From a bacterium (GTDB taxonomy: Bacteria > SAR324 > NAC60-12): a DNA stretch of 64,000 nt. The notes below the pieces were generated by a model. That model worked only from the letters and a program-made list of their open reading frames with translations. It had not been told where the DNA came from and did not search any database. The DNA is taken from positions 3,010,051 through 3,074,050 of the forward strand of contig OZ242383.1 of NCBI GenBank assembly GCA_965209155.1, given 5' to 3'. The number at the start of each line of letters is the position of its first letter. Positions within the stretch are counted from its first letter, which is position 1. This document shows positions 1 through 64,000 of this stretch, one piece after another. The translations under genes were made by a program, and so were the position numbers.

Positions 1-56
1 CTGAAGTTCATGTACTTTCCGCAATTCAGGGCGGCTGACTGTTCCTGGGTCTGTTT

Positions 57-485
57 TCAAGCTGAAAGATTGCCCCAACTGACAACCTTCGACACCCTGA
101 TTGCAATGACAGGAAGAGGGTGCAGCAGCATGGCATTATACTGGGGATATCTCTGTTTCAGTAAGTTCTGCGCGTGATCATGCTCTGCACCGGCATTGAG
201 GATCTCTGCGCATCCTTGCAACATCACCCATCCCAATTGTGACCAGTCCTTATTATTATAGAGGTCCGCAACCAGAGCAACTTGTGGATTCTCCAAAATA
301 TTACGGATTCGTTTGGGCATTCGGTTTATGTTTCGCTTCGGTTTTTCATCGACCGTGATGTAAACCATGTCTCCATGCAGGGTAAAACAAACAGGAACGA
401 CATGCGGCTGGCATTTTGCGTTTGCTGTCGCCAAATGGGCAACTTTCCGGCTTCTGAGAAATCGAGATTCTTTTTCACTGAGCAT
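57..485 (-). CDS. PPOX-class F420-dependent / pyridoxamine 5'-phosphate oxidase family protein
   Basis: 142-aa ORF; sequence pattern (RKVAHLATA...PHVVPVCF...DMVYI) typical of the PNPOx-like split-barrel F420 family; recognised from memory. Confidence 0.55.
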   Translation of the reverse strand: MLSEKESRFLRSRKVAHLATANAKCQPHVVPVCFTLHGDMVYITVDEKPKRNINRMPKRIRNILENPQVALVADLYNNKDWSQLGWVMLQGCAEILNAGAEHDHAQNLLKQRYPQYNAMLLHPLPVIAIRVSKVVSWGNLSA

Positions 486-596
486 TGAATGTTTATGAAT
501 TGAAGAATTGATAGTGGATTATTTCAGTCGCTTGTGAGAAAAAAGAAATGGTACTTCACGCAATTTTAAATCATCCAATCATCAAAAGGAGAGAAG

Positions 597-1070
597 ATGT
601 TAGATGCTTTTATGACCGGACTGCTTCAGATAGTCGTTTATTTCAGTATTGGATTGATCGCCCTCATGTTGGGACGGAAGTTCTTTGATTGGATTACATC
701 TTATGATTTGACCCACGAAACCTCGGAAAAGGACAATCGCGCGGTTTCCTGCGCGGAAGCCGGATTTTATATCGGAATCTCCATAATTATCCATGCGTCT
801 GTCGCTGGTGAAGTCAATTATGCCTTGTTCCCGTTTCTGGAAGGAGAATCACCCAGCATCTGGGCTATTTTAGCTGCTGAATTGATCACAACATTTCTTT
901 ATTTTTTAGCAGGGATTATTTGTCTGGGATTGGGACGCAAGGGACTACACAAAATCATTCCCTATGATATGGATAAAGAGATGGTGGAAGACCGCAATGT
1001 CGGGGTAGGTTTATTGGAAGCGGGCTTTTATGTTTCGTCGGCGATTATCATACATGGAATACTGATTTGA
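597..1070 (+). CDS. DUF350-family membrane protein (two internal repeats)
   Basis: 157 aa, hydrophobic, two repeated halves each with an ...AEAGFYIG.SIIIH... motif as in DUF350. Confidence 0.55.
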   Translation: MLDAFMTGLLQIVVYFSIGLIALMLGRKFFDWITSYDLTHETSEKDNRAVSCAEAGFYIGISIIIHASVAGEVNYALFPFLEGESPSIWAILAAELITTFLYFLAGIICLGLGRKGLHKIIPYDMDKEMVEDRNVGVGLLEAGFYVSSAIIIHGILI

Positions 1071-1090
1071 GGGGTGAAGTGGGAACCCTT

Positions 1091-1330
1091 TCAATTCTTT
1101 TGAATGAAAAAAATATGAGCGTTATCTTCCACCTCGGTTTTCAGGATTGAATTTCCGGTACGAATACCCCAGTTTTTGACATCGTTGATAAAACCGGGGT
1201 CTGTCGACACCATTTTCAGCACTTGTCCGGGGGATAACCTGGATAGAGCCTTTTTCGTTTGCAGCGCAGGCATCGGACAACTGAGGTTTCGGCAGTCTAA
1301 ATATTGATCAAAGTTCATTTCTTGGTTCAT
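1091..1330 (-). CDS. tusA: TusA-like sulfurtransferase
   Basis: CPxP-type motif (CRNLSCPMP) near the N-terminus; about 79 aa from the internal Met at 1330, preceded by a GAGGAG RBS; the ORF track extends to 1363. Confidence 0.7.
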   Translation of the reverse strand: MNQEMNFDQYLDCRNLSCPMPALQTKKALSRLSPGQVLKMVSTDPGFINDVKNWGIRTGNSILKTEVEDNAHIFFIQKN

Positions 1331-1378
1331 TGCCTGTTCTCCTCGATTATTGGATGCCCGCATTCCAGATCAACGGGT

Positions 1379-2101
1379 TCATAGATTGATATGTAATCCA
1401 CATTCTGTTTTATCATACTGGTTCCACCGGTCTTCTCGTCCATTGATTCCCACCCCTTTTGTACAGGGAACGCATCCCAGGCTTTGGTCTTTCCCGGGAA
1501 TATGGAGAGGATGGATGGGGATCGACTTTTTTCGCATATAGTCGAATATCTCGTCAGTTGTCCAGTCCAGGAAAGGATGGAGTTTATATATTCCCTTTTT
1601 GGTCAGGACGGCTTTCGCGAAATTGTTTCTTTGATTGGTTTGGTCTCTGCGTACCGCAGAAATCCATGCGCGAACGCCATGCTGGTTGATATAGTCTTCC
1701 AGGGGTTGGATCTTGTTCAAGGCACAGCAGAAATCGGGATTGAACAAGTATTTAGCACCATGTTTATGCAAAAAATCCTCTCTTGTCAGTCTCGGCAATG
1801 CTTCTACAAAGTCCAGATTCTGGTAAGTCGCTTTCAAGGTCTCAAAGTAGTCCAGAGTTTCTTCAAATAAGAAGCCCGTGTTGACAAAGACAACACGGAT
1901 GGGCAATTCGAGCTCGGATAAAAAATGAATCAACACTCCCGAGGTGATACCACAGGAGGTTGTAGCGATCAATTTGTCACCAAAAAGGTCATAGGTTTCC
2001 CGAATAAATTCAGCCGTATCCAGGTGATCGAGTTTGCGCAATACTGCCTGAATTTCATGAAAGTGTTCACCAAACGGTATTTTATTTGACATGATCATCA
2101 C
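1379..2101 (-). CDS. cysH: phosphoadenosine phosphosulfate / adenylylsulfate reductase
   Basis: 240 aa; PAPS-reductase fold pattern; C-terminal ECGLH motif. Confidence 0.85.
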   Translation of the reverse strand: MMIMSNKIPFGEHFHEIQAVLRKLDHLDTAEFIRETYDLFGDKLIATTSCGITSGVLIHFLSELELPIRVVFVNTGFLFEETLDYFETLKATYQNLDFVEALPRLTREDFLHKHGAKYLFNPDFCCALNKIQPLEDYINQHGVRAWISAVRRDQTNQRNNFAKAVLTKKGIYKLHPFLDWTTDEIFDYMRKKSIPIHPLHIPGKDQSLGCVPCTKGVGINGREDRWNQYDKTECGLHINL

Positions 2102-2114
2102 ATTTATTTAGGCG

Positions 2115-4268
2115 TTAGGCAGCAACAATATTTGCGCTTTGAGCAATCCGGCTGTAAACCACATGGGCTTCTTCAACAAACAGGATTGCTTGTTCAATGG
2201 TATAGCGAATATTGGTTTCATCCAACGATGCAAAATCTTCGTCCAGGGTTTTTAAATAGTAGGCGGCCGGTTTGGCAAAGAAAATTGAATTTTCTACAAA
2301 ATGGCTTTTGAAGGAATCGGCGGTCACATAATCGCCAAATTCTTCATAACCCTGGGTCAGGAGCAGCGCTTTTGCAGCTTTTTCCATTGAAGACTTTGCC
2401 AGGTAGTAAGCTTCCCGTGAGCGGCTTTCCTCCAGAAATATTGCAGCCTGCGCGTTGTTACGGTCGCATTCCTCCAATAAAAATTCGGTACGAGGCAGGA
2501 GTTCCCCGGCACATTCCCCTTTTTCCGTACTCAACTGAAATGCGCTTTCCTCTCCCACGTCAGTAAAAAAACCGGGACTCTCTTCATAAGTGGGCAAAGT
2601 CATTAAATCGGCCAATTCTTCTTTGACTTTCTTTTTTCCGACACGTTCCACAAATTGAGCGAAACTTTCATCCGCTTCCCGGAAATTTTCATAAAATCGG
2701 TTCACCCGCTCAATAGCTTCCGGAACACGGTGAGGGGATATTTTCCCCACAGCCAATCCATACGATTGCGCATTGCCGGTGGTAGTGCCTCCCAGAAGCA
2801 TTTGAAATACGGGTGCAATCCGACCTTCCTTGGACTGGGCAGAACCAAAGAAACCGAGATCAGCAATGTGGTGTTGCCCACAGGAATTGGGACAGCCACT
2901 GACTTTGATCTTCATTCCCGTTTTTTCACCGAGTTCGTACAAATTGTTCTGGAATTGCTCATGAAGCATGGCTGCCAACCCTCTCGAAGCAGTAATTCCC
3001 AGTTTGCAGGAATCGGTACCGGGGCAAGCGGTGACATCACTGAGGGTATTGCTGTGACCATGCAATCCCAATTGCTTGAGGTCTTCATACAGAAAAGGCA
3101 ATTCGGCATTGGAAACCCAGCGAAAGACGATGTTTTGTTCCGCACTCAAACGGATCGTGTCTTGGATATATTGACTGGAAAATTTCACCAAACGGCGCAA
3201 TTGATCGGCGCTGATGTCTCCCAATGGGCAAAATATATGGGCGATGGAATATCCTTCCTGTTGTTGAGCTTCAACATTGTGCTGGAACCATTTTTTGAAT
3301 TCATCGCTCTGCGCTTCCAAATCCAGGGAAGATGGTGGTTTTGAGGGAGATTCACTATAATTGGAATATTTGGCGAAAATGGTTGCTCCTGCTTGGTTAC
3401 CACCAATTTTGATCCGTTCTTCTTCAATCATCTCACGCACGGGGTCGATTCCGAGTTTATCCACGACAAATTTAAAACGCGCCCGATTGCGGTTACGACG
3501 CTCCCCATGGCGAGTAAAAATCCGGGCAATGGCCTGCGCTACGGAAAACAACTCTTCCCGCGGAATGAATTCATACAACTGGCGCGCTTTGCGAGGCACC
3601 GCACCGAGACCGCCACCGATGAGCAACTCAAACCCTTGCACCGCTTTTCCTTCGATTTGCCGTACCTGAGCAATGGCTCCGATATCATGCATGTAGGCCA
3701 AACCGCACATTTCCCCAGCGCAACCCGAATAAGAAATTTTGAATTTCCGACCGAAATCCTGAGCTTCGGGATGCTTCAATAAAAATTCGGACATGGCCAG
3801 GGCATCCGGGGTGGTATCAAATGCTGCGGATGCGCAAACTCCACTCTTGGTGCATGCGCACACGTTGCGGACTACGTTTCCACAGGCTTCCAAGGTGGTG
3901 ATCCCTGCTCGAGCCAGCCGTTTCAGTAATTCTGGCGTATCCCGGATGTTGACGTTATGATATTGGATATCCTGACGCGTTGTGACATGCGAAACCCCGT
4001 CTGCCATTTCTTCAGACAAATCTGCCATGGTCTTCAGCTGCTCAGTGGAGACCATACCCAGTGGGAGTTTGATCCGAATCATCTGTTGATTGGGTTGGCG
4101 CTGTCCGTACACTCCATGGCGCAGACGAAATTCCGTGAAAATCGCTTCCGGAACCTCCCCATTGAGCCAGCGGTTGAGTTCGGTTTCGTAAAGCTCCAAA
4201 TGCCTGGACAAATCTGTTTCGTCAATAATATGCTGCCAACACTCTTGGGTGGATTCAATTGTAGTCAT
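2115..4268 (-). CDS. sir: ferredoxin-dependent sulfite (nitrite/sulfite) reductase hemoprotein with a C-terminal extension
   Basis: 717 aa. Two NiR/SiR ferredoxin-like half-domains and 4Fe-4S/siroheme Cys clusters (CAC.K.GVCA; SGCPNSCGQHH). About 150-190 extra C-terminal residues. Confidence 0.8.
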   Translation of the reverse strand: MTTIESTQECWQHIIDETDLSRHLELYETELNRWLNGEVPEAIFTEFRLRHGVYGQRQPNQQMIRIKLPLGMVSTEQLKTMADLSEEMADGVSHVTTRQDIQYHNVNIRDTPELLKRLARAGITTLEACGNVVRNVCACTKSGVCASAAFDTTPDALAMSEFLLKHPEAQDFGRKFKISYSGCAGEMCGLAYMHDIGAIAQVRQIEGKAVQGFELLIGGGLGAVPRKARQLYEFIPREELFSVAQAIARIFTRHGERRNRNRARFKFVVDKLGIDPVREMIEEERIKIGGNQAGATIFAKYSNYSESPSKPPSSLDLEAQSDEFKKWFQHNVEAQQQEGYSIAHIFCPLGDISADQLRRLVKFSSQYIQDTIRLSAEQNIVFRWVSNAELPFLYEDLKQLGLHGHSNTLSDVTACPGTDSCKLGITASRGLAAMLHEQFQNNLYELGEKTGMKIKVSGCPNSCGQHHIADLGFFGSAQSKEGRIAPVFQMLLGGTTTGNAQSYGLAVGKISPHRVPEAIERVNRFYENFREADESFAQFVERVGKKKVKEELADLMTLPTYEESPGFFTDVGEESAFQLSTEKGECAGELLPRTEFLLEECDRNNAQAAIFLEESRSREAYYLAKSSMEKAAKALLLTQGYEEFGDYVTADSFKSHFVENSIFFAKPAAYYLKTLDEDFASLDETNIRYTIEQAILFVEEAHVVYSRIAQSANIVAA

Positions 4269-4338
4269 GTTTGCCTTTTAAATAATATTTATCTCCCGAA
4301 CCCGTTCCTTTTCCTGGGAGTTTCCGAGCTGATAAGGA

Positions 4339-4794
4339 TTAAATATAATAGATAAAACCCTGGTTGGTCCGGGAACGCACTTTGACTTCCCGTTTCATAA
4401 TATCCTGTAAACTGATCGTGTCTAAAACCCGTGCAATCGCTTCCTGAACTTCTGCCCATACGCCAAAAAAATGAAGGCGTCCTTCATGGAGGGATTTCAA
4501 TTGAGGCAATGGCTCTGAATGCTCCAATGAGAACCAGCGTTTGTCTACCAACCGGATGATATCTCCCAAAAAAATCTCGTCTGGTGGTTTTGCCAGAGCA
4601 TATCCTCCACTGGGTCCTTTTCTACTTTCCACGTATCCTGCTTTTTTCAACTGGAGCATGATTTGTTCGAGATACTTGTTTGGAATCCCCTGGGCCTTGG
4701 AAAGATCCGAGACCCGTACCAGTTTATTGTTGTAGTAATGCGAAAGTTCCAACACCGCGCGCAGCGCATAATCACATCGAGTTGTGCGTTTCAT
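4339..4794 (-). CDS. Rrf2-family transcriptional regulator
   Basis: N-terminal wHTH (CDYALRAVLEL...), Rrf2 pattern; sits at the head of the sir-cysH-tusA operon. Confidence 0.8.
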   Translation of the reverse strand: MKRTTRCDYALRAVLELSHYYNNKLVRVSDLSKAQGIPNKYLEQIMLQLKKAGYVESRKGPSGGYALAKPPDEIFLGDIIRLVDKRWFSLEHSEPLPQLKSLHEGRLHFFGVWAEVQEAIARVLDTISLQDIMKREVKVRSRTNQGFIYYI

Positions 4795-4999
4795 ACGCAC
4801 TCCTTTTTAGAGTATATAAATATGAAATTTGTTTGAATAAGTCAAGATTTATAATTATTTTTTTTTAATATTAATAAAATCAGTATCTTATAAATTCAAA
4901 TTATCTGACTAATTTAATAGGAAATATTGATTTTCTATCCGAATACGCTTCATTTTAATCAAAAACATACTAATAAACTAGGAAAAATTCGATTTCTGA

Positions 5000-6490
5000 T
5001 TATTGAAAGGAAAGACAAGCATGACGCGCCTGTTCCAATTGATTCCTCGCTTTTTGCAGAAAGCGGGAATGCTGCTCGAGGGAATGGGAAAGCGCCTTGA
5101 TTTGACCCGGCAAGGATTCAGGATTGGGAGATCCCTGGTGTTGTCGCTGTTTCAGAAGAAAAAGGGGATCGTTGAAGGATTTGACGGTCTCCGGGGAAAT
5201 TTCTCCAGGACAGCCTGTTTCCCGCATGGCTCGCTCTAATGCTGTTTGCGTGAGATGCCCGGCATCTCTGGCATATTCTACGGCCAATGCCAAAACCTGG
5301 TAGCATTTCCGGAAAGACAAATTGAGGGTGCGTGCCAGGTGATCAGCCACATCAACTGCATTGATAAACCCTTCCTCGGATTTTCGACGCATCACTTCTT
5401 TGCGCACGGTCAGTCCTTCGAATACGCTTTTAAGGATCAAAGGGGTCGGCTCGCATTCTCGAATGACGTCCATCACCAGGTATTTGGTCATCTGCGTATC
5501 CCGGTTGAAACCGCTCAAGTTTCCTTTTTGAATGCCCAACAGGCTCATCAGGATCCCATGGCTCAGCGAGGCTTTTGCTTTGATCACTTCCGCAAAATCA
5601 GGATTTTTTTTCTGCGGCATGATGGAAGAACCCGTGACCATGCTTTCATCGATTTCAATCATTCCCACATACGGCAAACTGAGGAAAATCAAATCCTGCG
5701 CAATGATACTCAGACGATTCATCGCCATCGCGAAGGTTTGAGTCAGCTGCGTTTCATTTTCCCAACGAGAGACGATGCAGTCCAAGGTGTTGCTGTCGAT
5801 CAAGTCGAATCCAAGCAACTCCGAGGTACGTTGACGGTTTATTGGCCAGGAGGTACCGAAGGACGCAGCAGCTCCCAATGGATTACGATTGATCAATTGG
5901 TATGCGAAAGCAACCCGTTCCAGGTCACGAGAAAGCCCTTGCACGTAGGAACTCACCCAATGCCCCCAACTGGTCACCATTCCAGGTTGATAGTGGGTAA
6001 ATCCGGGCATGACAGTTTGCGCGTGATGCTGCGCATGGGAGAGCAAAGCGGTGGAAAGCGCGGTCAGATTCTCTCCTAACCGCAAGCAGACGTCACGCAT
6101 GAAAAGCCGCATATCGCAGACGATTTGATCATTACGACTCCGTCCGGTATGAAGCGTTCCTCCTACTGCAAGCCCATATTTTTCCGTCAAGAACGATTCA
6201 ATATTGATGTGTACGTCTTCTTTTTGAGGATCCAACGAAAATTTCCCTGCCTCCACCAGGGACTGTAACTCGCCAAGTCCTTGCAGGATCAAGGAAAGTG
6301 TCTGGGAAGTGATGATATTTTGTTCAAAGAGCATGATCGCGTGGGCGCGGTTGGTCCAGAGATCATAAGGCAGCAAAACGGCATCGGCCATTGGCAGGGA
6401 ATGTACGTCGCGTCCTGCGCAAAAAAGGACATTTTGCTCTTCGGGCTTCTCGTTCAAAGGGCTACTCCAAACCTGTTTTCTAAGAGTCAT
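5000..6490 (-). CDS. argH: argininosuccinate lyase family (fumarate-lyase superfamily)
   Basis: 496 aa; lyase_1 signature GSSIMPQKKNPD. Confidence 0.7.
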   Translation of the reverse strand: MTLRKQVWSSPLNEKPEEQNVLFCAGRDVHSLPMADAVLLPYDLWTNRAHAIMLFEQNIITSQTLSLILQGLGELQSLVEAGKFSLDPQKEDVHINIESFLTEKYGLAVGGTLHTGRSRNDQIVCDMRLFMRDVCLRLGENLTALSTALLSHAQHHAQTVMPGFTHYQPGMVTSWGHWVSSYVQGLSRDLERVAFAYQLINRNPLGAAASFGTSWPINRQRTSELLGFDLIDSNTLDCIVSRWENETQLTQTFAMAMNRLSIIAQDLIFLSLPYVGMIEIDESMVTGSSIMPQKKNPDFAEVIKAKASLSHGILMSLLGIQKGNLSGFNRDTQMTKYLVMDVIRECEPTPLILKSVFEGLTVRKEVMRRKSEEGFINAVDVADHLARTLNLSFRKCYQVLALAVEYARDAGHLTQTALERAMRETGCPGEISPETVKSFNDPLFLLKQRQHQGSPNPESLPGQIKALSHSLEQHSRFLQKARNQLEQARHACLSFQ

Positions 6491-6989
6491 TTTGTCTCGT
6501 CAGAAAGGAAAGACTCCCATGAAAGGATCGTCTGAAGTATCATGGATTGGTCTCCGTTTTGCATTTGTATGGGTACATTTTGATTGTTTCCACTTTACTA
6601 CAAAATCTGAAATTAGTCAGTCATTCCTTTGCGCAGTTCGGTAACGAGGACTGAATTCCGATCCTCGAAATAACTCGTAAAACATAGTAAAAGTGGTTTT
6701 GTGAAGAGGTATGCAGCCAGACAGAAATCTGGATCCCCACTCCTCGCTCCCTGCTTTCGCAGGGACAAGTTTAGCGAGGATGACATAGATCAGGATACTC
6801 CTATTATTGAAGATTTATGTCGAAATCGGGTTAAAAAATGAAACTTGCTAAAAAATACGTGAATCAGGAGTTAAAAACCGTGTCATTCCTGGCTTGACCA
6901 GGAATCCAGGGGGATACGGACGATAGTTTGGATGCCGGATCATCCCGGACTGGATCCGGGACCAGCATGACACATCATAATTAATCTCA

Positions 6990-7545
6990 TTAAACCACCA
7001 GCTCTGCTGGTGCGAACCTAATAGGCTTTGCCGGTCAGACATGAGAAACGTATCCGTGTCCGTGAGCCGTGCTCGTGCTCGTGAACGGTCAGTGAATTCG
7101 ACGGCACATTTTGGTTAACATAGAAACAATGCGATGAAGTAACTGTTTCCCTTCGTCAAATAAAGGAGGCTGGATGATCTTCAACACGTTTAAAACATCG
7201 AGAATAGCAGCGCATTCCATTGCGGAACCTCGGGCCAATGCATAGAATCGTTGCTTGTCAGGAAAGGAATTTTTTCCACAGCCTTCTGCGATATTGAGAG
7301 GAATCGACCATGAGGCCCTTTTCAGTTGGTCAACTAAGGCTGAGTATCCTTTTGGCAATGTTTCGATGACTTGGACAGATAACGCTAAAAATTCGATGGA
7401 ACATGGGTATACATCGAGTTTTTCATGATCAAACATGGCAGCCTTTTTCGTTCACGAGCACGAGCACGTCTTACGATGACGAACACGTTTTGCCCTCATA
7501 CTGGGGGTCTCTTCAAGCCACCGGCTCTGCCGGTGGTGATGACTT
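6990..7545. mobile_element. inverted-repeat-flanked element carrying a four-helix-bundle (23S rRNA IVS-type) protein gene
   Basis: Mirrored hairpin and terminal arms on the two sides of the ORF: ccaccagctctgctggtg...cgtgctcgtgctcgtgaacg at 6990-7080 against cgttcacgagcacgagcacg...ccaccggctctgccggtgg at 7440-7540. Confidence 0.5.
7089..7436 (-). CDS. four-helix-bundle protein (23S rRNA intervening-sequence protein family)
   Basis: 115 aa; family pattern (...SIPLNIAEGCG...RFYALARGSAMECAAILDV...); no rRNA gene nearby. Confidence 0.65.
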   Translation of the reverse strand: MFDHEKLDVYPCSIEFLALSVQVIETLPKGYSALVDQLKRASWSIPLNIAEGCGKNSFPDKQRFYALARGSAMECAAILDVLNVLKIIQPPLFDEGKQLLHRIVSMLTKMCRRIH

Positions 7546-7608
7546 TTAAATTATTGATTTTATAAATTAAATTTCAACTCCTGATTCGCATAAAAATAGG
7601 AAACGAGT

Positions 7609-8406
7609 ATGAGCACGCAGGAAGACGGACGGGTCGACAGAGAGATCTCGGTCGAGGTATCCGACCATGTAGCATGTGTCGAAATTCGACGTCCACCCAA
7701 TAATTTCTTCGATTTTACTCTCATTCGCGAACTTGCGGAAGTCTACGAGTCACTGGATGTACGAAACGACTGCCGTGCCATCGTCCTTTGCTCGCAAGGT
7801 AAACACTTTTGCGCCGGTGCGGAACTGACTGCGCAACAATCCTGGGGAGAAAAGCAGCTCGAGAGCCAGGCGGGAAATCTCTATATGGAAGCCGTGCGCT
7901 TGTTTCGTGCTTCAACACCGGTGATTGCCGCCGTGCATGGGGCTGCCATCGGGGGCGGATTGGGATTGGCCTTGTCGGCCGACTTTCGAGTGACCTGCCC
8001 CGAAGCGCGTTTTTCTGCCAACTTTGCTCGTCTCGGTTTCCACCACGGCTTTGGTCTGAGTGTGACCTTACCTCGTATTGTCGGGCCAACTCGAGCCGAA
8101 TTACTCTTACTCAGCGGTCGACGTATAAATGGCGAGGATGCTTTTGCGATGGGTCTGGCTGAAGAATTGGTCCCACGTGATTCCGTGCGTTCACGTGCGC
8201 ACGCCCTTGCCTGCGAGATCGCGCAATCCGCCCCGCTTTCACTGCGAGAGATACGATCTACTATGCGAGGAAACCTTGCTGATGAAGTGGCACGGGCGAC
8301 TGAGCACGAACTCGAAATGCAGAGCATGCTCAGCGCAACTTCCGATTTTCGCGAAGGGGTGCTGGCGATGGAAGAACGACGCACTCCGCGATTTGAAGGG
8401 AAATAA
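7609..8406 (+). CDS. enoyl-CoA hydratase/isomerase family protein
   Basis: Crotonase motifs (CAGAEL; IAAVHGAAIGGGLGLALSADFRV). Confidence 0.85.
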   Translation: MSTQEDGRVDREISVEVSDHVACVEIRRPPNNFFDFTLIRELAEVYESLDVRNDCRAIVLCSQGKHFCAGAELTAQQSWGEKQLESQAGNLYMEAVRLFRASTPVIAAVHGAAIGGGLGLALSADFRVTCPEARFSANFARLGFHHGFGLSVTLPRIVGPTRAELLLLSGRRINGEDAFAMGLAEELVPRDSVRSRAHALACEIAQSAPLSLREIRSTMRGNLADEVARATEHELEMQSMLSATSDFREGVLAMEERRTPRFEGK

Positions 8407-8523
8407 TAACCTCCCCCTGGTATATTTTGCTTTCAAACGGATTCCGCTTGCGCCTCGCATCATGAGCAATCATCGCGCTCAGTTGCAAAAGAAAGAGTTT
8501 GGATCCGCTCAAACAAGCTCCAT

Positions 8524-9402
8524 CTAGACGACAATGACGGGGTTTTCCAGCGTCCCGATTCCCGCAATCGTGATGCTGATCACATCGCCTTGCTGAAGGG
8601 TGAATCCAGACGGGGGATGACAATCACATCCGGTGAGTACTGTCGTCAAGTCGGGCATGGCGTTGGACCGTTGGATCCAGTCGGCCAGTTGGACGCAACT
8701 GCGGGCCAAATGGGACGTGGAGCTCTCGCCGTGCCACACTACTTTGTTGTCACGTCTGGTAGAGCAGCGTAAATCCAGGTTCTCAGGGGTTTGGATCGAT
8801 TCCGCAGTCACGAAGCAGGGCCCGATGGCGCAGCTCCGATTATAGACTTTGGCCTGGGGCTGGTAATACGTATTTTCTCCCTCGATGGAGATGGCGCTCA
8901 TGTCGTTGGCGACGGTGTAGCCAATGATCTCCCCCTGGTAGAGCACAAAGGCGAGTTCAGGCTCCGGGATGTTGACCGCGCTGTCCTCCCGGATTCCAAC
9001 GGATTCAAAGGGGCCGACGCATCGTTGGGGCGTTGCCTTGAAGAAAAGCATCGGGCGCTCTGCCTTATAGATCTTGATGTAACTTTCTGAGGCCTTGCTC
9101 AGGTCTTTGTTATAGGTCGCGCCGGCACCCCACACTTCCGGAGGGTCGAAGGGACGAGCCAGTCGCAGATCGCTTTTTTCATCTAAGACCTCCTCCATTT
9201 TCAGGATTTGGGGCTGGCCGGATGCGATGATCCGTTCTGCAATCTGGTCTATGCTGACTCCGGAGAGGGATGCGGCCCGAGCAATGACTTCCAGGCCTGA
9301 TAGATTTTCATCCACCGAAGTCAGGTCGGCGAGGAGGCCTTCCTCTTGTTCCACGGCAAATCGGGAGCCGCCATTTGCTGAAATGAGTTTGTAATACTTC
9401 AT
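8524..9402 (-). CDS. fumarylacetoacetate hydrolase (FAH) family protein, copy 1
   Basis: 292 aa, FAH-fold pattern; about 99% identical to the ORF at 14930..15808. Confidence 0.7.
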   Translation of the reverse strand: MKYYKLISANGGSRFAVEQEEGLLADLTSVDENLSGLEVIARAASLSGVSIDQIAERIIASGQPQILKMEEVLDEKSDLRLARPFDPPEVWGAGATYNKDLSKASESYIKIYKAERPMLFFKATPQRCVGPFESVGIREDSAVNIPEPELAFVLYQGEIIGYTVANDMSAISIEGENTYYQPQAKVYNRSCAIGPCFVTAESIQTPENLDLRCSTRRDNKVVWHGESSTSHLARSCVQLADWIQRSNAMPDLTTVLTGCDCHPPSGFTLQQGDVISITIAGIGTLENPVIVV

Positions 9403-9479
9403 GTTTTCCTTTCATTTTATCTGATGAAACCACGTCCTTTGGGCGAGGAGGCCTAGTTGTGGTCAGAGACAATCGGCTC

Positions 9480-9650
9480 GGCCAGAAACGTGCCCGTGTT
9501 CGTAATCGTGCTCGTGCTCGATAGAAACGTTCCCGATTCCCTTGAGATGGAGATTCCGAATAGAAGAGACGGCAGGGAATCCAGGATTCTCTGGGATGCC
9601 ATTTCGTTCACGAGCACGGCTCACGATTACGATCACGAGCCGCCCCTTTA
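9480..9650. repeat. MITE-like element with cgtgctcgtgctcg-type inverted termini, no ORF
   Basis: Left arm gttcgtaatcgtgctcgtgctcg is mirrored by cgttcacgagcacggctcacgattacgatcacgag on the right. Termini resemble those of the element at 6990-7545. Second copy at 15880-16045. Confidence 0.6.
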
Positions 9651-9654
9651 ATCC

Positions 9655-9885
9655 CAGCACACGCTCAAGCTGTTCACGGTCTGTATAGCCACCACCCTAT
9701 CCGTGCATCTTACCCACCATGACGTCGATGACATCGCCGGGGATGAAGCGCACCGAGAGAAAGACCAGGATACTCAGGAGAAACAGGGTCGGGATCATGA
9801 GCAATAACCGCCTGATGAATTAGGTTCTCATGGGAAACCCCCTCCCTAACCCCTCCCGCCAGGGGAGGGGAAACAAGGTTTTAAC
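9655..9885 (-). pseudogene. 5' fragment (first ~60 codons plus upstream hairpin) of a DppB/OppB-like permease gene
   Basis: Near-identical at DNA level to 18090-18335, the start of permease 17269..18273, including the cccctcccgccaggggagggg hairpin. Truncated at the MITE. Confidence 0.7.
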
Positions 9886-9892
9886 ATGGCTT

Positions 9893-11680
9893 CTAATGCC
9901 CCATTTCTTTCTTCAGCGCACTATCAATCCAGAGGCGGGCCATGAAGGTATTACGTGAGGCCCGTTGCATACCTGATTCACCGAAATAACCCTCGACCCA
10001 CGGCTGGCTCACGTAAAACTTAGGGGCTTGGGGTTTGAGTATGGCATAGTGATCCCTTACCGTTTTCTCATCGGCCTCTCGATGTAAGCTCATCGACTCC
10101 TCCATGGTGGCAGCGACTTTCATGGCGGCAACTATGTCGTGCATTCGCTGGTCCTTCGTTTTGGGCCAATGACCATCGGCGCAATTTGATAAACAATATA
10201 TATCCTTGTTGGGGGCGAACCAGCTATAATACCCAAAATTGTGTAAATCCCACTTCATCGTCGGCCCCCTTCGGGCAGCTCCCTTGTCGGCCGCAGTAAC
10301 CACTTCAATCTCGCTATCAACGCCAATGGCATCGAAGTACGACACGAGTATTTCTGCATAGGTCGTTTCAAACTTTTCCGCACTGCCTAGCTTGACCTTG
10401 AATCTATAGCCGTCGGCGCGGCGTGGATATCCAGCCGCATCAAGGATCTCCTCGGCCCTTTCCGGATTATAGGTATATTCTTGCTTGACCTCGTCCGGCC
10501 AGTCTTCAACTGGCCAGCTCCACCCTTTAGAAGCTTGATTTATTGTCCCATAAAGTGATGTATCTCCAAAACCCTTAAAGAATGAATTGTTGATTGCCTC
10601 GTTGTCCACTGACATCTGCAGTGCCTTGCGCACATTGACGTCTTGCATGAGCTCCGAAGACTGGTTAAAACCGAAAATGTCAATGACAATGGAATAAATG
10701 GTCCACAACTCGATTTCAGGGTTGCTCTTCTGGAGGCTCTCTACATAGTCGGGACTCAGTATATAAGCGTCGCCGGCTTCAGTCAGCAAATCAATCTTAC
10801 CCGTGCGCATTGCCGATATACGTGTCGCTGACTCTGGCATAGCCAGGCTCACCAACTTGTCAGTATAGGGCAGGCGGTTCTCCGGCCATTTTTCGTCGTA
10901 TTTCCAGTAGTTAGGATTCTTCTCCCAGGTTGCCGAGCTGTCCTGGACGTACTCAGTCAGTCGATAGGGCCCGGTGCCGACCGCGTTCCTCCAATCCTGA
11001 GCGTCGCCGAATTTCTCGATTACCTCGGGGGCGTACACAAAAAGGTAGGTGTGGAGCATTTTCCCCAGCACATCGGCGTCAGGCTTTGCCAGCTTAACCT
11101 CAACCGTCCATCTGTCGGTGGCCGTTACCGATTCGTACGAGAGACCATTCGTTATATCCTCAACTTCGGGGCTGATTCCGAGTTCGCTGAATTCACCCAG
11201 ACCCAAATAGCGGTGATAGTTCCATTCGACGTCATAAGCATCGAACTGACGACCGTTCACCGGCTCCTTATTGTCCCAGAAAACGCCCTGGCGGATGTGC
11301 CAGATGAACGTTGTGGGGTCGGGCTGCGACCAGCTTTCCGCCAGACACCCTGTGGTCATCGCTGGGGTCACAAAGTGGTAAAAGTCAGCGGTCTTTTCCC
11401 TGGATAGTCCCCAGTCGGCAAAGGCCAGCTTCTCATTAACACCACTGATGAGGACAGGCGCCCAGCCACCAGCGTACCACACGTCAACACTCTTAGGATA
11501 GCGCTTCATGCCAAACGTGAGTGTCCCGCCATACTCATGCGCAGTCCACGTCTGGCCGGTGGCGGGATCGAACACCGTCTCTTTCTCAGCCGCCACAGTC
11601 GAACTGACCCCGAATGCGACCAACATCAGGATCAGGGTTAACAACAATGATTGGATTTTTCTTGTTTTACTTTTTACCAT
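9893..11680 (-). CDS. ABC transporter substrate-binding protein, family 5 (peptide/nickel type), orphan paralog
   Basis: 595 aa from the ATG at 11680 (MVKSKTRKIQ..., signal peptide, AGGAGG RBS); about 90% identical to 18335..20122. The ORF-track N-terminal extension to 11836 is rejected. Confidence 0.8.
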   Translation of the reverse strand: MVKSKTRKIQSLLLTLILMLVAFGVSSTVAAEKETVFDPATGQTWTAHEYGGTLTFGMKRYPKSVDVWYAGGWAPVLISGVNEKLAFADWGLSREKTADFYHFVTPAMTTGCLAESWSQPDPTTFIWHIRQGVFWDNKEPVNGRQFDAYDVEWNYHRYLGLGEFSELGISPEVEDITNGLSYESVTATDRWTVEVKLAKPDADVLGKMLHTYLFVYAPEVIEKFGDAQDWRNAVGTGPYRLTEYVQDSSATWEKNPNYWKYDEKWPENRLPYTDKLVSLAMPESATRISAMRTGKIDLLTEAGDAYILSPDYVESLQKSNPEIELWTIYSIVIDIFGFNQSSELMQDVNVRKALQMSVDNEAINNSFFKGFGDTSLYGTINQASKGWSWPVEDWPDEVKQEYTYNPERAEEILDAAGYPRRADGYRFKVKLGSAEKFETTYAEILVSYFDAIGVDSEIEVVTAADKGAARRGPTMKWDLHNFGYYSWFAPNKDIYCLSNCADGHWPKTKDQRMHDIVAAMKVAATMEESMSLHREADEKTVRDHYAILKPQAPKFYVSQPWVEGYFGESGMQRASRNTFMARLWIDSALKKEMGH

Positions 11681-11904
11681 GATTCCTCCTATACTTGATT
11701 TGGAATAAAAAGATTCGTACAACCATTGAGCGAATCGGATCCCCGCTCCCCGCTTTCGCGGGAACAAACTTTCGGGGACAAGTTTATGTGCAGCAGACAC
11801 GACATCTGCCACGGTCAGCCCAACAAAACGGGCCAAATATCTCTGTAACTAGTTCGGAAACCCTCTCTTTCATTAAAACAAATTCGCGAAGGCATGATAT
11901 AGCA

Positions 11905-11935
11905 CAATAAAATGCAATGTCAACCCCCTGATGTA
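11905..11935 (-). promoter_or_regulatory. sigma70-like promoter candidate (TTGACA-N16-TATATC) within a conserved ~150-nt upstream module
   Basis: Read on the minus strand; the module is shared with 20290-20460 upstream of the paralogous SBP. Confidence 0.35.
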
Positions 11936-12522
11936 AAATAAATTCGGGATTCGCAAAAATAACAAAAATTCAATAAATCTACTCAAATCCGGGGACAGTC
12001 AGAAGCCGTTCAGTTCAATAACTTTAAAAATGATTCCCGAGGAGGATCCATCACTTCACTTCCTCCCGCACCTATTTTGAATCGAACGGGCGGGAACCCT
12101 CCCAAGATTTTGTTCAATCGATCAAGCGGGAACCCTTCCACAGTTAATTTTGAATCAAACGAGCGGAAGTCCTCTCCTTCCCTGAAACAACAAGGCACGA
12201 TTTCAGCACTACTACGCGGCGCAAAGCCTATAGCAAGTTTGGATCAGGAGAATTGCGCAACAAAGGAGGTCAGCTATAAAAAAATATTTTACGGTCCATC
12301 TTCGGCATGAGCCAAAAAGCGAATGTTCGCTCCACAATCCAGCGTTTTTCCAGAGGATGGATATCTTGATCACTTTTTCTGCCACCAAAATTGGCAAGGA
12401 AAGGGAGTGTGTTCATTATTGATAAAGAAACAGCGGGTGTTATAAAGGCACCGCCCGCTGACCTGAGAACCCCTAGATCTACCCCCTTCTTCAGAAGAGG
12501 GATACGAGTCCGGTTGCCTGGA

Positions 12523-13314
12523 TTACTGCAATTTGTACATGAACCCGCCGCCCACCTCCATAGTTTCGCCAGTAATGTAGCGGGCGTCCTCGGAACAAAG
12601 GAAGAGGATCATCTTGGCCACATCCACGCCTTGAAGTTGGCCCTTGAGGATTTGCAAATGCTCGCGTAGTCCTTCGAGCCAATGATGGCCCTGTTTGTTC
12701 ACAATGAGTTGCGGCCGAATGGCATTTACCCGGATGTTGTCGGGTCCCCCCATACTCGCCGTGATACGGGTCAACCCCTCGAGTCCGGCTTTGGAGGCGT
12801 AATAACTTGATACGTCGAAGCCTCCTCCAATTTCCAGGAGTTTCGGGGTGAAGCCGCCGCCCGCCGCTCCGGAGGAGATGTTGATAATCGCTCCGCCACC
12901 GCCGGATACCATCTGCGGCCACACGGCTCGCGTCATGTAGAAGGAGCCTGTCAAGTTGACGCGGATCACACGATCCCAGGTCTGATTGTCTTCCAATCGC
13001 ATCAATTCCCCGGCTTTGCCGCCGAGAGCCCCGCCCCCGGCGTTGTTCACCAGTATGTCGACCCCGCCGTATCGTTCGACGACTTGCGCGACAGCCTCCT
13101 CGACGGCGAGGTGATTGCTCACATCGCAGGAGAAGAAGGTGGCCTCACCACCGGCCCCTCGAATCTCGTCTTGCACGGCCTGGCCTTTTTCCTGCCTGCG
13201 GGCCAGTAGGGCAACCTTGGCGCCCTCGCCGGCGAGGACCTTGCCGGTGGCTTCGCCGATGCCACTGTTGCCGCCGGTCACAATGGCGATTTTGTCTTCA
13301 AGTTTTTTTATCAT
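12523..13314 (-). CDS. SDR-family oxidoreductase
   Basis: TGGNSGIG Rossmann motif; YxxxK region. Confidence 0.85.
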   Translation of the reverse strand: MIKKLEDKIAIVTGGNSGIGEATGKVLAGEGAKVALLARRQEKGQAVQDEIRGAGGEATFFSCDVSNHLAVEEAVAQVVERYGGVDILVNNAGGGALGGKAGELMRLEDNQTWDRVIRVNLTGSFYMTRAVWPQMVSGGGGAIINISSGAAGGGFTPKLLEIGGGFDVSSYYASKAGLEGLTRITASMGGPDNIRVNAIRPQLIVNKQGHHWLEGLREHLQILKGQLQGVDVAKMILFLCSEDARYITGETMEVGGGFMYKLQ

Positions 13315-13332
13315 TTCCTCTAATTTCTCCTT

Positions 13333-13638
13333 TCATAAAGGTGAGATAACAAATTCCTGGGCAGACTGACTGAATATACCCCATAGTAAAATCAAAATTT
13401 CATAAGACAATAGCATATGAAAAATAGATATGGAGAGACGGTTGATTAATTGTCTTTTTTCACTTTTTCCCATAGATTCAAGTTCCTCCGCAATATGCTC
13501 ACTATCAATATCAGAAACTTTATGTTCACGTAACAGTTGAGCATTTTTCATAAGCCAAGAATAGAAATCTTTATCATACTCACTATGGGAAAGCATTTGA
13601 ACCAGATGGATTAGTGATTGTCGGGCCTCCTTCCTCAA
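13333..13638 (-). CDS. DUF29-family protein, probably C-terminally truncated or divergent
   Basis: DFYSW...LLREHK...IDSEHIAEELESMGKSEKRQL pattern of DUF29. The last ~35 residues are hydrophobic and unlike the family. Confidence 0.5.
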   Translation of the reverse strand: MRKEARQSLIHLVQMLSHSEYDKDFYSWLMKNAQLLREHKVSDIDSEHIAEELESMGKSEKRQLINRLSISIFHMLLSYEILILLWGIFSQSAQEFVISPL

Positions 13639-13922
13639 TAAAGCTTGGTGTCGATTGATCGTCTTACCCCGAGAATATAAAGATGATCACGACCCGCTCC
13701 TTCAATTCAATCGAGAAAATAAAAGACAAGTTGGTAAGCACGAGCCAGCCGATTGGTGTGGCGATCAAACTCCTGACGGGTCACCGTTTTGCCTTCGTGC
13801 GCGATACAAGGCCGGTCAGGATCTTCTATCGCCCGTTGGGAGATGAGCCGGCTGATCGACATAATGGTCATTGATAGATGTCTCCTTATAAAAATGTTTT
13901 TTAGGACCTTTCTCAAGAATAT

Positions 13923-14837
13923 TCATGATCCCACCAGCAGTTTCATCAGCCGGTCCATGGTCGCCGAGTTGATGCCGATGTGACGCAGATACGCCTCGGT
14001 GGTGCCGTAGTGGACTTGGATCATAAAGAGCAGCAGGAGCATCGTCTCGGCCGGGCAGAACTGCCGTTGATAATCGAGGTATTCTTTGATCGGGGGCTGA
14101 ATGATCGTTGGATCCTGGAGGCCTTCCGGATCGTGTACGCTCAAGAGTCCAGCAGTGTTATTGCGCGCAGTGTGCGTATAATCTGCCGCAATGACGGCAT
14201 CGTCAACGCCGGACAGAGATTGTAACAGGGCGGCAACCACACCGGTTCTGTCCTTGCCGCCGACACAGTGAAAGACAGCAGGGGTTGCGTTGACGGCACT
14301 GAGCGCCTCGATGACTGCTCTGAGTTGTACTTGGCACTCGACGAGCCATTTCCAATATTTACGCACATTGAGATAGACCGGCAACTCCAGTAACCCGTCC
14401 GGACTTTTGGACTGATACCACTCCCCTTCACCCGACGACGGTTCCCGCAGGGTGCTGAGAAAGTCAATCAGGGTGCCGAGAAAGTCAATATGGAGATAGC
14501 AGATGCTGCTGTGAGAGCGAAAAGGGTTGGGCGTACTCGTCACCTCTGAGTCGGACCGTAAATCGATGACGGTCCGGATCCCCAAATCCTCCAACGCGTT
14601 CACCCCTTCGGGGTTGAGCCAACCGAGGTTATCGGCACGATACACAACATGCTGCTTTGTCTGCTGGCCGTTCGCCCGGCGTAAACCACCGAGGTCCCGC
14701 ATATTGTATATCCCCGAAACGGTCACGTGCCGGGGGGCAATAATGGCTTCATAGGAAGGTATCATAATGTCCTCATACTTCTCCACCTTCGATTTGATGG
14801 CGTGGGTTAAGAAGGCTGAAAATATCATCCTCCCCAA
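13923..14837 (-). CDS. protein-tyrosine phosphatase (Y_phosphatase3-like, CX5R)
   Basis: HCVGGKDRTG active-site loop; N-terminal NMRDLGG motif. The true start may be an internal Met near 14765. Confidence 0.7.
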   Translation of the reverse strand: MGRMIFSAFLTHAIKSKVEKYEDIMIPSYEAIIAPRHVTVSGIYNMRDLGGLRRANGQQTKQHVVYRADNLGWLNPEGVNALEDLGIRTVIDLRSDSEVTSTPNPFRSHSSICYLHIDFLGTLIDFLSTLREPSSGEGEWYQSKSPDGLLELPVYLNVRKYWKWLVECQVQLRAVIEALSAVNATPAVFHCVGGKDRTGVVAALLQSLSGVDDAVIAADYTHTARNNTAGLLSVHDPEGLQDPTIIQPPIKEYLDYQRQFCPAETMLLLLFMIQVHYGTTEAYLRHIGINSATMDRLMKLLVGS

Positions 14838-14929
14838 ATGATCGGATCCTGCCTCTATTACAGGTTCTTAGCGTAGAGTTCCTCATGAGGCAATAGCGGT
14901 CAACGGTGAACCGCTCAAACAAGCTCCAT

Positions 14930-15808
14930 CTAGACGACAATGACGGGGTTTTCCAGCGTCCCGATTCCCGCAATCGTGATGCTGATCACATCGCCTTGCT
15001 GAAGGGTGAATCCAGACGGGGGATGACAATCACATCCGGTGAGTACTGTCGTCAAGTCGGGCATGGCGTTGGAACGTTGGATCCAGTCGGCCAGTTGGAC
15101 GCAACTGCGGGCCAAATGGGACGTGGAGCTCTCGCCGTGCCACACTACTTCGTTGTCACGTCTGGTAGAGCAGCGTAAATCCAGGTTCTCAGGGGTTTGG
15201 ATCGATTCCGCAGTCACGAAGCAGGGCCCGATGGCGCAGCTCTGATTATAGACTTTGGCCTGGGGCTGGTAATACGTATTTTCTCCCTCGATGGAGATGG
15301 CGCTCATGTCGTTGGCGACGGTGTAGCCAATGATCTCCCCCTGGTAGAGCACAAAGGCGAGTTCAGGCTCCGGGATGTTGACCGCGCTGTCCTCCCGGAT
15401 TCCAACGGATTCAAAGGGGCCTACACATCGTTGGGGCGTTGCCTTGAAGAAAAGCATCGGGCGCTCTGCCTTATAGATCTTGATGTAACTTTCTGAGGCC
15501 TTGCTCAGGTCTTTGTTATAGGTCGCGCCGGCACCCCACACTTCCGGAGGGTCGAAGGGACGAGCCAGTCGCAGATCGCTTTTTTCATCCAAGACCTCCT
15601 CCATTTTCAGGATTTGGGGCTGGCCGGATGCGATGATCCGTTCTGCAATCTGGTCTATGCTGACTCCGGAGAGGGATGCGGCCCGAGCAATGACTTCCAG
15701 GCCTGACAGATTTTCATCCACCGAAGTCAAGTCGGCGAGGAGGCCTTCCTCTTGTTCCACGGCAAATCGAGGGCTGCCATTTGCTGAAATGAGTTTGTAA
15801 TATTTCAT
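14930..15808 (-). CDS. fumarylacetoacetate hydrolase (FAH) family protein, copy 2
   Basis: Differs by a few residues from 8524..9402. Confidence 0.7.
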   Translation of the reverse strand: MKYYKLISANGSPRFAVEQEEGLLADLTSVDENLSGLEVIARAASLSGVSIDQIAERIIASGQPQILKMEEVLDEKSDLRLARPFDPPEVWGAGATYNKDLSKASESYIKIYKAERPMLFFKATPQRCVGPFESVGIREDSAVNIPEPELAFVLYQGEIIGYTVANDMSAISIEGENTYYQPQAKVYNQSCAIGPCFVTAESIQTPENLDLRCSTRRDNEVVWHGESSTSHLARSCVQLADWIQRSNAMPDLTTVLTGCDCHPPSGFTLQQGDVISITIAGIGTLENPVIVV

Positions 15809-15879
15809 ATTTTCCTTTCATTTTATCTGATGAAACCACGTCCTTTGGGCGGGGAGGCCTAGTTGTGGTCAGAGACAAT

Positions 15880-16045
15880 CGGTTCTGCCAAAAACGTGCA
15901 CTTGTTCGTAATCGTGCACGTGCACGTGATCGATAGAATCGTTCCCGATTCCCTTGAGATGGAGATTCCGAATAGAAGAGACGGCAGGGAATCCAGGATT
16001 CTCTGGGATGCCATTTCGTTCACGAGCACGATCACGAGCCGCCCC
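15880..16045. repeat. MITE-like element, second copy
   Basis: Same structure as 9480-9650; lies at the right end of the 1.15-kb duplicated segment. Confidence 0.6.
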
Positions 16046-16175
16046 TTCCAGGGGCCCATCAAAATCACCTTCTAAGAAGGTGGATTCTTTTCTTATCTTT
16101 TTAAATCCCGAACACCTATGACGATTTAACATTGTGGAAAAAGTTAAGCAAGTATTTTTACAATTTTTGCTGCGC

Positions 16176-17159
16176 TTACCACCTGAAAGGGTTGATCAGT
16201 CGGGCGAGGAGGCCGCGTTTGCGTTTCCCCGTGATGCCGTAACTGCCTTGTCCGCCTCGCAGCCGGGGATCGAGCAGGTCTCTGATGGCGTCGCCGAACA
16301 TGTTGAGCGCGTAGACGGCAATCGTCAAGCAAAGACCGGGCCAGAGCGCCAGCCAGGGGGCCATCTCCATGTACCGGCGCCCTTCCCGGCTGAGCATCCC
16401 TCCCCAGTCAGGAATGTTGGGTGGCAGACCGTATCCGAGGAAGCCCAGGGAAGCCAAAGTCATAATCACCCCCCCGATGTTAATGGAAAAGATAATGATG
16501 ACCGGTGGCATAATATTGGGCAGGACATGACGGTTGAGGATTTGGCTGGTCGAGGTACCCACGGCCTGGGCTGCCAGAAAATAGTCATTCTCTTTAATGG
16601 CGATCACCGCACTCCGCACGACGCGGGAGCCTTCGACGCCACCGGCGATCCCCAGCACCAGGATGATCTGGAGCAACCCTTGTCCTACGACGGACACGAG
16701 GGTCAACAGCAACAGCAGCCCCGGAAAGGCGATCCAGGCATCGACAAAACGCTGGACCGCCAGGTCCACTTTACCCTCGAGGAATCCTGAAATACCGCCG
16801 ATGAGGACCGCGAAAACCACGTTGAGCGTAGTCGCGGCCAGGCCGACAAGGACGGAGATACGCGCCCCGTAAATCAGGCGGCTGAATAAGTCTCGTCCTA
16901 TGTGGTCGGTACCCAGCAGATACGTGGCTGATGGGGTCTGCAGCCTGTCCATCAGGTGTGCTTCCTTATGGGGATAAGGCGCCAGCGCATCGGCAAAGAT
17001 CGCCACTAAAATCAAGAGCAAGATGATGATCCCGCAGACAGTACCGAGTGGCTTCTCCTTGAGAAACCTGATCCAGAAAGCCGCAAACCGGCTTCGTCGC
17101 TTCGGCTCACGGACTGCGGATGTTGTCTCTATGGTGTCGCTCATGTCCTTAATTTCCAT
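16176..17159 (-). CDS. ABC transporter permease (DppC/OppC-like), cassette 1
   Basis: 327 aa, multi-TM, EAA-loop region; paralogs at 24041 and 31738. Confidence 0.85.
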   Translation of the reverse strand: MEIKDMSDTIETTSAVREPKRRSRFAAFWIRFLKEKPLGTVCGIIILLLILVAIFADALAPYPHKEAHLMDRLQTPSATYLLGTDHIGRDLFSRLIYGARISVLVGLAATTLNVVFAVLIGGISGFLEGKVDLAVQRFVDAWIAFPGLLLLLTLVSVVGQGLLQIILVLGIAGGVEGSRVVRSAVIAIKENDYFLAAQAVGTSTSQILNRHVLPNIMPPVIIIFSINIGGVIMTLASLGFLGYGLPPNIPDWGGMLSREGRRYMEMAPWLALWPGLCLTIAVYALNMFGDAIRDLLDPRLRGGQGSYGITGKRKRGLLARLINPFRW

Positions 17160-17240
17160 CGGTAGGGCCGGGTCACGTCCCGGCCTAAGAAACGCATCGC
17201 ATGCAATGGCCGGGACGTGACCCGGCCCTACCGTTTTCTA
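17160..17240. repeat. perfect ~26-bp inverted repeat (long hairpin) between permease genes
   Basis: cggtagggccgggtcacgtcccggcc - 21 nt loop - ggccgggacgtgacccggccctaccg. Confidence 0.7.
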
Positions 17241-17268
17241 ACACCTAATACCATTGTCGCGCCAGCGA

Positions 17269-18273
17269 CTATCTATACTGAACCCTGGGGTCCAGGAGAG
17301 CATAAATCAGGTCGATGAAGAGATTGATCCCCACCACCCCGGTGGCGAAAAACAGGTTGATTCCCTGGACCGCCGGGTAGTCTCTGCTCTCGATGGCATC
17401 CAGGTACAAACGACCGATCCCCGGCAGAACAAATATTTCTTCCATGATAACGGAGCCCCCGATCAGGAGGGGCAAGCGCAGGCCTATCAGGGTAACTATC
17501 GGGATGAAAGCATTCTTGATGGCGTGCCGGATCACCACGACCTGCTCCTTGAGCCCTTTGGACCAGGCGGTGCGGATGTAGTCCTGCCTTAAGACCTCCA
17601 GCATCATGGTGCGTGTCATCCGCATGGTCTCGGCAGCCATGGCCGTCCCCAGAATCACGCTGGGAATGAGGAACATCACCAGGTTCCCCAGCGGGTCTTC
17701 GACAAGAGGGATATACTTTACCGATGGCGCCCAGCCCCACCAGATGGCCGGGTAGAGGACGACCATAATGGCCAGCCAGAAGTTAGGCGTGGCCAGGCCG
17801 ATGATGGCGATGGAGCGCCCCAGGTAGTCGGTGGCCGTATCCTGGCGAATCGCCGAGTAGATGCCCACCGGTAGCGCGATCACCAACCCGATCACGATGG
17901 CCATGAGACCCAGCTCAAGGGTGACCGGCAATCTCTCTAATACCTGATCCTCTATCGACAAATGGGTGGCATACAGTGATTTGCCAAGGGTGCCCTGGAG
18001 GATACCGCTGAATTGCGACTCACCGGTCTTCCAGTCAGGGGTCGGCAACACTCCTATCCAGCGTCCGTACTGTACGTGCGCAGGCACGTCTAATCCCAAC
18101 ACACGCTCAAGCTGTTCACGGTTTGTATAGCCACCACCCCATCCGTGCATCTTAGCTACCATGATGTCGACGATATCGCCGGGGATGAAGCGCACCGAGA
18201 AAAAGACCAGGATACTCAGGAGAAACAGGGTCGGGATCATGAGCAATAACCGCCTGATGAAATAGGTTCTCAT
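17269..18273 (-). CDS. ABC transporter permease (DppB/OppB-like), cassette 1
   Basis: Starts MRTYFIRRLL at 18273 after a GGGAGGGGG RBS. The ORF-track extension to 18318 is rejected. Confidence 0.85.
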   Translation of the reverse strand: MRTYFIRRLLLMIPTLFLLSILVFFSVRFIPGDIVDIMVAKMHGWGGGYTNREQLERVLGLDVPAHVQYGRWIGVLPTPDWKTGESQFSGILQGTLGKSLYATHLSIEDQVLERLPVTLELGLMAIVIGLVIALPVGIYSAIRQDTATDYLGRSIAIIGLATPNFWLAIMVVLYPAIWWGWAPSVKYIPLVEDPLGNLVMFLIPSVILGTAMAAETMRMTRTMMLEVLRQDYIRTAWSKGLKEQVVVIRHAIKNAFIPIVTLIGLRLPLLIGGSVIMEEIFVLPGIGRLYLDAIESRDYPAVQGINLFFATGVVGINLFIDLIYALLDPRVQYR

Positions 18274-18282
18274 GGGAAACCC

Positions 18283-18312
18283 CCTCCCTAACCCCTCCCG
18301 CCAGGGGAGGGG
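18283..18312 (-). terminator. intercistronic GC-rich stem-loop (cccctccc-gcca-gggagggg) between SBP and permease
   Basis: Perfect 8-9 bp GC stem; a copy sits in the fragment at 9840-9870. Confidence 0.4.
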
Positions 18313-18334
18313 AAACAAGGTTTTAACATAGCTT

Positions 18335-20122
18335 CTAATGCCCCATTTCTTCCTTCAGCGCACTATCAATCCAGAGGCGGGCCATGAAGGTATTACGTGA
18401 GGCTCGTTGCATGCCTGCTTCACCGAAATAACCCTCGACCCACGGCTGGCTCACGTAAAACTTAGGGGATTTGGGTTTGATGATGGCGTAGTGCTCCCTT
18501 ACCGTTTTCTCATCGGCCTCACGATGTAAGCTCATCCACTCCTCCATGGTGGCAGCGACTTTCATGGCGGCAACTATGTCGTGCATTCGCTGGTCCTGAG
18601 TTTTGGGCCAATGACCATCTGCGCAATTTGATAAACAATATATATCCTTGTTGGGGGCGAACCAGCTATACGCCAAAAAATTGTGTAAATCCCACTTCAT
18701 CGTCGGCCCCCTTGCGGCAGCTCCCGCCTCGGCCTCAGTAACCACTTCAATCTCGCTATCAACGCCAATGGCATCGAAGTACGACATGAGTATTTCTCCA
18801 TAGGTCGTTTCAACCCTTTCCGAACTGCCTAGCTTGACCTTGAATCTATAGCCGTCGGCGCCTCGTGGATACCCAGCCGCATCAAGGAGTTCCTCGGCCC
18901 TTTCCGGATTATAGGTATATTCTTGCTTGACCTCGTCCGGCCATTCTTCAACTGGCCAGTTCCACCCTTTAGAAGCTTGACTTATATACCCATAAAGTGC
19001 TGTACTTCCATAACCCTTAAAGAAGGAATTGTTGATTGCCTCGTTGTCCACTGCCATCTGCAGTGCCTTGCGCACATTGACGTCCTGCATGAGCTCTGAA
19101 GACTGGTTAAAACCATAAAGGTTCTGGGCAATGGAATAAACGGGAAACACATCGATTTCAGGGTTGGTGCGCTGGAGAGCATCTACATAGTCGGGACTCA
19201 GAATATAAGCGTCGCCGGTTTCAGTCAGCATATCAATCTTACCCGTGCGCATTGCCGATAGACGTGTCGCTGACTCTGGCATAGCCAGGCTCACCAACTT
19301 GTCAATATAGGGCAGGCGGTTCTCCGGCCATTTTTCGTCGTATTTCCAGTAGTCAGGATTCTTCTCCCAGGTTGCCGAGCTGTCCTGGACGTGATCAGTC
19401 AGTCGATAGGGCCCGGTGCCGACCGCGTTCCTCCAATCCTGAGCGTCGCCGTATTTCTCGATTACCTCGGGAGCGTACATAAACGTGTAGGTGTGGAGCA
19501 TTTTCCCCAGCACATCGGCGTCAGGCCTCGCCAGCTTAACCACAACCGTCCATTTGTCGGTGGCCGTTACCGATTCGTACGTAAGACCATTCGTGATATC
19601 CTCAACTTCGGGGCTGATTCCAAGTTCGCTGAAATCACCCAGACCCAAATAGCGGTGATAGTTCCATTCGACGTCATAAGCATCGAACTGACGACCGTTC
19701 ACCGGCTCCTTATTGTCCCAGAAAACGCCCTGGCGGATGTGCCAGATGAACGTTGTGGGGTCGGGCTGCGACCAGCTTTCCGCCAGACACCCTGTGGTCA
19801 TCTCTGGGGTCACAACGACGTAAAAGTCAGCACTCTTATCCCTGGATAGTCCCCAGTCGGCGAAGGCCAGCTTCTCATTAACACCACTGATGAAGTGAGG
19901 CGCCCAGCCACCCGCGTACCACACGTCAGCACTCTTGGGATAGCGCTTCGTGCCAAAGGTGAGTGTCCCGCCATACTCATGGGCCGTCCACGTCTGGCCG
20001 GTGGCGGGATCGAACACCGTCTCTTTCTCAGCCGCCACGACTGAACTGACCCCGAATGCGACCAACATCAGGATCAGGGTTAACAACAATGATTGAATTT
20101 TTCTTGTATTACTTTTTACCAT
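18335..20122 (-). CDS. ABC transporter substrate-binding protein, family 5, cassette 1
   Basis: 595 aa, signal peptide, AGGAGG RBS. Confidence 0.85.
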   Translation of the reverse strand: MVKSNTRKIQSLLLTLILMLVAFGVSSVVAAEKETVFDPATGQTWTAHEYGGTLTFGTKRYPKSADVWYAGGWAPHFISGVNEKLAFADWGLSRDKSADFYVVVTPEMTTGCLAESWSQPDPTTFIWHIRQGVFWDNKEPVNGRQFDAYDVEWNYHRYLGLGDFSELGISPEVEDITNGLTYESVTATDKWTVVVKLARPDADVLGKMLHTYTFMYAPEVIEKYGDAQDWRNAVGTGPYRLTDHVQDSSATWEKNPDYWKYDEKWPENRLPYIDKLVSLAMPESATRLSAMRTGKIDMLTETGDAYILSPDYVDALQRTNPEIDVFPVYSIAQNLYGFNQSSELMQDVNVRKALQMAVDNEAINNSFFKGYGSTALYGYISQASKGWNWPVEEWPDEVKQEYTYNPERAEELLDAAGYPRGADGYRFKVKLGSSERVETTYGEILMSYFDAIGVDSEIEVVTEAEAGAAARGPTMKWDLHNFLAYSWFAPNKDIYCLSNCADGHWPKTQDQRMHDIVAAMKVAATMEEWMSLHREADEKTVREHYAIIKPKSPKFYVSQPWVEGYFGEAGMQRASRNTFMARLWIDSALKEEMGH

Positions 20123-20304
20123 GATTCCTCCTATACTTGATTTGGATTTAACTATTCAGGTCTCTGAAAAACCCGTTCAGTTAAATATCATTAAAAAGAT
20201 TCCCGGAGAGGACCGATCGTTTCACGTCCTTCCATGATATTGTTCAATCGATCAAGTGGGAACCCTCTTTTTCACTAAAACAACTTAGTGAAGACATAAT
20301 ATTA

Positions 20305-20335
20305 GCAATATATAGTTTTTTGCATAATGTCAACC
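20305..20335 (-). promoter_or_regulatory. sigma70-like promoter candidate (TTGACA-N15-TATATT), paralog of the one at 11905
   Basis: Sits in the conserved module upstream of SBP 18335..20122. Confidence 0.35.
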
Positions 20336-20529
20336 CCCAATTGAAAAAAAATGCAGGATTCGTAAAAAAAATTAAAAATCTATCAATCAGGGAGATCCGC
20401 TTCTTTATGATCATGAGCCAAAAAGCGAAGGTTCACTCCACAAATCCGGGGACAGTTACTAATTTTTATTTTTTTAGGCTCCCTGGTTTTTTGGGCCTCC
20501 ATTCTCGTTTGATCAGGGCTTCTGCTTTT

Positions 20530-20770
20530 CTTAAAAACGGTCATCTCCTAAAGGGCGACCCGTCCGAAAATGCTCTCGAAATTTTTCTAAATCAGGGTAC
20601 TCCACCTTAAATAGGGGAATGCCTGGAAGGAGCACTCTCAAACTAACCTGGCCATCTTACCTCCAATTCCTGAAGCGAAAATTCAATGAGCAATCATTGT
20701 TCACAACCTTAATCAAATTCAGAAATCTATTGCAAATAAATGGTAACTGTCCCCGGATTTTATCTTGTCG
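20530..20770. repeat. ~240-bp dispersed repeat (second copy 42900-43135) ending in a ggtaactgtcccc motif
   Basis: About 90% identical to 42900-43135. The ggtaactgtcccc motif recurs at 20445, 22590 and 43115. Confidence 0.6.
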
Positions 20771-20779
20771 TCTTTCCTT

Positions 20780-20970
20780 GTTTGACGGGGACCGGGCCAA
20801 AATGGGCGAACGCTTCATGCAAATCCTTCATTCGCTGCACTCGCTCTACCATTTCGGTAGCCTTTCTGCAAAGCAACCGCTGAGTCTAAAAAGTGAATCA
20901 AGCTGACCATCGCCGTAGGGGTATCGTAAAGTCCTCCGGCAATGACAGCGCAGCACGAGATCAGTAGACT
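20780..20970. repeat. ~190-bp dispersed repeat (second copy 22270-22470)
   Basis: ggccaaaatgg.cgaacgcttcatgcaaatcct...ctttctgcaaagcaa.cgctgag.ctaaaaagtg.atcaa.ctgaccatcgccgt is shared by both copies. Confidence 0.6.
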
Positions 20971-21179
20971 TCAGGATTTCCGTTGCAGTCAGGTTCGATT
21001 TATTTTGCCTGATGCAAGGGATTGGAAAAGTTTAAAATTGCTTGTCGTGAGATTTTATAGGTAGGCGTGAATTGGCTCTGATTTGAATATCGAAGATCAT
21101 CCTTTTTCTTTTTGGATATTGACAAAAATTTTATTTTTTACAATCTAGTAAATCTTAACAAATATGTTAAGTTAATTCT

Positions 21180-21512
21180 ATGAAATGGAAAATTATTTAT
21201 TACAATGAAGAACTCCAGCACTGGACGGAAAATCTTCCTGTAGGAATTCGAGCTTACTATGCAAGAATTACCGAACGAATGGAGATTTATGGGCCAAATC
21301 TAGGGCTGCCACATACCCGGCCTATGGGAGAAGGATTGTTTGAGATTCGTGCTCAAGGAAAAGAAGGGATTGCACGAATATTTTATTGTACAGTGATCAA
21401 TCAAAAAATTGTGATGCTTCATGGATTTATCAAAAAAACTCGAAAAACTCTTAGAAACGAATTGAAAACTGCAAACCAAAGAATGAAAGAGGTGAAAAAT
21501 GAAATCTCATAA
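21180..21512 (+). CDS. RelE/ParE-superfamily toxin, HigB/Gp49-like
   Basis: 110 aa; pattern EI..YGPNLGLPHTRPMGEGLFEIR...GIARIFYC...IVMLHGFIKKTRKT; the toxin gene precedes the antitoxin. Confidence 0.65.
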   Translation: MKWKIIYYNEELQHWTENLPVGIRAYYARITERMEIYGPNLGLPHTRPMGEGLFEIRAQGKEGIARIFYCTVINQKIVMLHGFIKKTRKTLRNELKTANQRMKEVKNEIS

Positions 21513-21789
21513 ACAAATGGTTAAGGAGTGGATAAAAGATCCAGAGTTTAAAAAAGCTTATGATGATTTAGAAGAGGAATTTTCTCTTTTCGATGAATTG
21601 ATTCAGGCACGTCATACAGCAGGCTTAACTCAAGAGGAAGTCGCCGAAAAAATGGGAACCAAAGCTCCTGCTATTGCTCGTATTGAATCTTATGGTCGAA
21701 CAAATAACCGTTCGCCCAGTCTAAATACTCTTCAGAAATATGCAGATGCGGTAGGGTGTGAATTGCAGATCAAATTAGTTCCTCGTTAA
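21499..21789 (+). CDS. HTH XRE-family antitoxin (HigA-like)
   Basis: 96 aa; HTH (GLTQEEVAEKMGTKAPAIARIE); overlaps the toxin gene. Confidence 0.65.
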   Translation: MKSHKQMVKEWIKDPEFKKAYDDLEEEFSLFDELIQARHTAGLTQEEVAEKMGTKAPAIARIESYGRTNNRSPSLNTLQKYADAVGCELQIKLVPR

Positions 21790-22701
21790 GCTATTATTTT
21801 AAGTGGTTTTAATTGACGAGATGACTACAATTATCCCGCGAGATTCATCTTTTTGGTGAACTCCTCGAGGGATCATCGCTTGTGGAAGATCACGGTCAAG
21901 CCAGATCCGGTTTTTACGAAGGCCTACCAGATGGGGACTCAAGACTGTGAGACCGCTCATGCCATCGAGCTTGGATTACAGCAGGAATCGCTTCGACTTC
22001 TTGGAAATGGACAGGAGAGGTGATCATCTTTTAGAACTGATTTTTAATCACCTCTAAAATCAAGTAATAGGCATTGGTTCCCAAACGAATCCGCATGACG
22101 CTTTGATCATCAAAAGGGCAAGAGAGTATACAAGCATCTAAATAAAGTCGTTGATTCATCAAAACGCTCCCTGGATAGTCCTAAGTGAATGTTGTTGATG
22201 ATATGATCCGCTTTACAGAGAGTATCAATGAATGTCAATTTATTTGTGAAATTCGAGTGAACGTGTCAGGGTTTGGCGGGTAACGGGCCAAAATGGTCGA
22301 ACGCTTCATGCAAATCCTCGATCCGCTGCCATCGCTCCACAATTTCGTGGCCTTTCTGCAAAGCAATCGCTGAGCCTAAAAAAGTGGATCAAACTGACCA
22401 TCGCCGTCGCGGTATCGTAAAGATAAGTCCCCCGGCAATGACAGTACAGCACAAGATCGGCACACTTCAGGTTTTCCGTTTCAGTCAGGTCCGCGATCAG
22501 AATAACTTTCAAGCCCAACCTACGAAGCGTTTGTCCCTCTCGTGGTGGTTACGGGACGGTCCCCAGATTTTCGGATTTTCATTGCAAATGATTGGTAACT
22601 GTCCCCAGTTTTTAATAATTGGTAGCCGTATCTAAGTCTCTCATCGACATGCGAACAAGGAGAAAAGGGGACAAATTAATTTTTCTGTTTTTGGTTAGTC
22701 C

Positions 22702-23018
<317 letters not shown>

Positions 23019-23030
23019 TCACTGACCTCA

Positions 23031-23795
23031 TCAACCGCGCCAAGCTGCGATCTCATCGACCGCATTTCGCGCTTCACGCTCCAGAAACCATAAATCCATT
23101 CCGTACCCTATCCAACGAATGCCACTCTCCAACAATGATTTGACCGTGCTTGGAGTGGGCGGTATCGCCCACTGACAGAACGCTATCCCTTTCCTCTGGC
23201 ACATGGCACGGACGTGGTCTCTGGCTTCAGTTATCTGGGGATGGTCAAACTGGCCGGCTATACCCAGGAGGTGTGAGAGATCGGTATGGCCTACCCAGAC
23301 CACGTCTATCCCGGGAATGAGAATCTCCTCCAAGTGCTCGAGTGCCTCCGGAGTCTCAATAATCAGGCCGAGCAACGTGTTGGCGTTAGCGTGAGCGCAC
23401 GCTGCCGGTACATCAGGGGCCCCGTACATGCCAAACGCACGCTTTCCTTCGGGGTGGAATTTGGTAAACTCTATCAACAGCCGGGCCTCCGCTGCGCTCC
23501 GGATACTTGGTAGGATCAGACATTGACAGCCGTTGTCCAGCAATCTCGTGATGAAATGTTGCTCCAGGGCAGGAAGGCGTACCATCGGTGTGACACCAGC
23601 CAGGTGAGCATAATGGACGCTCTCCACTAGCTCTTTCATATCAAAATTAGTATGCTCAGCGTCCATATCCAAGTAGTCCACACCAGCCTTTGCATACGCC
23701 TCCACCACGTAGGGTCCGCGGCTCTTCATTAATGTTCCGATGATCACTTCACCTCTTTTCAACTTTGCTTTTAACTGATTTCCCCGCAAGGGCAT
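23031..23795 (-). CDS. HpcH/HpaI aldolase family protein
   Basis: 254 aa, TIM-barrel aldolase pattern. Confidence 0.75.
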   Translation of the reverse strand: MPLRGNQLKAKLKRGEVIIGTLMKSRGPYVVEAYAKAGVDYLDMDAEHTNFDMKELVESVHYAHLAGVTPMVRLPALEQHFITRLLDNGCQCLILPSIRSAAEARLLIEFTKFHPEGKRAFGMYGAPDVPAACAHANANTLLGLIIETPEALEHLEEILIPGIDVVWVGHTDLSHLLGIAGQFDHPQITEARDHVRAMCQRKGIAFCQWAIPPTPSTVKSLLESGIRWIGYGMDLWFLEREARNAVDEIAAWRG

Positions 23796-24040
23796 GGTTT
23801 CCTCCTTTTTACTTCGGATAATTAATCATTCCCCGACTCTAACTCCCTGATCTCATCTCTCCCCCTTTCCTGGTTAATGAGGCTGAAAGTTCGGGCTGAC
23901 CCAGGGTGATGGCAATCCCTTCATCCCCGTCCGACGAGCCGTTCTCAGGGGGGAAAGGAGTCGTAAGACTCCCGACCTACCCGACGGAAATATGAACTTA
24001 AATTCCCAAAGTCACAGGCCTGACCCCGATTCCCCGATTT

Positions 24041-24997
24041 CTAAGCGAAGGGGTTGATCAGTCTGGAGAGGAATCCTCGTTTGCGTTTCCCTGCGGCGCC
24101 GTAACTGCCTTGGCCGCCCCTGAGCCTCGGGTCGAGCAGGTCTCGCACCGCGTCGCCGAACATGTTGAGGGAGTAGACTACAATCGTCAGGGCAAGCCCC
24201 GGCCAGAGCGCCAGCCATGGGGCAATTTCCATGAACTGACGTCCTTCCCGGCTGAGCAGACCACCCCAGCTAGGAATCTGGGCTGGCAGCCCGAACCCCA
24301 GGAAGCTCAGAGAAGCCTCAGACATAATCACCCCCCCGATGTTGATGCTAAATATGATGATGACGACAGCCGCAATATTGGGCAAGACATGTCGGATAAG
24401 TGTTCTCCATTTTGAGGAGCCAATCGCCTCTGCCGCCTCAAAATACACATTCTCTTTTACGCCAATAACGGCGCCTCTGACGACTCTTGAGCCGCTGATG
24501 CCTCCTGCTATACCCAGGACCACTATTATCTGTGGGATACCCCGCCCCACTATGGACATTATGGTTAACAATATAAGCAGTGCCGGGAAAGCCATCCAGG
24601 CATCGACAAAGCGCTGCACCACCAGGTCCACTTTCCCCCCAAGGAATCCAGACGTGCCGCCGACCAGGAGCGCGACGAGCACATTGAGCGTGGTTGCGGC
24701 CAGACCCACCACTAAGGAAATGCGAGCCCCGACGATCAGGCGGCTCAGGAGGTCTCGCCCAAACTGGTCGGTCCCCAGGAGATGCCGGGCGGATGAGCCC
24801 TGTAGCCGGTCTACCAAGTTTGGTTTATCATAGGGATAAGGGGTCAACACATCGGCAAAGATGGCCACCACAATCAAGATCAAGATGATGAGCCCGCCGA
24901 AGGTCCCCAGGGGCTTCTCCTTGACCAGCCGGATGAAGAAATCCACAAACCGGCTCCGTCGCTTGGGCCCACGGATGGGGGAGGGTCTCTCATTCAT
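24041..24997 (-). CDS. ABC transporter permease (DppC-like), cassette 2
   Basis: 318 aa; about 80% identical to 31738..32694. Confidence 0.85.
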   Translation of the reverse strand: MNERPSPIRGPKRRSRFVDFFIRLVKEKPLGTFGGLIILILIVVAIFADVLTPYPYDKPNLVDRLQGSSARHLLGTDQFGRDLLSRLIVGARISLVVGLAATTLNVLVALLVGGTSGFLGGKVDLVVQRFVDAWMAFPALLILLTIMSIVGRGIPQIIVVLGIAGGISGSRVVRGAVIGVKENVYFEAAEAIGSSKWRTLIRHVLPNIAAVVIIIFSINIGGVIMSEASLSFLGFGLPAQIPSWGGLLSREGRQFMEIAPWLALWPGLALTIVVYSLNMFGDAVRDLLDPRLRGGQGSYGAAGKRKRGFLSRLINPFA

Positions 24998-26008
24998 ACC
25001 GCACCCTGGGGTCTAAATAAAGATAGATCATGTCGATCATTAGATTTATTCCTAAAACCGCGGTGCCGAAAAACAGGTTGACTCCGGAGACCACCGGGTA
25101 GTCTCTCTCATTGAGTGTATCCACTATGAGACGACCTAGCCCCGGCAGGTTAAAGATGTTCTCCATGATCACGGCGCCGCCGACCAGGATCGGTAACTGC
25201 AGGCCAATCAGGGTCACCACTGGGATGAGGGCATTTTTGATGGTATGTCTGATCACCACGACCCGCTCCTTGAGCCCCTTGGACCAGGCCGTCCGAATAT
25301 AGTCCTGCCGGAGCACCTCCAGCATCATGGTGCGGGTCATGCGCATGGTGCTGGCAGACAAAGCCGTCCCCAGAATCACGCTGGGAATGATGAGCCCCCG
25401 GAGATTCCCCAGAGGGTCTTCCGTGAAAGGAATCCACTCCATCGGCGGCGACCAGCCCCACCAGATTGCCGGGAAGATCATGACCATCAATCCCAACCAG
25501 AAGTTAGGCGTTGCCATGCCGATGATGGCGATGGAGCGCCCCACGTAGTCGGCGGCCGTATCCTGGCGAATCGCCGAGTAGATGCCAATGGGCAACGCGA
25601 TCACCAGACCGATGACGATGGCCAGAATGCCAAGTTCCAGGGTGACCGGCAAACTGGCCAATATCGTCTCCTCTACCGAAAGAGGGCTCATCAGTGATTG
25701 GCCAAGGGTGCCTGGAGGATACCGTTGAAGCGGGACTCACCGGTAAACCAGTCAGGGGTTCGCAACACTCCCATCCAGCGTCCATACTGCACCCAGACAG
25801 GCACGTCTAATCCCATCATACGCAGAAGAGCTTCACGGTCTATCGCCGGACCCGCCCACCCGGGGCCACCAGCAATGGCTTCCATCCGAGCTTCTATTAG
25901 GTCTATTACATTGCCCGGGAGGAAGCGGACCAAGAGAAAGACCAGGATGCTCAGTATAAAGAGGGTGGGGATTATGAGCAACAGCCTCCTGATTATATAG
26001 GCTCTCAT
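24990..26008 (-). pseudogene. DppB-like permease, cassette 2, interrupted by a 1-nt frameshift
   Basis: N-terminal ORF 25691..26008 and C-terminal ORF 24990..25691. The frame is restored by adding one G in the run ctccag|gcaccc at ~25718. Confidence 0.65.
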
Positions 26009-26111
26009 GGGATACTCCTCTTTCCCCTCTTTGGCAAAGGGGGGGGCCGTCCGCGGAAGCGGGGATTTCAAAGGCTGTAAAATCCCCCTTTTTCAAAGGG
26101 GGACTTGTAGA

Positions 26112-27917
26112 CTAATGCCCCATTTCTTTCTTTAGCTCACTATCAATCCAGAGGCGGGAGAAGACAACATGGTTTTGGCTTGCTCCAAAGCCGCCTTCAG
26201 CGTTATAACCTATCACCCACGGCTGGTGCACGGTAAACACTGGGGCTAAAGGCCCCCAGAGGAACCAGTGCTGCTCTATGATGCGCATGTCCATCTCTTT
26301 AGTCAGCCTCGTCGCCTCCTCCATGGTGGTCGCCTCTACCATGGCTTCATACAGGGCGTCATATTGCGCGTCGGAGACTCCAGAGTAACTCCGTGCAGTG
26401 CCCCCGTAAAACTGAGTCATTGCCCACAATGGATAGAATGGATCAGCCTTGATGCCCGCATTCCACCAAGTCAAATCATAGTCTCCCGCGTTTCGTCTAG
26501 CCCCAAATTCTGCACCGGAACGTGTCTCAATAACCACATCAACGCCAATCTCACGCCAGTATGCTGCCTGTAATTCTACCAATTCCATCGACGGATCAGC
26601 CAGAAACGTGGCCTTGAATCTAAAGCCGTCGGCGCCACGAGGATATCCCGCCTCATCAAGCAACGCTTCTGCCCGTGCCGGGTCATAGGTATAATATCCC
26701 TTAAGCTCTTTGGGCCACTCTTCAAATGGGACGTGATAGTCCTTGAATTCCCTGCCTACCAGCCCCCGAGGTATCGTATCCGCATAACCCTTATAGAAGG
26801 TAGCGTTCATTGTCTCAAGGTCCAGTGCCATCTGCATTGCATGGCGCACCCTGATGTCGTCCCCCCAGAGCGGCCTGCGCTGGTTCAAACTGATAGAAGT
26901 ATTCGACCGTTCTGACCACCTGTGCACCACGAGTTCGGGGTTGGTCCGCATGAGGCTCTCTGCCTGGTCTAGAGTGTTTAATTGAGTGGCGCCCGGCCAA
27001 CCTATGAAATCGATCTTACCACTGCGCAGTCCCGCCAGACGTGTTGGCACTTCCAGGATAACAAGGCCCTTTACCTCGTCAACATAGGGCAAGCGGTTCT
27101 CCGGGTATTTTTCGTCGAAGCCCCAGTAGTTGGGATTCTTGGTCCAGGTCACAGAGCTGCGCGGGACCAAGTCAGTCAGCTCAAAGGGCCCGGTGCCGAC
27201 CACACTCTGCCAATCCCAATCGTCCCCGTATTCCTCGAGTAGCTCGGGGGGCTGTATAACCATACTGTTCCAGTCCAAGATAAGGCCCAGGCCACGGAGT
27301 CTTGGCTCCTTCAGCTTCATAACAACCGTATATTTGTCGGTGGCTGTTACCGATTCGAAAGGCAAATCCAGGAGGGAACCTCCCCCTGGAGAAGGTTCGG
27401 CTTCACTGAACTCGGTCCCTGTCAATTTATTTCCCAACATGCGGTGAAAGGTATGTTCTACATCCTTGGCAGTTAGCTCGCGCCCAGATACCGGCGGCTT
27501 ATCATGCCAGTGAACGCCCTGGCGGATGTGGAAGATATAAGTTGTGTTGTCAGGCTGTTCCCAGCTTTCCGCCAGCGCCCCCCTGAGGGCGTATACAGGC
27601 GTAAGGTAGCCGCCGACAAAGGGATATGTGTCCCTATCTATTGCCCAGTTCGTCATGGCCAGTTTCTCTAGAACGCCACTGGTGATGAATAACGATCCCG
27701 GACCGCCACTATAGGCATCCACTCGACGGTCATTGCCATACAGGACCTGGGTTATTGTCCCGCCATACTCTGGTGCAGTGTACACCTTGCCATTGCTGGG
27801 GTCCGTCACATACTTCTTCTCAGCAGCAACGGCCGAACTGACCCAAAATGCAGCCACCATCAGGGTGAGGGTGAGCAGGATTGCACTGAAGGTTGATTTG
27901 CTTTTTTGATTTTCCAT
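26112..27917 (-). CDS. ABC transporter substrate-binding protein, family 5, cassette 2
   Basis: Starts at MENQKSKS (27917) before the signal peptide. The upstream in-frame extension to 28016 is an untranslated leader. Confidence 0.8.
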   Translation of the reverse strand: MENQKSKSTFSAILLTLTLMVAAFWVSSAVAAEKKYVTDPSNGKVYTAPEYGGTITQVLYGNDRRVDAYSGGPGSLFITSGVLEKLAMTNWAIDRDTYPFVGGYLTPVYALRGALAESWEQPDNTTYIFHIRQGVHWHDKPPVSGRELTAKDVEHTFHRMLGNKLTGTEFSEAEPSPGGGSLLDLPFESVTATDKYTVVMKLKEPRLRGLGLILDWNSMVIQPPELLEEYGDDWDWQSVVGTGPFELTDLVPRSSVTWTKNPNYWGFDEKYPENRLPYVDEVKGLVILEVPTRLAGLRSGKIDFIGWPGATQLNTLDQAESLMRTNPELVVHRWSERSNTSISLNQRRPLWGDDIRVRHAMQMALDLETMNATFYKGYADTIPRGLVGREFKDYHVPFEEWPKELKGYYTYDPARAEALLDEAGYPRGADGFRFKATFLADPSMELVELQAAYWREIGVDVVIETRSGAEFGARRNAGDYDLTWWNAGIKADPFYPLWAMTQFYGGTARSYSGVSDAQYDALYEAMVEATTMEEATRLTKEMDMRIIEQHWFLWGPLAPVFTVHQPWVIGYNAEGGFGASQNHVVFSRLWIDSELKKEMGH

Positions 27918-28016
27918 CTTTTTCCTTTCTGCTTTTTGATTAAAAACAAGATTTAGGATTGATTTAAAACCTGCTTTCGTTCCCGAAAGCACGTTCTCGA
28001 CGATTTCTCTACACAT

Positions 28017-29130
28017 TGGGTCTCCTTCATTTTCAAGTGATCAAAAAAACGATTCATGGCTCCAGGATTGGGCAATGAACCATGTACTTTAAATTCTCTT
28101 GAGGAATTTCCATTGGCTGAAATGAACTGAGGGGTAATTCAAGGATCTCTCCCTGAAGTCGAGATGAGATAAGGGGGGACAATCCAATGAACTGGGGACT
28201 TGGGATTTAGAACGTGGGTGCCGGGTGCCGGGTGCCGGGTGCCGGGTGCCGGGTGCCGGGTGCCGGGTGCCGGGTGCCGGGTGCCGGGTGATTGAATGAT
28301 ACTCTCATATTAACCTTTTGTCAAGAAATTTTTATACTTGAAACGGGTTAATTTCAGACTTTCATGTCATCCTGATTGATAGCTGACAGCGAAAAGCCAT
28401 TTCGCGACAACGTCTCTTTAAGGAAAATATTTTATATCCAGAAAAAAATCAACATTTTTTTTAAGACAGATCCGATTTAGTCATTTAAGGCAAATTTTTC
28501 TCATATCCAGAAATAGTATAATCGCTCTGCAAATGTATCAAGATTTTTTTAAATATGGCGACTCATTCATTTATGAGTGTCTTCTGATGATCAACGAAAA
28601 TACTTTTTCATATACGGAAGTCAACATTTTTGGCACTTTTCAATTCCCCTTTGACCGTTTCTAAAAATCCTCTGCTGAGGATATGATGTTTTACATGACT
28701 TTCGGCTCAATCAATAGGAGCGAAATTGAAATGAAACCTTCAGCCCAAGGCGTTTTGGTTGAGAATTATCAAAAAAGAAATAGAAAAACAAGCCGAAATT
28801 CTTAAAAATCTTCAGCCCAAGGCGATTTCTTGAAAACTATCACAAAAGAACGATGATGGCAAAATCCTGGTAGGTTTCATTATCCCCTTCAGTATCTTCT
28901 CTATATAACAATATTCAGAGGAGGTCAATCGATTTTTTTTGCTCATCTTAACTCCTCAGGGGCGAGTGCTGGTGTCATCCTGGATTTGATCCTGGCTCCT
29001 ATCTGTGTCAGTCCTTGAAAATACTGTGCAATCCTGCCCTTCCAGGAGCGAAAAGCATGGGATTCAAAGCGCATCATTTCAATGACTGATGAGCACTCAA
29101 AATAAGCAGCTTTCGCAAAAAGTTGCTTGA
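28017..29130. repeat. ~1.1-kb conserved noncoding region, copy A
   Basis: Near-identical to 36190-37200 (copy B) and 41940-42415 (partial copy C). AT-rich core, no ORF conserved between copies. Confidence 0.75.
28216..28290. repeat. heptanucleotide tandem repeat (GGGTGCC) x ~10.7
   Basis: Direct count; about 4.7 degenerate copies at 36407-36439 and about 1.7 at 42168-42186. Confidence 0.9.
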
Positions 29131-29136
29131 GCTTGC

Positions 29137-29382
29137 TTAGGAGCGATTGAGTTGAGATTGAAGCTGTTGAAGCAGGCTTTGTAACTCTTCTTTCCTTTTT
29201 CGAATCAACTCTTCTTCAGGAGTCCTCTCTTGCTTGAAAAGGATTTGAGTCATGTGGATTTGACTAATCAGTTTTCCTTTTTCCAGACCTTCTTCTCGAC
29301 CTTCTTCCAAACCTTGTGATTTTCCGATTTGGATCAGTTCTTTTCCGGCGACGGTTTCGTCCAATGGTGTCAGTTTGAGCAT
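29137..29382 (-). pseudogene. C-terminal fragment of an Rpn/YhgA-like (Transposase_31) protein
   Basis: EGREEGLEKGKL repeat tail typical of that family; no N-terminal nuclease part. Confidence 0.4.
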
Positions 29383-29496
29383 CTTCTCTATCTCCTCTCT
29401 CGTCAGTTTAAAAACTTCTCCACAATAGCATAGGTTAACAATTCTCTCAAATGACTTCCTCTATTTGGGTGTAATTAAAAGTGAGGGTCATCTCAA

Positions 29497-29691
29497 TTAA
29501 GCCCTTTGAAGTTGTTGCCAATAACAATCCCATTTTCCATGGGCTCTTGCCACCCTGAGTTGAATCATCTGATCGGCATGTTGTTTTTTCCACCAAGCAC
29601 CAGGGAGTTTGAGCCGTTTTTGGATGAGGGAACGATGGGCGCTTTCAATTTTTCCAGAGCCGATAGGGATAAGAAGCATGACGCTGGACAT
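29497..29691 (-). pseudogene. C-terminal fragment of a DDE transposase (ISKra4-like tail)
   Basis: G.GKIESAHRSLIQKRLK..GAWW....A..MIQLRVA...GKWDCYW resembles the conserved C-terminus of that family. Confidence 0.35.
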
Positions 29692-30316
29692 AGAAAATAT
29701 CAGGCCGCCGGTGTTGTCCCAAAAAACCGAAAAAGCCTTATCCGAATACCTGGCCTTTCGTCAAGTCCTCCGGAACATTTATGGTTTTGAAATCGATAGT
29801 GAAAAACTGTCAGGACTCGTCCAAAAAGTGGAAAAAACGTATCAGGAGGTGAAAAACGACTTGAATCGGTCTCTGCATTTTCTGAGAGAAATGTCGTCGT
29901 GAAATCATTGTTAGCCATTATGAACACTCAAGCATTCCCTGCTGAAGAATATGAACAGGACTTTTGAACGAATGCTCGCTTTGGTGGATCAAAAAGATGT
30001 CAAAAAATCTGAACATGGGTATAAGGAATTAGCAGAAGATGTTATTCACGTGAAAGATCTCCTGGCAAGAATCTCTGAAGCGATTGTGATTGAGGATTAA
30101 CCCGGATATCCTGGTGGAATTCTAAGCATGGGAAGTTATCGCTTTTCTGGCTAATAATGCTTTTTGAGAGTTATCCAGTTAGAAAACTATTAAAATACAG
30201 ATAAAAAAACTGGTCAAGACAGATTTTTGTAATTATAAAGAACCAGATAATTATATAGTTAGGCGGTTGACCTTATTCGGCCTGTCCGTCGGGAACTAAA
30301 TGCGATACCTTGCGAT

Positions 30317-30811
30317 ATGGCCAAACCACGCGTGTATGTCGAGACCACGGTTCCCAGCTTTTACCACGAAGAGCGCACCGCCCCCGCCATCGTGGCCCGC
30401 CGGGAGTGGACCCAGCGGTGGTGGGACAGCGCGCCCGAGCGCTACGAGCTGGTCACCAGCCCCGCGGTGCTCGACGAGTTGACCGGCGGCATACCGGAAC
30501 GCAGTGCGAAACGACTGGCTCTGATTCGTGGTCTACCACTCCTGCCAGTCGAATCGGCCATCGCCGAGATCGTCCAGGGATATATCCGGCACAAGGTGAA
30601 GCCGGCTGATCCTGGTGGTGACGCACTGCATTTGGCGCTTGCGTCTTATCACAAATGCGACTTTCTGGTCACCTGGAATTGCCAGCACCTTGCAAATGCG
30701 AACAAGTTCGGACACATCCGCCGTGTGAATGCCATGCTCGGTCTTTTCGTGCCAGCGTTGGTGACACCCTTGGAGCTACTTGGAGATAGCGATGAAACAG
30801 AAATCGAATGA
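30317..30811 (+). CDS. PIN-like domain protein (putative VapC-type nuclease)
   Basis: 164 aa; PIN-like distribution of acidic/polar residues (VYVETTV...SPAVLDEL...DALHLALA...DFLVTWNCQHL). Sits in a local high-GC patch. Confidence 0.4.
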   Translation: MAKPRVYVETTVPSFYHEERTAPAIVARREWTQRWWDSAPERYELVTSPAVLDELTGGIPERSAKRLALIRGLPLLPVESAIAEIVQGYIRHKVKPADPGGDALHLALASYHKCDFLVTWNCQHLANANKFGHIRRVNAMLGLFVPALVTPLELLGDSDETEIE

Positions 30812-30980
30812 TCCGGTAATCGACGAGATCCGGGAAGTGCGGCACCGCATCTCGGCGCGCTTTGAACATGATCCCATGCAGATGGTGGCCTTCTACATGG
30901 AAATGCAAAAGCAGTACCAGGACCGACTGATTGAGACCACACAGAGCGCTGAGTTGGGTCGCGACCAACCAGCCGCCTAA
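30780..30980 (+). CDS. small protein overlapping the 3' end of the PIN-like gene (possible cognate partner)
   Basis: 66 aa, 32-nt overlap; no family recognised. Confidence 0.25.
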   Translation: MEIAMKQKSNDPVIDEIREVRHRISARFEHDPMQMVAFYMEMQKQYQDRLIETTQSAELGRDQPAA

Positions 30981-31065
30981 CCCAGCGCTCCAACCGACGG
31001 CCAACCCGCTTCGCGGGCTGTCCGCGGCTGAGCTTGGTCGTTGTGCTTCAGAAAATAAAAAAATA

Positions 31066-31323
31066 ATGGAATCAGATTTTGTAAAAGTTCATAAACATTC
31101 GTCATATCACAGAGACGAATTAACAGAAGGCGAGTACTGTGGTTGCTTTTACTGCCTATCGATTTTTGAGCCGAGTATAATTGTGGAATGGATCGATGAG
31201 ATTGAAGGGGTAAGGACAACAGCAATGGGCCCCAATTGTGGAATAGATTCTGTCATCGGTTCGAATTCAGGTTACCCCATCCCAAAAGAGTTTCTGTCAA
31301 AAATGCGAAGATATTGGTTTTAG
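31066..31323 (+). CDS. hypothetical cytosolic protein
   Basis: About 85 aa from Met MESDFVKV...; the ORF-track 5' extension from 30931 runs through a GC-rich linker. Confidence 0.3.
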   Translation: MESDFVKVHKHSSYHRDELTEGEYCGCFYCLSIFEPSIIVEWIDEIEGVRTTAMGPNCGIDSVIGSNSGYPIPKEFLSKMRRYWF

Positions 31324-31333
31324 GAATGGAAAT

Positions 31334-31468
31334 TAGTATGCTCAGCGTCCATATCCAAGTAGTCCACACCGGCCTGCGCATAAGCCTCCACCACGTGGGG
31401 TCCGCGGCTCTTCATTAATGTTTCGATGATCACTTCACCTCTTTTCAACTTTGCTTTTAACTGATTCT
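31334..31468 (-). pseudogene. 5' fragment (~45 codons) of an HpcH/HpaI aldolase gene
   Basis: 31334-31740 is near-identical to 23640-24040, which holds the start of aldolase 23031..23795 plus the intergenic region. Confidence 0.7.
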
Positions 31469-31737
31469 CCCGCAAGGGCATGGTTTCCTCCTTTTTACTT
31501 CGGATAATGAATAATTCCCCGACTCTAACTTCCTTATCTCATCTCTCTCCCTTTCCTGGTTAATGAGGCTGAAAGTTCGGGCTGACCCAGGGTGATGGCA
31601 ATCCCTTCATCCCCGTCCGACGAGCCGTTCTCAGGGGGGAAAGGAGTCGTAAGACTCCCGACCTACCCGACGGAAATATGAACTTAAATTCCCAAAGTCA
31701 CAGGCTTGACCCCGATTTGACCCCGATTCCCCGATTT

Positions 31738-32694
31738 CTAAGCGAAGGGGTTGATCAGTCTGGAGAGGAATCCTCGTTTGCGTTTCCCTGCGGTGCCGTA
31801 ACTTCCCTGCCCGCCCCGCAGCCTGGGGTCGAGCAGATCTCTCACTGCGTCGCCGAACATGTTTAGACTGTAAACGACAATAGTCAGGCAAAGCCCCGGC
31901 CAGAACGCCAGCCAGGGGGCCATCTCCATGTACTGACGTCCTTCCCGGCTGAGCATCCCTCCCCAGCTGGGAATCTGGGCCGGCAGACCGAATCCGAGGA
32001 AGCTCAGGGAGGCCTCGGAAATAATCACCCCCCCGATGTTGATGCTGAAGATGATGATGACAGTCGCCATAATATTGGGCAGGACATGGCGTAACAGGAT
32101 TTGGGTCGTGGGGGTGCCCACAGCCTTGGCTGCCAGAAAATAGTCATTCTCTTTAACACCGATAACGGCACTTCTGACTATTCTTGAAGCGGCGATGCCT
32201 CCGGTAATCCCCAGGACCACGATGATCTGGAGGAGACCCTTTCCCGCAATGGACATGATGGTTAACAAGAGGAGCAGTCCCGGGAAGGCCATCCAGGCAT
32301 CGACAAATCTTTGCATAACCAGGTCAAATTTGCCACCAATGAATCCTGAAATACCGCCTATCAGGACAGCAACGACAACATTGAGTGCAGTCGCGGCCAG
32401 ACCGACGACTAACGAAAGACGAGCCCCGAGGATAAGGCGGCTCAAGAAGTCCCGCCCCAACTGATCGGTCCCCAGCAGATACCGGGCTGATGAGCCCTGC
32501 AGCATGTCTGCCGGATGCACTTTCATATAGCCATACGGAGCCAGAACATCGGCAAAGATCGCCACCAGAATCAAGAGCAAGACGATCATCCCGCAGACCG
32601 TCCCCAAGGGCTTCTCCTTGAGAAGCCTGATGAAAAAATCAACCGACCGGCTCCGTCGCTTGGGCTCACGGATGAGGGAGGGGTTCTCACTCAT
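31738..32694 (-). CDS. ABC transporter permease (DppC-like), cassette 3
   Basis: 318 aa. Confidence 0.85.
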   Translation of the reverse strand: MSENPSLIREPKRRSRSVDFFIRLLKEKPLGTVCGMIVLLLILVAIFADVLAPYGYMKVHPADMLQGSSARYLLGTDQLGRDFLSRLILGARLSLVVGLAATALNVVVAVLIGGISGFIGGKFDLVMQRFVDAWMAFPGLLLLLTIMSIAGKGLLQIIVVLGITGGIAASRIVRSAVIGVKENDYFLAAKAVGTPTTQILLRHVLPNIMATVIIIFSINIGGVIISEASLSFLGFGLPAQIPSWGGMLSREGRQYMEMAPWLAFWPGLCLTIVVYSLNMFGDAVRDLLDPRLRGGQGSYGTAGKRKRGFLSRLINPFA

Positions 32695-33646
32695 ACCGCA
32701 CCCTCGGTTCCAAATAAGGATAAATCAGGTCGATCATTAGATTGACCCCAACAACCATGACGGCGAAAACCAGGTTTACTCCGGAGACCACCGGGTAGTC
32801 TCTCTGATTGAGTGCCTCCACCATGAGACGACCTAAACCCGGCAGGTTGAATATGTTCTCCATGATAACGGAGCCACCTACCAGGATAGGCAACTGCAGG
32901 CCTACCAGGGTAACTATCGGGATGAACGCATTTTTGACAGCGTGTCTCATAACAACCACCCTCTCCTTGAGACCCTTGGCCCAGGCGGTCCTGATATAGT
33001 CCTGCCTCAGCACCTCCAGCATCATAGTGCGCGTCATTCGCATTGTGCTTGCAGACATGGCCGTCCCCAGAATCAGGCTGGGAATGAGGAACATTCCAAG
33101 ATTCCCCAGCGGGTCTTCCGTGAAAGGAATCAGCTCCATCGGTGGCGCCCAGCCCCACCAGATTGCTGGGTAGATCATGACCATGATGCCCAGCCAGAAG
33201 TTCGGCGTGGCCAAGCCGATGATTGCGATGGAGCGCCCCGCGTAGTCGGCAACCGTATCCTGGCGCATCGCCGAGCAGATGCCAACGGGCAGCGCGATCA
33301 GGAGCCCGATGACGATGGCCATGACACCGAGCTCAATGGTTACCGGCAGGCTAGCAATTATTTTCTCCTCTACCGTAAAATCACTAAACATTGATTTACC
33401 AAGAGTGCCGTGAAGGAAAATACCTTCCATCCAGCGCCCATACTGCACGTAGACAGGCACGTCTAATCCCAGCATACGCATAAGAGCTTCACGGTCTATC
33501 TCGATGAAATCTATTTCTTTCATCTGAGCTTCCATTAGGTCTATCACATCTCCGGGGAGGAAGCGGACCAAAAGAAAGACCAGGATGGTCAGTATAAACA
33601 CGGTGGGGATTATCAGCAGCAGCCGCCGAATAATATACGCTCTCAT
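32687..33646 (-). CDS. ABC transporter permease (DppB-like), cassette 3
   Basis: 319 aa, starts MRAYIIRRLL. Confidence 0.85.
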   Translation of the reverse strand: MRAYIIRRLLLIIPTVFILTILVFLLVRFLPGDVIDLMEAQMKEIDFIEIDREALMRMLGLDVPVYVQYGRWMEGIFLHGTLGKSMFSDFTVEEKIIASLPVTIELGVMAIVIGLLIALPVGICSAMRQDTVADYAGRSIAIIGLATPNFWLGIMVMIYPAIWWGWAPPMELIPFTEDPLGNLGMFLIPSLILGTAMSASTMRMTRTMMLEVLRQDYIRTAWAKGLKERVVVMRHAVKNAFIPIVTLVGLQLPILVGGSVIMENIFNLPGLGRLMVEALNQRDYPVVSGVNLVFAVMVVGVNLMIDLIYPYLEPRVRYE

Positions 33647-33744
33647 GTGATATACCTCATCGCGATTTCCCCCATCATTTCTTTCGTCATTGCCACCCCT
33701 CTTTTTTCATTGTGAGCCCCGATTCTATTGTCCCGACTCGCAAG

Positions 33745-33925
33745 TTCGTTGCATAAATCGCATCGTGTTCTGAAGTGGGCCTGTGGTTCGACAGGCTCAC
33801 CACGAACGGGAGAATCCAACACTCCGTTCGCCCCGAGCCCGTCGAAGGGCCGCCGAAGGCTTTCTGTTTGTTAAGCGCACTTCTGAGACAGCAGAATCGG
33901 GGCTTCGCCAAGTTCCTTCACTGCC
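33745..33925. repeat. palindromic repeat element (translations give MVRQAHHER / VVSLSNH-type artefact peptides)
   Basis: Imperfect inverted repeat ttcgacaggctcaccacgaacgg ... ccgttcgccccgagcccgtcgaa. The spurious ORFs 33687..33911 and 33783..33971 arise from it. Confidence 0.55.
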
Positions 33926-34093
33926 TCTTCGCTGCACTCAGAGCTTCGGTTCAGGACAAGCCTCGCAATGACAGTAAGAAAGGCCTCCTCTCATTATTCA
34001 ATGAGTAAGGGAGCTGGGAAGCTTAAGCCTCAGCGCTAAGGACCCCCCGACCCCCTTTTTCCCTAAGGTCAGGAGCCACAAGGGGTGAAACAC

Positions 34094-35986
34094 CTAATGA
34101 CCCATTGCTTCCTTCAGCTCACTATCAATCCAGAGGCGGGAGAAGACCACTTGCATTTGAATCGCTCCAAAGCCGCCTTCGCCGTTATAACCCATCACCC
34201 ACGGCCAGTGCACGTTAAAAGATGGGGCCAAAGGCCCCCAGATGAACCAGAACTGCTCTATAAAGCGCATGTCCATCTCTTTAATAAGCGGCATCTGATC
34301 CTCTATGGTAGCAGCCGCGCGGGCGGCTTCATACAGGGCGTCAAATTCCGCGTCACGGACTACGGCGTTCCTCTCTGCGCGCGACCAAAGAAAACCCATT
34401 TGCGACAATGGATCAGCCTTTACCCCCGAAGTTGCACCACGTATTTCAAAATCTCCAGTCATCTCTCTAGCATTAAATTCTACAGAGGTAGGTGTCTCAA
34501 CATCCACATCAATTCCAATGTCACGCCAGTATGCGGCGACGAATTCTGTCCAGCTCAAATCAAACCGCTGGAAGTGCATGACCTCGGTCTTGAATCTAAC
34601 GCCGTCGGCGCCTCGAGGATATCCAGCCTCATCAAGCAGCTTCTCGGCCCCTGCCGGGTCATACCTGTGGTATTGCTTGAGCTCTTCGGGCCACTCTTCA
34701 AATGGGATGTGATACCCCTTGAATTCCCTGCCTACTCGCCCCCGAGGTATCGTATCTGCATAACCCTTGAAGTAGGTATCGTTCATTGTCTCGAGGTCCA
34801 GTGCCATCTGCATTGCGTGGCGCACCCGGATGTCGTCAAAGGGTGGCTTGCTCACGTTCAAACTAAAACTAGCATTCGACCGTTCTGACCACGGGTGCAC
34901 CACGAGTTCGGGGTTGGTTCGCATGAGGCTCTCTACCTGACCTATAGAGTTTAAATTAGCGAGGCCCTGCCAACCTATGTAATCAACCTTACCCGAGCGT
35001 AGTGCCGCCAAATAGGTCGGCACCTCCATGATCACCAGACCCCTCACGGTGTCGATATAGGGCAAGCGGTTCTCCGGGTATTTTTCGTCGTAGCCCCAGT
35101 AGGTTGGATTCTTGGTCCAGGTCACAGAGGTGGCGGGGACCAAGTCAGTTATCGTGTAGGGCCCGGTGCCGACCACGTTCCTCCAATCCTGCATGTCCCC
35201 GTATTGCTCGATTACCTCGGGGGGCTGTATAACCATACCGTGCTTGTCCAAGATAAGGTTCAGGGCATCGAGTCTTGGCTCCTTCAGCTTCATAACAACC
35301 GTCCACTTGTCGGTGGCCTCTACCGATTCGAAAGGCAAATCTGTGAGGGCACCTCCCATTGGGGAAGGTTCGGTGAAGCCGCTGCCCAAGCCCAAATAGC
35401 GGTGAAAGGAATGTTCTACATCCTTGGCAGTTAGCTCTCGCCCATTCACCGGCGGCTTATCATGCCAGTGAACGCCCTGGCGGATGTGGAAGATATACGT
35501 TGTGGCGTCGGGCTGTTCCCAGCTTTCAGCCAGCGCCCCCCTTAGGGCGTATAAAGGCGCCATGTACCCGCCGACAAAGGGATATGTGTCCCTGTCTATT
35601 GCCCAGTCCACGACGGCCAGTTTCTCTACAACGCCACTGGTGATGAATAACGCTAAATGGCTATACCAAGCATCCAGCTTCGATGCCACTAATGAGGTGT
35701 TTTTCAGGACGTGTGTCAATGTCCCGCCATACTCAGGTGCACTCACTACCATACCTGTGCTGGGGTCTGTCACATACTTCTTCTCGGCAGCAACGGCTGC
35801 CGAACCGGTCCAAAGGACGATCAGACCCAGGATGAGGGCCAGCAGGGTTGCCCTGAAGTTTGATTTGCTTTTTTGATGATCAATCTTTTTCCTTTCGATT
35901 GAATGTTCAAAATTAAGGATTGCTTTAAAACCTGCTTTCGTTCCCGAAAGCACGTTCTCAACGATGCTTCTGATTATTATTTTCAT
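34094..35986 (-). CDS. ABC transporter substrate-binding protein, family 5, cassette 3
   Basis: About 70% identical to 26112..27917. The position homologous to the paralogs' ATG start is ATT, so the start is placed at the upstream ATG (35986) with low certainty. The ORF-track extension to 36187 runs through tandem leader repeats. Confidence 0.7.
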   Translation of the reverse strand: MKIIIRSIVENVLSGTKAGFKAILNFEHSIERKKIDHQKSKSNFRATLLALILGLIVLWTGSAAVAAEKKYVTDPSTGMVVSAPEYGGTLTHVLKNTSLVASKLDAWYSHLALFITSGVVEKLAVVDWAIDRDTYPFVGGYMAPLYALRGALAESWEQPDATTYIFHIRQGVHWHDKPPVNGRELTAKDVEHSFHRYLGLGSGFTEPSPMGGALTDLPFESVEATDKWTVVMKLKEPRLDALNLILDKHGMVIQPPEVIEQYGDMQDWRNVVGTGPYTITDLVPATSVTWTKNPTYWGYDEKYPENRLPYIDTVRGLVIMEVPTYLAALRSGKVDYIGWQGLANLNSIGQVESLMRTNPELVVHPWSERSNASFSLNVSKPPFDDIRVRHAMQMALDLETMNDTYFKGYADTIPRGRVGREFKGYHIPFEEWPEELKQYHRYDPAGAEKLLDEAGYPRGADGVRFKTEVMHFQRFDLSWTEFVAAYWRDIGIDVDVETPTSVEFNAREMTGDFEIRGATSGVKADPLSQMGFLWSRAERNAVVRDAEFDALYEAARAAATIEDQMPLIKEMDMRFIEQFWFIWGPLAPSFNVHWPWVMGYNGEGGFGAIQMQVVFSRLWIDSELKEAMGH

Positions 35987-36190
35987 TTTGACCTTTTCTG
36001 CTTTTTGATTAAAAACAAGATTATTAAAACCTGCTTTCGTTCCCGAAAGCACGTTCTCGAGGATTCTTCTACTTTTTTGAAGGTTCATCGTGTTCCTTTC
36101 TGCTTTTTGATTAAAAACAAGATTGCGGGTTGCTTTAAAACTTGTTTTCGTTCCCGAAAGCAAGTTCTCGACGTTTTCTCTACACATTGG
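35895..36190. repeat. three tandem copies (~99-111 bp) of the SBP leader unit with hairpin ctttcg-ttcc-cgaaag
   Basis: Unit ctgctttttgattaaaaacaagatt...cctgctttcgttcccgaaagcacgttctcgacg. Single copies at 27940-28010 and 41875-41925. Confidence 0.8.
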
Positions 36191-37200
36191 GTCTCCTTCA
36201 TTTTCAAGTGATCAAAAAACCAATTCATTGCCTCCAGGATGGGGCAATGAACTATAAACCGACGCACTCAGGCGCCGATGATTTTCCAAATTCCCCATTG
36301 CCGTTCCGTTCCCGGAACGGAGAACGAGGGATCTCAAGGATCTCTCCCTGATGTCGAGATAAGATAAGGGGGGACAATCCAATGAACTGGGGACTTGGGA
36401 TTTAGAACGTGGGTGCTGTGTGCCGGGTGCCGGGTGCCGGGTGATTGAATGATACTCTCATATTAACCTTTTGTCAAGAAATTTTTATACTTGAAACGGG
36501 TTAATTTCAGACTTTCATGTCATCCTGATTGATAGCTGACAGCGAAAAGCCATTTCGCGACAGCGACTCTTTAAGGAAAATATTTTATATCCAAAAAAAA
36601 TCAACATTTTTTTTAAGACAGATCCGATTTAGTCATTTAAGGCAAATTTTTCTCATATCCAGAAATAGTATAATCGCTCTGCAAATGTATCAAGATTTTT
36701 TTAAATATGGCGACTCATTCATTCATGAGTGTCTTCTGATGATCAAAGAAAATACGTTTTCATATACGGAAGTCAACATTTTTGGCACTTTTCCATTCCC
36801 CGTTGATCGTTTCTAAAAATCCTCTGCTGAGGATATGAAGTTTTAGATGACTTTCGGCTCAATCAATAGGAGCGAAATTGAAATGAAACCTTCAGCCCAA
36901 GGCGATTTCTTGAAAACTATCACAAAAGAACGATGATGGCAAAATCCTGGTAGGTTTCATTATCCCCTTCAGTATCCTCTCTCAATATAACAATATTCAG
37001 AGGAGGTCAATCGATTTTTTTTTGCTCACCTTGATTCCTCAGTGGCGAGTGCTGGTGTCATCCTGGAGTTGATCCTCGCTCTTCTCTGTGTCAGTCCTTA
37101 AAAATACTGGACAATCCTGCCCTTCCAGGAATGAAAAGCATGGGATTCAGAGCGAATCATTTCAAGGACTGATGCTCAGTCGGCACGCGTTTCGATGGTC
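36190..37200. repeat. ~1.0-kb conserved noncoding region, copy B
   Basis: See 28017-29130. Confidence 0.75.
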
Positions 37201-37284
37201 CGCTGAGATAACGGGGAAAACTCTTTCAGTTCTGCTCTGCTTAAAACTTTCCACTTTTGGAAGAAGGCCAATATCTTTTTCTCG

Positions 37285-37512
37285 ATGGGTTTGTCGGTTC
37301 CTTTTGACCGGAGACTGCCCTTATCATTCAAGGGATTGCGGGAAAATCTACCAAGATGTTGCCTTCAGAGAGCCAGAGGCGATAACGTTGATGACATCAT
37401 TGATGATTTCCCGAATTGGAAGGCAGAGGATATTGAGGCTTGTCTCGCCGAGGCAGCCTCCCTGGCAGAAGAACCAATCATTCCGATTGATTTAGAAGCG
37501 CAGGAAGGGTGA
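37285..37512 (+). pseudogene. DUF433-family (antitoxin-like) gene, N-terminal half frameshifted
   Basis: C-terminal ...DDIIDDFPNWKAEDIEACLAEAASLA matches the DUF433 C-terminus. The N-terminal half is readable only in another frame. Confidence 0.4.
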
Positions 37513-37709
37513 AAATCAGGGTCGATGAGAACATCCCCAAGATGACTGTCAGGGCACTATCAGCACGAGGAGATGATCTCCTCGAGATCCGAGGAACCGA
37601 ATGCGAAGGCATTCCAGCTGATCAAGTCTGGCAAATCTGCCAAGATCAAAAAAGACTTTTCAATTCGACAGAGAGGGGCTTTTCCAAAGCCCGAGAATCG
37701 AATCACTAG
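37509..37709 (+). CDS. DUF5615-like (PIN-like, Mut7-C-type) small protein, probably degenerate
   Basis: Starts MKIRVDENIP like the DUF5615 partners of DUF433. The C-terminus is divergent. Confidence 0.35.
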   Translation: MKIRVDENIPKMTVRALSARGDDLLEIRGTECEGIPADQVWQICQDQKRLFNSTERGFSKARESNH

Positions 37710-38091
37710 GGAATGAGGATTGTTTGCCTCAAACAACCCAGTGGCCAAGGCATCCATCAATGCGATTTACAATGAGCGCAAATTGGATCTTGGTTTAGAA
37801 TCGTTACACAATCGAATTGTTGGTGGGCTTGGGATGTGATAAAATAAGAGTAAATATTTTTCTTCACTCACAATACAGAGGGAAAAATGGATCAAGTATC
37901 AGAAGATTGGGCCATTCGGTTCCGGTTTCATTACTGAACTGAATGAAAGCGATGAATTGATTGGCAGCGAGATCCCGGATGCCAGTAAATTTATTAAATT
38001 TATCAGAGAGCCGCCTTCGATTATGTTCGTCAGCTCATAGGACCCCATGCCGACCAGGTTCCTCCAATCCTTTTTCATTGCAAAAGCAAAT

Positions 38092-39050
38092 GTCTGAAAA
38101 GAAAAACTTTCACATGTCTCCGGATGCTTTCCGGCACCATGGTAAAGCTGTCGTCGACTGGATTGCCGATTATTATGAAGCCATTGATTCTTTCCCCGTC
38201 TTTTCTCGAGCCCAACCCGGTGATATCCGTTCCGCTCTGCCGGCAGAACCTCCCTGGCATGGAGAAAAATTTGAGACGATTTTGCAGGATATGGATCGTC
38301 TCCTCCCCGGAGTGACACATTGGCAGTCCCCCAATTTTTTTGCTTTTTTTCCTGCCAATGCTTCCGGACCCTCGATCCTGGGGGATTTGCTTTCATCCGG
38401 ATTGGTAGTTCAGGGGATGCTCTAGTCAACCAGTCCTGCCTGCACGGAGTTGGAAACCCATGTGTTGGATTGGCTGGTGGACATGTTGGGCTTACCTGCC
38501 AAATTCAAATCGGACTCAACAGGTGGAGGAGTGATTCAGGATACGGCTTCCAGCGCCTCCCTCTGTGCGCTACTGGCGGCACGTGAGCGTGTAACGGGTT
38601 TTGCCAGCAACGAAACAGGATGCGATGGTCGCTTGGTGGCCTATGCCTCCACACAAGCCCACTCCTCCGTGGAGAAAGCCGTCAAAATCGCAGGTATTGG
38701 AAGGCAAAACCTACGCCTGATTGCAGTGGATGACAATTTTGCCATGCGTCCTGATGAACTCGCCCGGCAAATCGATGAGGATCGCCAGGCAGGTTTAATT
38801 CCATGTTTTGTTTGCGCTACCATGGGGACGACTTCCTCCAATGCCATGGATCCCTTTGGGGCGGCGTTTCCGCTCCTTGAAGCTCTGGTTTGTTATTCGC
38901 CACTACGGAATCGAAGGATTGCGTTAGCACATCAAACACCACATTGAAATGGCACAAGATTTTGCGCAATGGATCGAAGCGTCCGAACATTTCGAGTTGG
39001 CGGCGCCCGCCCCCTTGAATCTGGTTTGCTTCCGGCATGCGCAAGTGGCA
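38092..39050 (+). pseudogene. group II PLP-dependent (aromatic-L-amino-acid-type) decarboxylase: two in-frame TAG stops, ~130-codon internal deletion, 3' truncation
   Basis: Motifs HWQSPNFFAFFPA, SPACTELETHVLDWL and [18 protein letters not shown] are present. Stops at 38423 and ~38922. The PLP-lysine region is absent. Cassette 4 begins at 39082. Confidence 0.7.
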
Positions 39051-39081
39051 TGGCTCATATTAATGCTTTTCACGCCAGCGA

Positions 39082-40044
39082 CTATTCATAGCGCACCCTC
39101 GGGTCCAGATAGGGATAAATCAGGTCGATGAGGAGATTGAGCAGCACTACCCCGGTGGCGAAAAACAGGTTGACTCCGGAGACCATCGGGTAGTCCCGGT
39201 CATTGAGGGCACTCAGCAAGAGACGACCGAGCCCCGGCAGGTTAAAGATGTTCTCCATGATCACGGCGCCCCCCACCAGGATCGGTAACTGCAGGCCGAT
39301 CAGGGTCACCACCGGGATGAGGGCATTCTTGATGGCATGTCGGATCACCACGGCCCGCTCCTTGAGCCCCTTGGACCAGGCGGTGCGGACATAGTCCTGC
39401 CGGAGTACCTCCAACATCATGGTGCGCATCATCCGCATGGTGGCAGCCGCCGAGGCCGTTCCCAGAATCAGGCTGGGGATGAGAAACCCCCAGAGATTCC
39501 CCAGCGGATCCTCTGTGAAATGAACCCATTCCGTCGGCGGTGCCCAGCCCCACCAGATGGCCGGGTAGATCATCACCATCACGCCCAGCCAGAAGTTCGG
39601 CGTGGCCAGGCCGATAATGGCAACTGAGCGCCCCAGGAAGTCCACGACCGTATCTTGGCGAATCGCCGAGTAGATGCCCACGGGCAGCGCGATGACGAGT
39701 CCGATGAGGATTGCCAGGATACCCAGCTCAAGGGTGACCGGCAGTCTACCTATTATCTTCTCCTCGACCGACCAGTGGCCCAACAGTGAATTGCCAAGGG
39801 TGCCGCGCAGCAAGATACCTCCCATCCAGCGTCCATATTGTACCCAGACAGGCACGTCCAGTCCCAGCTCATGCTCAAGCGCTTTACGGTCAAGCGACTT
39901 ACCGACTACTGAGACTTCCATCCTCGCTTGCATGACGTCGATGACATCGCCGGGGATGAAGCGCACCGAGAGAAAGACCAGGATGCTCAAGATAAACAGG
40001 GTGGGGATGATGAGCAATAACCGCCTGATGATATAGGCTCTCAC
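39082..40044 (-). CDS. ABC transporter permease (DppB-like), cassette 4, GTG start
   Basis: 320 aa; the start codon is GTG (cac on the plus strand at 40042-40044). No DppC-like gene follows. Confidence 0.8.
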   Translation of the reverse strand: MRAYIIRRLLLIIPTLFILSILVFLSVRFIPGDVIDVMQARMEVSVVGKSLDRKALEHELGLDVPVWVQYGRWMGGILLRGTLGNSLLGHWSVEEKIIGRLPVTLELGILAILIGLVIALPVGIYSAIRQDTVVDFLGRSVAIIGLATPNFWLGVMVMIYPAIWWGWAPPTEWVHFTEDPLGNLWGFLIPSLILGTASAAATMRMMRTMMLEVLRQDYVRTAWSKGLKERAVVIRHAIKNALIPVVTLIGLQLPILVGGAVIMENIFNLPGLGRLLLSALNDRDYPMVSGVNLFFATGVVLLNLLIDLIYPYLDPRVRYE

Positions 40045-40053
40045 GGGAAACCC

Positions 40054-41835
40054 CTAATGCCCCATGGCTTCCTTCAGCTCACTATCAATCCAGAGACGGG
40101 AGAAAACGGTGATATATCGATTTTCTCCCAACCACACCTCTCCGTTATAGCCTATGATCCACGGCTGGACCACCGTATACTCTGGGGCGATAGGGCCAAA
40201 GAGCGTCCAGAAGTTCTCTATCGCATACTGATTCAGCTCTTTAGTTATGCTGTTTACTTCCTCCATGGTGGTAGCCGCTTCCTTCTCCTTAAACTTGGCA
40301 TTATACCACGGGTCGTCGACATTGGAGGAGTCCCATGTTACATCCGTATAGCGCATCCCCCCTGCCCATCCTAATGGTACGGTTTTCCCGGCCGCTTCCG
40401 CATTGATCAATCTAAAATCTGCCGACTTTCTTCTAGCGACAAAGCCAGCAATTGGCGGTACATCAATCTCTACATCGACGCCAATCTTTTTCCAGTATGA
40501 AGCGAGTAATTGTATATAGTTCAAATCGTAGTTCGCGTTCTGCGTAAAGTCGGTCTTAAATCTCACGCCGTCCGCGCCACGCGGAAATCCGGCCTCATCA
40601 AGCAACGCTTCGGCACCTTCCGGGTCGTAGTCAAAGACCTTCTTGATCACTTCGGGCCAATCTTCGAATGGGATGATAGCCTGTGAAATAGACCGGCTCA
40701 GCTGCCCCTGAGGTATTATATCGGCATAACCCTTAAAGAAGGCGTTGTTGATTTCCTCGAGGTTCAGTGCCATTTGCAGGGCCTTGCGCACCCTGATGTC
40801 GTCAAAGGGCTCCGCCTGAACGTTCATGCCAATACTATTCTTCGAATTAAAGGCAAGCGGCCATATCACGATTTCGGGGTTGGTCTTCCGGAGGCTCTCT
40901 ACCTGATCGATAGATTTTATTTGACCTCCGCCGATCACACCTAAGTAATCAAGCTGACCCGTGCGCAGTGTCGCCAGACGTGTCGCCAGTTCCGGCATAA
41001 CTAGTGCCCTTATCCGCTCAACGTAGGGCAAGCGGTTCTGCGGGTATTTTTCATCGGTGCCCCAGTAGTCCGGATTCTTGGTCCAGGTAATAGAGCTGCC
41101 CTCGGTCCGGTGAGTCAGCATGAAGGGTCCGGTGCCGACCAAGTTCCTCCAATCCTGCATGTCCCCGTGTTTCTCAATCACTTCGGGGGGGTAGATGAAG
41201 CCGGTGAATTCGTTGAAGATAGCAGTCAGAACAGTGAGACTTGGCTCCTGCAGCTCGAAAACAACCGTATGTTTGTCGGTGGCCGTAACCGATTCCACGC
41301 TCACACCTGACAACGCACCATATCCAGCAGCTTCGCTAGGCTCGGTGAAACCACTGCCGAGTCCCAAGATACGGTGATAGTTGTACTCGATATCCTGGGC
41401 CGTCAAGGCTCTGCCATTCATGGGGGCTTTATTGTGCCAATGCACGCCCTGGCGGACTTTGACAACAACAGTTAGTGGGTCAGGTTGCGACCAGCTTTCC
41501 GCCAGAGCCCCTTTCGTGAATGTTGGAGGAGAGAAAGAATAGAAGTCAAATTTGTCCCTGGGCGTTGCCCAGTCCGCCATGCCCAGCTTCTCGACGACGG
41601 GATCGATTAGACCTTCTGACGATGAGCCTATGGCCAGGATGTCAGCACTCGTCGCTGTCACTCCCTTGGCAAAAGTTATTGTCCCGCCATACTCCGGAGC
41701 GGTCACCACCTTACCTGTGCTGGGGTCCGTTACATACTTCTGGGCGGCAGCCGGGCTGACCCAGAAAGCGGCCACCATCAGGGTGAGGGTGAGCAGAATT
41801 ACACTGAAGGTTGATTTGCTATTTTGATGATCCAT
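40054..41835 (-). CDS. ABC transporter substrate-binding protein, family 5, cassette 4
   Basis: Starts MDHQNSKS (41835) before the signal peptide. The leader hairpin element lies upstream. Confidence 0.8.
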   Translation of the reverse strand: MDHQNSKSTFSVILLTLTLMVAAFWVSPAAAQKYVTDPSTGKVVTAPEYGGTITFAKGVTATSADILAIGSSSEGLIDPVVEKLGMADWATPRDKFDFYSFSPPTFTKGALAESWSQPDPLTVVVKVRQGVHWHNKAPMNGRALTAQDIEYNYHRILGLGSGFTEPSEAAGYGALSGVSVESVTATDKHTVVFELQEPSLTVLTAIFNEFTGFIYPPEVIEKHGDMQDWRNLVGTGPFMLTHRTEGSSITWTKNPDYWGTDEKYPQNRLPYVERIRALVMPELATRLATLRTGQLDYLGVIGGGQIKSIDQVESLRKTNPEIVIWPLAFNSKNSIGMNVQAEPFDDIRVRKALQMALNLEEINNAFFKGYADIIPQGQLSRSISQAIIPFEDWPEVIKKVFDYDPEGAEALLDEAGFPRGADGVRFKTDFTQNANYDLNYIQLLASYWKKIGVDVEIDVPPIAGFVARRKSADFRLINAEAAGKTVPLGWAGGMRYTDVTWDSSNVDDPWYNAKFKEKEAATTMEEVNSITKELNQYAIENFWTLFGPIAPEYTVVQPWIIGYNGEVWLGENRYITVFSRLWIDSELKEAMGH

Positions 41836-41939
41836 CTTTTCCCTTTCAATTGCATGTTCAGAATTAAGGTTTGCTTGAAAACCTGCTTTCGTTCCCGAAA
41901 ACCCGTTCTCGACGATGCTTCTGATTATTATTTTCATTT

Positions 41940-42415
41940 TTACCTCTAATATAAAAAGTTAAAAAAGCAATATTCACCATGAATATTACCCTATCAAAAA
42001 AACCGATTCACTGGCGCCAGGATTGGGCCATGAACCCTGAGCTTTCAATTCTCTCGAGGCATTTCCATTGGCTGAAATGAACTGAGGTGCGACTCAAGGA
42101 TCTCTCCCTGAAGTCGAGATGAGATAAGGGGGACAGCCCAATGAACTGGGAACTTGGGATTTAGAACGTGGGAACTGGGCGCCGGGTGATTGAATGATAC
42201 TCTCATATTAACCTTATTGTCAAGAATTTTTATATTTGACGGGTTAATTTCAGACTTTCATGTCATCCTGATTGATAGCTGTCAGCGAAAAACCATTTCG
42301 CGACAGCGACTCTTTAAGGAAAATAGTTTATATCCAGAAAAAAATCAACATATTTTTTAAGACAGATCCGATTTAGTCATTTAAGGCAAATTTTTCTCAT
42401 ATCCAGAAATAGTAT
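41940..42415. repeat. conserved noncoding region, partial copy C
   Basis: Matches copies A and B up to ...ccagaaatagtataa, then diverges. Confidence 0.7.
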
Positions 42416-42544
42416 AAGTTGTGCTTGACTTCCCAGTACCCACTTACCATAAACGTTCGGCTTACAAAATAGAGCACTAGTATAAAAAATGACCTTCATG
42501 AGAAAATTATTTTACCTTTGACAATAAGTCTGATTCTGGAATAG

Positions 42545-42826
42545 ATGTTAATTCAGAATCTCGATAGTGAACCATTTATAGTGGGAGCAATAATGATTGA
42601 TAGGATAAACATTGATGCAAGTATTCATTTTGGCAAGCCTTGCATTGCAGGGACAAGAATTCCAGTACAAAATGTTCTGGAATTACTGAAAGAAGAAGTA
42701 TCTTTCCATGAAATTATAAAAGATTATTACCCCGATCTTAAGCCTGAAGATATCCATGCCTGTTTGGAGTATGCAATTGCGCTTGTGGCCTCTGAAGACA
42801 TTGACTTGACGCCGGAACCAGCATGA
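42545..42826 (+). CDS. DUF433-family protein (putative antitoxin)
   Basis: 93 aa; GKPCIAGTRIPVQNVLELL...YPDLKPEDIHACLEYA. Confidence 0.65.
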   Translation: MLIQNLDSEPFIVGAIMIDRINIDASIHFGKPCIAGTRIPVQNVLELLKEEVSFHEIIKDYYPDLKPEDIHACLEYAIALVASEDIDLTPEPA

Positions 42827-42900
42827 AATTTTTACTCGACCAAGATGTTTACGTAAGCACCTTGCGTTTGCTCCGCACAGAGCGGTTCACTGCTTGAAGC
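42826..42900 (+). pseudogene. truncated DUF5615-like (PIN-like) partner of DUF433
   Basis: MKFLLDQDVYVSTLRLL... then a stop after 24 codons; a dispersed repeat follows. Confidence 0.45.
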
Positions 42901-43135
42901 GCTCCTTGATCCATAACGGTCATCTCCTAAAGGGCGACTCGTCCGAAAATGCTCTCGAAATTTTTTAAATCAGGGGACTCCTCCTTAAATAGGGGAATGC
43001 CTGGAAGGAGTACTCTCACCAACCTGGCCATCTGACTTCCAATTCCTGAAGCGAAAATTCAATGATCAATCATTGTTCACAACCTTAATCAAATTCAGAA
43101 ATCTATTGCAAATGATTGGTAACTGTCCCCGAATT
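42900..43135. repeat. ~240-bp dispersed repeat (copy of 20530-20770)
   Basis: Direct alignment. Confidence 0.6.
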
Positions 43136-43164
43136 TTCGGAATCCGTAATCCCGGCAAAACAAT

Positions 43165-43365
43165 TCAATCTCGTGTCGTATAAAGTTTATTCACTTTTTT
43201 CTCCAGTGCGTCCAAGCGACTTTCCAGCTCTTCCAGGTATTTCAGAAGGGCGAGGGAAATGTTTAGCTCCCGGGCTCTGTCTTCACTTTTTTGCAATGCT
43301 TTTTCCTGAACGGCCGCTTCCATCTTTTTTTGAAGATCCAGTAAATTTCCGGATTCGTTCATCAT
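43165..43365 (-). CDS. small coiled-coil protein
   Basis: 66 aa, heptad-rich (LEELESRLDALEKKV). Confidence 0.35.
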   Translation of the reverse strand: MMNESGNLLDLQKKMEAAVQEKALQKSEDRARELNISLALLKYLEELESRLDALEKKVNKLYTTRD

Positions 43366-43374
43366 TTCCTCCTC

Positions 43375-44460
43375 TCAGGGTCTCACCTCATAATACAGAT
43401 TGGCCGGGTCGTCAAAATCATGTTCTTTGAATTGGGTGAAACCGGCCTCATGGGTCATTTTGCGGGCCACGTGCGGATTGAAACCCAACGTCCCCAATCC
43501 CATACCACCGGGTTCTGACATCGCAGAAGACAGACACGACGCGATAGAAAAACCATACATCATGGCCAATACCGGGTTTCTCGTATTTTCTTCAAAATCG
43601 GGGTCACTCCGGATGTCTTTGATCAGCCAGGTTCCTTCCGGCTTGAGGGCTTTGTAAATTGCGGCAATGACTCGGTCCGGTCGTGTCATATCGTGGATAC
43701 AATCCAGGGTAATTAAAAAGTCGAAAGTGGGTTCACCAGGTAGATCTTCACCCCGTGCTACGTGAAATTTTACGTTCCCAACCCCTGCTTTTGCGGCTCT
43801 CTCCTGCGCCTGTTCGATGGCAAAAGAAGAGGAATCGTAACCATGAAATTCCGATTGTGGGAAGGCCTCGGCCAGCGCAGTCAATGCCACTCCCGCACCA
43901 CAACCGACGTCCGCAGCAGCGCCCCCTCGTTTCAACTTGGATACCACCCCCTCCAGGGCTGGTAAAATGGTTGGAACGAGTGCCAGTCTGGACCAAGGTC
44001 CCAGCGTACGCGCAATTTGATGCGCGGCGGCAGGACCGAGATCCTGGTAAGTCAATCCGATTCCCGTGCGAAAGGCGTCCGCCAGACTTTTTACGATATC
44101 CGGATGCATCGGTTCCCCAAAAGCGCCTGTTGCGAACCACAAGCTGCTTTCCTCGTTGACCAGGACTTCTCTTCCGATTGCAGTCAATTCAAAACGATTC
44201 CCGGATTCGTGCGCCAGCAAGCCTGCTGCCGCTTGGTTGCGCAACCACTCCAGGAGCCAGCGTTCGTGCAAACCCGTCTTCTCTGCAAGTGCCTTCGCAG
44301 TCGTCATTCCGGCTCCATCCAAGGCTTGATACAATCCAAGGCGATCCCCCAAGTGGATCATTAAAGAAACCATTTCCCCTTCCTTGTACTTCCAGACTTT
44401 TAAGGAAAACTCCTCCAATTCTTCCTGGTCCAGTACCTTTTTTTTGATTTTTTCCGTCAT
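43375..44460 (-). CDS. class I SAM-dependent methyltransferase with N-terminal winged-helix/dimerisation region
   Basis: Motif I VGCGAGVALTALA; 361 aa. Confidence 0.75.
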   Translation of the reverse strand: MTEKIKKKVLDQEELEEFSLKVWKYKEGEMVSLMIHLGDRLGLYQALDGAGMTTAKALAEKTGLHERWLLEWLRNQAAAGLLAHESGNRFELTAIGREVLVNEESSLWFATGAFGEPMHPDIVKSLADAFRTGIGLTYQDLGPAAAHQIARTLGPWSRLALVPTILPALEGVVSKLKRGGAAADVGCGAGVALTALAEAFPQSEFHGYDSSSFAIEQAQERAAKAGVGNVKFHVARGEDLPGEPTFDFLITLDCIHDMTRPDRVIAAIYKALKPEGTWLIKDIRSDPDFEENTRNPVLAMMYGFSIASCLSSAMSEPGGMGLGTLGFNPHVARKMTHEAGFTQFKEHDFDDPANLYYEVRP

Positions 44461-44563
44461 TTATTTTGCTCCGTGGAGTTCATCGGATTCTGAAGATACT
44501 CCCTAAGGTCTTTTTAGCCAGTCTTCTTTAAAAAGACGATGCCGCCGCACTGGCAAAGCAACT

Positions 44564-45163
44564 TCACTTTCTTTGCCTGCTTTGAAAAACCATGGCGCTG
44601 TTACCTGAAACCACTTGCCAGGCGCCTTCCCGGATTTCCTGTTCCAACTGGCCCGGCCACCAACCGGCATACCCCAGGTAAACTCGAAATTGCTCCCCGG
44701 AATTGCTGAATCGGGAAACCATTTCGAAGAGTCTGCGACTGCCTCCGAAATAGATGTTTTCCAGAACGTGAATTGTTTCATCGGGAGGGGAGGGCGTTTG
44801 GATCAAAAGAAATGCCTGGCTCCTGGCCACGGGTCCCCCAATATACAAACGATTTTCCTCAGGGATCCCTTTAAATTCCGCTCCCAATGCTGAAAGTTCG
44901 ATGTTCGTTGGTCGATTGACGATCAGCCCCATACTGCCGGATGCGCTGTGATCCGTCAGCAAAATGATGGTTTCTCCGAAATAAGTGCCTTGCAATTGCG
45001 GATTGGCAATCAGGAACTTTCCTTTTGCCAATTCCTCCCGAAGCGGACGCTTGGAGAGGGCTGCCAATTGGGCCGGGGAGTTGAACAAGAGATTCTGTTC
45101 TGCCCATTCTGCTGAAACCCAACACAGCAAAATCAGGCAGGCGAATATCGAAATATTTTTCAT
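44564..45163 (-). CDS. YqgE/AlgH (DUF179, UPF0301) family protein with signal peptide
   Basis: FLIANPQL...GETIILLTDHSASGSMGLIVNRP pattern. Start taken at MKNISIFACLILL; the ORF track extends to 45259. Confidence 0.65.
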   Translation of the reverse strand: MKNISIFACLILLCWVSAEWAEQNLLFNSPAQLAALSKRPLREELAKGKFLIANPQLQGTYFGETIILLTDHSASGSMGLIVNRPTNIELSALGAEFKGIPEENRLYIGGPVARSQAFLLIQTPSPPDETIHVLENIYFGGSRRLFEMVSRFSNSGEQFRVYLGYAGWWPGQLEQEIREGAWQVVSGNSAMVFQSRQRK

Positions 45164-45382
45164 ACCATCTCCACGCTGAATTCTCATAAAACCCATGCGA
45201 ATGACGATTATTCGACAATGCGACTTGAAAAGTCCAGCGAAATTTCTTGAATATGCCAATTTATTGTAAGTGTGCTGGTGCGCATGAATTGACTTTATAC
45301 GAGCTGTCGATATATTTAAGTCTCGACCCCGAAGGAAAAAGTAGCATAATAATCAAATTCGACCCATCACGATTCGAGATTC

Positions 45383-47059
45383 ATGAGTAAACGAACAGGG
45401 GGACATATCCTGGCGGATCAACTCAAAATTCAGGGAGTGAAACGTGTTTTCTGTTTGCCTGGTGAGAGTTTTTTAGAGTTGTTGGACGGGCTTTATGAAC
45501 ACAGGGACACCATCCAGGTTATCACCGCCCGGCATGAGGGAGGCGCGGCCAATATGGCTGAGGCGTCTGCCAAACTGACGGGTGATCCGGGAGTGTGTCT
45601 GGTGACCCGCGGACCAGGCGCCACTAATGCATCCATTGGAATTCATACGGCATTTCAAGATTCCACTCCCCTGATTCTTCTCATAGGCCAGGTAGGGCGT
45701 TCGATGGTGGACCGGGAAGCCTTTCAAGAAATCGATTTCCGTCGTATGTTCGGAGAGATGGCAAAATGGGTTGCGCAAATCGAAATGGCCTCCCGCATTC
45801 CGGAATACGTCGGCCGGGCGTTTCACGTCGCCCTTTCCGGAAGACCGGGTCCCGTGGTGCTGGCCTTGCCGGAAGACATGCTTCGTGAAGAGGCCGACGT
45901 GGAGGACGGCAATCCGGCGCATCGCATCCAAGCGGCTCCTTCTCCCCGGGCCATGGAAGCATTCCGCAGGCACCTGGAAAGCGCTGAATCTCCTTTACTG
46001 ATTGTCGGAGGCGCCACCTGGACCGCAGAGGCGATTGCCCGTATTACCGAATTCGTGGAAGCGAACCGGCTACCGGTTGCAGCATCTTTTCGAGCCCAGG
46101 ATTGCTTCGACAACCGGCATCCCCAATATATCGGGGACGTCGGCATCGCCATCAATCCGTACCTGGAAAATCGTTTCAAAAGCAGTGATTTGCTGATTGC
46201 CGCCGGACCCAGGCTCGGGGAAATGACGACTTCCGGTTACACGCTGCTCGACGTTCCCAATCCCACCCAGAAGTTGGTCCATATTCACCCCGGAGCCGGA
46301 GAATTGGGCAGTGTTTTTTATCCCACCCTGGCCATCAACTCCTCCATGCCGGAATTTGCTGCCGCCCTCAGTTTGCTGCCCCCTGTGGATAGCAGTCGAT
46401 GGCAGGCAAACCTGGTCGATGCGCGTGAATCCTACTTGAAACATATCGTGCCCACTCCGGTTCCGGGAGCCCTCAATTTTGGTGAAATCGTCACACATTT
46501 GAGTGAAGTGTTGCCTGAAGAAAGCATCATCACCAATGGCGCGGGAAATTATACGGTGTGGGTGCATCGTTTTTTTCAGCACAAACGTTTCCGCACGCAA
46601 ATTGCTCCCAGCAACGGCGCCATGGGATATTCGGTACCTGCTGCCATCGGTGCGAAACTGTCTGCGCCGGAACGATGCGTGGTCAGTTTTAACGGTGATG
46701 GATGTTTCCAGATTTTCGGCCAGGAGCTGGGAACTGCCATGCAATACGGGGTGGCCGTGATTTTTATCGTCGTCAACAACGGAATGCTGGGCACCATCCG
46801 CATGCACCAGGAACGTCACCATCCGGCACGCGTGATGGCCACCGATTTGAAAAACCCTGATTTTGTCGCGCTCGCTCGAGCTTATGGCGCGTTTGGGGAA
46901 CGGGTGTCCCGAACCGAAGCCTTTCCACCAGCATTTGATAGGGCCAGGGCCAGTGGCAAACCGGCTCTCCTGGAATTGATCGTCGACCCGGAAGCGCTCA
47001 CTCCAAAACAATCTCTCAGTGCCATACGAAAGGCTTCGCAAACGAAAATGAGTGATTGA
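45383..47059 (+). CDS. thiamine-pyrophosphate-dependent enzyme (acetolactate-synthase-like)
   Basis: 558 aa; N-terminal pyrimidine-binding, central and C-terminal TPP-binding regions (GDG...NN). Confidence 0.8.
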   Translation: MSKRTGGHILADQLKIQGVKRVFCLPGESFLELLDGLYEHRDTIQVITARHEGGAANMAEASAKLTGDPGVCLVTRGPGATNASIGIHTAFQDSTPLILLIGQVGRSMVDREAFQEIDFRRMFGEMAKWVAQIEMASRIPEYVGRAFHVALSGRPGPVVLALPEDMLREEADVEDGNPAHRIQAAPSPRAMEAFRRHLESAESPLLIVGGATWTAEAIARITEFVEANRLPVAASFRAQDCFDNRHPQYIGDVGIAINPYLENRFKSSDLLIAAGPRLGEMTTSGYTLLDVPNPTQKLVHIHPGAGELGSVFYPTLAINSSMPEFAAALSLLPPVDSSRWQANLVDARESYLKHIVPTPVPGALNFGEIVTHLSEVLPEESIITNGAGNYTVWVHRFFQHKRFRTQIAPSNGAMGYSVPAAIGAKLSAPERCVVSFNGDGCFQIFGQELGTAMQYGVAVIFIVVNNGMLGTIRMHQERHHPARVMATDLKNPDFVALARAYGAFGERVSRTEAFPPAFDRARASGKPALLELIVDPEALTPKQSLSAIRKASQTKMSD

Positions 47060-47113
47060 GCGATTCCCTCTTGCCCAGTATCGTTGCAAAAACATGCGTT
47101 ATCCGGAGTTGAC

Positions 47114-50100
47114 ATGCCCCTGAACCTGGATTTTTCTGCAGATGCGAACGTCGTTTCCACTATCGCCGAAGCGCATCGCCTGGCTTTCGGCCATCTCTTC
47201 AATCCCACCTACGCTACTGAAACCTCCCGGATCGATCCCCTTCCCCATCAACGGATTGCCGTCTACGAACACATGTTGCCACAGTCCCCGCTTCGTTTTC
47301 TGTTAGCAGACGACGCGGGAGCCGGTAAGACGATCATGACGGGGCTGTACGTGCGCGAAATGCTGTCGCGGCAACTCATTCATCGCGTACTCATCGTGCC
47401 ACCTGCCGGCCTGGTGGGCAACTGGGAACGTGAATTGTGGAACCTGTTTCACTTGCAATTCAATATCATCAGTGGCGCTGACGCGCGATCCGGTAATCCC
47501 TTTCTTGGTCCGGAAAGTGACCTGGTTATCGTCAGCATCGACACCCTGGCCGGTGAACGCCTATTCAGTCAACTCGAAGACCCAACGACCATAGCCTATG
47601 ATCTCGTAGTTTTCGACGAGGCTCACAAGCTCTCCGCGAATCGTCTGCCGGATATGCGGGTTCGCAAAACAGACCGCTACAAACTGGCGGAAGCCATCGC
47701 GGGAGCCGGGAGCGGCAGTGAACCATGGACCCTGCGCTGGTCCGCTCAAAACCTGCTGCTCTTGACGGCAACGCCTCACATGGGAAAGGACGAGCCCTAT
47801 TATTACCTGTGGCGTTTGTTGTTGCCAGACGAGCTCTCGACATACGATGCATTCGCCAGGATCTCCAAGGAGCACCAAAGGAAGCATTACATTCGCCGTA
47901 CCAAGGAGGAGATGGTCCACTTTGATGGCTCCCCGCTCTATCCCCGGAGATCCTGCAACACGATAAGCTACGAACTGACTCGAGGAGTGGGAAGCGAACA
48001 GGAACTATACGACGAAACGACGGACTACATCCGCAGTTACTACAACCGGGCCCGCTTCCTGAATCGATCCGCCGCCCGCCTGGCAATGAGCGTTTTCCAG
48101 CGCCGGCTTGCCAGCTCCACTTATGCCCTGGTGCGTTCTTTCGAGCGTCGCGAGGAAAAACTCAGGGGTTGGATCAACGACATTCGGAATGGTCGGCTCA
48201 GTGAGGAACGACTCGCGCAACAACAACGAATCCTTGATCAGCTTGATGATCCTTTTGCAACGAGTACCGCTGATGAGGACAGCATAACTGGAGACGCCGG
48301 TGAACGACTCGAGGACTTCGAAGGCGGTCTCCTGGCCGGCACCGTCGCGGTCAGTCTCAGCGAACTCGAGACGGAACTTTCCCGGGTCGCGGAGTTGCTC
48401 GACCAGGCAAAGAAACTGGACAACGCCGGGGAAGAATCCAAGTTCGAGAAGCTCCGGGAAGTCCTCCAGGATCCCGAATATGCCGACCAGAAATTCATTA
48501 TCTTCACTGAACATCGTGATACGGCGCATTTCCTGGTACGCCGGCTCGAAAGCCTTGGTTTCACCGGTCTGGTCTCCCTGATCCACGGTGGCTTACCATA
48601 CCAGGAACGCGAGCGGCAAGTGGAGTTTTTCCGCAAACCCGTGGACGAGGGGGGAGCCAATTACCTGGTGGCCACCGACGCTGCCGGAGAGGGAATCAAT
48701 CTCCAGTTTTGCTGGTTGATGGTGAATTACGACATCCCCTGGAATCCGGCGCGGCTCGAGCAGCGGATGGGAAGAATTCATCGCTATGGCCAGGAGCATG
48801 ACCCGGTGATCATCATCAACCTGGTGGCGGGAAGCACTCGTGAAGGACGAGTTCTGAGGACCTTGCTCGACAAGCTCGAATCGATCCGCCAACAACTCCA
48901 GTCCGACAAGGTTTTCGACGTCATCGGCCGCCTCTTCCAGGACCTGTCTATCAGCGATTACCTCGAACAGGCGCTCACGGAAGAAGACCCTGCGGCAGCG
49001 GCCGCACGATTGCAAGGCGACTTCACGCAGGAGCAGGTGAGCGCTCTTGAAGAAAAGGAACGCGCTCTGTTTGGAGAGGGAGGCGAAGTCCGTCGCAAAC
49101 TGGCAAGTCTCAACGATCAGGCGGAGCAGGAAAGTTACCGGCGTCTTCTCCCCGGCTACGTACGACGATTCGTGGAGAAAGCGGCGCCTTTGCTCAATCT
49201 GCGGATCGAAGGAAACCTGGAGACAACCTTCACCCTGCTCCCGCAACGACCCTGTGCGCTCGATCCGTTGTTACGGGCGTTTGAAATGTATCCCGAATCC
49301 GCCCGCGGTCACCTGACAGTGTCCAAGCCTCGAAACGACGAAGAGGCGATCTGGATGCACCCCGGCGAACCACTCTTTGATCGAATCTCCTCCTTGATTT
49401 TAAGCCGCTTCGCAGACGAAGGACTGAAAGGCGCCGTGTTCATCGACCCTCACGCAGCCGAACCGTACCTGTTCCATATTGCCTTGGTTTCCGTTGAACG
49501 TTCTCACGGCCAGGACAACGCGGAGTCGATCGACCTGTTGAACAATGCGGGCGACGATGAAACAGGTGCCCGGGTTCCCAACCATTCGACCGAAATGGAC
49601 CGTGGGATGCGAGTTGATTCCAGGTTGGTCGGTCTGCGTCAAAGGGAGGACGGTACCTTTGAGGATTCTCCGGTTGAGCATTTGCTTCTGCTGCGGGGAA
49701 CCCGGAATTTTGCGCCGGGCCGGGTGCCGCTTGCACGCCGAGCACGAAGTTTGGTATCCGCTGCGTATGATTTTGCTCGGGATGAAGTGGTGGAACGTAT
49801 GGTAGAGTTCAACCAACAGCGAATTCTCGATGAATTACCGGCTCGTATGGAGCAGGTCCGTCGGGGCTTTGACCACCAGGCCGCGGAACTCGCGCAGGTC
49901 CGGAGCCGCATTAGCGAAAAAGCCCGCACTGGTGATCGAAAAGCGGCGGAAGAACTCTCCCGGATCAAGGAACGGCAGCGGAGTTTGAAGGCAGCCAAAA
50001 CCCGTCGACTCGACGAACTGGCATCCGAACCGCATCTTATTCAGCCTGGTGCAGTCGAATTCCTTGCGCATGCCCTCGTGGTACCCGTCCAGAATCAAGA

Positions 50101-50602
50101 GGAAATCGAGCGTTACGATGCGGACGTTGAAGCGATCGCCATCAAATTTGCGGTTACATACGAGAAAAGCTTTGGCGCCGAGGTGAAGGACGTTTCACGT
50201 CCCGAACTCGCGCACCGTGCGGGGCTGACCGCCTGGCCCGGCTTCGATCTCCTGTCCCGCCGTCCTGCGAGCTCTCATGATCCTGTGGAAGGTTCCCGCA
50301 CGATCGATCAAAAGATATCATGGACGCATTCCCGCCCGGTCGAGCCAAATGTACGCTACGAGGAGCGAGCCATCGAAGTCAAGGGCCGTACCGGCACGGG
50401 TATCATCGAGATGAGCGATAATGAATGGACCAGGGCCTGCAATCTCCGTGACCGGTACTGGCTTTACGTCGTTTTTGACTGCGCCACCCCACGCCCGCGT
50501 TTGCTGCGGGTGTGCAACCCCTTCGCCAGGCTGTTCACCCGAAGCCGTGAATCTCAGGCCTTCACTTTCACCGCCAACTCGCTCTTGGAGATCGCCGAAT
50601 AA
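47114..50602 (+). CDS. SNF2/DEAD-like helicase with C-terminal DUF3883-like domain
   Basis: Helicase motifs I LLADDAGAGKT, II VVFDEAHKL, III LLLTATP and VI QRMGRIHRYGQ. C-terminal ...EVKGRTGTGIIEMSDNEWTRACNLRDRYWLYVVFDCATP. ATG at 47114 preceded by GGAG; the track's TTG start is at 47084. Confidence 0.8.
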   Translation: MPLNLDFSADANVVSTIAEAHRLAFGHLFNPTYATETSRIDPLPHQRIAVYEHMLPQSPLRFLLADDAGAGKTIMTGLYVREMLSRQLIHRVLIVPPAGLVGNWERELWNLFHLQFNIISGADARSGNPFLGPESDLVIVSIDTLAGERLFSQLEDPTTIAYDLVVFDEAHKLSANRLPDMRVRKTDRYKLAEAIAGAGSGSEPWTLRWSAQNLLLLTATPHMGKDEPYYYLWRLLLPDELSTYDAFARISKEHQRKHYIRRTKEEMVHFDGSPLYPRRSCNTISYELTRGVGSEQELYDETTDYIRSYYNRARFLNRSAARLAMSVFQRRLASSTYALVRSFERREEKLRGWINDIRNGRLSEERLAQQQRILDQLDDPFATSTADEDSITGDAGERLEDFEGGLLAGTVAVSLSELETELSRVAELLDQAKKLDNAGEESKFEKLREVLQDPEYADQKFIIFTEHRDTAHFLVRRLESLGFTGLVSLIHGGLPYQERERQVEFFRKPVDEGGANYLVATDAAGEGINLQFCWLMVNYDIPWNPARLEQRMGRIHRYGQEHDPVIIINLVAGSTREGRVLRTLLDKLESIRQQLQSDKVFDVIGRLFQDLSISDYLEQALTEEDPAAAAARLQGDFTQEQVSALEEKERALFGEGGEVRRKLASLNDQAEQESYRRLLPGYVRRFVEKAAPLLNLRIEGNLETTFTLLPQRPCALDPLLRAFEMYPESARGHLTVSKPRNDEEAIWMHPGEPLFDRISSLILSRFADEGLKGAVFIDPHAAEPYLFHIALVSVERSHGQDNAESIDLLNNAGDDETGARVPNHSTEMDRGMRVDSRLVGLRQREDGTFEDSPVEHLLLLRGTRNFAPGRVPLARRARSLVSAAYDFARDEVVERMVEFNQQRILDELPARMEQVRRGFDHQAAELAQVRSRISEKARTGDRKAAEELSRIKERQRSLKAAKTRRLDELASEPHLIQPGAVEFLAHALVVPVQNQEEIERYDADVEAIAIKFAVTYEKSFGAEVKDVSRPELAHRAGLTAWPGFDLLSRRPASSHDPVEGSRTIDQKISWTHSRPVEPNVRYEERAIEVKGRTGTGIIEMSDNEWTRACNLRDRYWLYVVFDCATPRPRLLRVCNPFARLFTRSRESQAFTFTANSLLEIAE

Positions 50603-50943
50603 AACCGAATGGCAAAGTGAAATGAAAGGAACGCGCGTGATACCGTTTTTATTGCAGTCGTATCCCGAATTCAATGGACAAGTTTGACGATCACTCGTAT
50701 GTTATATGTATATCAATACTGGAAACAGTGAGGTTCGAATTCGAAGGTTCTGCATACCATTATTCTTGCTGGCATGAACGCCGCCGTGTTTCCCGACGAG
50801 ATCCTCAGTTTTCTCGCGAATTACCTGGTGGAGAAGTTGCGCCACGGAGTGCCTCACATGAATGCGGTTCGGCATTGAAAAATCTACGGTTTGTCAAATA
50901 GTTTGAAGAAATACCTGAGTATACCGAAGGAAAGGTTAATAAA

Positions 50944-51333
50944 ATGGGAGCAACGCACGTCACCGTTACCATTCGGAATCCGGCTGAACCGGACAGAAGT
51001 TGGGAAGAGCTGTTCCTGGTCGATACGGGAGCGACCGATTCGCTCGTGCCCAGAGCACACCTGGAAGCCATCGGTCTCAAGCCCAAAGGCCAGCGGGTAT
51101 ATGAACTGGCCGATGGTCGTCAGATCAAAATGGATATTACGACCGCGGACATTGAATTCATGGGCGAAATCGTCGGTGGAACGATTTTATTCGGCGAGGC
51201 GAATGCCGAGCCGCTGTTGGGTGTCACCGCCTTGGAATCAGTGGGTATCGAAGTCGACCCGAGCAACCAACGTTTGAAAAGACGGTCCGCCGTGCGGCTC
51301 AAGAGTCTCGAACAAAAAATTAAGAATATTTGA
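50944..51333 (+). CDS. retropepsin-like (clan AA) aspartic protease, standalone
   Basis: 129 aa; LVDTGATDS active-site motif; GGTILFGE flap-like region. Confidence 0.65.
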   Translation: MGATHVTVTIRNPAEPDRSWEELFLVDTGATDSLVPRAHLEAIGLKPKGQRVYELADGRQIKMDITTADIEFMGEIVGGTILFGEANAEPLLGVTALESVGIEVDPSNQRLKRRSAVRLKSLEQKIKNI

Positions 51334-51430
51334 TTCATGAAAAGCGAGATATAGGTAAGATAGAAGTCACAAACAGGTCGAATGCCTCATTCAAAAAAGT
51401 ACACACTTCTCCGCAACAGATAGGTTTGAG

Positions 51431-52642
51431 ATGACTGACGAACTCCTCTCCAACTCTCAGAGACTGACTACCGACAAAGATCACATATTGGAACAATCAA
51501 AACAGGATCAAGTCCCAATAACGCAGTCTAAATACGATATCGAATCCGATCCGGACAGTGGCCTCGAGACCGAAAAAGACGATTTGGAAATAAAAATCGA
51601 ACGTCCTTTTGATCCCGAAAAAATTAAAGTACGGACAACCAATATCGTCGTGGAATTGCTGGTTTCGAGACTCTCATATAAAGAGATCGATCTGGAGCCC
51701 GACTTTCAGCGTTTGTCTGTATGGAATGAACGGCAGAGATGCCAGTTGATAGAATCCCTTCTCTTGCGCATTCCCATCCCTGTTTTCTATGTGGCTGCGG
51801 ATGAGCAAGAAAATTGGGCCGTCGTCGACGGAGTTCAGCGCATGTCGACCATTTATGATTACGTGAAAGATGAATTTCCCCTTAAACAACTCGAGTATCT
51901 CTCTCAATTCGAAGTACGGAAATACAGCGAACTTCCGCGACCGATGCAACGGCGGATTGTGGAGACTCAACTGGTCGTGAATATCATAGATCCGAGCACG
52001 CCAGAAGACGTAATGTTCAACATTTTCCGGCGCATCAACACGGGTGGTGTGAAATTGAACGGGCAGGAAATTCGTAACGCTCTGTATCGCGGTCCCATCC
52101 GGCAATATCTGAAAGAACTCGCAGAAAGCGAGGAATTCCTCTTGGCCACAGATCGTTCGATCAAAAAAAACAGAATGGCCGATCGCGAATGCGTTTTGCG
52201 CTTCCTTGCCTTTTACATAGGCCGCTGGGAAGACTATGACGCCAGTAAACTGGATAATATTCTAAACCGGACCATGACGAAGATCAATGAAATGACTCCA
52301 GAACAACGGGACGCCATCTCCGAGGATTTCAAAAAAGCGATGTCGGTCGCTCGCATCATTTTTGGTAAGAATGCGTTTCGTAGGCGTTACAAGCGGGATG
52401 ATTTCCGTCGTCCTCCGGTCAGCAAGGCATTGTTCGAAGCCTGGAGCGTTCAATTGGCGCGCTGCTCACCCGAACAGATCAAATCGCTTCGCAAAAAACG
52501 GGAGGAGGTTAATGATCGGTTCATCACGCTAATGAATGAAGACAATGAGTTCGATAACGCGATCTCATATTCTACCGGATTACCCGAGCGCGTTAAAAAA
52601 CGCTTCAGCACGATCGAAAAGTTGGTTGGGGAGATGGTATAA
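51431..52642 (+). CDS. DUF262-family (ParB/Srx-like NTPase fold) protein
   Basis: 403 aa; DGQQR-type motif VVDGVQRMSTI; no DUF1524/HNH tail. Confidence 0.7.
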   Translation: MTDELLSNSQRLTTDKDHILEQSKQDQVPITQSKYDIESDPDSGLETEKDDLEIKIERPFDPEKIKVRTTNIVVELLVSRLSYKEIDLEPDFQRLSVWNERQRCQLIESLLLRIPIPVFYVAADEQENWAVVDGVQRMSTIYDYVKDEFPLKQLEYLSQFEVRKYSELPRPMQRRIVETQLVVNIIDPSTPEDVMFNIFRRINTGGVKLNGQEIRNALYRGPIRQYLKELAESEEFLLATDRSIKKNRMADRECVLRFLAFYIGRWEDYDASKLDNILNRTMTKINEMTPEQRDAISEDFKKAMSVARIIFGKNAFRRRYKRDDFRRPPVSKALFEAWSVQLARCSPEQIKSLRKKREEVNDRFITLMNEDNEFDNAISYSTGLPERVKKRFSTIEKLVGEMV

Positions 52643-53766
52643 TGCTCAGCATGATCAAACTGTTGAATTTCAAGTGCTTCCAAAGTCTGGAGTTGAGTTG
52701 CGCACCGCTTACGCTCTTGTGTGGCTTGAATGGTATGGGAAAAAGTAGCGTGATTCAGGCGTTACTTATCCTGCGACAATCGTTTTTTTCGGGAGACCTG
52801 ACTGACGGTAAGTTAGTCTTGGGTGGAGAACTCGTGGACCTCGGGACCGGCGTGGACGTGCTTTTTGAAGGCGCGGATAGTGATAGCGTCGGATTTGAGC
52901 TCCATAGTGACAAAATTTCGACCCCATGGTCACTCGCATTCGATTATTCGAAAGCTACCGATCAATTATCTGTCGTGTCCAGTGATCCGAATCGGACAAC
53001 TCCTTTGATGCCGGAATTATGGCGTGAAGTCCCGCCTTTCGTGAGCTTGGTCTATATTGATGCGGAACGGATCGGCCCTCGAAAAATCTATCCACTTTCG
53101 GAAACCCAGGGTCGCCGAAGCGACTTTGGAGTGGGTAATGAATACGCGTTGAACTACTTGAACCTGCATCAGGACGAGCGATTGCCGGATGAAGACCCAC
53201 GTTTCCCCGGCGCTCGCAGTAGCCGTTTGATCAGGGTCGTCAATCGGTGGTTACAGGAAGTAACTCCGGGCGTCGAACTGCAGCTTGAAACCGTTTCCGC
53301 TGCTGATGCCCTGATCGCTGGTTTTTCATTCGATCGACCGGGAGATGTTGCAACGCGGCGTTATCGCACGACAAACGTGGGATTCGGTCTATCATATACA
53401 TTGCCGGTGTTGCTCGCTCTACTAGCGCCTGCGGGTACGTTATGCTTGATAGAGAATCCCGAGGCGCACCTGCACCCACGTGGGCAGACCAAACTGGCGG
53501 AGCTTGCGGTACGCGCTTCCCTGGCAGGCGTTCAGGTAATCGTCGAAACCCACAGCGACCACTTCATGGACGGAGTTCGTATTTCTGTCAGAGAGGGACT
53601 GATCCCTCCGCAAGGAGTTGCATTCCACTACTTTGAGCGCAAGGGTGGCATGACCGTCGTTTCCTCACCGCAAGTCGATACGGATGGGCGTTTGTCGTCA
53701 TGGCCTTCCGGTTTCTTTGACCAGCACGAAGAAAATCTGGCGAAACTCCTTGCCCCGAGGTCCTGA
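52642..53766 (+). CDS. AAA_21-type ABC ATPase with DUF3696-like C-terminus
   Basis: Walker A GLNGMGKSS; IENPEAHLHP...VETHSDH; C-terminal ...SWPSGFFDQ. Start overlaps the upstream stop (TAATG). Confidence 0.7.
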   Translation: MLSMIKLLNFKCFQSLELSCAPLTLLCGLNGMGKSSVIQALLILRQSFFSGDLTDGKLVLGGELVDLGTGVDVLFEGADSDSVGFELHSDKISTPWSLAFDYSKATDQLSVVSSDPNRTTPLMPELWREVPPFVSLVYIDAERIGPRKIYPLSETQGRRSDFGVGNEYALNYLNLHQDERLPDEDPRFPGARSSRLIRVVNRWLQEVTPGVELQLETVSAADALIAGFSFDRPGDVATRRYRTTNVGFGLSYTLPVLLALLAPAGTLCLIENPEAHLHPRGQTKLAELAVRASLAGVQVIVETHSDHFMDGVRISVREGLIPPQGVAFHYFERKGGMTVVSSPQVDTDGRLSSWPSGFFDQHEENLAKLLAPRS

Positions 53767-53767
53767 C

Positions 53768-54691
53768 ATGCGCGAGATGGTTCTTAATCATGCGAGCATT
53801 GTGTCACCCGATGTGAGCACGGCCGTTGACTGGTTGAAAGACGTAGGTAGCGGTATGGCTCAACTCACTACCAAAAGGGTAGTAGCATCAAGTCTGAGGA
53901 TGTGCCGTCTCCCATCCGAGATCAACTGTGTACCCGGTTATTCATTATGGGATGTTTACCAGGAGTTACGAAAAAACGGGGATCGGGACACTTACGGATT
54001 CCTCATGCGTCTGAGTACAAAAATTCCGTTGCTGAGCGACTTCGAACTGGATTTCAAGGATCGGTTTCTTGCTTGTGAGGCAACAGATTTGTCAGCGGAA
54101 GATGGAGAACCGTTGGTCCTGTGTGCCATCACCGACTGGATCGCCGTCGGGTTTCCATCGGCTCCGGGTTGGGACCACGACTGCCTCGAAATTAGCTTCA
54201 ACGAGTTACTACCCGACGACAGCATTGAGGAATCCTCTGAAACAATAGACAATCTCACTCGATCCGTTCATGCTCTGTCGATTTGCGAGCAACGCCAGGC
54301 AATCCTTCTGCGATGTCAGAGTCCCTCGTCATTGTGGGAGCGCAGGGAAGAGGCGTTTCCGAATCTTGTTTTTGGTCCGGATGTAAAAATAGAACGGAAG
54401 TTTTTTGGGTCTACTGTCAAAAAGTTAATTGCTCTGGACGAATCGGCCGCCGAATGGCGCAAAGTGGGAGGGAGCGTGCCTCCATGGACTTGTACGGTAA
54501 CACCCGAAACCGTCAACTTGATGAATAATCCTAAACTCCGTGAGACGCGTCGATTCAAATCACAGGGTGGTACGCGAGAATTATTCGAATGGCACGCCAA
54601 ATTCAGCAATGGCCGACGCATTCACCTTCGTTTCAACGCGGACTCACGAAAAATCGAAATTGGGTACATAGGTCCCCATCTGCCAATCTGA
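53768..54691 (+). CDS. hypothetical protein, third gene of the coupled DUF262-ATPase operon
   Basis: 307 aa from the ATG one nt after the upstream TGA; no recognised family. Confidence 0.5.
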   Translation: MREMVLNHASIVSPDVSTAVDWLKDVGSGMAQLTTKRVVASSLRMCRLPSEINCVPGYSLWDVYQELRKNGDRDTYGFLMRLSTKIPLLSDFELDFKDRFLACEATDLSAEDGEPLVLCAITDWIAVGFPSAPGWDHDCLEISFNELLPDDSIEESSETIDNLTRSVHALSICEQRQAILLRCQSPSSLWERREEAFPNLVFGPDVKIERKFFGSTVKKLIALDESAAEWRKVGGSVPPWTCTVTPETVNLMNNPKLRETRRFKSQGGTRELFEWHAKFSNGRRIHLRFNADSRKIEIGYIGPHLPI

Positions 54692-54978
54692 GGTATCAGA
54701 TTCCACCACCAATTCAGTTCGGAACAACAAGAATATAGGCCTGTGATTGATAACATACGTCTCTTCGAAACTGCCCTCACGAATAGGAGAACAACAGATC
54801 AAGGATGGATGAAACTTCAGAGTTATAACAATTGCAGGCATTCAATCGAGTCTGACGCTGAGCTTTCCGCGATCCTATTTGAAAGTTGAAGTAACCCTCG
54901 GAGTTTGTAAGGAAATGGGATTGGATGGAGAGTCGGCTTCATGACAACATAACTTTAACAAATCATACGGAGGCCCAA

Positions 54979-55737
54979 ATGCCGACATGTTTTGTAATTC
55001 AACCGTTCGACTTTGACAAGTACGACAAGAGATTCGAAGACATCTTCAAACCGGCCTTAGAGCAAGCAGGTTTCGAAGCATATCGTGTTGATCAAGATCC
55101 TTCTGTTGAGGTACCAATCAATTCCATCGAAGATCGCATTCGTGACGCAACTATTTGCCTGGCGGATATAACCACAAATAACCCAAATGTATGGTATGAA
55201 CTGGGGTTTGCATTTGCTTCGGGTCGTTCCGTAATCATGGTTTGCTCGGACGAGCGGCCAGAAGGTGGATTTCCATTCGACATTCAACACCGTACCGTAA
55301 TCAAATACAGCGCTGATTCGCCGAGCGATTTCGAAAAGCTTAAGAATGACATCACGGAACGAGCAAAGGCCCTGGTCCAGAAAGGTGAAACTATAAAATT
55401 TATCGAATCTGAAAAACTGACACCACGAGAAGGACTAAGTCAGATTGAAATGCAAGTCCTTGCCATCGCTGCCGCAAACAATTCTATTCCAGGAGACACG
55501 ACGTACGTTCATTCTCTGAAGAGAGACTTGGAAAGTTCGGGATTGACAGATGTCGGTTTTGGAGTGGGGATTCGGAGACTTGAGAAAAAGGGGCTTATCG
55601 AATTAGAGTGGTATGAAGACTATCGTGGAAACTCCTTTCAAACAGTGGCTCTCAGCGAGAAAGGTTGGGATTGGATCAGCAGTAACGACTCGCTGTTCGA
55701 TTTGATCAAGAGAGAGCAATCCAGAAAATTTCGATGA
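54979..55737 (+). CDS. nucleoside 2-deoxyribosyltransferase-like (TIR/SLOG-related Rossmann) domain protein with C-terminal winged-helix region
   Basis: CFVIQPF...ICLADITTNNPNVWYELGFAFASGRSVIMV resembles the NDT-like fold. GGAGG RBS before ATG 54979; the track starts at 54925. Confidence 0.45.
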   Translation: MPTCFVIQPFDFDKYDKRFEDIFKPALEQAGFEAYRVDQDPSVEVPINSIEDRIRDATICLADITTNNPNVWYELGFAFASGRSVIMVCSDERPEGGFPFDIQHRTVIKYSADSPSDFEKLKNDITERAKALVQKGETIKFIESEKLTPREGLSQIEMQVLAIAAANNSIPGDTTYVHSLKRDLESSGLTDVGFGVGIRRLEKKGLIELEWYEDYRGNSFQTVALSEKGWDWISSNDSLFDLIKREQSRKFR

Positions 55738-55921
55738 TGAACTTCCTTTCTAATAGAATTCGGAGATAAGAGTTTACCAACAAACGTCTTATAGAAGTGG
55801 CATTTCAACCCAAGTGATTTTCAGGACTTGGCGCCCGCAAAGAAAAGGTGACATGCGCACGTTTTGACATTTTGAACGTTTAAACAAAGAAGCATCAGAA
55901 ATTTAATTGAAGTATTCAGCA

Positions 55922-57685
55922 ATGGACAATAAAACACACAAGGGTGATGTTCCACAAATCGAGGCATCGGACTTGGATAAATATCCTTCATTCACGTTTG
56001 CGAGTATCACCTTTTCGGATGGAACTAAATTCGAACTTGAACCCACTGACATAGTTGTCTTAGTAGGACCCAACAACTCGGGTAAGAGCGTTTCACTTCG
56101 AGAACTTGAGGGACACATTGCTGAAACCTCTGAGGCAATCGTCATCAAGTCGGTTGAACCACTTAAAGTCGGTACACAAGAAGAATTCGGCAAATTAATA
56201 GACAAACATACCCAAGTTAGGATAGATGGAATTAATAGGACCTATTCTATACCTGGCTTTTCATGGTCGTCGCGCAACCATCCAAAATGCAACTGGCCAA
56301 ACAATTTAAAACCATTTCGTTCATTGTTTTGTATGCGAATACCAACCGAAAGCCGCATAAATGCCAGTAATCCGGCAGGGTCAATAAATTTTCTGGAGGA
56401 TCCGATCTCGCACCCGATCCAGATGCTGTATGAGGACGACCAACTTGAAAAGAAGATCAGCAAGTATTTTCGGTCAGCTTTTGGTGAGGACCTTATTCTC
56501 TTTCGTTCAGGTGGGAGTATAATTCCTCTGTTTGTCGGCGATAAACCGCCTCTGCATTCGGGAGAAGACCGTATATCCAATACTTACTTGAAACGAGTGC
56601 GCAAATCAACAAAACCTCTGAATCAACAAGGCGATGGAATGCGCAGTTTTGCAAGTGTGATCTTGCACACGTTTGCCTCAACTACCCCTACGGTCCTCCT
56701 GCTCGACGAACCGGAAGCCTTTCTTCATCCACCCCAAGCCCGGCTGCTTGGGGAAATCATTGCCAAAGAAAAATCATCTCGCGCTCAACTCTTTGTGGCA
56801 ACCCATAGTCCTGATGTCCTTCAAGGGTTGGTCAATGTTGCTCCCGAACATCTTCGTGTGTTGAGGATACAGCGCAACGGCGATGTCAATCGGGTCAAAG
56901 AACTGGACAAAGAACTCGTTAAACAAATCAGCGTCGATCCGTTAATGAAGTATTCCTCGGTATTGTCTGGCGTGTTCCACGAAAGAGTGATCATCTGTGA
57001 ATCGGATGCCGATTGTATGTTCTATTCCTCGATTCTCGACATGCCAATGGTTCACGGAAGGCGTCAACCCGATGTTCTCTTTGTTCATGCTGGTGGCAAG
57101 CACCGTATGGCGACTATGGCCAAGACATTGGTTGATTTGGATGTGCCAGTCGATGTCATCGCAGATATCGATATCCTGAGAGAAGACGATGTCTTCAAAC
57201 GGATCATTGTTGCATTAAACGGAGATTGGTACAGTATTCAACCGATTGCAAATCAAGTAAAAAAAGCAATTGAACAGCACAAACCACGGTTAACCGTCGA
57301 CGAAATTAAAAAAAGAATCAACACGTTACTAGAAAATCTACTGCCAGAAGACGAGCTAACAAGAAAGAATCGTTCAGAGATCGAAATAATCTTCCGTAAA
57401 GATACCTCGTGGGATAACATCAAGCATGCTGGTGAACCCGCCATTCCGGCAGGCCAGGCAACGCAAAAATTTCAGGAACTTCAAAGGCTCTGTAGGCAGA
57501 TGGGCCTATGGATCGTACCCGTTGGTGAGTTGGAGGGTTTCTGTAAGGCCATTGGTGGTCACGGTCCGGCTTGGGTACAGCAAGTTATTGAACAGCGAGA
57601 TCTCGCAAAGGATCCTGATCTTGAACAAGCCCGCAAGTTTGTACGCGAGATTTGGATCGCGAATGATCCAGGAAATACACCATGA
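55922..57685 (+). CDS. OLD-family-like ABC ATPase with C-terminal TOPRIM-like region
   Basis: Walker A GPNNSGKS; LLLDEPEAFLHP; ATHSPD; C-terminal VIICESDADC...DVIADIDIL acidic motifs. The stop overlaps the downstream ATG (ATGA). Confidence 0.6.
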   Translation: MDNKTHKGDVPQIEASDLDKYPSFTFASITFSDGTKFELEPTDIVVLVGPNNSGKSVSLRELEGHIAETSEAIVIKSVEPLKVGTQEEFGKLIDKHTQVRIDGINRTYSIPGFSWSSRNHPKCNWPNNLKPFRSLFCMRIPTESRINASNPAGSINFLEDPISHPIQMLYEDDQLEKKISKYFRSAFGEDLILFRSGGSIIPLFVGDKPPLHSGEDRISNTYLKRVRKSTKPLNQQGDGMRSFASVILHTFASTTPTVLLLDEPEAFLHPPQARLLGEIIAKEKSSRAQLFVATHSPDVLQGLVNVAPEHLRVLRIQRNGDVNRVKELDKELVKQISVDPLMKYSSVLSGVFHERVIICESDADCMFYSSILDMPMVHGRRQPDVLFVHAGGKHRMATMAKTLVDLDVPVDVIADIDILREDDVFKRIIVALNGDWYSIQPIANQVKKAIEQHKPRLTVDEIKKRINTLLENLLPEDELTRKNRSEIEIIFRKDTSWDNIKHAGEPAIPAGQATQKFQELQRLCRQMGLWIVPVGELEGFCKAIGGHGPAWVQQVIEQRDLAKDPDLEQARKFVREIWIANDPGNTP

Positions 57686-60600
57686 CAACCAATGACAAAC
57701 GACTTATTGAGGTGGCTTTTCCGTTGAAGCAGGTTTCGATGGATTCGGTGCATGAGAAGAACGTGCGGCATGGGCACATTTCCACGTTGCATATCTGGCC
57801 GGCGCGACGGCCGTTGGCGGCGTGCCGGGCGGCCCTGATTGCCACGCTGCTTCCCGATCCTGGCGACTCCGTGCAACGAAAAGCCATCCTGGAGCGGATG
57901 GCTGGCCGGGTGGTCGAGAAGATCGAACGCAAGCGCGTGAACGGGCGTGTGGTCGAGAAGAAGAAGGAGGAAACGGTTGGCGGTATCCTCCACTGGGGTC
58001 GTGAACAGGGTCCAGATCTCGAGTGGTTTCGTAAGGAAATTCGTAAAGCCTATGGCGGTCGCGCCCCTAAGGTACTGGACCCCTTCGCAGGGGGTGGTGC
58101 CATTCCCTTGGAAGCGATGCGTCTTGGATGCGAAGTGACTGCCATGGACATCAACCCGGTTGCCTGGTTCATTCTCAAATGCACCCTGGAATATCCCCAG
58201 AAACTTGCAGGTCAAAGCCTCCCGTTGCCCGGGTTCGCGCTCAAGGATCGCCCATTCATGGAGGCGTTCCTGAAGGAAAAGCAATTCCAGGGAGAAGGTT
58301 TGCGTACCTTGATGAAGCAATTCGGACATGGTGACAACAGCTCGATTCAGGTTGATGCGCTTCCCCAGGACGACTCGATCAGCCACGCGGATCTCGCCTG
58401 GCAGGTTCGTGCCTGGGGTCGTTGGGTGTTAGCCAGGGCACGTAAAAAATTGGCTAAATACTATCCCACCTATGCTTCGTTCGAGCCGTTGATGCCGGGT
58501 ACCGATTTCGAACCACGCCCCCTACGTCTTTTGGAGATCGACGAGGAAGGCGATCCTCAGACCGAATCACTCAACGACGAGTTCGACAAGGGTTATCTCT
58601 CGAATACACAAAATCCGCGTTGGATCGCCAAACCGACGGTGGCCTACCTCTGGGCGCGTACTGTGACCTGCAAACAGTGCCGGGGTACGCTGCCCCTGCT
58701 CAAAACGCGCTGGTTGTGCAAGAAGGAACGCAAGCGCGTGCTGCTGACTATGGAACCGGATGCTGAACAGAGCGGGGTGATCTTTGGCGTAGAGAGCGAC
58801 GTGCCTCAAAACGGTGGCAACGCGGCGCAACGAAGGGAGCACGACAAACGTATCGGAGCCGGAACCATGACGCGCACCGGGGCTACCTGCCCTTGCTGCG
58901 GCATGATCATGACCATGGAAGACATTCGATTGGAGGGTCGAGCCGGCCGGTTGGCTTCAATGATGACCGCAGTGGTGGTAGATGGAGCGAAAGGTAAGGA
59001 ATACCGTCTCCCTACGGATCATGAACGGATGGTGGCGGAAGTGACTGAGGAGCAACTTCATTTACTGTATACGAACATTCCTTTTGGGTTGCCAGAAGAG
59101 AAGACGCCAACACAGAGCCAGTTTTCTGGTGTATATAACTATGGTTTAAACACATGGCAGAAGTTGTTTACAAAACGGCAGTTATTGGCGATTGGGGAGT
59201 TCGTTTTAGCACTGCGCACAATATCAAAGCAAATGACGGATTACCCTGTAGAATGGAAAGAAGCTCTGGTTGGAATGTGTTTGCCCATCATTAGCCGTAT
59301 GGCTGACCGAGGAAGCACGTTAGCAACATGGACTAATAACCCAGAAAAAATTAGGAGTACTTTTGCACGATTTGCGTTACCAATCACATGGGATTTTTCT
59401 GAGTTCGCGCCACTTTCAGACACTACGGGAGGTTTTGTACAATCTGTCGATTGGATATTCCGGGTCTGCGAACATCTAATTAAAAGTGCAGTTTCAGTCC
59501 GAGGTGGAGAGTGTATTTGTGCTTCAGCAATTACTTGTCCAACTGATAATGTTGACCTGATATTAACTGATCCTCCCTATTATGATGCGATTCCGTATTC
59601 TGATCTGATGGATTTCTTCTTTGTCTGGCTAAGGCGTTCGATTCCGGGATTGTCCGCCGAGATAGATTCGATCTTCTCCAATGCCCTCGGTCCTAAATGG
59701 AATCATGAAGTAATGGATGGTGAACTCATAGACGATGCCAGTCGATTTGATGGTAATAGAAAGCGGTCCAAACAAAACTATGAAGATGGCATGGTCCGCT
59801 CGTTTAGATCTTGTCATGCTGCATTGCGGTCGGACGGGCGGTTAGTCGTCGTTTTCGCAAACAAAAGTCCGGCTGCTTGGGAGACATTGGCCGCTGCGCT
59901 AATTCGTGCCGGCTTCGTAGTTGATGGCTCCTGGCCTATTCAAACTGAGATGGGTACCAGAATTCGTGCGATGAGTTCCGCCGCCTTGTCATCATCCGTC
60001 TGGATCGTGTGTAAAAAGCGATCCGTTTCTCGTCCGGGTTGGGACCACACCGTCCTCGAGGATATGCGGGAGAAGATCAGCCAACAACTGCGTGATTTCT
60101 GGGACGCGGGGATTCGCGGACCGGATTTCGTGTGGGCCGCGACCGGTCCGGCGTTGGAAGCCTTCAGCAAGTACCCCATCGTCAAAAAGGCGAACGACCC
60201 GGATCATTTAATGAACGTCTCGGAGTTCCTGCGCGAAGTGCGTCGCCTGGTGGTCGATTTCGTCGTGGGACGAGTGCTGAGTCACGATGGCGGGCAAGAA
60301 ACCGCAAGCGGGCTCGACGACGTGACCACCTACTACCTGCTGCATCGCCACGACTTTGGTATGGATGAAGCGCCCGTTGGGGGTTGCATCCTCTACGCGC
60401 TGTCTTGCAATCTCTCCGACTCGGCCCTGGTGGGTCAGTATGACCTGATGGCCCGAGCGGGTAAGGGAAACTCCGGCAACGAATTGGAAGAGGGTCTGTC
60501 TGCCGGTAGCACGGACGATGAGGTGGAAGAAACGAGTAGCGGAAGCGGCGCCAAGGTGAAACTGAAACCCTGGCAGCGGCGGCAGGGTCGTAACCTCGGT

Positions 60601-60876
60601 CTGCCAGCATCCGGTGGGGGGCTCGTACCACTGATCGACCAGGTACACAAACTGATGCACCTCTGGCGCGAAGGGGAGCAAGTGAAAGTTGACGATTACA
60701 TCGACACGCGGGGTCTACAACGTAACGCATTGTTCCATCAACTCCTGCAGGCGCTCATCGAACTGGCATCCGTCGATTCCGAAGAACGCTCCATCCTGGA
60801 AGCCTTGAGTAACCATGCCATGGCCCGTGGGGACGTCAAGGCGCCGCGCCAGACTCGATTTCAACTGGGAGCATGA
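57682..60876 (+). CDS. DUF1156-family N6-adenine (DPPY) DNA methyltransferase
   Basis: 1064 aa; N-terminal EVAFPLKQVS...HGHISTLHIWPARRP (DUF1156); motif IV LTDPPYYDA; Zn-ribbon-like CPCC. Confidence 0.8.
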   Translation: MTTNDKRLIEVAFPLKQVSMDSVHEKNVRHGHISTLHIWPARRPLAACRAALIATLLPDPGDSVQRKAILERMAGRVVEKIERKRVNGRVVEKKKEETVGGILHWGREQGPDLEWFRKEIRKAYGGRAPKVLDPFAGGGAIPLEAMRLGCEVTAMDINPVAWFILKCTLEYPQKLAGQSLPLPGFALKDRPFMEAFLKEKQFQGEGLRTLMKQFGHGDNSSIQVDALPQDDSISHADLAWQVRAWGRWVLARARKKLAKYYPTYASFEPLMPGTDFEPRPLRLLEIDEEGDPQTESLNDEFDKGYLSNTQNPRWIAKPTVAYLWARTVTCKQCRGTLPLLKTRWLCKKERKRVLLTMEPDAEQSGVIFGVESDVPQNGGNAAQRREHDKRIGAGTMTRTGATCPCCGMIMTMEDIRLEGRAGRLASMMTAVVVDGAKGKEYRLPTDHERMVAEVTEEQLHLLYTNIPFGLPEEKTPTQSQFSGVYNYGLNTWQKLFTKRQLLAIGEFVLALRTISKQMTDYPVEWKEALVGMCLPIISRMADRGSTLATWTNNPEKIRSTFARFALPITWDFSEFAPLSDTTGGFVQSVDWIFRVCEHLIKSAVSVRGGECICASAITCPTDNVDLILTDPPYYDAIPYSDLMDFFFVWLRRSIPGLSAEIDSIFSNALGPKWNHEVMDGELIDDASRFDGNRKRSKQNYEDGMVRSFRSCHAALRSDGRLVVVFANKSPAAWETLAAALIRAGFVVDGSWPIQTEMGTRIRAMSSAALSSSVWIVCKKRSVSRPGWDHTVLEDMREKISQQLRDFWDAGIRGPDFVWAATGPALEAFSKYPIVKKANDPDHLMNVSEFLREVRRLVVDFVVGRVLSHDGGQETASGLDDVTTYYLLHRHDFGMDEAPVGGCILYALSCNLSDSALVGQYDLMARAGKGNSGNELEEGLSAGSTDDEVEETSSGSGAKVKLKPWQRRQGRNLGLPASGGGLVPLIDQVHKLMHLWREGEQVKVDDYIDTRGLQRNALFHQLLQALIELASVDSEERSILEALSNHAMARGDVKAPRQTRFQLGA

Positions 60877-62120
60877 GCATGATCACGTCACTGAGACTCG
60901 TCAATTTCAAGAACTTCGCCGACGAGACGTTGCGCGTCGGACCCTTCACCGTGATCGTCGGCGCCAACGCCAGTGGCAAAAGTAACATTCGCGATGCCTT
61001 CCGCTTCCTGCACGGCATCGGTTGTGGTGATACCTTAGCCAGTATTTTCGGCGGGAAATTTGGTGGTCCCAGAATTCCAGAATGGGAACCGATTCGCGGG
61101 GCTCCAAATGAAATCGTTCGTTTTGGGTCAGCGCCCTCCAATTTCTCCCTTGATGTCGAATTGAAATCGTCAGGGATAAATACATACTACTCAATCACGG
61201 TCAATTACGAACCGGACAACCCTGCTGGATTCTGCGTATTGCAAGAAGAGTTGAGAATTGGGTCAAGGCATGTTTACACAGCGAAGAAAGATCAAGACAC
61301 CCTCTCGCTGGTTGCAGGGGAGGTAACGAAACAGGAGAAAACTCCCCCCTATAGCCCCTATAAACCGGCCCTGTCGGATTTTTATCAGAGATACAAGTTC
61401 AAGTATTTTTCCGAATCTGAAGCGAGTTTTCACGATGTGTTAGATCGTATGAGTTTTATAGAGTTGGTTCCCGAGCGGATGCGGGAACCATCTTTCCCTG
61501 GCGCGACTGAATTGGGAGATACAGGCGAGAACTTACCAACATCGCTCGAGGCAATCTGTGTTGACCCTAAACGAAAGAAGATTCTAGCCGATTGGTTGCA
61601 GGAACTGACTCCCATGGATGTGAGTGGTTTCGAATTCCCGCGTGATCCCACTGGTCGGGTCCACCTCCAAATCGTGGAGGGGAACGGGAGAAAGGTTTCG
61701 GCCTACAGCGCCTCAGATGGTACGTTGCGTTTTCTCGCCATGCTGGCCATACTGCTCGGCCCCCACTCGGGAGGCCTGTATTTCTTCGAAGAAATCGACA
61801 CGGGCATTCACCCGGCACGGCAATCGCTTTTACTGGAACTGATCGAAAATCAGACTGCTAAAGGCACAATTCAGGTCGTCACCACCACGCATGCACCCGA
61901 CCTGTTGAACCTGGTCAATGACCGGACATTCGAGAATACCTCCGTCGTCTACCGTGACGAGGACTCGGAGGACGGCATAATTCGGCCACTGGCGGAAATT
62001 CCCAATGCCAGGGAATTACGAAAGACCCAGGGGTTGGGTCGGCTTCTAAGCGGAGGTTGGATGGAGACCGCGCTTGCGTTCACCGAGGGAAACGACGATG
62101 AGGAGGAGAATGAAGAATGA
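60873..62120 (+). CDS. AAA_21/AAA_15-type ABC ATPase
   Basis: Walker A GANASGKSN; FEEIDTGIHP; TTTHAPD; 4-nt overlaps on both sides. Confidence 0.7.
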   Translation: MSMITSLRLVNFKNFADETLRVGPFTVIVGANASGKSNIRDAFRFLHGIGCGDTLASIFGGKFGGPRIPEWEPIRGAPNEIVRFGSAPSNFSLDVELKSSGINTYYSITVNYEPDNPAGFCVLQEELRIGSRHVYTAKKDQDTLSLVAGEVTKQEKTPPYSPYKPALSDFYQRYKFKYFSESEASFHDVLDRMSFIELVPERMREPSFPGATELGDTGENLPTSLEAICVDPKRKKILADWLQELTPMDVSGFEFPRDPTGRVHLQIVEGNGRKVSAYSASDGTLRFLAMLAILLGPHSGGLYFFEEIDTGIHPARQSLLLELIENQTAKGTIQVVTTTHAPDLLNLVNDRTFENTSVVYRDEDSEDGIIRPLAEIPNARELRKTQGLGRLLSGGWMETALAFTEGNDDEEENEE

Positions 62121-62680
62121 AAGTTCTCATCATTCCGGAAGATTTCCGCAACGATCAATACATTCTGAAGCCATTATTCTTACGACTCTTTCATGCCATC
62201 GGCAAACCACGTACGAAAGTCGAGGTTTGTCGCGATCCATTGCTTGGCGGCGTCGATGAAGCAATGAAAATTCAGCGCATTGAAGAGATTCTGATGCAAC
62301 ATGGTGGGATGACTGATATTTTTATTCTGTGCATCGACCGGGACGGTGATAAAAACCGGCGTCAGAAACTTGATCGACTCGAATCGAAATTAGGCAACTC
62401 CCATTCATTCCTTGCCGAGAATGCCTGGGAAGAATTGGAGACCTGGGTTCTGGCGGGTCTGGATTTGCCAAACGAATGGCGGTGGTCCGACGTTCGTAAG
62501 GAAGTCCAGGTCAAGGAAGTGTACTTCGAGCGACTAGTCATCAAACGAGGTTTGTCGGACGAACCTGGCGGTGGTCGAAAAGTACTGGGAGAAGAGGCAT
62601 CGCGCCGGATTGGCGCGATCCGGCAGAAGTGTCCCGAGGATTTCGACGCCCTTGCCCGGCGTCTCGAATCCGCTATCTAA
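62117..62680 (+). CDS. DUF4276-family (TOPRIM-like) protein
   Basis: 187 aa; MKVLIIPED...; CIDRDGD acidic motif; overlaps the ATPase stop. Confidence 0.55.
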   Translation: MKVLIIPEDFRNDQYILKPLFLRLFHAIGKPRTKVEVCRDPLLGGVDEAMKIQRIEEILMQHGGMTDIFILCIDRDGDKNRRQKLDRLESKLGNSHSFLAENAWEELETWVLAGLDLPNEWRWSDVRKEVQVKEVYFERLVIKRGLSDEPGGGRKVLGEEASRRIGAIRQKCPEDFDALARRLESAI

Positions 62681-62700
62681 ACTCACTGAACGAGGACAAC

Positions 62701-63990
62701 ATGACAATGAAAGCTTCCTGGAAACCCTGGCACGAGGTCGTGCAACTGCGTGATGACCTGAAGACCGGTGAACTGGCGTTGGCCGTCTTTGCCGCAGACC
62801 TCTACGACGTGGTGATGCAAAAGGGTCAACGGCCGGTCTACGAGCGGCCCGCCGAGTTCTTTGCCCTGACCTACGCCACATTCAACCTGCGCGAACTGGT
62901 CAGGGAGGTCGTTCTGCGCCTGGCCGGCCGGAGTGACAAGGCTTATCGTAAACTCTCCGTCAATTATGGCGGTGGCAAAACCCACACGCTCATCGCGCTC
63001 AGGCATCTCGTAAACGACCCGGACACTTTGCCCGACTTGCCAGCCGTCAAAGAATTCGAATCACACGCCGGGTTCAAAATTCCCAAGGCACGTGTCTCGG
63101 CACTGTGCTTCGACAAGATCGACCTGGAAAAGGGAGTCGAGACGCCAGGTCCCGGTGGAAGGGCGCGGATGCTCCGGCACCCGTGGAGCGTGCTCGCCTT
63201 TCAATTGGCGGGGGCGGAGGGTCTCGCCCTCATCCATGGAGAGGGGAAGGAGGAGCGTGATACGCCACCGGCGGAACCCCTCCTGGTGGACCTGCTGTCC
63301 AAACCCCAGCAAGAGGGTCTGGCGACGCTGGTACTTCTCGACGAGGTGTTGATGTACATCCGCACCCGCGTGGAAAGCGACCCGAGTTGGCGTGGACGCA
63401 TGATGAGCTTTTTCCAGTACCTCACGCAAGCCGTGGTCAAGGTGGACCGCTGCGCCATGGTGGCCTCCCTGCTTGCCTCCGATCCCGGGAAGCACGATGA
63501 TTTCGGAAAGGAACTCCTGCGAGACCTGTCCGAGGTCTTCGGCAGGCAGATGGAAGAAGACGCGAGTCCCGTGAGCAAGGAGGACGTGGCGGAAGTGCTC
63601 CGCCGTCGCTTCTTCAAACCCGAATCGATTCGCGATTCCAACGAGTTCCGTCCACATGTGAATTCGGTGGTGAGCCATATCGCCATGCTCGACGAAGGGA
63701 CCAAAAAAGAGCGCAAGATTGCGGAAATACGATATTTGAACAGCTATCCCTTTCACCCCGATCTCAGTGAGATCTTCTACACGCGCTGGACTCAACTCGA
63801 GGGATTCCAGCGGACGCGGGGTATCCTGCGAACCTTTGCCATTGCTTTGCGTGATGCGGAAAAATGGGACACGAGTCCACTGGTCGGGGCCAACGTGCTG
63901 TTGAACGAAGCGGGACGGAACGACCTGGCGGAAGCCGCACGAGAACTGGCCGTCTCTGCCAGCGTAGACGGTGCCGATGGCCGGCACCAT
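62701..63990 (+). CDS. DUF499-family ATPase (BrxC/PglY-like), 5'-partial in window
   Basis: Not in the ORF track because it has no stop before the window end. My translation from ATG 62701 gives MTMKASWKPWHEVVQLRDDLKTGELALAVFAADLYDV...KLSVNYGGGKTHTLIALRHL... with no stop through 63990. Confidence 0.65.
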
Positions 63991-64000
63991 GAATGGGCCC

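Follow-up and report, generated by a model that had tools for sequence, protein, structure and literature searches.

The AT-rich region that occurs three times in the 64,000-nucleotide stretch of contig OZ242383.1 analyzed here (the window) is probably a noncoding 5' control module common to the cassettes of a multigene, lineage-specific family of SBP_bac_5 ABC transporters, with copies that are alike mainly through recombination. The module has a definable anatomy, is found in related metagenomic genomes 5' of 25 or more SBP paralogs, varies in length between strains at three repeat tracts, and is distributed as a mosaic. An earlier note on this DNA had offered selection on a noncoding function and gene conversion as alternative reasons for the similarity of the copies; the evidence below suggests that both contribute.

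Three upstream copies and the genes they precede

Copy A (28017–29098), copy B (36188–37181) and copy C (41938–42417, lacking the distal part), delimited by repeats and alignments, are in direct orientation, each 5' of one minus-strand SBP_bac_5/permease cassette. Since a 27-mer from a conserved block is seen three times in the window as compared with 0.00 expected occurrences, the repeat is not due to chance. The three copies described in the earlier note are real, but their near-identity was overstated. In aligned columns, A and B are 92.9% identical (with 8 indel events representing 142 gap columns), A and C 89.7%, and B and C 83.6%. By segment, A and B are 99.1% identical over the 232 nt that surround the promoter, 94.5% in the distal part and 81% in the leader, where one stretch of ~100 columns, a position occupied by two alternative sequence forms, is just ~64% identical. 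The boundaries of the copies were likewise partly right: homology of C does end directly after AGTATAA, but homology between A and B stops at 29098 and 37181, respectively, and does not reach 29130 and 37200. The L001 strain version of copy C runs ~160 nt further than that of the window, which is therefore truncated, next to a DUF433 gene. The GC content of the repeat is 0.39–0.40 vs. 0.51–0.57 in the flanks, in line with the reported AT-richness. No ORF is conserved across the copies, as had been noted: where copy B has its 95-aa ORF, A has two separate ORFs of 34 aa and 43 aa, the small ORFs of the region returned no matches in a Pfam search, and a 44-aa ORF (28943–29077) is disrupted in B and in L001. 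A protein-coding gene or pseudogene was rejected on these grounds.

The downstream genes, SBP A (26112–27917), SBP B (34094–35884) and SBP C (40054–41835), are all encoded on the minus strand; the Pfam SBP_bac_5 match is carried by SBP A, and B and C were assigned through alignment to it. Amino acid identities are 68.6% (A–B), 51.4% (A–C) and 50.5% (B–C), nucleotide identities are 78.8%, 65.3% and 63.8%, and four-fold degenerate sites are 77%, 70% and 64% identical, in the same order. At 84–93% identity, the module copies are thus more similar within this genome than the synonymous sites of the adjacent genes, which upholds the original observation of an upstream region more conserved than the genes it precedes. 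Permeases of the cassettes are 75–80% identical. The cassettes are arranged in tandem and an aldolase fragment downstream is co-duplicated; the best named relative of a neighboring enzyme is from a SAR324 cluster bacterium (73% identity).

Anatomy of the module

Read along the minus strand, the module would begin with a distal AT-rich stretch deriving from the 3' flank of a DUF2887-like gene. The distal flank of copy A is recognizable by an 81-aa ORF (29137–29382, minus strand), the C-terminal remnant of such a DUF2887 (Rpn-like) gene; in L003 a DUF2887 gene is intact, and its 3' end matches the remnant at 90% nucleotide identity. In tblastn searches this gene adjoins only copies in the window, L001, L003, and L004, and it was rejected as an obligatory partner owing to its presence at a minority of copies. 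A direct repeat of ~71 nt (28734–28850) is present twice in A and once in B; it occurs once in L1A, twice in L2B, and up to 3–4 times at MAG loci. It is followed by a small hairpin, ATCCUC-AGCA-GAGGAU, with a U5 tract (28663–28682, −7.2 kcal/mol, z −3.4; 36815–36834 in copy B), which is predicted to be terminator-like and possibly belongs to the upstream gene. The adjoining AT-rich region (28376–28662) contains two further promoter-like sites, putatively accessory (28624–28597 and 28541–28513), and an 80-nt block (28442–28521) with 99–100% identity among the three copies. L003 and most MAG copies lack this block, which is therefore modular, not universal. An exact 27-mer within it (28465–28491, 100% identical in the three copies) had no matches in the genome and metagenome contig collections and is genome-specific.

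Closer to the genes lies an invariant 27-mer, GGATGACATGAAAGTCTGAAATTAACC (28346–28372 in A, 36499–36525 in B and 42242–42268 in C), at approximately −83 to −57, a candidate activator or UP site. It is exact in 9 of 10 copies located via SBP homology, while the 15 copies of MAG CBDBHR01 were retrieved with the exact 27-mer, so that invariance there is by construction; a search for it in JGI metagenomes gave no matches. Downstream follows a predicted sigma-70-type promoter, TTGACA-17-TATCAT (28296–28324, 11 of 12 consensus positions), also found at 36449–36477 in B and 42194–42223 in C and present in all copies in the form TTGAYA-17/18-TATCAT or TAAGCT. The earlier note had pointed to a TATAAT on the plus strand (28517–28522). 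A promoter in the region was correctly anticipated, but it is predicted on the minus strand (28324–28296), and the TATAAT points in the direction opposite to the SBP genes and lacks a −35 hexamer. The promoter, the start site and the attenuator discussed below are predictions from consensus or folding energy.

A heptanucleotide VNTR with the sense sequence (CACCCGG)n (28216–28290) begins ~5 nt past the −10 hexamer, i.e., from about the presumed +1. It comprises 10.7 copies in A, 4.7 in B (36411–36443; both values as given by TRF) and ~2 in C, and the units across copies are CACCCGG, CCCAGTT, CAATTCT, and CCAAAAT. A HutP-like NAG-N4 reading was dropped, as the CACCCGG, CAATTCT and CCAAAAT arrays, inspected by eye, contain no AG. 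Between nearly identical flanks, the orthologous arrays have ~16.7 units in L001 (10.7 in A) and 2 in L002 (4.7 in B); a tandem repeat in a 5' region whose number differs between strains at the same locus is characteristic of simple-sequence contingency loci. A G-quadruplex motif, defined as four runs of at least three G spaced 1–7 nt apart, fits the template (plus) strand of A at 28216–28288 and fails in B and C.

The predicted leader contains a conserved block, CCCCUUAUCUCAUCUCGAC-UUCA-GGGAGAGAUCC (28143–28176), the loop of which holds a ~100-nt GC-rich insert in some copies elsewhere and whose hairpin energy is no better than that of shuffled sequence (z +0.24). The central leader is interchangeable and occurs in two or three non-homologous forms. 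Further downstream is a terminator-like hairpin followed by a U-run, U7 in A (28043–28085) and U6–7 across the three sites (36214–36255 in B and 41997–42039 in C), with energies of −14.3, −18.3 and −16.2 kcal/mol in A, B and C; copy C has a second such hairpin at 41961–41989. A stem-loop and U-run placed between promoter and start codon are the hallmarks of an intrinsic terminator or attenuator, and the hairpin is a candidate attenuator on that basis. One compensatory pair was found in it, and candidate alternative pairings to it were seen by eye.

Nearest to the SBP come units of ~100 nt, one to three in number and in frame with the signal peptide; every unit has a Shine-Dalgarno sequence (SD), an ATG and a stable hairpin with a GGAA loop. 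The unit of A (27917–28028) has the SD GGAG and, past its hairpin of 13 bp (27971–27992, −18.1 kcal/mol, z −6.0), a second SD before the ATG of SBP A at 27917, with which it is in frame. Copy B has three tandem units of 111, 99, and ~102 nt, all in frame (35885–36199); because the canonical SBP B start is ATT, the ATGs of the upstream units may be the start sites of SBP B. Of 18 copies, 16 have an open frame, and units are 99, 102 or 111 nt long. Substitutions by codon position (2.1/3.3/2.1) display no third-position bias, and non-synonymous differences outnumber synonymous ones by 2059 to 431, so that a conserved N-terminal domain was rejected as a reading of the units; what persists is the frame and not the peptide.

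Recurrence in related genomes and probable exchange among paralogs

The 27-mer and promoter together occur three times in the window, twice each in L001, L003, and L004, once each in L002 and L020, and 15 times over eight contigs in MAG CBDBHR01. In ~20 of 25 cases an SBP paralog starts 420–750 nt downstream. All intact copies precede SBP_bac_5 paralogs; in the remaining cases a transposase interrupts the copy or the locus ends within it. The persistence of core blocks before this many paralogs, together with a predicted promoter and a long hairpin-bearing 5' leader, supports the suggestion of a noncoding function. The module is not indispensable, however, since the C-type SBP in L002 lacks it entirely. 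Mature SBPs average 54% amino acid identity and the 82-nt promoter block 89%, with a correlation of r = 0.21 between the two measures. For instance, in L007, from the MAG, the promoter block is 98% identical to that of A, while the SBP is just 48% identical.

Across strains, the pattern of conservation is reversed. Coding sequences at orthologous loci are 98.4–99.6% identical as opposed to 86–93% for the distal module part and 45–87% for module segments, which are of different module class; this between-genome divergence is calibrated by the cassette genes alone, themselves paralogous. In the L020 ortholog, for example, identity falls to 82% in the promoter block, 58% in the leader and 45% in the units, which belong to other classes. 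The argument that a region more conserved than the coding sequence must be under selection consequently fails at this level, and near-identity inside the window is probably mainly the product of concerted evolution. As each paralog has its own 98–99% identical ortholog elsewhere, the paralogs predate strain divergence. Orthologous loci further differ in the number of their repeats, not only of heptamers but also of leader units (1 vs. 3) and of the 71-nt repeat (2 vs. 1). The segments are incongruent with the genes and with one another: leader form 1 is found in A and C and form 2 in B, although the coding sequence of A is nearest to that of B, and six sites join wA and L2B against L1A and wB. 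In the MAG copy L016, SBP and permease align best with those of window C (80% nucleotide identity; presumed ortholog), but the promoter, heptamer and leader are of the other class. The signal-peptide region of SBP A is part of the exchanged 5' block.

A 5' region that is more similar than synonymous sites among paralogs, less similar than coding sequence between orthologs, and composed of mosaic segments conforms to concerted evolution. The sequence pattern points to gene conversion or swapping of modules that has acted repeatedly on what appears to be a functional control cassette. We infer that gene conversion, by homologous recombination, recently spread one module variant over the neighboring cassettes A, B, and C, while the 27-mer, promoter, and hairpins would persist across genomes by driving and co-regulating the transporters. 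Transcription would start from the conserved predicted promoter and be limited by attenuation at the leader terminator, and the numbers of heptamers and units could tune the output. In general, gene conversion can make noncoding DNA outrank adjacent genes in conservation within one genome, and orthologous loci should be compared in such cases before selection is inferred.

Alternative origins and comparison with known systems

The dispersal of the 15 copies in one MAG, the sharp ends of homology and the DUF2887/Rpn-like remnant adjoining some copies could also be expected if the module were, or rode on, a mobile element (a MITE, an insertion sequence remnant or a 'mobile promoter') inserted independently before SBP genes, and promoter reuse is documented in prokaryotes (PMC3575422). 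We consider this unlikely because orientation and distance to homologous SBPs are always the same, homology runs into the signal peptide, copies without a following SBP are truncated or transposase-interrupted, and the DUF2887 remnant is confined to a minority of copies. A MITE or insertion sequence was rejected since no terminal inverted repeats were found at the homology ends, the inverted repeats detected being short, internal and at chance level (no inverted pairs of at least 40 nt). A putative mobile promoter was rejected as intact copies precede no non-homologous genes.

Several stable hairpins, including the terminator-like one in the leader, a few compensatory changes and the retention of core blocks across genomes are compatible with a single structured cis-regulatory RNA (riboswitch) that kept the kilobase, or the leader, alike purely through purifying selection, without recombination. 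In the unit hairpin 88.7% of cells are paired and two pairs show double changes, a score reached by 18 of 500 shuffles in a shallow alignment of similar sequences; for the leader, alifold yields 2 compensatory pairs out of 52 and a covariation term of +0.17 in a likewise shallow and highly similar alignment. This explanation is very unlikely, and a single long structured RNA, as considered in the earlier note, is not supported. The whole window has no Rfam match at the gathering threshold, and even at E <= 10 matches are at chance level (14–25 bits vs. gathering scores of 35–100). Whole-leader folding z-scores reach only −1.3 to −1.9, the leader block tolerates the GC-rich insert, distal and 'prox' blocks are found in subsets of copies only, and orthologous loci with 98% identical coding sequences bear different module classes. 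A riboswitch was rejected on the ground that non-homologous forms replace one another in the middle of the leader.

We regard it as very improbable that the promoter-to-terminator interval (~28290 to 28043) constitutes an sRNA gene of its own, present in many copies, with the SBP transcribed separately. The hairpin and U6–7 tract do sit 170–400 nt past a strong predicted promoter, but there is no second promoter-like site between terminator and SBP, the VNTR would change the length of the transcript by hundreds of nucleotides, and the transcript body exists in non-homologous forms. In a variant of this idea, a divergent or antisense sRNA would extend from the plus-strand TATAAT (28517) to the hairpin at 28667–28682, and a perfect TATAAT with a palindromic hairpin ~150 nt downstream is indeed present; however, this TATAAT also lacks a TG extension and was not flagged in the promoter scan, and copy C lacks everything beyond it. 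Finally, a recent segmental triplication, in which noncoding identity would reflect the true young age and the SBPs diverged quickly under positive selection, is extremely improbable: it would agree with the tandem cassettes, the co-duplicated aldolase fragment and the tendency of ligand-binding SBPs to diversify, but divergence at four-fold sites matches that of the remaining coding sequence, which positive selection on the protein would not bring about, the permeases have diverged likewise, and each paralog has its own ortholog in other strains.

Surface-antigen families of pathogens supply most of the known examples of conserved 5' homology boxes and of contingency switches based on repeats. 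The same architecture here precedes a large ABC-transporter binding-protein family in an uncultured environmental lineage. The upstream-homology-box (UHB) family of Borrelia burgdorferi (ospE/ospF/erp; Marconi 1996, Sung 2000, both listed in PMC10016077) consists of divergent paralogs with a highly conserved 5' flank and promoter, and recombination among its members was reported. Both systems combine divergent coding regions with a shared conserved 5'/promoter region, but UHB genes encode prophage-borne surface lipoproteins of a pathogen, whereas here the genes are chromosomal ABC-transporter SBPs of an uncultured, probably marine bacterium. The module also differs in its length of up to 1 kb, its three tandem-repeat tracts and its attenuator-like hairpins. 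Promoters of hmw1A and hmw2A in Haemophilus influenzae contain 7-bp tandem repeats, more of which correlate with less mRNA (PMC2424069). They likewise have a heptamer array between promoter and coding region with copy number differing by strain and paralog, but the module has different repeat units (CACCCGG, CCCAGTT, CAATTCT, and CCAAAAT) at no fewer than 25 paralogous loci of an organism that is not a host-adapted pathogen. Intergenic direct repeats of the heptamer TAACTGA occur in Beggiatoaceae, cyanobacteria, and Bacteroidetes (PMC4679880), and heptamers are found near promoters in Nostoc (bioRxiv 10.1101/2022.06.06.494920). These arrays resemble those of the module in their variable copy number and their location in 5' regions between promoter and start codon; the TAACTGA arrays, however, belong to unrelated genes and precede their start codons by a few nucleotides, as opposed to other units at about +1 of one promoter in one gene family.

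Rho-independent attenuators and leader-peptide regions combine a hairpin and U-run in a long 5' leader with short upstream ORFs that have their own SD. The module leader has the same predicted elements, except that its upstream ORFs, rather than stopping before the structural gene, continue into it in frame. With 25 or more instances, the leader is a candidate cis-regulatory element that lacks annotation and from which a covariance model could be started. If the module serves as a shared regulatory cassette with tuning repeats, substrate-uptake repertoires could change stochastically or undergo fast rewiring through the swapping of modules, which, if true, would bear on how oligotrophs hedge between nutrients.

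A more far-reaching reading, which we consider unlikely, makes the module a programmed variation system for the nutrient-uptake repertoire and joins three parts. The C3N4 array at +1 with its G4-capable template would set the level of transcription and act as a transcription-dependent recombination hot spot; through gene conversion, the hot spot would reassort promoter, leader, and signal-peptide modules across at least 15 SBP cassettes; and the in-frame SD-ATG units would form a copy-number-variable array of translation starts. This would extend contingency-locus, pilE-like logic to the SBPs of an uncultured, probably free-living or symbiotic marine bacterium. At pilE of Neisseria gonorrhoeae, a G4-capable tract reportedly lies beside the promoter of a locus that undergoes frequent gene conversion. 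The module likewise has a G4-motif-bearing array beside a predicted promoter and probable conversion, but the motif is present in only 14 of 25 module copies, among them A and neither B nor C.

Three similar promoter-leader modules ahead of transporter genes

The minus strand carries three cassettes in tandem, each encoding an SBP_bac_5 substrate-binding protein (SBP) followed by Opp-type permeases, and the repeated DNA, here termed the module, lies 5' of the three SBP genes A (26112–27917), B (34094–35884) and C (40054–41835). As direct repeats, 28017–29098 pairs with 36188–37181, and a shorter stretch pairs both with 41938–42417. The repeats are AT-rich (GC of 0.39–0.40 vs. 0.51–0.57 around them) and a 27-mer taken from them occurs three times vs. 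0.00 expected, far beyond chance. An earlier note described these copies as almost identical and more alike than the genes they precede. The first description was overstated, with identities over aligned columns of 92.9% for A–B (eight indel events), 89.7% for A–C and 83.6% for B–C, but the second holds within the genome, as the copies exceed even the four-fold sites of the SBP genes. The latter share 68.6% of amino acids, 78.8% of nucleotides and 77% of four-fold sites for A–B, 51.4%, 65.3% and 70% for A–C, and 50.5%, 63.8% and 64% for B–C. Between A and B, identity peaks at 99.1% over the 232 nt that surround the predicted promoter, falling to 94.5% in the distal stretch and 81% in the leader. 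The same note stated that no ORF is kept across copies, which agrees with our analysis: the 95-aa ORF of B is split in A, and the small ORFs of the repeat have no Pfam match.

Anatomy and proposed working of the module

Copy A, read from its distal end toward the gene, is flanked by an 81-aa ORF (29137–29382), left over from the C-terminal end of a DUF2887 (Rpn-like) gene that is intact upstream of one copy in the related locus L003. The distal stretch of ~600 nt contains a ~71-nt direct repeat (two copies in A, one in B) and ends in a small hairpin with U5 (28663–28682). Next is an AT-rich portion in which two weaker sites resemble promoters, then the 27-mer GGATGACATGAAAGTCTGAAATTAACC (28346–28372) and a predicted promoter, TTGACA-17-TATCAT (28324–28296), matching 11 of 12 consensus positions. 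Five nt after the −10 hexamer begins a heptamer array, CACCCGG on the sense strand (28216–28290), made up of 10.7 units in A, 4.7 in B and ~2 in C. Degenerate heptamers separate it from a conserved leader block, CCCCUUAUCUCAUCUCGAC-UUCA-GGGAGAGAUCC (28143–28176), and from there a middle leader segment with alternative, non-homologous forms (form 1 in A and C, form 2 in B) leads to a terminator-like hairpin with U7 (28043–28085; −14 to −18 kcal/mol over the three copies). Last come leader units of ~100 nt starting with GAAGGAGACCCAAUG, one each in A and C and three in B. Every unit combines a Shine-Dalgarno sequence (SD) and an ATG with a GGAA-loop hairpin of 13 bp (−18.1 kcal/mol, z = −6.0), and the SBP signal peptide takes its SD from the last one. 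Five copies (L003 at ~9690–9780, L017, L018, L019 and L006) carry a GC-rich, hairpin-forming insert of 30–100 nt in the loop of the conserved leader block, inside CUCGAC/GGGAGAG (e.g., ...CGGTACGCCC...GGGCGTACCG...), which has the look of a small inserted element, the leaders being AT-rich elsewhere.

Leader-unit lengths are divisible by three, and 16 of 18 copies keep the units in frame with the SBP; the substitution pattern of the units looks non-coding. At the SBP start position (35884 in B), A and C have ATG and B has ATT, also in locus L002 of the same species. The nearest in-frame ATG of SBP B is that of the upstream unit, 34 codons earlier, and unit ATGs are thus plausible start sites; the extra N-terminal residues would be removed along with the signal peptide. 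Evidence for RNA structure is limited: covariation depth is low, each hairpin shows one or two compensatory pairs, and whole-leader folding z-scores are modest. Other SBP paralogs, and another strain's SBP A ortholog, are preceded by in-frame N-terminal units of a different, unrelated family (e.g., ...KKFLARFVGLTVAGVVIAAKIRFAQRRVNHSKNPQIKEVNM...), seen at L020 5991–6384, in proteins P0008, P0129 and P0133 and at L004 ~20290–20460.

Transcription most likely starts from the conserved sigma-70-type promoter, a few nt into the heptamer array. The 27-mer would then lie at about −83 to −57, a position used by class I activators or UP elements, and if its regulator were common to all copies the SBP family would constitute a regulon. 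By attenuation, the leader hairpin and U-run would terminate most transcripts unless relieved by some factor. Less probably, the leader is an independent sRNA gene with the SBP transcribed separately; this requires a second promoter for the SBP, and none was found. At a given locus, strains differ in the lengths of all three repeat tracts, which could therefore tune output in the way of the 7-bp repeats in the hmw promoters of H. influenzae (PMC2424069). The template strand of the heptamer array fits a G-quadruplex motif in 14 of all 25 copies, including copy A; speculatively, transcription, G4 formation and the proposed recombination may be linked.

Distribution and probable concerted evolution

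Many homologs of SBP A have N-terminal extensions built of leader units, and we compared their contigs. The order of parts is the same in L001 and L002, loci from the species of the window, and in L003, L004 and L020 from relatives. With three degenerate positions, the 27-mer has 15 matches on eight contigs of the related metagenomic genome CBDBHR01 in GTDB, whose copies were thus ascertained through the 27-mer itself, and no match in JGI metagenomes. In ~20 of 25 copies an SBP_bac_5 paralog, 42–100% identical to SBP A, starts 420–750 nt downstream; the rest are broken up by transposases or truncated where a locus ends. Heptamer units among copies include CACCCGG, CCCAGTT, CAATTCT/CAATTCC and CCAAAAT, in 2 to ~27 repeats at a constant array position. 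Across 17 complete copies, mature SBPs share a mean of 54% of amino acids and the 82-nt promoter block 89% of nucleotides, and the two identities are hardly correlated (r = 0.21).

A single riboswitch-like RNA is disfavoured by the absence of an Rfam match, by the alternative non-homologous leader segments and tolerated inserts, and by module turnover at orthologous loci. A mobile element or mobile promoter is likewise disfavoured, as terminal inverted repeats were not found and the module strictly accompanies a single gene family, always in the same orientation. A recent triplication followed by fast protein evolution is excluded by the four-fold-site divergence of the SBP genes and by the 98–99% ortholog that every paralog has of its own.

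Between orthologs it is the coding sequence (CDS) that is better kept. The window's SBP A and its L001 ortholog are 98.9% identical vs. 86–89% in the first 200 nt of the module, SBP B and its L002 ortholog 99.6% vs. 90–93%, and SBP C matches L001 at 98.5%. Identity above that of synonymous sites among paralogs and below that of CDS between orthologs is the signature of concerted evolution. Parts of the module show incongruence as well. In these first, distal 200 nt, six sites place the window's A with the B copy of L002 against the A copy of L001 with the window's B. Within the window the leader of A matches C, yet its gene is closest to B, and an 80-nt block (28442–28521) is 99–100% identical in A, B and C and absent from L003 and most CBDBHR01 copies. 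One of the latter (L007) matches A at 98% in the promoter block and at only 48% in the SBP; a further one (L016), taken to be the ortholog of window C, is 80% identical to it in SBP and permease nucleotides and has the other module class. The SBP A ortholog in L020 retains 98.4% CDS identity, with 81% in the signal-peptide region, 82% in the promoter block, 58% in the leader and 45% in the unit region; its module differs in −10 hexamer and terminator variant, has CCCAGTT as its heptamer and contains in-frame units of an unrelated type.

From these identity patterns we infer that variants of the module pass between family members, copied or exchanged through homologous recombination (gene conversion), and that the breakpoints extend into the signal peptide and some 25 codons at the start of the mature protein. 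The core (27-mer, promoter, P1 block and hairpins) still calls for purifying selection, since it is recognisable in every copy from three or more genomes, although the best-matching cassette genes of these share no more than 75–86% identity. Of the two readings offered in the earlier note, selection on a non-coding function and gene conversion, both probably contribute, but the step from conservation above that of the coding sequence to selection fails between strains. At L002 2304–2890, a C-type SBP has a Molydop_binding gene fragment in place of an upstream module, indicating that the module can be lost at an otherwise orthologous locus.

Among the closest analogues are the Borrelia upstream-homology-box families (as represented in the references in PMC10016077), heptanucleotide contingency repeats in promoters (PMC2424069), intergenic heptamer arrays of Beggiatoaceae and cyanobacteria (PMC4679880; bioRxiv 10.1101/2022.06.06.494920) and promoter reuse (PMC3575422). 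None of these analogues, as far as the cited sources describe them, joins a conserved promoter-leader cassette to three tracts of variable repeats and to the swapping of modules within a family of transporter SBPs in an environmental bacterium.

Neighbouring genes and other repeats

Five SBP-permease cassettes span 9893–41937, each an SBP with two permeases and sometimes catabolic enzymes (FAA hydrolase twice, aldolase). No ABC ATPase was found with Pfam or NCBIfam among the ORFs scanned beside them, which make up part of the span's ORFs; if the cassettes truly lack one, ATPases would be shared from elsewhere. A ThDP enzyme beside the cassettes is 73% identical to a SAR324 cluster bacterium protein. 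A 53-aa ORF (31320–31481) duplicates the N-terminus of the HpcH/HpaI aldolase (23031–23795) that follows cassette A, indicating that the aldolase was part of the ancestral duplication unit and that B's copy decayed. The first permease of cassette A is in two frames (24990–25691 and 25691–26071), and the expected site of the second permease of cassette C holds a 176-aa ORF without Pfam match (37899–38429); some cassettes look partly pseudogenised. Small toxin-antitoxin-type genes or fragments lie between cassettes (21180–21789, 30317–30811, 37285–37600 and 42545–42826), including a PIN domain, DUF433 and, judged by eye, an HTH gene as well as a fragment of DUF433; they mark the points at which the homology of module copies ends.

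A second dispersed non-coding repeat of ~226 nt, unrelated to the SBP module and ending in ...GGTAACTGTCCCCGAATTTTC, occurs at 42915–43137 and 20536–20761 (94% identical), with its core also at 22581–22606, and in L001, L002, L010 and L017 at 75–96% identity. The identical 20-mer CCCCCTCCCTAACCCCTCCC (plus strand; 9838–9857 and 18280–18299) lies just 3' of the two other SBP genes (9893–11836 and 18335–20122), between SBP and permease; it is G-rich on the genes' sense strand and fits a G-quadruplex motif in the mRNA sense. Finally, 47084–62120 resembles a defence island, with a DISARM DrmD-like SNF2 helicase (47084–50602), an anti-phage-associated DUF1156 protein (57682–60876) and MAD3/PtuA-like ATPases (55907–57685 and 60873–62120).

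What the first reader, a model, noticed from the sequence alone, without database searches (positions are those of the whole stretch)
50603..57685. Low-GC block nested between the DUF3883 helicase and the DUF1156 methyltransferase: an island inside a defence system
By eye, 50.9-57.7 kb is markedly more AT-rich (about 42-48% GC) than the helicase at 47.1-50.6 kb and the methyltransferase onward (about 55-60% GC). The block carries five or six unrelated defence-like genes: the retropepsin-like protease, the DUF262 triad, the NDT-like protein and the OLD-like ATPase. It separates a helicase from the methyltransferase/DUF499 genes it normally accompanies. This suggests a secondary insertion into a pre-existing system, or cassette shuffling at a hotspot.
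Basis: inference. Interest (0 to 1): 0.6.

Follow-up and report, generated by a model that had tools for sequence, protein, structure and literature searches.

The report
Defence cassettes embedded in an Hma system
The low-GC block is a stack of four small anti-phage modules nested between the helicase and methylase genes of a known three-gene defence system (Hma); such nesting is already published, but leftover gene fragments here suggest the stack grows one cassette at a time at the start of the methylase gene.

Summary
The interval 50603-57685 is 47.5% GC, against 57.0% for the helicase and 54.6% for the methyltransferase onward. It is patchy (40-55%), and only the last two genes have codon usage outside the host range.

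The frame is a PADLOC Hma system (HmaA, HmaB, HmaC). The block holds a clan-AA aspartic protease gene, a complete Menshen system (NsnABC), an NDT/TIR-fold protein with a winged helix, and an OLD-family ATPase-TOPRIM nuclease. A second cargo (PDC-M07-like ATPase plus partner) lies between hmaB and hmaC.

Seven orthologous loci in related genomes each carry a different cargo. Across 77 Hma loci the hmaA-hmaB gap runs from 2 bp to 9.5 kb. Cargo is lower in GC than the core in 73 of 73 loci, so low GC does not mark a recent insertion.

Embedding in Hma is already published (Payne 2024; Liu 2024).

The added finding is that cassettes are followed by decayed copies of the first ~100 nt of hmaB. One lies at 55774-55870, so the OLD gene is flanked by direct repeats. 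An empty/occupied pair of orthologous loci (L008/L012) shows a cassette inserted with duplication of the hmaB 5' end. This points to homology-driven, stepwise growth at the hmaB end.

The parts
47114..50602 (+). hmaA: SNF2-type helicase with C-terminal NOV_C (DUF3883) domain; left frame of cargo bay 1
   Evidence: PADLOC HmaA E 3.4e-164. Pfam Helicase_C, SNF2-rel_dom, ResIII and NOV_C. Homologues are 1162 aa, which sets the ATG at 47114.
50647..50780 (+). 'pA': conserved ~135-nt non-coding element with an invariant promoter-like TGGACA-17-TATGTT; recurs upstream of cassettes in the close relatives only
   Evidence: nhmmer finds 12 copies in 8 loci, all on the + strand inside bay 1, 6 of them upstream of the protease gene and 3 upstream of HEC-01A. 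There is a promoter-like hit at 50675-50703.
50944..51333 (+). Clan AA (retropepsin-like) aspartic protease, 129 aa; the commonest first gene after hmaA across phyla
   Evidence: NCBIfam TIGR03698 scores 91.7 bits against a cutoff of 57.35. Pfam gag-asp_proteas E 4.8e-7. A full-length homologue is present in 27 sources counting the window, many directly after hmaA; those in other phyla average 80% aa identity.
51431..52642 (+). Menshen NsnA (ParB/DUF262 sensor)
   Evidence: PADLOC NsnA E 2.4e-142. Pfam GmrSD_N E 2.2e-23.
52642..53766 (+). Menshen NsnB (ABC ATPase + DUF3696)
   Evidence: PADLOC NsnB E 7.8e-105. Pfam AAA_15, AAA_21 and DUF3696.
53768..54691 (+). Menshen NsnC (effector), 307 aa from the ATG at 53768
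   Evidence: PADLOC NsnC E 2.1e-56, aligned from residue 29 of the longer ORF. Relatives are 307 aa. Start codon checked.
54745..54782 (+). Probable truncated remnant of an hmaB 5' stub after NsnC (weak)
   Evidence: The window is collinear with L002/L003/L006 up to 54778, about 33 nt into their strong stub (nhmmer E 1e-22 to 6e-24). It is not significant on its own against hmaB 5'.
54979..55737 (+). NDT/TIR-fold N-glycosidase-like domain + C-terminal PadR-like winged helix, 252 aa
   Evidence: An identical 252-aa protein (P0121) and more than 2400 homologues exist, many carrying PF05014. AF2 model pLDDT 86.7. Foldseek hits include NDT 8pqs, BcmB 4jen, TIR domains, DNPH1 and PadR. Pfam NDT scores 23.3 bits, below the 28.8 cutoff.
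55774..55870 (+). Decayed hmaB 5' stub (copy of hmaB nt ~8-106); left direct repeat of the OLD cassette
   Evidence: nhmmer E 9e-6 across all loci and 3.4e-8 within the block. It is homologous to the better-preserved L005 stub 20679-20780.
55907..57685 (+). OLD-family ABC ATPase-TOPRIM nuclease (probable ATG at 55922); its stop overlaps the hmaB start (ATGA)
   Evidence: PADLOC Old E 5.8e-24. Pfam AAA_21 and OLD-like_TOPRIM, 25.5 bits against a 23.2 cutoff. Homologues lie directly upstream of hmaB in L022 and L032.
57682..60876 (+). hmaB: DUF1156 methyltransferase; right frame of bay 1 and left frame of bay 2. Its first ~118 nt form the insertion/duplication zone
   Evidence: PADLOC HmaB E 3e-116. 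Pfam DUF1156. Stub analysis.
60873..62680 (+). Bay 2 cargo: PDC-M07A-like ABC ATPase (60873-62120) plus a 187-aa partner (62117-62680), linked by overlapping start/stop codons
   Evidence: PADLOC PDC-M07A E 1.3e-62 and HEC-01A E 1.8e-40. The pair recurs between hmaB and hmaC in many loci. The hmaB-hmaC gap is under 200 bp in 11 of 42 loci and at least 1 kb in 25.
62701..64000 (+). hmaC (DUF499 ATPase), N-terminal 433 aa; runs off the window
   Evidence: PADLOC HmaC E 2.6e-61. Pfam DUF499 E 3.3e-19.

Best explanation
The block is the cargo of a chromosomal Hma defence system (hmaA helicase-nuclease, hmaB DUF1156 methyltransferase, hmaC DUF499 ATPase). Four co-oriented modules fill the hmaA-hmaB interval: a clan-AA aspartic protease gene, a complete Menshen system (NsnABC), an NDT/TIR-fold-wHTH protein, and an OLD-family ATPase-TOPRIM nuclease. 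A fifth module (PDC-M07-like ATPase plus partner) fills the hmaB-hmaC interval. Shown: the interval is hypervariable among orthologous loci and across the whole HmaA clade. Cargo is always lower in GC than the core. Cassettes are followed by decaying copies of the first ~100 nt of hmaB. Inferred mechanism: a cassette enters at the 5' end of hmaB by homologous (Campbell-type) recombination of a DNA circle that carries the cassette plus an hmaB 5' segment. This duplicates ~100-118 nt. The old start decays into a stub, and the incoming copy supplies the new functional start. Arrays therefore grow at the hmaB-proximal end, which gives the order Menshen, then NDT-like, then OLD in this window. They are pruned or reshuffled by recombination between the repeated stubs, hmaA 3' remnants and promoter-like leaders. 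Functionally (inferred from the literature) the result is a co-transcribed, co-inherited, multilayer anti-phage locus.
For: The Hma core and all cargo are identified by HMMs. Seven relatives share the left flank and carry seven different cargo sets. L001 is 97.5% identical in the flanks yet differs by a 1.7-kb insertion bounded by a 33-bp direct repeat. In 77 loci the gap runs from 2 bp to 9.5 kb, median 3.0 kb. Interval GC is below core GC in 73 of 73 loci, with a mean difference of 7.9 points, and the window ranks 43rd of 73. Every cargo family is lower in GC than hmaA in every locus. Thirteen hmaB 5' stubs, all on the + strand and all inside bay 1, occur in the window and 9 loci from at least three lineages. 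Among these loci, hmaB 5' is also detected as an internal direct repeat by self-BLAST in L003, L007, L011, L012, L025 and L030. hmaA 3' remnants lie inside the bay in L010, L016, L025, L065 and L081. In L025 an hmaB 5' stub abuts an hmaA 3' remnant. The key test is the orthologous pair L008 (empty) and L012/L030 (occupied), collinear at ~90% across flanks and bay. Here L012 equals L008 plus 1.94 kb (HEC-01A + DUF4276) plus a second copy of hmaB nt ~13-118. The left copy keeps L008's upstream flank and carries a 6-nt deletion. The right, functional copy has a new upstream flank and new first codons. No integrase or transposase domain occurs in the block. ORFs in bay 1 run 192 on the + strand to 24 on the - strand. 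Published work reports 62.7-66.5% of Hma systems with embedded genes.
Against: The direction of the L008/L012 difference is not polarised. Loop-out between direct repeats gives the same pair. No circular intermediate or recombinase dependence has been shown. In the window itself one stub is heavily decayed and the other is only inferred by synteny. Four of five hmaA 3' remnants are closest to the resident hmaA, which fits internal segmental duplication at least as well as import. The Menshen and NDT-OLD segments are as diverged from relatives as the flanks are, so differential loss from a larger ancestral array could explain much of the variation. All comparison loci are metagenome-assembled, and repeats in hypervariable regions can be misassembled. 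No function of any gene was tested here.
Confidence: 0.8

Rival explanations
1. The block is one horizontally acquired low-GC genomic island that inserted in a single recent event between hmaA and hmaB.
For: The block is 8-10 GC points below the flanking hma genes. The NDT-like and OLD genes have GC3 below every host gene.
Against: The block is a mosaic. The protease gene and Menshen are shared with L002, L003 and L055. NDT-stub-OLD is shared with L005 only. hmaB stubs lie inside it. The segments are about as diverged from relatives (80-86% nt) as the chromosomal flanks. The GC offset is universal for Hma cargo, seen in 73 of 73 loci. There is no integrase and no tRNA, and no terminal repeat spans the whole block.
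Confidence: 0.05
2. The variation reflects mainly differential loss. An ancestral long array (protease, Menshen, HEC-01, NDT-like, OLD and others) arose by segmental duplication of the hmaA3'-bay-hmaB5' unit, and is being pruned differently in each lineage by recombination between internal repeats, with little new import.
For: hmaA 3' remnants are closest to the resident hmaA in 4 of 5 cases. Repeated protease-gene copies and pA copies occur within single arrays, for example L010, L013, L074 and L006. Cassettes are as diverged as the flanks. L008 retains a DUF4276 fragment elsewhere in its bay.
Against: The stubs of L002/L003/L006 and of L011 are closer to hmaB 5' ends from other phyla than to the resident gene, which ranks 19th-38th. 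The same cargo families occur in Hma loci of more than 10 phyla. Cargo GC tracks host GC less well than core genes do (slopes 0.55-0.77 against 0.83-0.84), which suggests more horizontal flux.
Confidence: 0.3
3. The intervening genes are not insertions but lineage-specific accessory subunits of Hma that work together with HmaABC.
For: The genes are co-oriented and tightly packed, with overlapping stop/start codons at OLD-hmaB, hmaB-M07A and M07A-M07B. The protease gene directly follows hmaA in many loci across phyla and is more conserved than HmaA, 80% against 64%.
Against: Menshen, OLD-family nucleases and HEC-01/PDC-M07-type ATPase pairs are described as separate defence systems or candidate systems. 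Hma loci without any cargo exist. Cargo content varies among species of one genus-level clade. This reading remains possible for the protease gene alone.
Confidence: 0.1
4. Cassettes are moved by a dedicated site-specific system (integron-like or integrase-mediated) that recognises a site at the hmaB start.
For: Stub right ends cluster at hmaB nt ~105-118 in several stub families. A conserved leader (pA) precedes several cassettes.
Against: No integrase, transposase or attC-like repeat occurs in the window block. pA is confined to one close clade. A 100-nt duplication is far longer than typical target-site duplications. The clustering may reflect shared ancestry of stubs that travel with HEC-01.
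Confidence: 0.07

Closest known systems
Hma systems with embedded defence genes (Payne et al. 2021 NAR, PMC8565338; Payne et al. 2024 bioRxiv 10.1101/2024.01.29.577857; Liu et al. 2024, PMC11232893)
   Same: The three core genes and their order are the same, and the cargo lies between hmaA-hmaB and hmaB-hmaC. Cargo is dominated by ABC-ATPase/TOPRIM pairs and DUF262 proteins, and it is co-oriented with the core. The relatives' AAA436+DUF4276 pair matches HEC-01. An AAA_21 gene plus an unannotated partner between hmaB and hmaC is what Liu et al. report for all Halomonas Hma loci.
   Different: Six genes in four modules occupy one gap here, whereas the published census allowed at most three genes per gap. 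Menshen, an NDT/TIR-fold-wHTH protein and a clan-AA protease are the cargo. The clade consists largely of MAGs from taxa such as Poribacteria, Entotheonella and Latescibacterota, which I recognise from my own knowledge as typical sponge symbionts; no tool output stated a sponge origin. Neither paper describes hmaB 5' stubs, hmaA 3' remnants or the universal GC offset, and both leave the mechanism open.
Defence genes embedded in type I R-M and BREX (PrrC in EcoprrI; BrxU in BREX), as summarised in Payne et al. 2024
   Same: A stand-alone defence module is nested inside a methylation-based system, co-oriented with it and plausibly co-regulated. It may act as a backup layer.
   Different: The host system is different. 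No functional coupling between Hma and its cargo has been shown.
Integron cassette arrays and CRISPR arrays (analogy for how it works, not membership)
   Same: Units are added in order at one defined end, so position records relative age. Each unit is bounded by a repeat.
   Different: There is no integrase, attC, Cas1-Cas2 or leader. The repeats are decaying copies of a protein-coding 5' end, and growth is presumably driven by RecA and homology.
Islands that insert into the 5' end of a gene and restore it (e.g. dusA-specific integrative elements; from my own knowledge, not checked here)
   Same: Insertion falls within the first ~100 nt of a gene. The incoming DNA supplies a replacement start, and the displaced fragment remains as a direct repeat.
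   Different: Those elements encode a tyrosine integrase and are tens of kb long. Here the units are 1-4 kb with no recombinase.
Class 1 DISARM (DrmD SNF2 helicase + DrmMI DUF1156 methylase)
   Same: HmaA hits DrmD models (PADLOC E 1.4e-100), and HmaB carries the DUF1156 domain.
   Different: No DrmA, DrmB or DrmC is present in the window. The NCBIfam DrmD score of 310.6 is below its 610 cutoff. The best models are HmaA/HmaB, and a DUF499 HmaC follows.

Membership tests
Hma defence system (PADLOC) | HmaA: SNF2-type helicase with C-terminal NOV_C/DUF3883 nuclease domain | tested here: met
   PADLOC HmaA E 3.4e-164. Pfam Helicase_C, SNF2-rel_dom and NOV_C.
Hma defence system (PADLOC) | HmaB: DUF1156 methyltransferase on the same strand | tested here: met
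   PADLOC HmaB E 3e-116. Pfam DUF1156 scores 68.8 bits against a cutoff of 24.
Hma defence system (PADLOC) | HmaC: DUF499 ATPase on the same strand | tested here: met
   PADLOC HmaC E 2.6e-61. Pfam DUF499 E 3.3e-19. Only the first 433 aa lie in the window.
Hma defence system (PADLOC) | Anti-phage activity and DNA methylation by HmaB | not testable with these tools
Liu et al. found HmaA alone active against T4 and no effect of HmaB.
Menshen (NsnABC) | Three adjacent genes: ParB/DUF262 NsnA, ABC ATPase + DUF3696 NsnB, and NsnC effector | tested here: met
   PADLOC NsnA E 2.4e-142, NsnB E 7.8e-105, NsnC E 2.1e-56. Pfam GmrSD_N, AAA_15/21 and DUF3696. The NsnC effector domain type was not determined.
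OLD-family nuclease | N-terminal ABC ATPase fused to a C-terminal TOPRIM domain | tested here: met
   Pfam AAA_21 and OLD-like_TOPRIM, 25.5 bits against a 23.2 cutoff. PADLOC Old E 5.8e-24. No UvrD-like partner is adjacent, so it is not Gabija. Catalytic residues were not checked.
Nucleoside 2-deoxyribosyltransferase (PF05014) / TIR superfamily | Sequence match above the Pfam gathering score | tested here: not met
   PF05014 scores 23.3 bits, below the 28.8 cutoff, although many homologues carry a precomputed PF05014 hit.
Nucleoside 2-deoxyribosyltransferase (PF05014) / TIR superfamily | Flavodoxin-like NDT/TIR fold | tested here: met
   The AF2 model has pLDDT 86.7. Foldseek matches NDT 8pqs (E 5.9e-5), BcmB 4jen, SPARTA and SARM1 TIR domains and DNPH1 for the N-terminal ~115 residues, and PadR for the C-terminus. 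NDT and TIR cannot be told apart, and activity was not tested.
Clan AA aspartic protease (TIGR03698) | Match above the curated cutoff | tested here: met
   91.7 bits against a 57.35 cutoff.
PDC-M07 / HEC-01-type ATPase pair | ABC ATPase (A) followed by a small partner (B; TOPRIM/DUF4276 in HEC-01) | tested here: inconclusive
   The A gene matches PDC-M07A at E 1.3e-62. The 187-aa partner hits no Pfam, PADLOC or NCBIfam model, but it is conserved next to M07A in at least 19 loci.
Class 1 DISARM | DrmA, DrmB (DUF1998) and DrmC (PLD) together with DrmD and DrmMI | tested here: not met
   No DrmA, DrmB or DrmC is among the window ORFs in 45-64 kb. DrmD scores 310.6, below its 610 cutoff.
Integron | intI integrase and attC-bounded cassettes | tested here: not met
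   No integrase domain occurs in any block ORF. No recurring inverted-repeat sites were found. No dedicated attC model was run.

The most novel reading that the evidence does not exclude
The decayed hmaB 5' copies are not only fossils but working homology handles. A cassette flanked by a stub and the live hmaB start can loop out as a circle and re-enter any hmaB by RecA-mediated single crossover. This would make the ends of hmaB a recombinase-free docking site that stacks defence cassettes in chronological order and spreads them between Hma loci of unrelated phyla. It would supply a mechanism for defence 'embedding', which the literature leaves unexplained.
Probability: 0.35. Interest if true: 0.6.

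Novelty: new member of a known kind. Interest (0 to 1): 0.38.

Why it matters
The finding as written is a textbook example of something published in 2024. Hma systems are frequent hosts of embedded defence genes, and embedding has already been used to discover new systems. This instance is unusually deep, with four modules in one gap and relatives carrying more than 9 kb. It comes with a natural comparative series of species-level relatives at one chromosomal site. That series shows two things the papers read here do not report. First, embedded cargo is compositionally distinct in every locus examined. Second, cassettes carry footprints (hmaB 5' stubs, hmaA 3' and hmaB 3' remnants), with one clean empty/occupied site pair. 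If these footprints reflect the entry mechanism, they turn 'why are defences embedded?' into a testable question about homology-driven docking at gene ends. They would also give a way to read the order of acquisition in such arrays.

Tried and rejected
The nearest named relative is 'MAG: bacterium' L055, at 75% HmaA identity.

(2) A repeat search inside the window found no convincing long direct or inverted repeats bounding the whole block. The informative repeat only emerged from cross-locus BLAST and an nhmmer profile.

(3) The post-NsnC remnant was tested directly against hmaB 5' and is not significant (451 of 500 shuffles reach its score). It is kept only as a synteny-based inference.

(4) pA was tested as a general cassette-boundary site across phyla and rejected. 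It occurs only in the eight closest loci.

(5) hmaC 5' stubs in bay 2 were searched for and none was found. Only two hmaB 3' duplicates turned up, in L065 and L078.

(6) A foreign origin for the hmaA 3' remnants was rejected for 4 of 5, where the resident gene is the best match.

(7) DISARM and MADS were considered for the core and rejected on scores and missing components.

(8) A tRNA or integrase-type island boundary was ruled out: there are no tRNAs in the window and no integrase domains.

(9) Rfam gave no hit in the window. The promoter/terminator scan gave nothing above background except the hit inside pA.

(10) A sequence search of the NDT-like protein against PDB gave nothing. The fold search was needed.

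Full report
OBSERVATION. The interval 50603-57685 has 47.5% GC. hmaA has 57.0%, the sequence from 57682 to the window end has 54.6%, and the whole window has 50.5%. Only 3% of equal-length windows are as low.

The block is not uniformly AT-rich. In 500-nt windows it runs from 40% to 55%, and the NsnB/NsnC stretch (52.75-54.25 kb) is 51-55%. The right flank is not uniform either. hmaB dips to 40-47% over residues 451-700, and this stretch is also its least conserved segment.

At the codon level only the last two genes stand out. GC3 is 0.44 for the NDT-like and OLD genes, below all 23 host genes (mean 0.63, minimum 0.49). Menshen (0.52-0.555) and the protease gene (0.60) are within the host range.

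Tetranucleotide usage marks the whole Hma locus as atypical, core genes included, rather than the block alone. The window has no tRNA and no Rfam match.

WHAT IS THERE. The frame is an Hma system.
- HmaA, 47114-50602: PADLOC E 3.4e-164; SNF2 helicase plus NOV_C/DUF3883.
- HmaB, 57682-60876: PADLOC E 3e-116; DUF1156.
- HmaC, from 62701 and running off the window: PADLOC E 2.6e-61; DUF499.

Between hmaA and hmaB, all on the + strand, lie four modules.
- A clan-AA aspartic protease gene (TIGR03698, 91.7 bits against a 57.35 cutoff).
- A complete Menshen system, NsnA/B/C (PADLOC E 2.4e-142, 7.8e-105 and 2.1e-56). The name is taken from PMC12065111.
- A 252-aa protein from a family of more than 2400 members. 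Its model (pLDDT 86.7) has an N-terminal NDT/BcmB/TIR/DNPH1-like flavodoxin fold and a C-terminal PadR-like winged helix.
- An OLD-family ABC ATPase-TOPRIM nuclease (PADLOC Old E 5.8e-24). Its stop codon overlaps the hmaB start.

Between hmaB and hmaC lies a PDC-M07A-like ABC ATPase (E 1.3e-62) with a 187-aa partner, linked by overlapping start/stop codons. Pfam, PADLOC and NCBIfam found no integrase or transposase domain in any block ORF.

COMPARISON WITH RELATIVES. HmaA homologues at 97-75% identity come from seven contigs: L001-L006 and L055. They share the left flank. L002-L006 carry Rrf2, Lyase_1, methyltransferase, DUF179, TPP enzyme and hmaA. L001 carries the proximal part on a shorter contig, and L055 is grouped with them by its HmaA, protease and Menshen matches. 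Flank identity is 80-83% nt, and 97.5% for L001. Each carries a different cargo.
- L001: an HEC-01A ATPase before the protease gene.
- L002 and L003: protease remnant, Menshen and HEC-01, then either DUF2806 plus a TIR-ATPase or another OLD-like gene.
- L004: an 828-aa gene plus a 1404-aa DEAD/MZB helicase.
- L005: five other genes, HEC-01, the NDT-like gene and the OLD gene.
- L006 and L055: an 818-aa gene plus Menshen.

A scan of one genome per species returned 80 further loci. They come mostly from MAGs labelled Latescibacterota, Poribacteria, Entotheonella, Binatia, Dehalococcoidia, Caldilineaceae and Spirochaetia, with HmaA identity of 57-75%. I recognise these as typical sponge-symbiont taxa from my own knowledge. 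No tool output stated a sponge origin.

In the 77 loci where both genes are visible, the hmaA-hmaB gap runs from 2 bp (L070) to 9.5 kb, with a median of 3.0 kb. Three gaps are under 300 bp and 19 exceed 6 kb. The hmaB-hmaC gap is under 200 bp in 11 of 42 loci and at least 1 kb in 25.

The same cargo families recur: the protease right after hmaA, HEC-01, DUF2806 or OLD right before hmaB, Menshen, and the M07 pair in the second gap. Greedy ORFs in the first gap run 192 on the + strand to 24 on the - strand.

COMPOSITION IS A FAMILY-WIDE PROPERTY. The interval has lower GC than the Hma core in 73 of 73 loci with a gap of at least 500 bp. The mean difference is 7.9 points (Wilcoxon p 1e-13), and the window's 8.2 points ranks 43rd of 73.

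Every cargo family is lower in GC than hmaA in every locus where it occurs: protease 27/27, HEC-01A 30/30, M07A 31/31. These families also track host GC less closely (slopes 0.55-0.77) than HmaB and HmaC do (0.83-0.84).

The Menshen segment is 86% identical to L002/L003, and the NDT-OLD segment is 80% identical to L005. This is about the same as the flanks. Low GC therefore does not date the insertion in this genome.

FOOTPRINTS. Cross-locus BLAST showed that the first ~100 nt of hmaB recur inside the gap. A profile of 77 true hmaB starts finds 13 extra copies, in the window and 9 loci. All are on the + strand, between hmaA and hmaB, and carry stops or indels. One further hit, in L053, is that locus's own frameshifted hmaB start rather than a stub.

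In the window one copy lies at 55774-55870, between the NDT-like and OLD genes (E 3.4e-8 within the block; 0 of 500 shuffles reach the pairwise score). The OLD gene is therefore flanked by direct repeats of hmaB 5'.

A second, truncated remnant after NsnC (about 54745-54782) is inferred only from collinearity with the strong stub of L002/L003/L006. It is not significant alone.

Remnants of the hmaA 3' end also lie inside the gap in L010, L016, L025, L065 and L081. In L025 an hmaB 5' stub abuts a 351-nt hmaA 3' remnant. In the second gap no hmaC stubs were found, and hmaB 3' duplicates occur in L065 and L078.

A ~135-nt promoter-like leader (pA, 50647-50780) has an invariant TGGACA-17-TATGTT. 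It occurs 12 times in the eight closest loci, upstream of the protease gene or HEC-01A, and nowhere else.

EMPTY AGAINST OCCUPIED SITE. L008, L012 and L030 are orthologous Latescibacterota loci, collinear at ~90% through flanks and gap. L012 13740-17606 aligns with L008 15957-19847, which reaches ~95 nt into L008's hmaB. L012's own hmaB then aligns with L008's hmaB again from its start.

L012 therefore equals L008 plus 1.94 kb (HEC-01A + DUF4276) plus a second copy of hmaB nt ~13-118. In the alignment the left copy keeps L008's upstream flank and start but has a 6-nt deletion. The right, functional copy has a different upstream flank (the end of DUF4276) and different first codons.

This is the signature of a single crossover between hmaB 5' and a circle carrying cassette plus hmaB 5', or of the reverse loop-out. 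The direction cannot be told from the pair.

Separately, L001 differs from the window by a 1.7-kb segment bounded by a 33-bp direct repeat. The segment holds a pA copy, HEC-01A, the first codons of DUF4276 and fragments similar to the group II intron of L003.

INTERPRETATION. Shown: this is an Hma system with two cargo bays. The first bay is hypervariable at an orthologous chromosomal site. Cargo is compositionally distinct everywhere. Cassettes are followed by decaying hmaB starts.

Inferred: each stub marks a former hmaB start, so cassettes enter at the hmaB 5' end and arrays grow there. For this window the order is Menshen, then the NDT-like gene, then OLD. Repeated stubs, hmaA remnants and pA copies then allow deletion, duplication and exchange.

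Evidence on where the repeats came from is mixed. Four of five hmaA remnants are closest to the resident gene, which suggests internal duplication. The stubs of L002/L003/L006 and L011 are closer to hmaB from other phyla, which suggests import. Differential loss from a larger ancestral array remains a serious partial alternative.

Function of the array is inferred from the literature only: co-regulated, co-inherited layers that may back up Hma.

COMPARISON WITH WHAT IS KNOWN. Hma was defined by PADLOC (PMC8565338). Payne et al. 2024 (bioRxiv 10.1101/2024.01.29.577857) reported that 62.7% of 1485 Hma systems contain embedded genes. They allowed at most three genes per gap, named HEC-01 to HEC-09, found 96.7% co-orientation and left the cause open, citing the 'genomic sink' idea. 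Liu et al. 2024 (PMC11232893) reported insertions in 66.5% of hma loci. They called the region a defence-gene insertion hotspot and noted an AAA_21 gene plus an unannotated gene between hmaB and hmaC in all Halomonas.

The finding is therefore a new, unusually deep instance of a known kind. Neither paper, nor the other searches, mentions gene-end stubs, an empty/occupied pair or the universal GC offset. DISARM and MADS were considered for the core and rejected.

VERDICT. The phenomenon is already published. Interest is moderate and rests on the footprints that suggest how embedding happens.

Caveats: all comparison loci are metagenome assemblies, nothing was tested experimentally, and the window's own stubs are weak.

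Noticed in passing
window 59032-59781 (HmaB residues 451-700): A low-GC (40-47%) segment inside the methyltransferase coincides with its least conserved stretch: 40-62% column identity against 75-89% in the neighbouring parts, across 60 full-length HmaB. It may be a swapped or fast-evolving specificity domain.
   Followed up: partly
window 20122-23031, 28016-30317, 36187-37899, 41937-43375: Long low-GC (~40-42%) stretches without ORFs of 150 aa or more separate four paralogous oligopeptide ABC-transporter operons, each with an SBP_bac_5 gene. There are no Rfam hits and no tRNAs. These stretches make the window compositionally patchy independently of the Hma locus.
   Followed up: no
window 42545-42826: A small DUF433 ORF (Pfam E 1.3e-22) sits inside one of the low-GC intergenic stretches. 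I recall this family from toxin-antitoxin-like pairs, which I did not check. No partner was examined.
   Followed up: no
L003 7777-9996; L001 10980-11192: L003 has a 2.2-kb group II intron between the TPP-enzyme gene and hmaA (RVT_1/GIIM ORF; Rfam Intron_gpII, 53.5 bits). L001 carries two short fragments similar to its ends, inside the hmaA-downstream leader and next to the inserted HEC-01A cassette.
   Followed up: partly
L005 19530-19593, also L007 13539-13602, L008 15828-15891, L013 16477-16540, L037 18084-18147, L063 10717-10780: A 64-nt sequence recurs at 75-83% identity inside the hmaA-hmaB gap of loci from different lineages. It could be a gene fragment or another boundary element.
   Followed up: no
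HmaA homologues P0008-P0120: Most HmaA relatives of about 1190-1220 aa carry an extra HTH_3/HTH_31 domain (PF01381, PF13560). The window's 1162-aa protein and its closest relatives lack it.
   Followed up: no
L007-L086: This HmaA clade (57-75% identity) is spread over more than 10 phylum-level groups, mostly uncultured MAGs of Latescibacterota, Poribacteria, Entotheonella, Binatia, Dehalococcoidia, Caldilineaceae and Spirochaetia. This suggests exchange of the whole system within one type of habitat.
   Followed up: no
L004 14218-20911: In one close relative the gap holds an 828-aa gene followed by a 1404-aa DEAD/Helicase_C/MZB (DUF1998-type) helicase. This is a large two-gene module not seen in the window and not identified further.
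   Followed up: no
L010 15617-19386; L013; L074: Some arrays contain two to four copies or fragments of the aspartic-protease gene in tandem. This is consistent with repeated duplication of the hmaA-proximal end of the gap.
   Followed up: partly

Follow-up and report, generated by a model that had tools for sequence, protein, structure and literature searches.

The locus described here raises the question of whether five co-directional genes at the end of the window (i.e. the whole stretch of DNA analyzed, 64,000 nucleotides) constitute a new composite defence system, as had been proposed from a sequence-only reading of an OLD-like ATPase, a DUF1156 methyltransferase, an AAA ATPase with a DUF4276 partner, and a DUF499 ATPase. 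The locus very probably is a Hma (Helicase-Methylase-ATPase; BREX-related Type 1) system with independent anti-phage modules settled in both of its intergenic slots. The main value of the analysis lies in a clean annotation, in which an apparent new hybrid of 17 kb becomes the named Hma system plus four known or candidate modules.

Core genes and layout of the locus

The five genes were found on the + strand as ORFs 55907/55922..57685, 57682..60876, 60873..62120, 62117..62680, and 62701 to the window end, as first described; however, they do not form one unit of their own, but are part of a co-directional (+ strand) locus of 11 genes and 17 kb (47114 to 64000) that starts at hmaA and also includes a Menshen system and a TIR-like gene.

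The link to the upstream helicase gene was confirmed. The gene hmaA (47114..50602, + strand; the ORF opens with TTG at 47084, with an ATG at 47114) is predicted to encode the restriction effector of the Hma core, a SNF2-type helicase with a C-terminal NOV_C/DUF3883 PD-(D/E)xK nuclease domain (PADLOC HmaA, 6.3e-164; Pfam SNF2-rel_dom, Helicase_C, and NOV_C at 5e-11; DExx motif LVVFDE); NOV_C is the domain labelled DUF3883 in the Halomonas HmaA record. A Halomonas homologue of HmaA defends against phage T4 via its nickase domain (PMC11232893). The gene hmaB (57682..60876, + strand) encodes a putative DUF1156 N6-adenine-type DNA methyltransferase, which would mark self DNA in the Hma core (PADLOC HmaB, 3e-116; Pfam DUF1156, 4e-19; motif I DPFAGGG, and motif IV DPPY at residue 630). 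The helicase with its NOV_C nuclease and the DUF1156 methyltransferase with an intact motif, by which HmaA and HmaB are recognized, are therefore both represented. The third core gene, hmaC (62701..64000, + strand), is present with its first 433 codons, and the C-terminal two-thirds lie beyond the window end; judged by its sequence, HmaC is a DUF499 ORC/Cdc6-type AAA+ ATPase (PADLOC HmaC, 2.6e-61, a match covering the N-terminal 433 aa; Pfam DUF499, 3e-19; Walker A GGGKT and Walker B LVLLDE). HmaC homologues comprise approximately 1100-1115 aa, with full-length representatives in loci L001 and L054. All genes from 47114 to 64000 are located on the + strand, in agreement with the co-directional arrangement of Hma core genes, in which embedded genes are tolerated.

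The assignment to Hma is based on the PADLOC matches to HmaA, HmaB and HmaC (6e-164, 3e-116, and 3e-61, respectively). The same three core genes, in canonical order and orientation, make up Hma as described previously (Payne et al. 2021), which equals the DUF499-centred BREX-related Type-1 system (Rakesh & Krishnan 2026, PMC12839542).

The geometry predicted for translational coupling is present in the sequence: in the junction sequences, the genes overlap by ATGA at 57682, 60873 and 62117, and the ATG of hmaC at 62701 follows the small gene after 20 nt. No terminator-like sites were found on the + strand between the genes of 47114-64000, and the catalytic motifs were intact across the locus proteins when inspected. 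The GC content of the embedded genes is 0.45-0.53, compared to 0.54-0.60 for the hma core. Att-like flanking repeats, which had been named beforehand as a sign against the hybrid, were also sought; neither intergenic slot (hmaA-hmaB or hmaB-hmaC) is flanked by direct or inverted repeats, and no tRNA gene was found within the window. A recent site-specific insertion was rejected on these two grounds.

Hma loci mostly carry cargo, and here both slots do so. Embedded genes have been found in 62.7% of 1,485 Hma systems, the most common being ABC ATPases with TOPRIM, NERD or PIN partners, and insertions in 66.5% of hma loci (PMC11232893); in all Halomonas, an AAA_21 gene and an unannotated gene are located between hmaB and hmaC (PMC11232893), and at least 1,242 taxa have OLD-ABC/TOPRIM 'backup effectors' in their BREX and BR loci. 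Hence, the embedding of defence modules in Hma is already published, including ABC-ATPase plus TOPRIM pairs and the AAA_21 plus unannotated gene in the hmaB-hmaC slot, and the locus is a well-populated but ordinary example rather than a new composite or hybrid system. With seven embedded genes, grouped in four modules, it carries more than a typical Hma locus. Five genes lie between hmaA and hmaB, whereas the search rule of the published PADLOC survey accepts at most three in each slot; this locus may therefore go undetected in automated calls, and Hma loci loaded beyond that limit may be missed systematically.

Embedded modules

The first module in the hmaA-hmaB slot is a Menshen system, with nsnA (51431..52642, + strand; DUF262/GmrSD_N, ParB-like; PADLOC NsnA, 2.4e-142; Pfam GmrSD_N, 2e-23), nsnB (52642..53766, + strand; ABC ATPase with C-terminal DUF3696; PADLOC NsnB, 7.8e-105; Pfam AAA_15, AAA_21, and DUF3696), and the effector gene nsnC (53684..54691, + strand; PADLOC NsnC, 2.1e-56, residues 29-335) in consecutive, abutting or overlapping order. 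Since the HMM match to NsnC begins at residue 29, translation of nsnC probably starts with the ATG at 53768, immediately behind the nsnB stop. The second module is a single gene (54925..55737, + strand) for a TIR-like or nucleoside 2-deoxyribosyltransferase-like protein; the PADLOC match to 'Effector TIR' (3.3e-10) weakly supports a TIR-like identity, and the Pfam match to Nuc_deoxyrib_tr (7e-5) is under the cutoff. No relative of this protein was found in the PDB. Neither Menshen nor the TIR-like gene had been recognized in the sequence-only reading.

The third module is an Old-like gene (55922..57685, + strand; ORF start 55907/55922), the stop of which overlaps the hmaB start by 4 nt. The predicted protein combines an ATPase and a TOPRIM domain in a single chain (PADLOC Old, 5.6e-24; Pfam AAA_21, above cutoff, and OLD-like_TOPRIM, 25.5 bits vs. 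a cutoff of 23.2; Walker A GPNNSGKS, Walker B VLLLDE), with the TIR-like gene and hmaB as neighbours and no UvrD-type helicase gene adjacent; we take it to be a class 1-like OLD family nuclease. The nearest solved structures are those of Ts OLD (6p74) and GajA. The fusion of ATPase and TOPRIM is that of class 1 OLD and of Gabija GajA; Gabija, however, has a GajB-type helicase, which the Old-like gene does not. A homologue with 64% identity is found in the same position in locus L054.

The fourth module occupies the hmaB-hmaC slot and comprises two genes. The first (60873..62120, + strand) encodes an ABC (OLD/AAA_21-type) ATPase that corresponds to PDC-M07A (PADLOC PDC-M07A, 1.3e-62, HEC-01A, 1.8e-40, and mad3, 2.7e-22; Pfam AAA_21, 2.5e-32; Walker A GANASGKS), and the second (62117..62680, + strand) encodes a 187-aa protein that was characterized via divergent relatives. 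The 187-aa protein itself does not reach the threshold of Pfam DUF4276 (PF14103), and Pfam (E <= 10), NCBIfam and PADLOC gave no match to it except HEC-01B at E = 0.035; thus, the domain calls of the sequence-only reading were borne out by Pfam for the OLD-like, DUF1156, AAA_21 and DUF499 proteins, but not directly for DUF4276. Among the divergent relatives, 22 of 46 match DUF4276 (best 2e-07), seven match RloB, and at least ten match HEC-01B, which supports the 187-aa protein as a divergent TOPRIM of the DUF4276/RloB/HEC-01B type, with putative homology to DUF4276 at the superfamily level only. The suggestion that the pair represents a split OLD-like module holds up.

The TOPRIM signature is a conserved Glu following beta1 and a DxD motif following beta3, on an alpha/beta core of four strands. 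The alignment of the 187-aa family shows no variation at E8 and E108, and hardly any at D74 and D76; E8 and D74/D76 are located at the ends of predicted strands (E2-7 and E68-72) of an AF2 model with a four-stranded alpha/beta core, for which the pLDDT is only 66, and fold searches with this model returned generic Rossmann-like matches, not TOPRIM. The 187-aa protein is predicted to be the nuclease effector of the module. The family is large (2,463 clusters at 90% identity, 640 at 50%) and conserved, at 64-82% identity across distant phyla. A model for this family would improve automated calls, because the member in the window escapes all Pfam, NCBIfam and PADLOC models.

The same plan of two genes, ATPase followed by a small TOPRIM-like protein, is known within Hma from HEC-01 (Hma-embedded candidate 01, ABC ATPase plus TOPRIM; Payne et al. 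2024, preprint) and from the PADLOC candidate PDC-M07; HEC-01 gave no protection in published assays. These systems differ in that the 187-aa protein, apart from HEC-01B at E = 0.035, fits none of the PADLOC models for B components, which places it in an unmodelled, very conserved branch. PARIS (AriA, ABC ATPase; AriB, DUF4435 TOPRIM) is split into ATPase and TOPRIM in the same manner, but its nuclease is of the DUF4435 type whereas the small protein of module 4 is DUF4276/RloB-like; the PADLOC models for AriA and GajA match both the ATPase of module 4 and the Old-like ATPase.

Distribution and autonomy of the ATPase/small-gene pair

The ATPase gene of module 4 is located directly upstream of the small gene in all 80 genomes compared, and the pair is autonomous cargo. 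In 53 of the 80, no Hma gene is found within 10 kb; the flanking genes of these stand-alone pairs are mostly housekeeping genes, and neither clustering nor HMM scans of the nearest neighbours revealed a recurrent partner. This distribution speaks against the proposal that the pair is an integral part of a new system. Recurrence of the pair inside such loci was observed in 25 of the 80 genomes, from several phyla, where the pair lies between hmaB and hmaC, but hardly at all among 61 metagenome loci anchored on HmaB: in these, the hmaB-hmaC gap is empty in 36 and filled in 25, by this pair in a single one.

These data also bear on a functional integration, by which the pair, and perhaps Old too, would serve this Hma lineage specifically, as its guard or backup effector, either in a PARIS-like manner (sensing phage anti-restriction proteins that inhibit HmaB/HmaC, then releasing the TOPRIM nuclease) or in a MAD3/MAD4-like manner (contributing directly to restriction). 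The use of the same slot in 25 genomes of several phyla is in line with such a role, as are the ATGA overlaps that link hmaB, the ATPase gene and the small gene, with just 20 nt to hmaC, a similar spacing (23-30 nt) between small gene and hmaC in many embedded relatives, and a co-divergence of the pair with HmaC that is as strong as that of HmaB. Yet the majority of copies stand alone beside housekeeping genes and without a methyltransferase, and the pair is missing from 60 of the 61 related Hma loci, including those of close HmaB relatives (72-73% identity), in which the slot is empty or taken by other cargo, as it is by unrelated cargo elsewhere. Embedded and stand-alone copies are, furthermore, interleaved on a neighbour-joining tree, and a single capture is not supported (17 Fitch changes for 27 embedded tips; shuffle mean 22.4, minimum 17); the tree is star-like, so that this evidence is weak. 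OLD-ABC modules have been proposed in the literature as a backup layer against anti-restriction, and in MADS the deletion of mad3 and of mad4 abolished defence (Maestri et al. 2024), both of which speak for integration; on balance, we consider it unlikely.

Slightly less likely still is the specific version in which the pair would be a guard wired to Hma methylation that monitors the integrity of HmaB/HmaC, or phage anti-restriction proteins, and activates its nuclease once the primary system has been blocked. If so, the recurrence in the hmaB-hmaC slot and the MAD3/MAD4 analogue would point to a general design of methylation system plus OLD-type guard. A pair functionally wired to Hma would turn the locus into a case of layered defence that lends itself to study; the comparative evidence points the opposite way.

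Proposed function and comparison with related systems

For the favoured Hma assignment, the five-gene region would be the 3' two-thirds of one Hma system, and each biochemical step is proposed by homology. HmaB would methylate the host DNA, the DUF499 AAA+ ATPase HmaC would load or regulate HmaB, and the SNF2 helicase-nuclease HmaA would attack unmodified invading DNA. In module 4, the ABC ATPase may act as sensor or regulator and the small DUF4276-like TOPRIM as nuclease. The cargo modules, though predicted to share the transcript of the hma operon and to be coupled to it in translation, would be mechanistically independent of Hma and most likely act alone as a second line of defence, probably by abortive infection.

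The sole biochemical model of a DUF499 ATPase that loads a methyltransferase, coupling methylation to restriction, is that of the sister system MANTIS / Gao_RL (BREX-related Type 2), in which a helicase-nuclease restricts (Shaw et al. 2026, preprint). MANTIS likewise consists of a DUF499 AAA+ ATPase, a methyltransferase and a helicase-nuclease, but it has an HKD/PLD nuclease and a small co-regulator, MtsB, whereas the nuclease of Hma is of the PD-(D/E)xK (NOV_C) type and MtsB is lacking. The scores of the present locus for the NCBIfam models DUF499_antiphage and DUF1156_antiphage are far below their cutoffs.

A single obligate hybrid system of OLD, DUF1156, AAA/TOPRIM and DUF499 genes, as first proposed, is very improbable, and the comparison across genomes largely refutes this reading. 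In its favour, the genes overlap and run in one direction, and one other genome, that of locus L054 (Dehalococcoidia), shares the order Old, HmaB, ATPase, small protein, HmaC; however, Old is located upstream of hmaB in only one of 25 embedded relatives, the pair is optional, and each component belongs to a module that is found independently elsewhere, while the core genes strongly match named Hma models and the helicase gene is outside the five-gene unit.

Least probable of all is the tentative identification of the triad as a MADS-type (methylation-associated defence) locus. In its favour are weak PADLOC matches to mad2 (4.5e-8) and mad3 (2.7e-22; NCBIfam antiphage_MADS3, 73.5 bits vs. a cutoff of 420), and the membership of Mad4 in DUF4276, a family matched by relatives of the 187-aa protein, one of which also matches mad4. 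It was rejected given that none of the mandatory MAD6, MAD7 and MAD8 was detected among the 10 proteins scanned in 47-64 kb, and that the Hma models fit the methylase (HmaB), the helicase (HmaA) and the ATPase (HmaC) far better. The MAD3/MAD4 pair is likewise an ABC ATPase plus DUF4276 TOPRIM within a methylation-based defence operon (Maestri et al. 2024); MADS differs in having MAD6-8, a specificity subunit and a kinase, none of which is represented in 47-64 kb, and the similarity of the module 4 ATPase to MAD3 is far under the family cutoff. In loci L001 and L011, tandem HEC-01 ATPase/TOPRIM pairs are also located in the hmaB-hmaC slot, beside the module 4 pair.

Organization and identity of the locus

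Five co-directional, overlapping ORFs were borne out by the ORF coordinates and junction sequences: an Old-like gene (55907/55922..57685), a DUF1156 methyltransferase (57682..60876), an AAA_21 ABC ATPase (60873..62120), a gene for a 187-aa protein (62117..62680), and a DUF499 gene that starts at 62701 and stays open to the window end, all on the plus strand. ATGA start/stop overlaps are located at 57682, 60873 and 62117. The ATG at 62701 follows a spacer of 20 nt, and no terminator-like sites were found on the plus strand between genes of the locus. Pfam searches confirmed AAA_21 and OLD-like_TOPRIM (exceeding the gathering cutoff) in the first gene product, DUF1156 in the second, AAA_21 in the third and DUF499 in the fifth. 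The Walker A/B motifs of the Old-like protein, Walker A of the embedded ABC ATPase and GGGKT/LVLLDE of the DUF499 protein are intact, and the methyltransferase keeps DPFAGGG and DPPY.

With PADLOC, the helicase (47114..50602; Pfam SNF2, Helicase_C, NOV_C) was identified as HmaA (6e-164), the methyltransferase as HmaB (3e-116) and the DUF499 protein as HmaC (3e-61). The interval between hmaA and hmaB holds a complete Menshen system (NsnA, 2e-142; NsnB, 8e-105; NsnC, 2e-56) and the Old-like gene (Old, 6e-24), and the ABC ATPase between hmaB and hmaC represents PDC-M07A (1e-62; weaker matches to HEC-01A, AriA, AbiLi and mad3). The five genes thus belong to an 11-gene, 17-kb co-directional locus of the helicase-methylase-ATPase (Hma) system, whose cargo consists of four modules (seven embedded genes in all). 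The GC content of the hma core genes is 0.54-0.60 versus 0.45-0.53 for the embedded genes, which agrees with separate origins.

The sequence-only reading had suggested a possible new composite system, and for the DUF1156/DUF499/helicase triad a possible MADS-type locus. MADS needs MAD6-8, none of which was detected among the 10 proteins of the locus (47-64 kb) scanned with PADLOC, and the core is HmaA/HmaB/HmaC; the attribution was dropped. Nor is the composite new, since the embedding of genes in Hma is already published: embedded genes are found in 931 of 1,485 Hma systems (62.7%), and 96.7% of them share the orientation of the host system (Payne et al., bioRxiv 10.1101/2024.01.29.577857); insertions are reported for 66.5% of hma loci, and in every Halomonas hma locus hmaB and hmaC are separated by an AAA_21 gene and a gene lacking annotation (PMC11232893). 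The commonest embedded family comprises ABC ATPases with TOPRIM (HEC-01), NERD or PIN partners, of which HEC-01 gave no protection in the assay of Payne et al. (bioRxiv 10.1101/2024.01.29.577857). Hma has been reclassified as BREX-related (BR) Type 1, and the BREX and BR loci of at least 1,242 taxa carry OLD-ABC/TOPRIM 'backup effectors' (Rakesh & Krishnan, PMC12839542). The locus is a heavily loaded case of this architecture; its hmaA-hmaB interval alone holds five genes and so exceeds the three-embedded-gene rule of the published Hma survey (Payne et al.).

The 187-aa protein family

The 187-aa protein gave no Pfam match at E<=10 and none in NCBIfam, and in PADLOC only HEC-01B at E=0.035; the DUF4276 domain ascribed to it earlier is not matched directly. 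Its family, which has no Pfam annotation, comprises 2,463 clusters at 90% identity, the best 120 of which are all at least 66% identical to the protein, and a profile search yielded 640 clusters at 50% identity. Residues E8/D9, D74-R-D76-G, E105 and E108 are invariant in close members; in 46 divergent members, E8, D13 and E108 are invariant and D74/D76 nearly so. When these 46 were scanned singly against Pfam and PADLOC, 22 matched DUF4276 (best 2e-07), seven RloB and one Toprim_4, and HEC-01B models matched at least 10, mad4 once and AbiLii once. DUF4276 and RloB have been assigned to the Toprim superfamily, and the DUF4276 proteins include Mad4 of MADS (PMC12065111); hence, the DUF4276 label is right at the superfamily level. 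On these profile matches, the protein is assigned to a divergent, unmodelled branch. A large, conserved family without any model that detects the member in the window is of modest value in itself.

Distribution and autonomy of the pair

One genome per species was scanned, and 415 loci encoding the small protein were obtained, the best 80 of which were analysed (64-82% identity, all MAGs). Their hosts comprise Latescibacterota, Dehalococcoidia, Binatia, Nitrospira, Alpha- and Gammaproteobacteria, Gemmatimonadota, Vicinamibacteria and others, and several isolate names may, by eye, denote host-associated, possibly sponge, metagenome bins. Such identity across very distant phyla is suggestive of intense, recent horizontal transfer in a single type of community. 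The ATPase gene lies immediately 5' of the small gene in 80/80 loci, and the small protein is better conserved than the ATPase (mean 67-70% vs 55-58% identity).

The pair recurs inside DUF1156-DUF499 loci: in 25 of the best 80 it lies between same-strand hmaB and hmaC homologues, often with equally tight spacing. In 53 of the 80, Hma genes are absent within 10 kb; no recurrent neighbour was found among these stand-alone pairs, which are flanked mainly by housekeeping genes (for vitamin transporters, acetyl-CoA carboxylase, P-type ATPases and tRNA synthetases) and only sporadically by defence genes. Stand-alone and embedded copies interleave in a star-like NJ tree of ATPase and small protein. 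Of 61 metagenome loci anchored on HmaB and holding both hmaB and hmaC, 36 have a gap of <300 nt between them and 25 an occupied one, which the pair fills in a single locus; in one further HmaB-anchored locus the pair lies 3' of hmaB and the locus ends before hmaC. The closest HmaB relatives in this sample (72-73% identity) have the slot empty or with other cargo. It is unlikely, as judged from these comparisons, that the pair is functionally wired to Hma.

At embedded loci, divergence of the pair follows HmaC (rho 0.71-0.74), equal in strength to HmaB-HmaC; once embedded, the cassette tends to move as one unit. Neither slot is bracketed by repeats in the window, as a check for flanking repeats showed.

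In two relatives, L001 and L011, the hmaB-hmaC slot contains the pair followed by tandem HEC-01 pairs. A 210-aa gene in the L011 slot (L011:13855-14487, plus strand), 3' of a mad3/HEC-01A-like ATPase and with no PADLOC match at 1e-5, is a candidate for another unmodelled partner of an embedded ABC ATPase. In the closest relative, L001, a 1,234-aa gene (L001:1815-5519, plus strand) ends 4 nt before hmaB, also with no PADLOC match at 1e-5 and no match to HmaA of the window at >=30% coverage; the helicase-nuclease may be replaced by another protein there. An Old homologue immediately 5' of hmaB was found in only one relative, L054 (Dehalococcoidia). At L024:6357-8263, NsnA/NsnC-like fragments (60-67% identical to the Menshen genes of the window; split HSPs, apparently degraded) directly precede a stand-alone pair, thus the same cargo modules co-occur outside Hma too.

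Putative functions and neighbouring genes

For the DUF499/methyltransferase/helicase-nuclease core, a tested mechanism is available from MANTIS (BR Type 2), and in Halomonas HmaA alone confers T4 defence via its nickase domain (PMC11232893). HmaB would mark self DNA, HmaC, a predicted ORC/Cdc6-type AAA+ ATPase, would load or regulate HmaB, and HmaA would translocate along unmodified DNA and then nick or cleave it. Each of the four cargo modules, Menshen, the TIR-like protein, Old and the split pair of ABC ATPase and putative TOPRIM protein, would provide an independent second line of defence from the same operon. By analogy to PARIS, Septu and Gabija, in which a nuclease is held inactive until a phage cue, the ABC ATPase of the pair probably keeps the small, predicted TOPRIM nuclease inactive until such a cue is sensed.

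The TIR-like protein (270 aa; 54925-55737, plus strand, hmaA-hmaB slot) has a weak PADLOC match to 'Effector TIR' (3e-10) and a sub-threshold match to Nuc_deoxyrib_tr, and no relative was found in the PDB; it could be a one-gene defence of TIR/NADase type, or could serve Menshen or Old as an accessory. The nsnC ORF from 53684 overlaps nsnB by 83 nt and the NsnC model match begins at residue 29; the ATG at 53768, immediately 3' of the nsnB stop, is a likelier start than 53684. The gap between hmaA and nsnA (50603-51430, 828 nt) may be where a promoter or other regulatory sequence of the embedded genes lies, or may hold a small gene that lacks annotation; it contains two overlapping ORFs of 128-129 aa (50891-51277 and 50944-51333, plus strand) and a 16-nt inverted repeat (94%; 50592-50607/51182-51197).

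Upstream of hmaA, the window contains ordinary chromosomal genes (TPP enzyme, AlgH-like protein, methyltransferase, sulfite/nitrite reductase and five SBP_bac_5 ABC-transporter clusters); the whole window is free of tRNA genes. The five paralogous SBP_bac_5 solute-binding genes (peptide/oligopeptide type; minus strand; 9893, 18335, 26112, 34094 and 40054) are each apparently trailed by their own ORFs, of which 24041-24997 was confirmed as a permease, and the region (9893-41937) represents tandem ABC-transporter clusters with low-GC spacers (0.40-0.46) between them.
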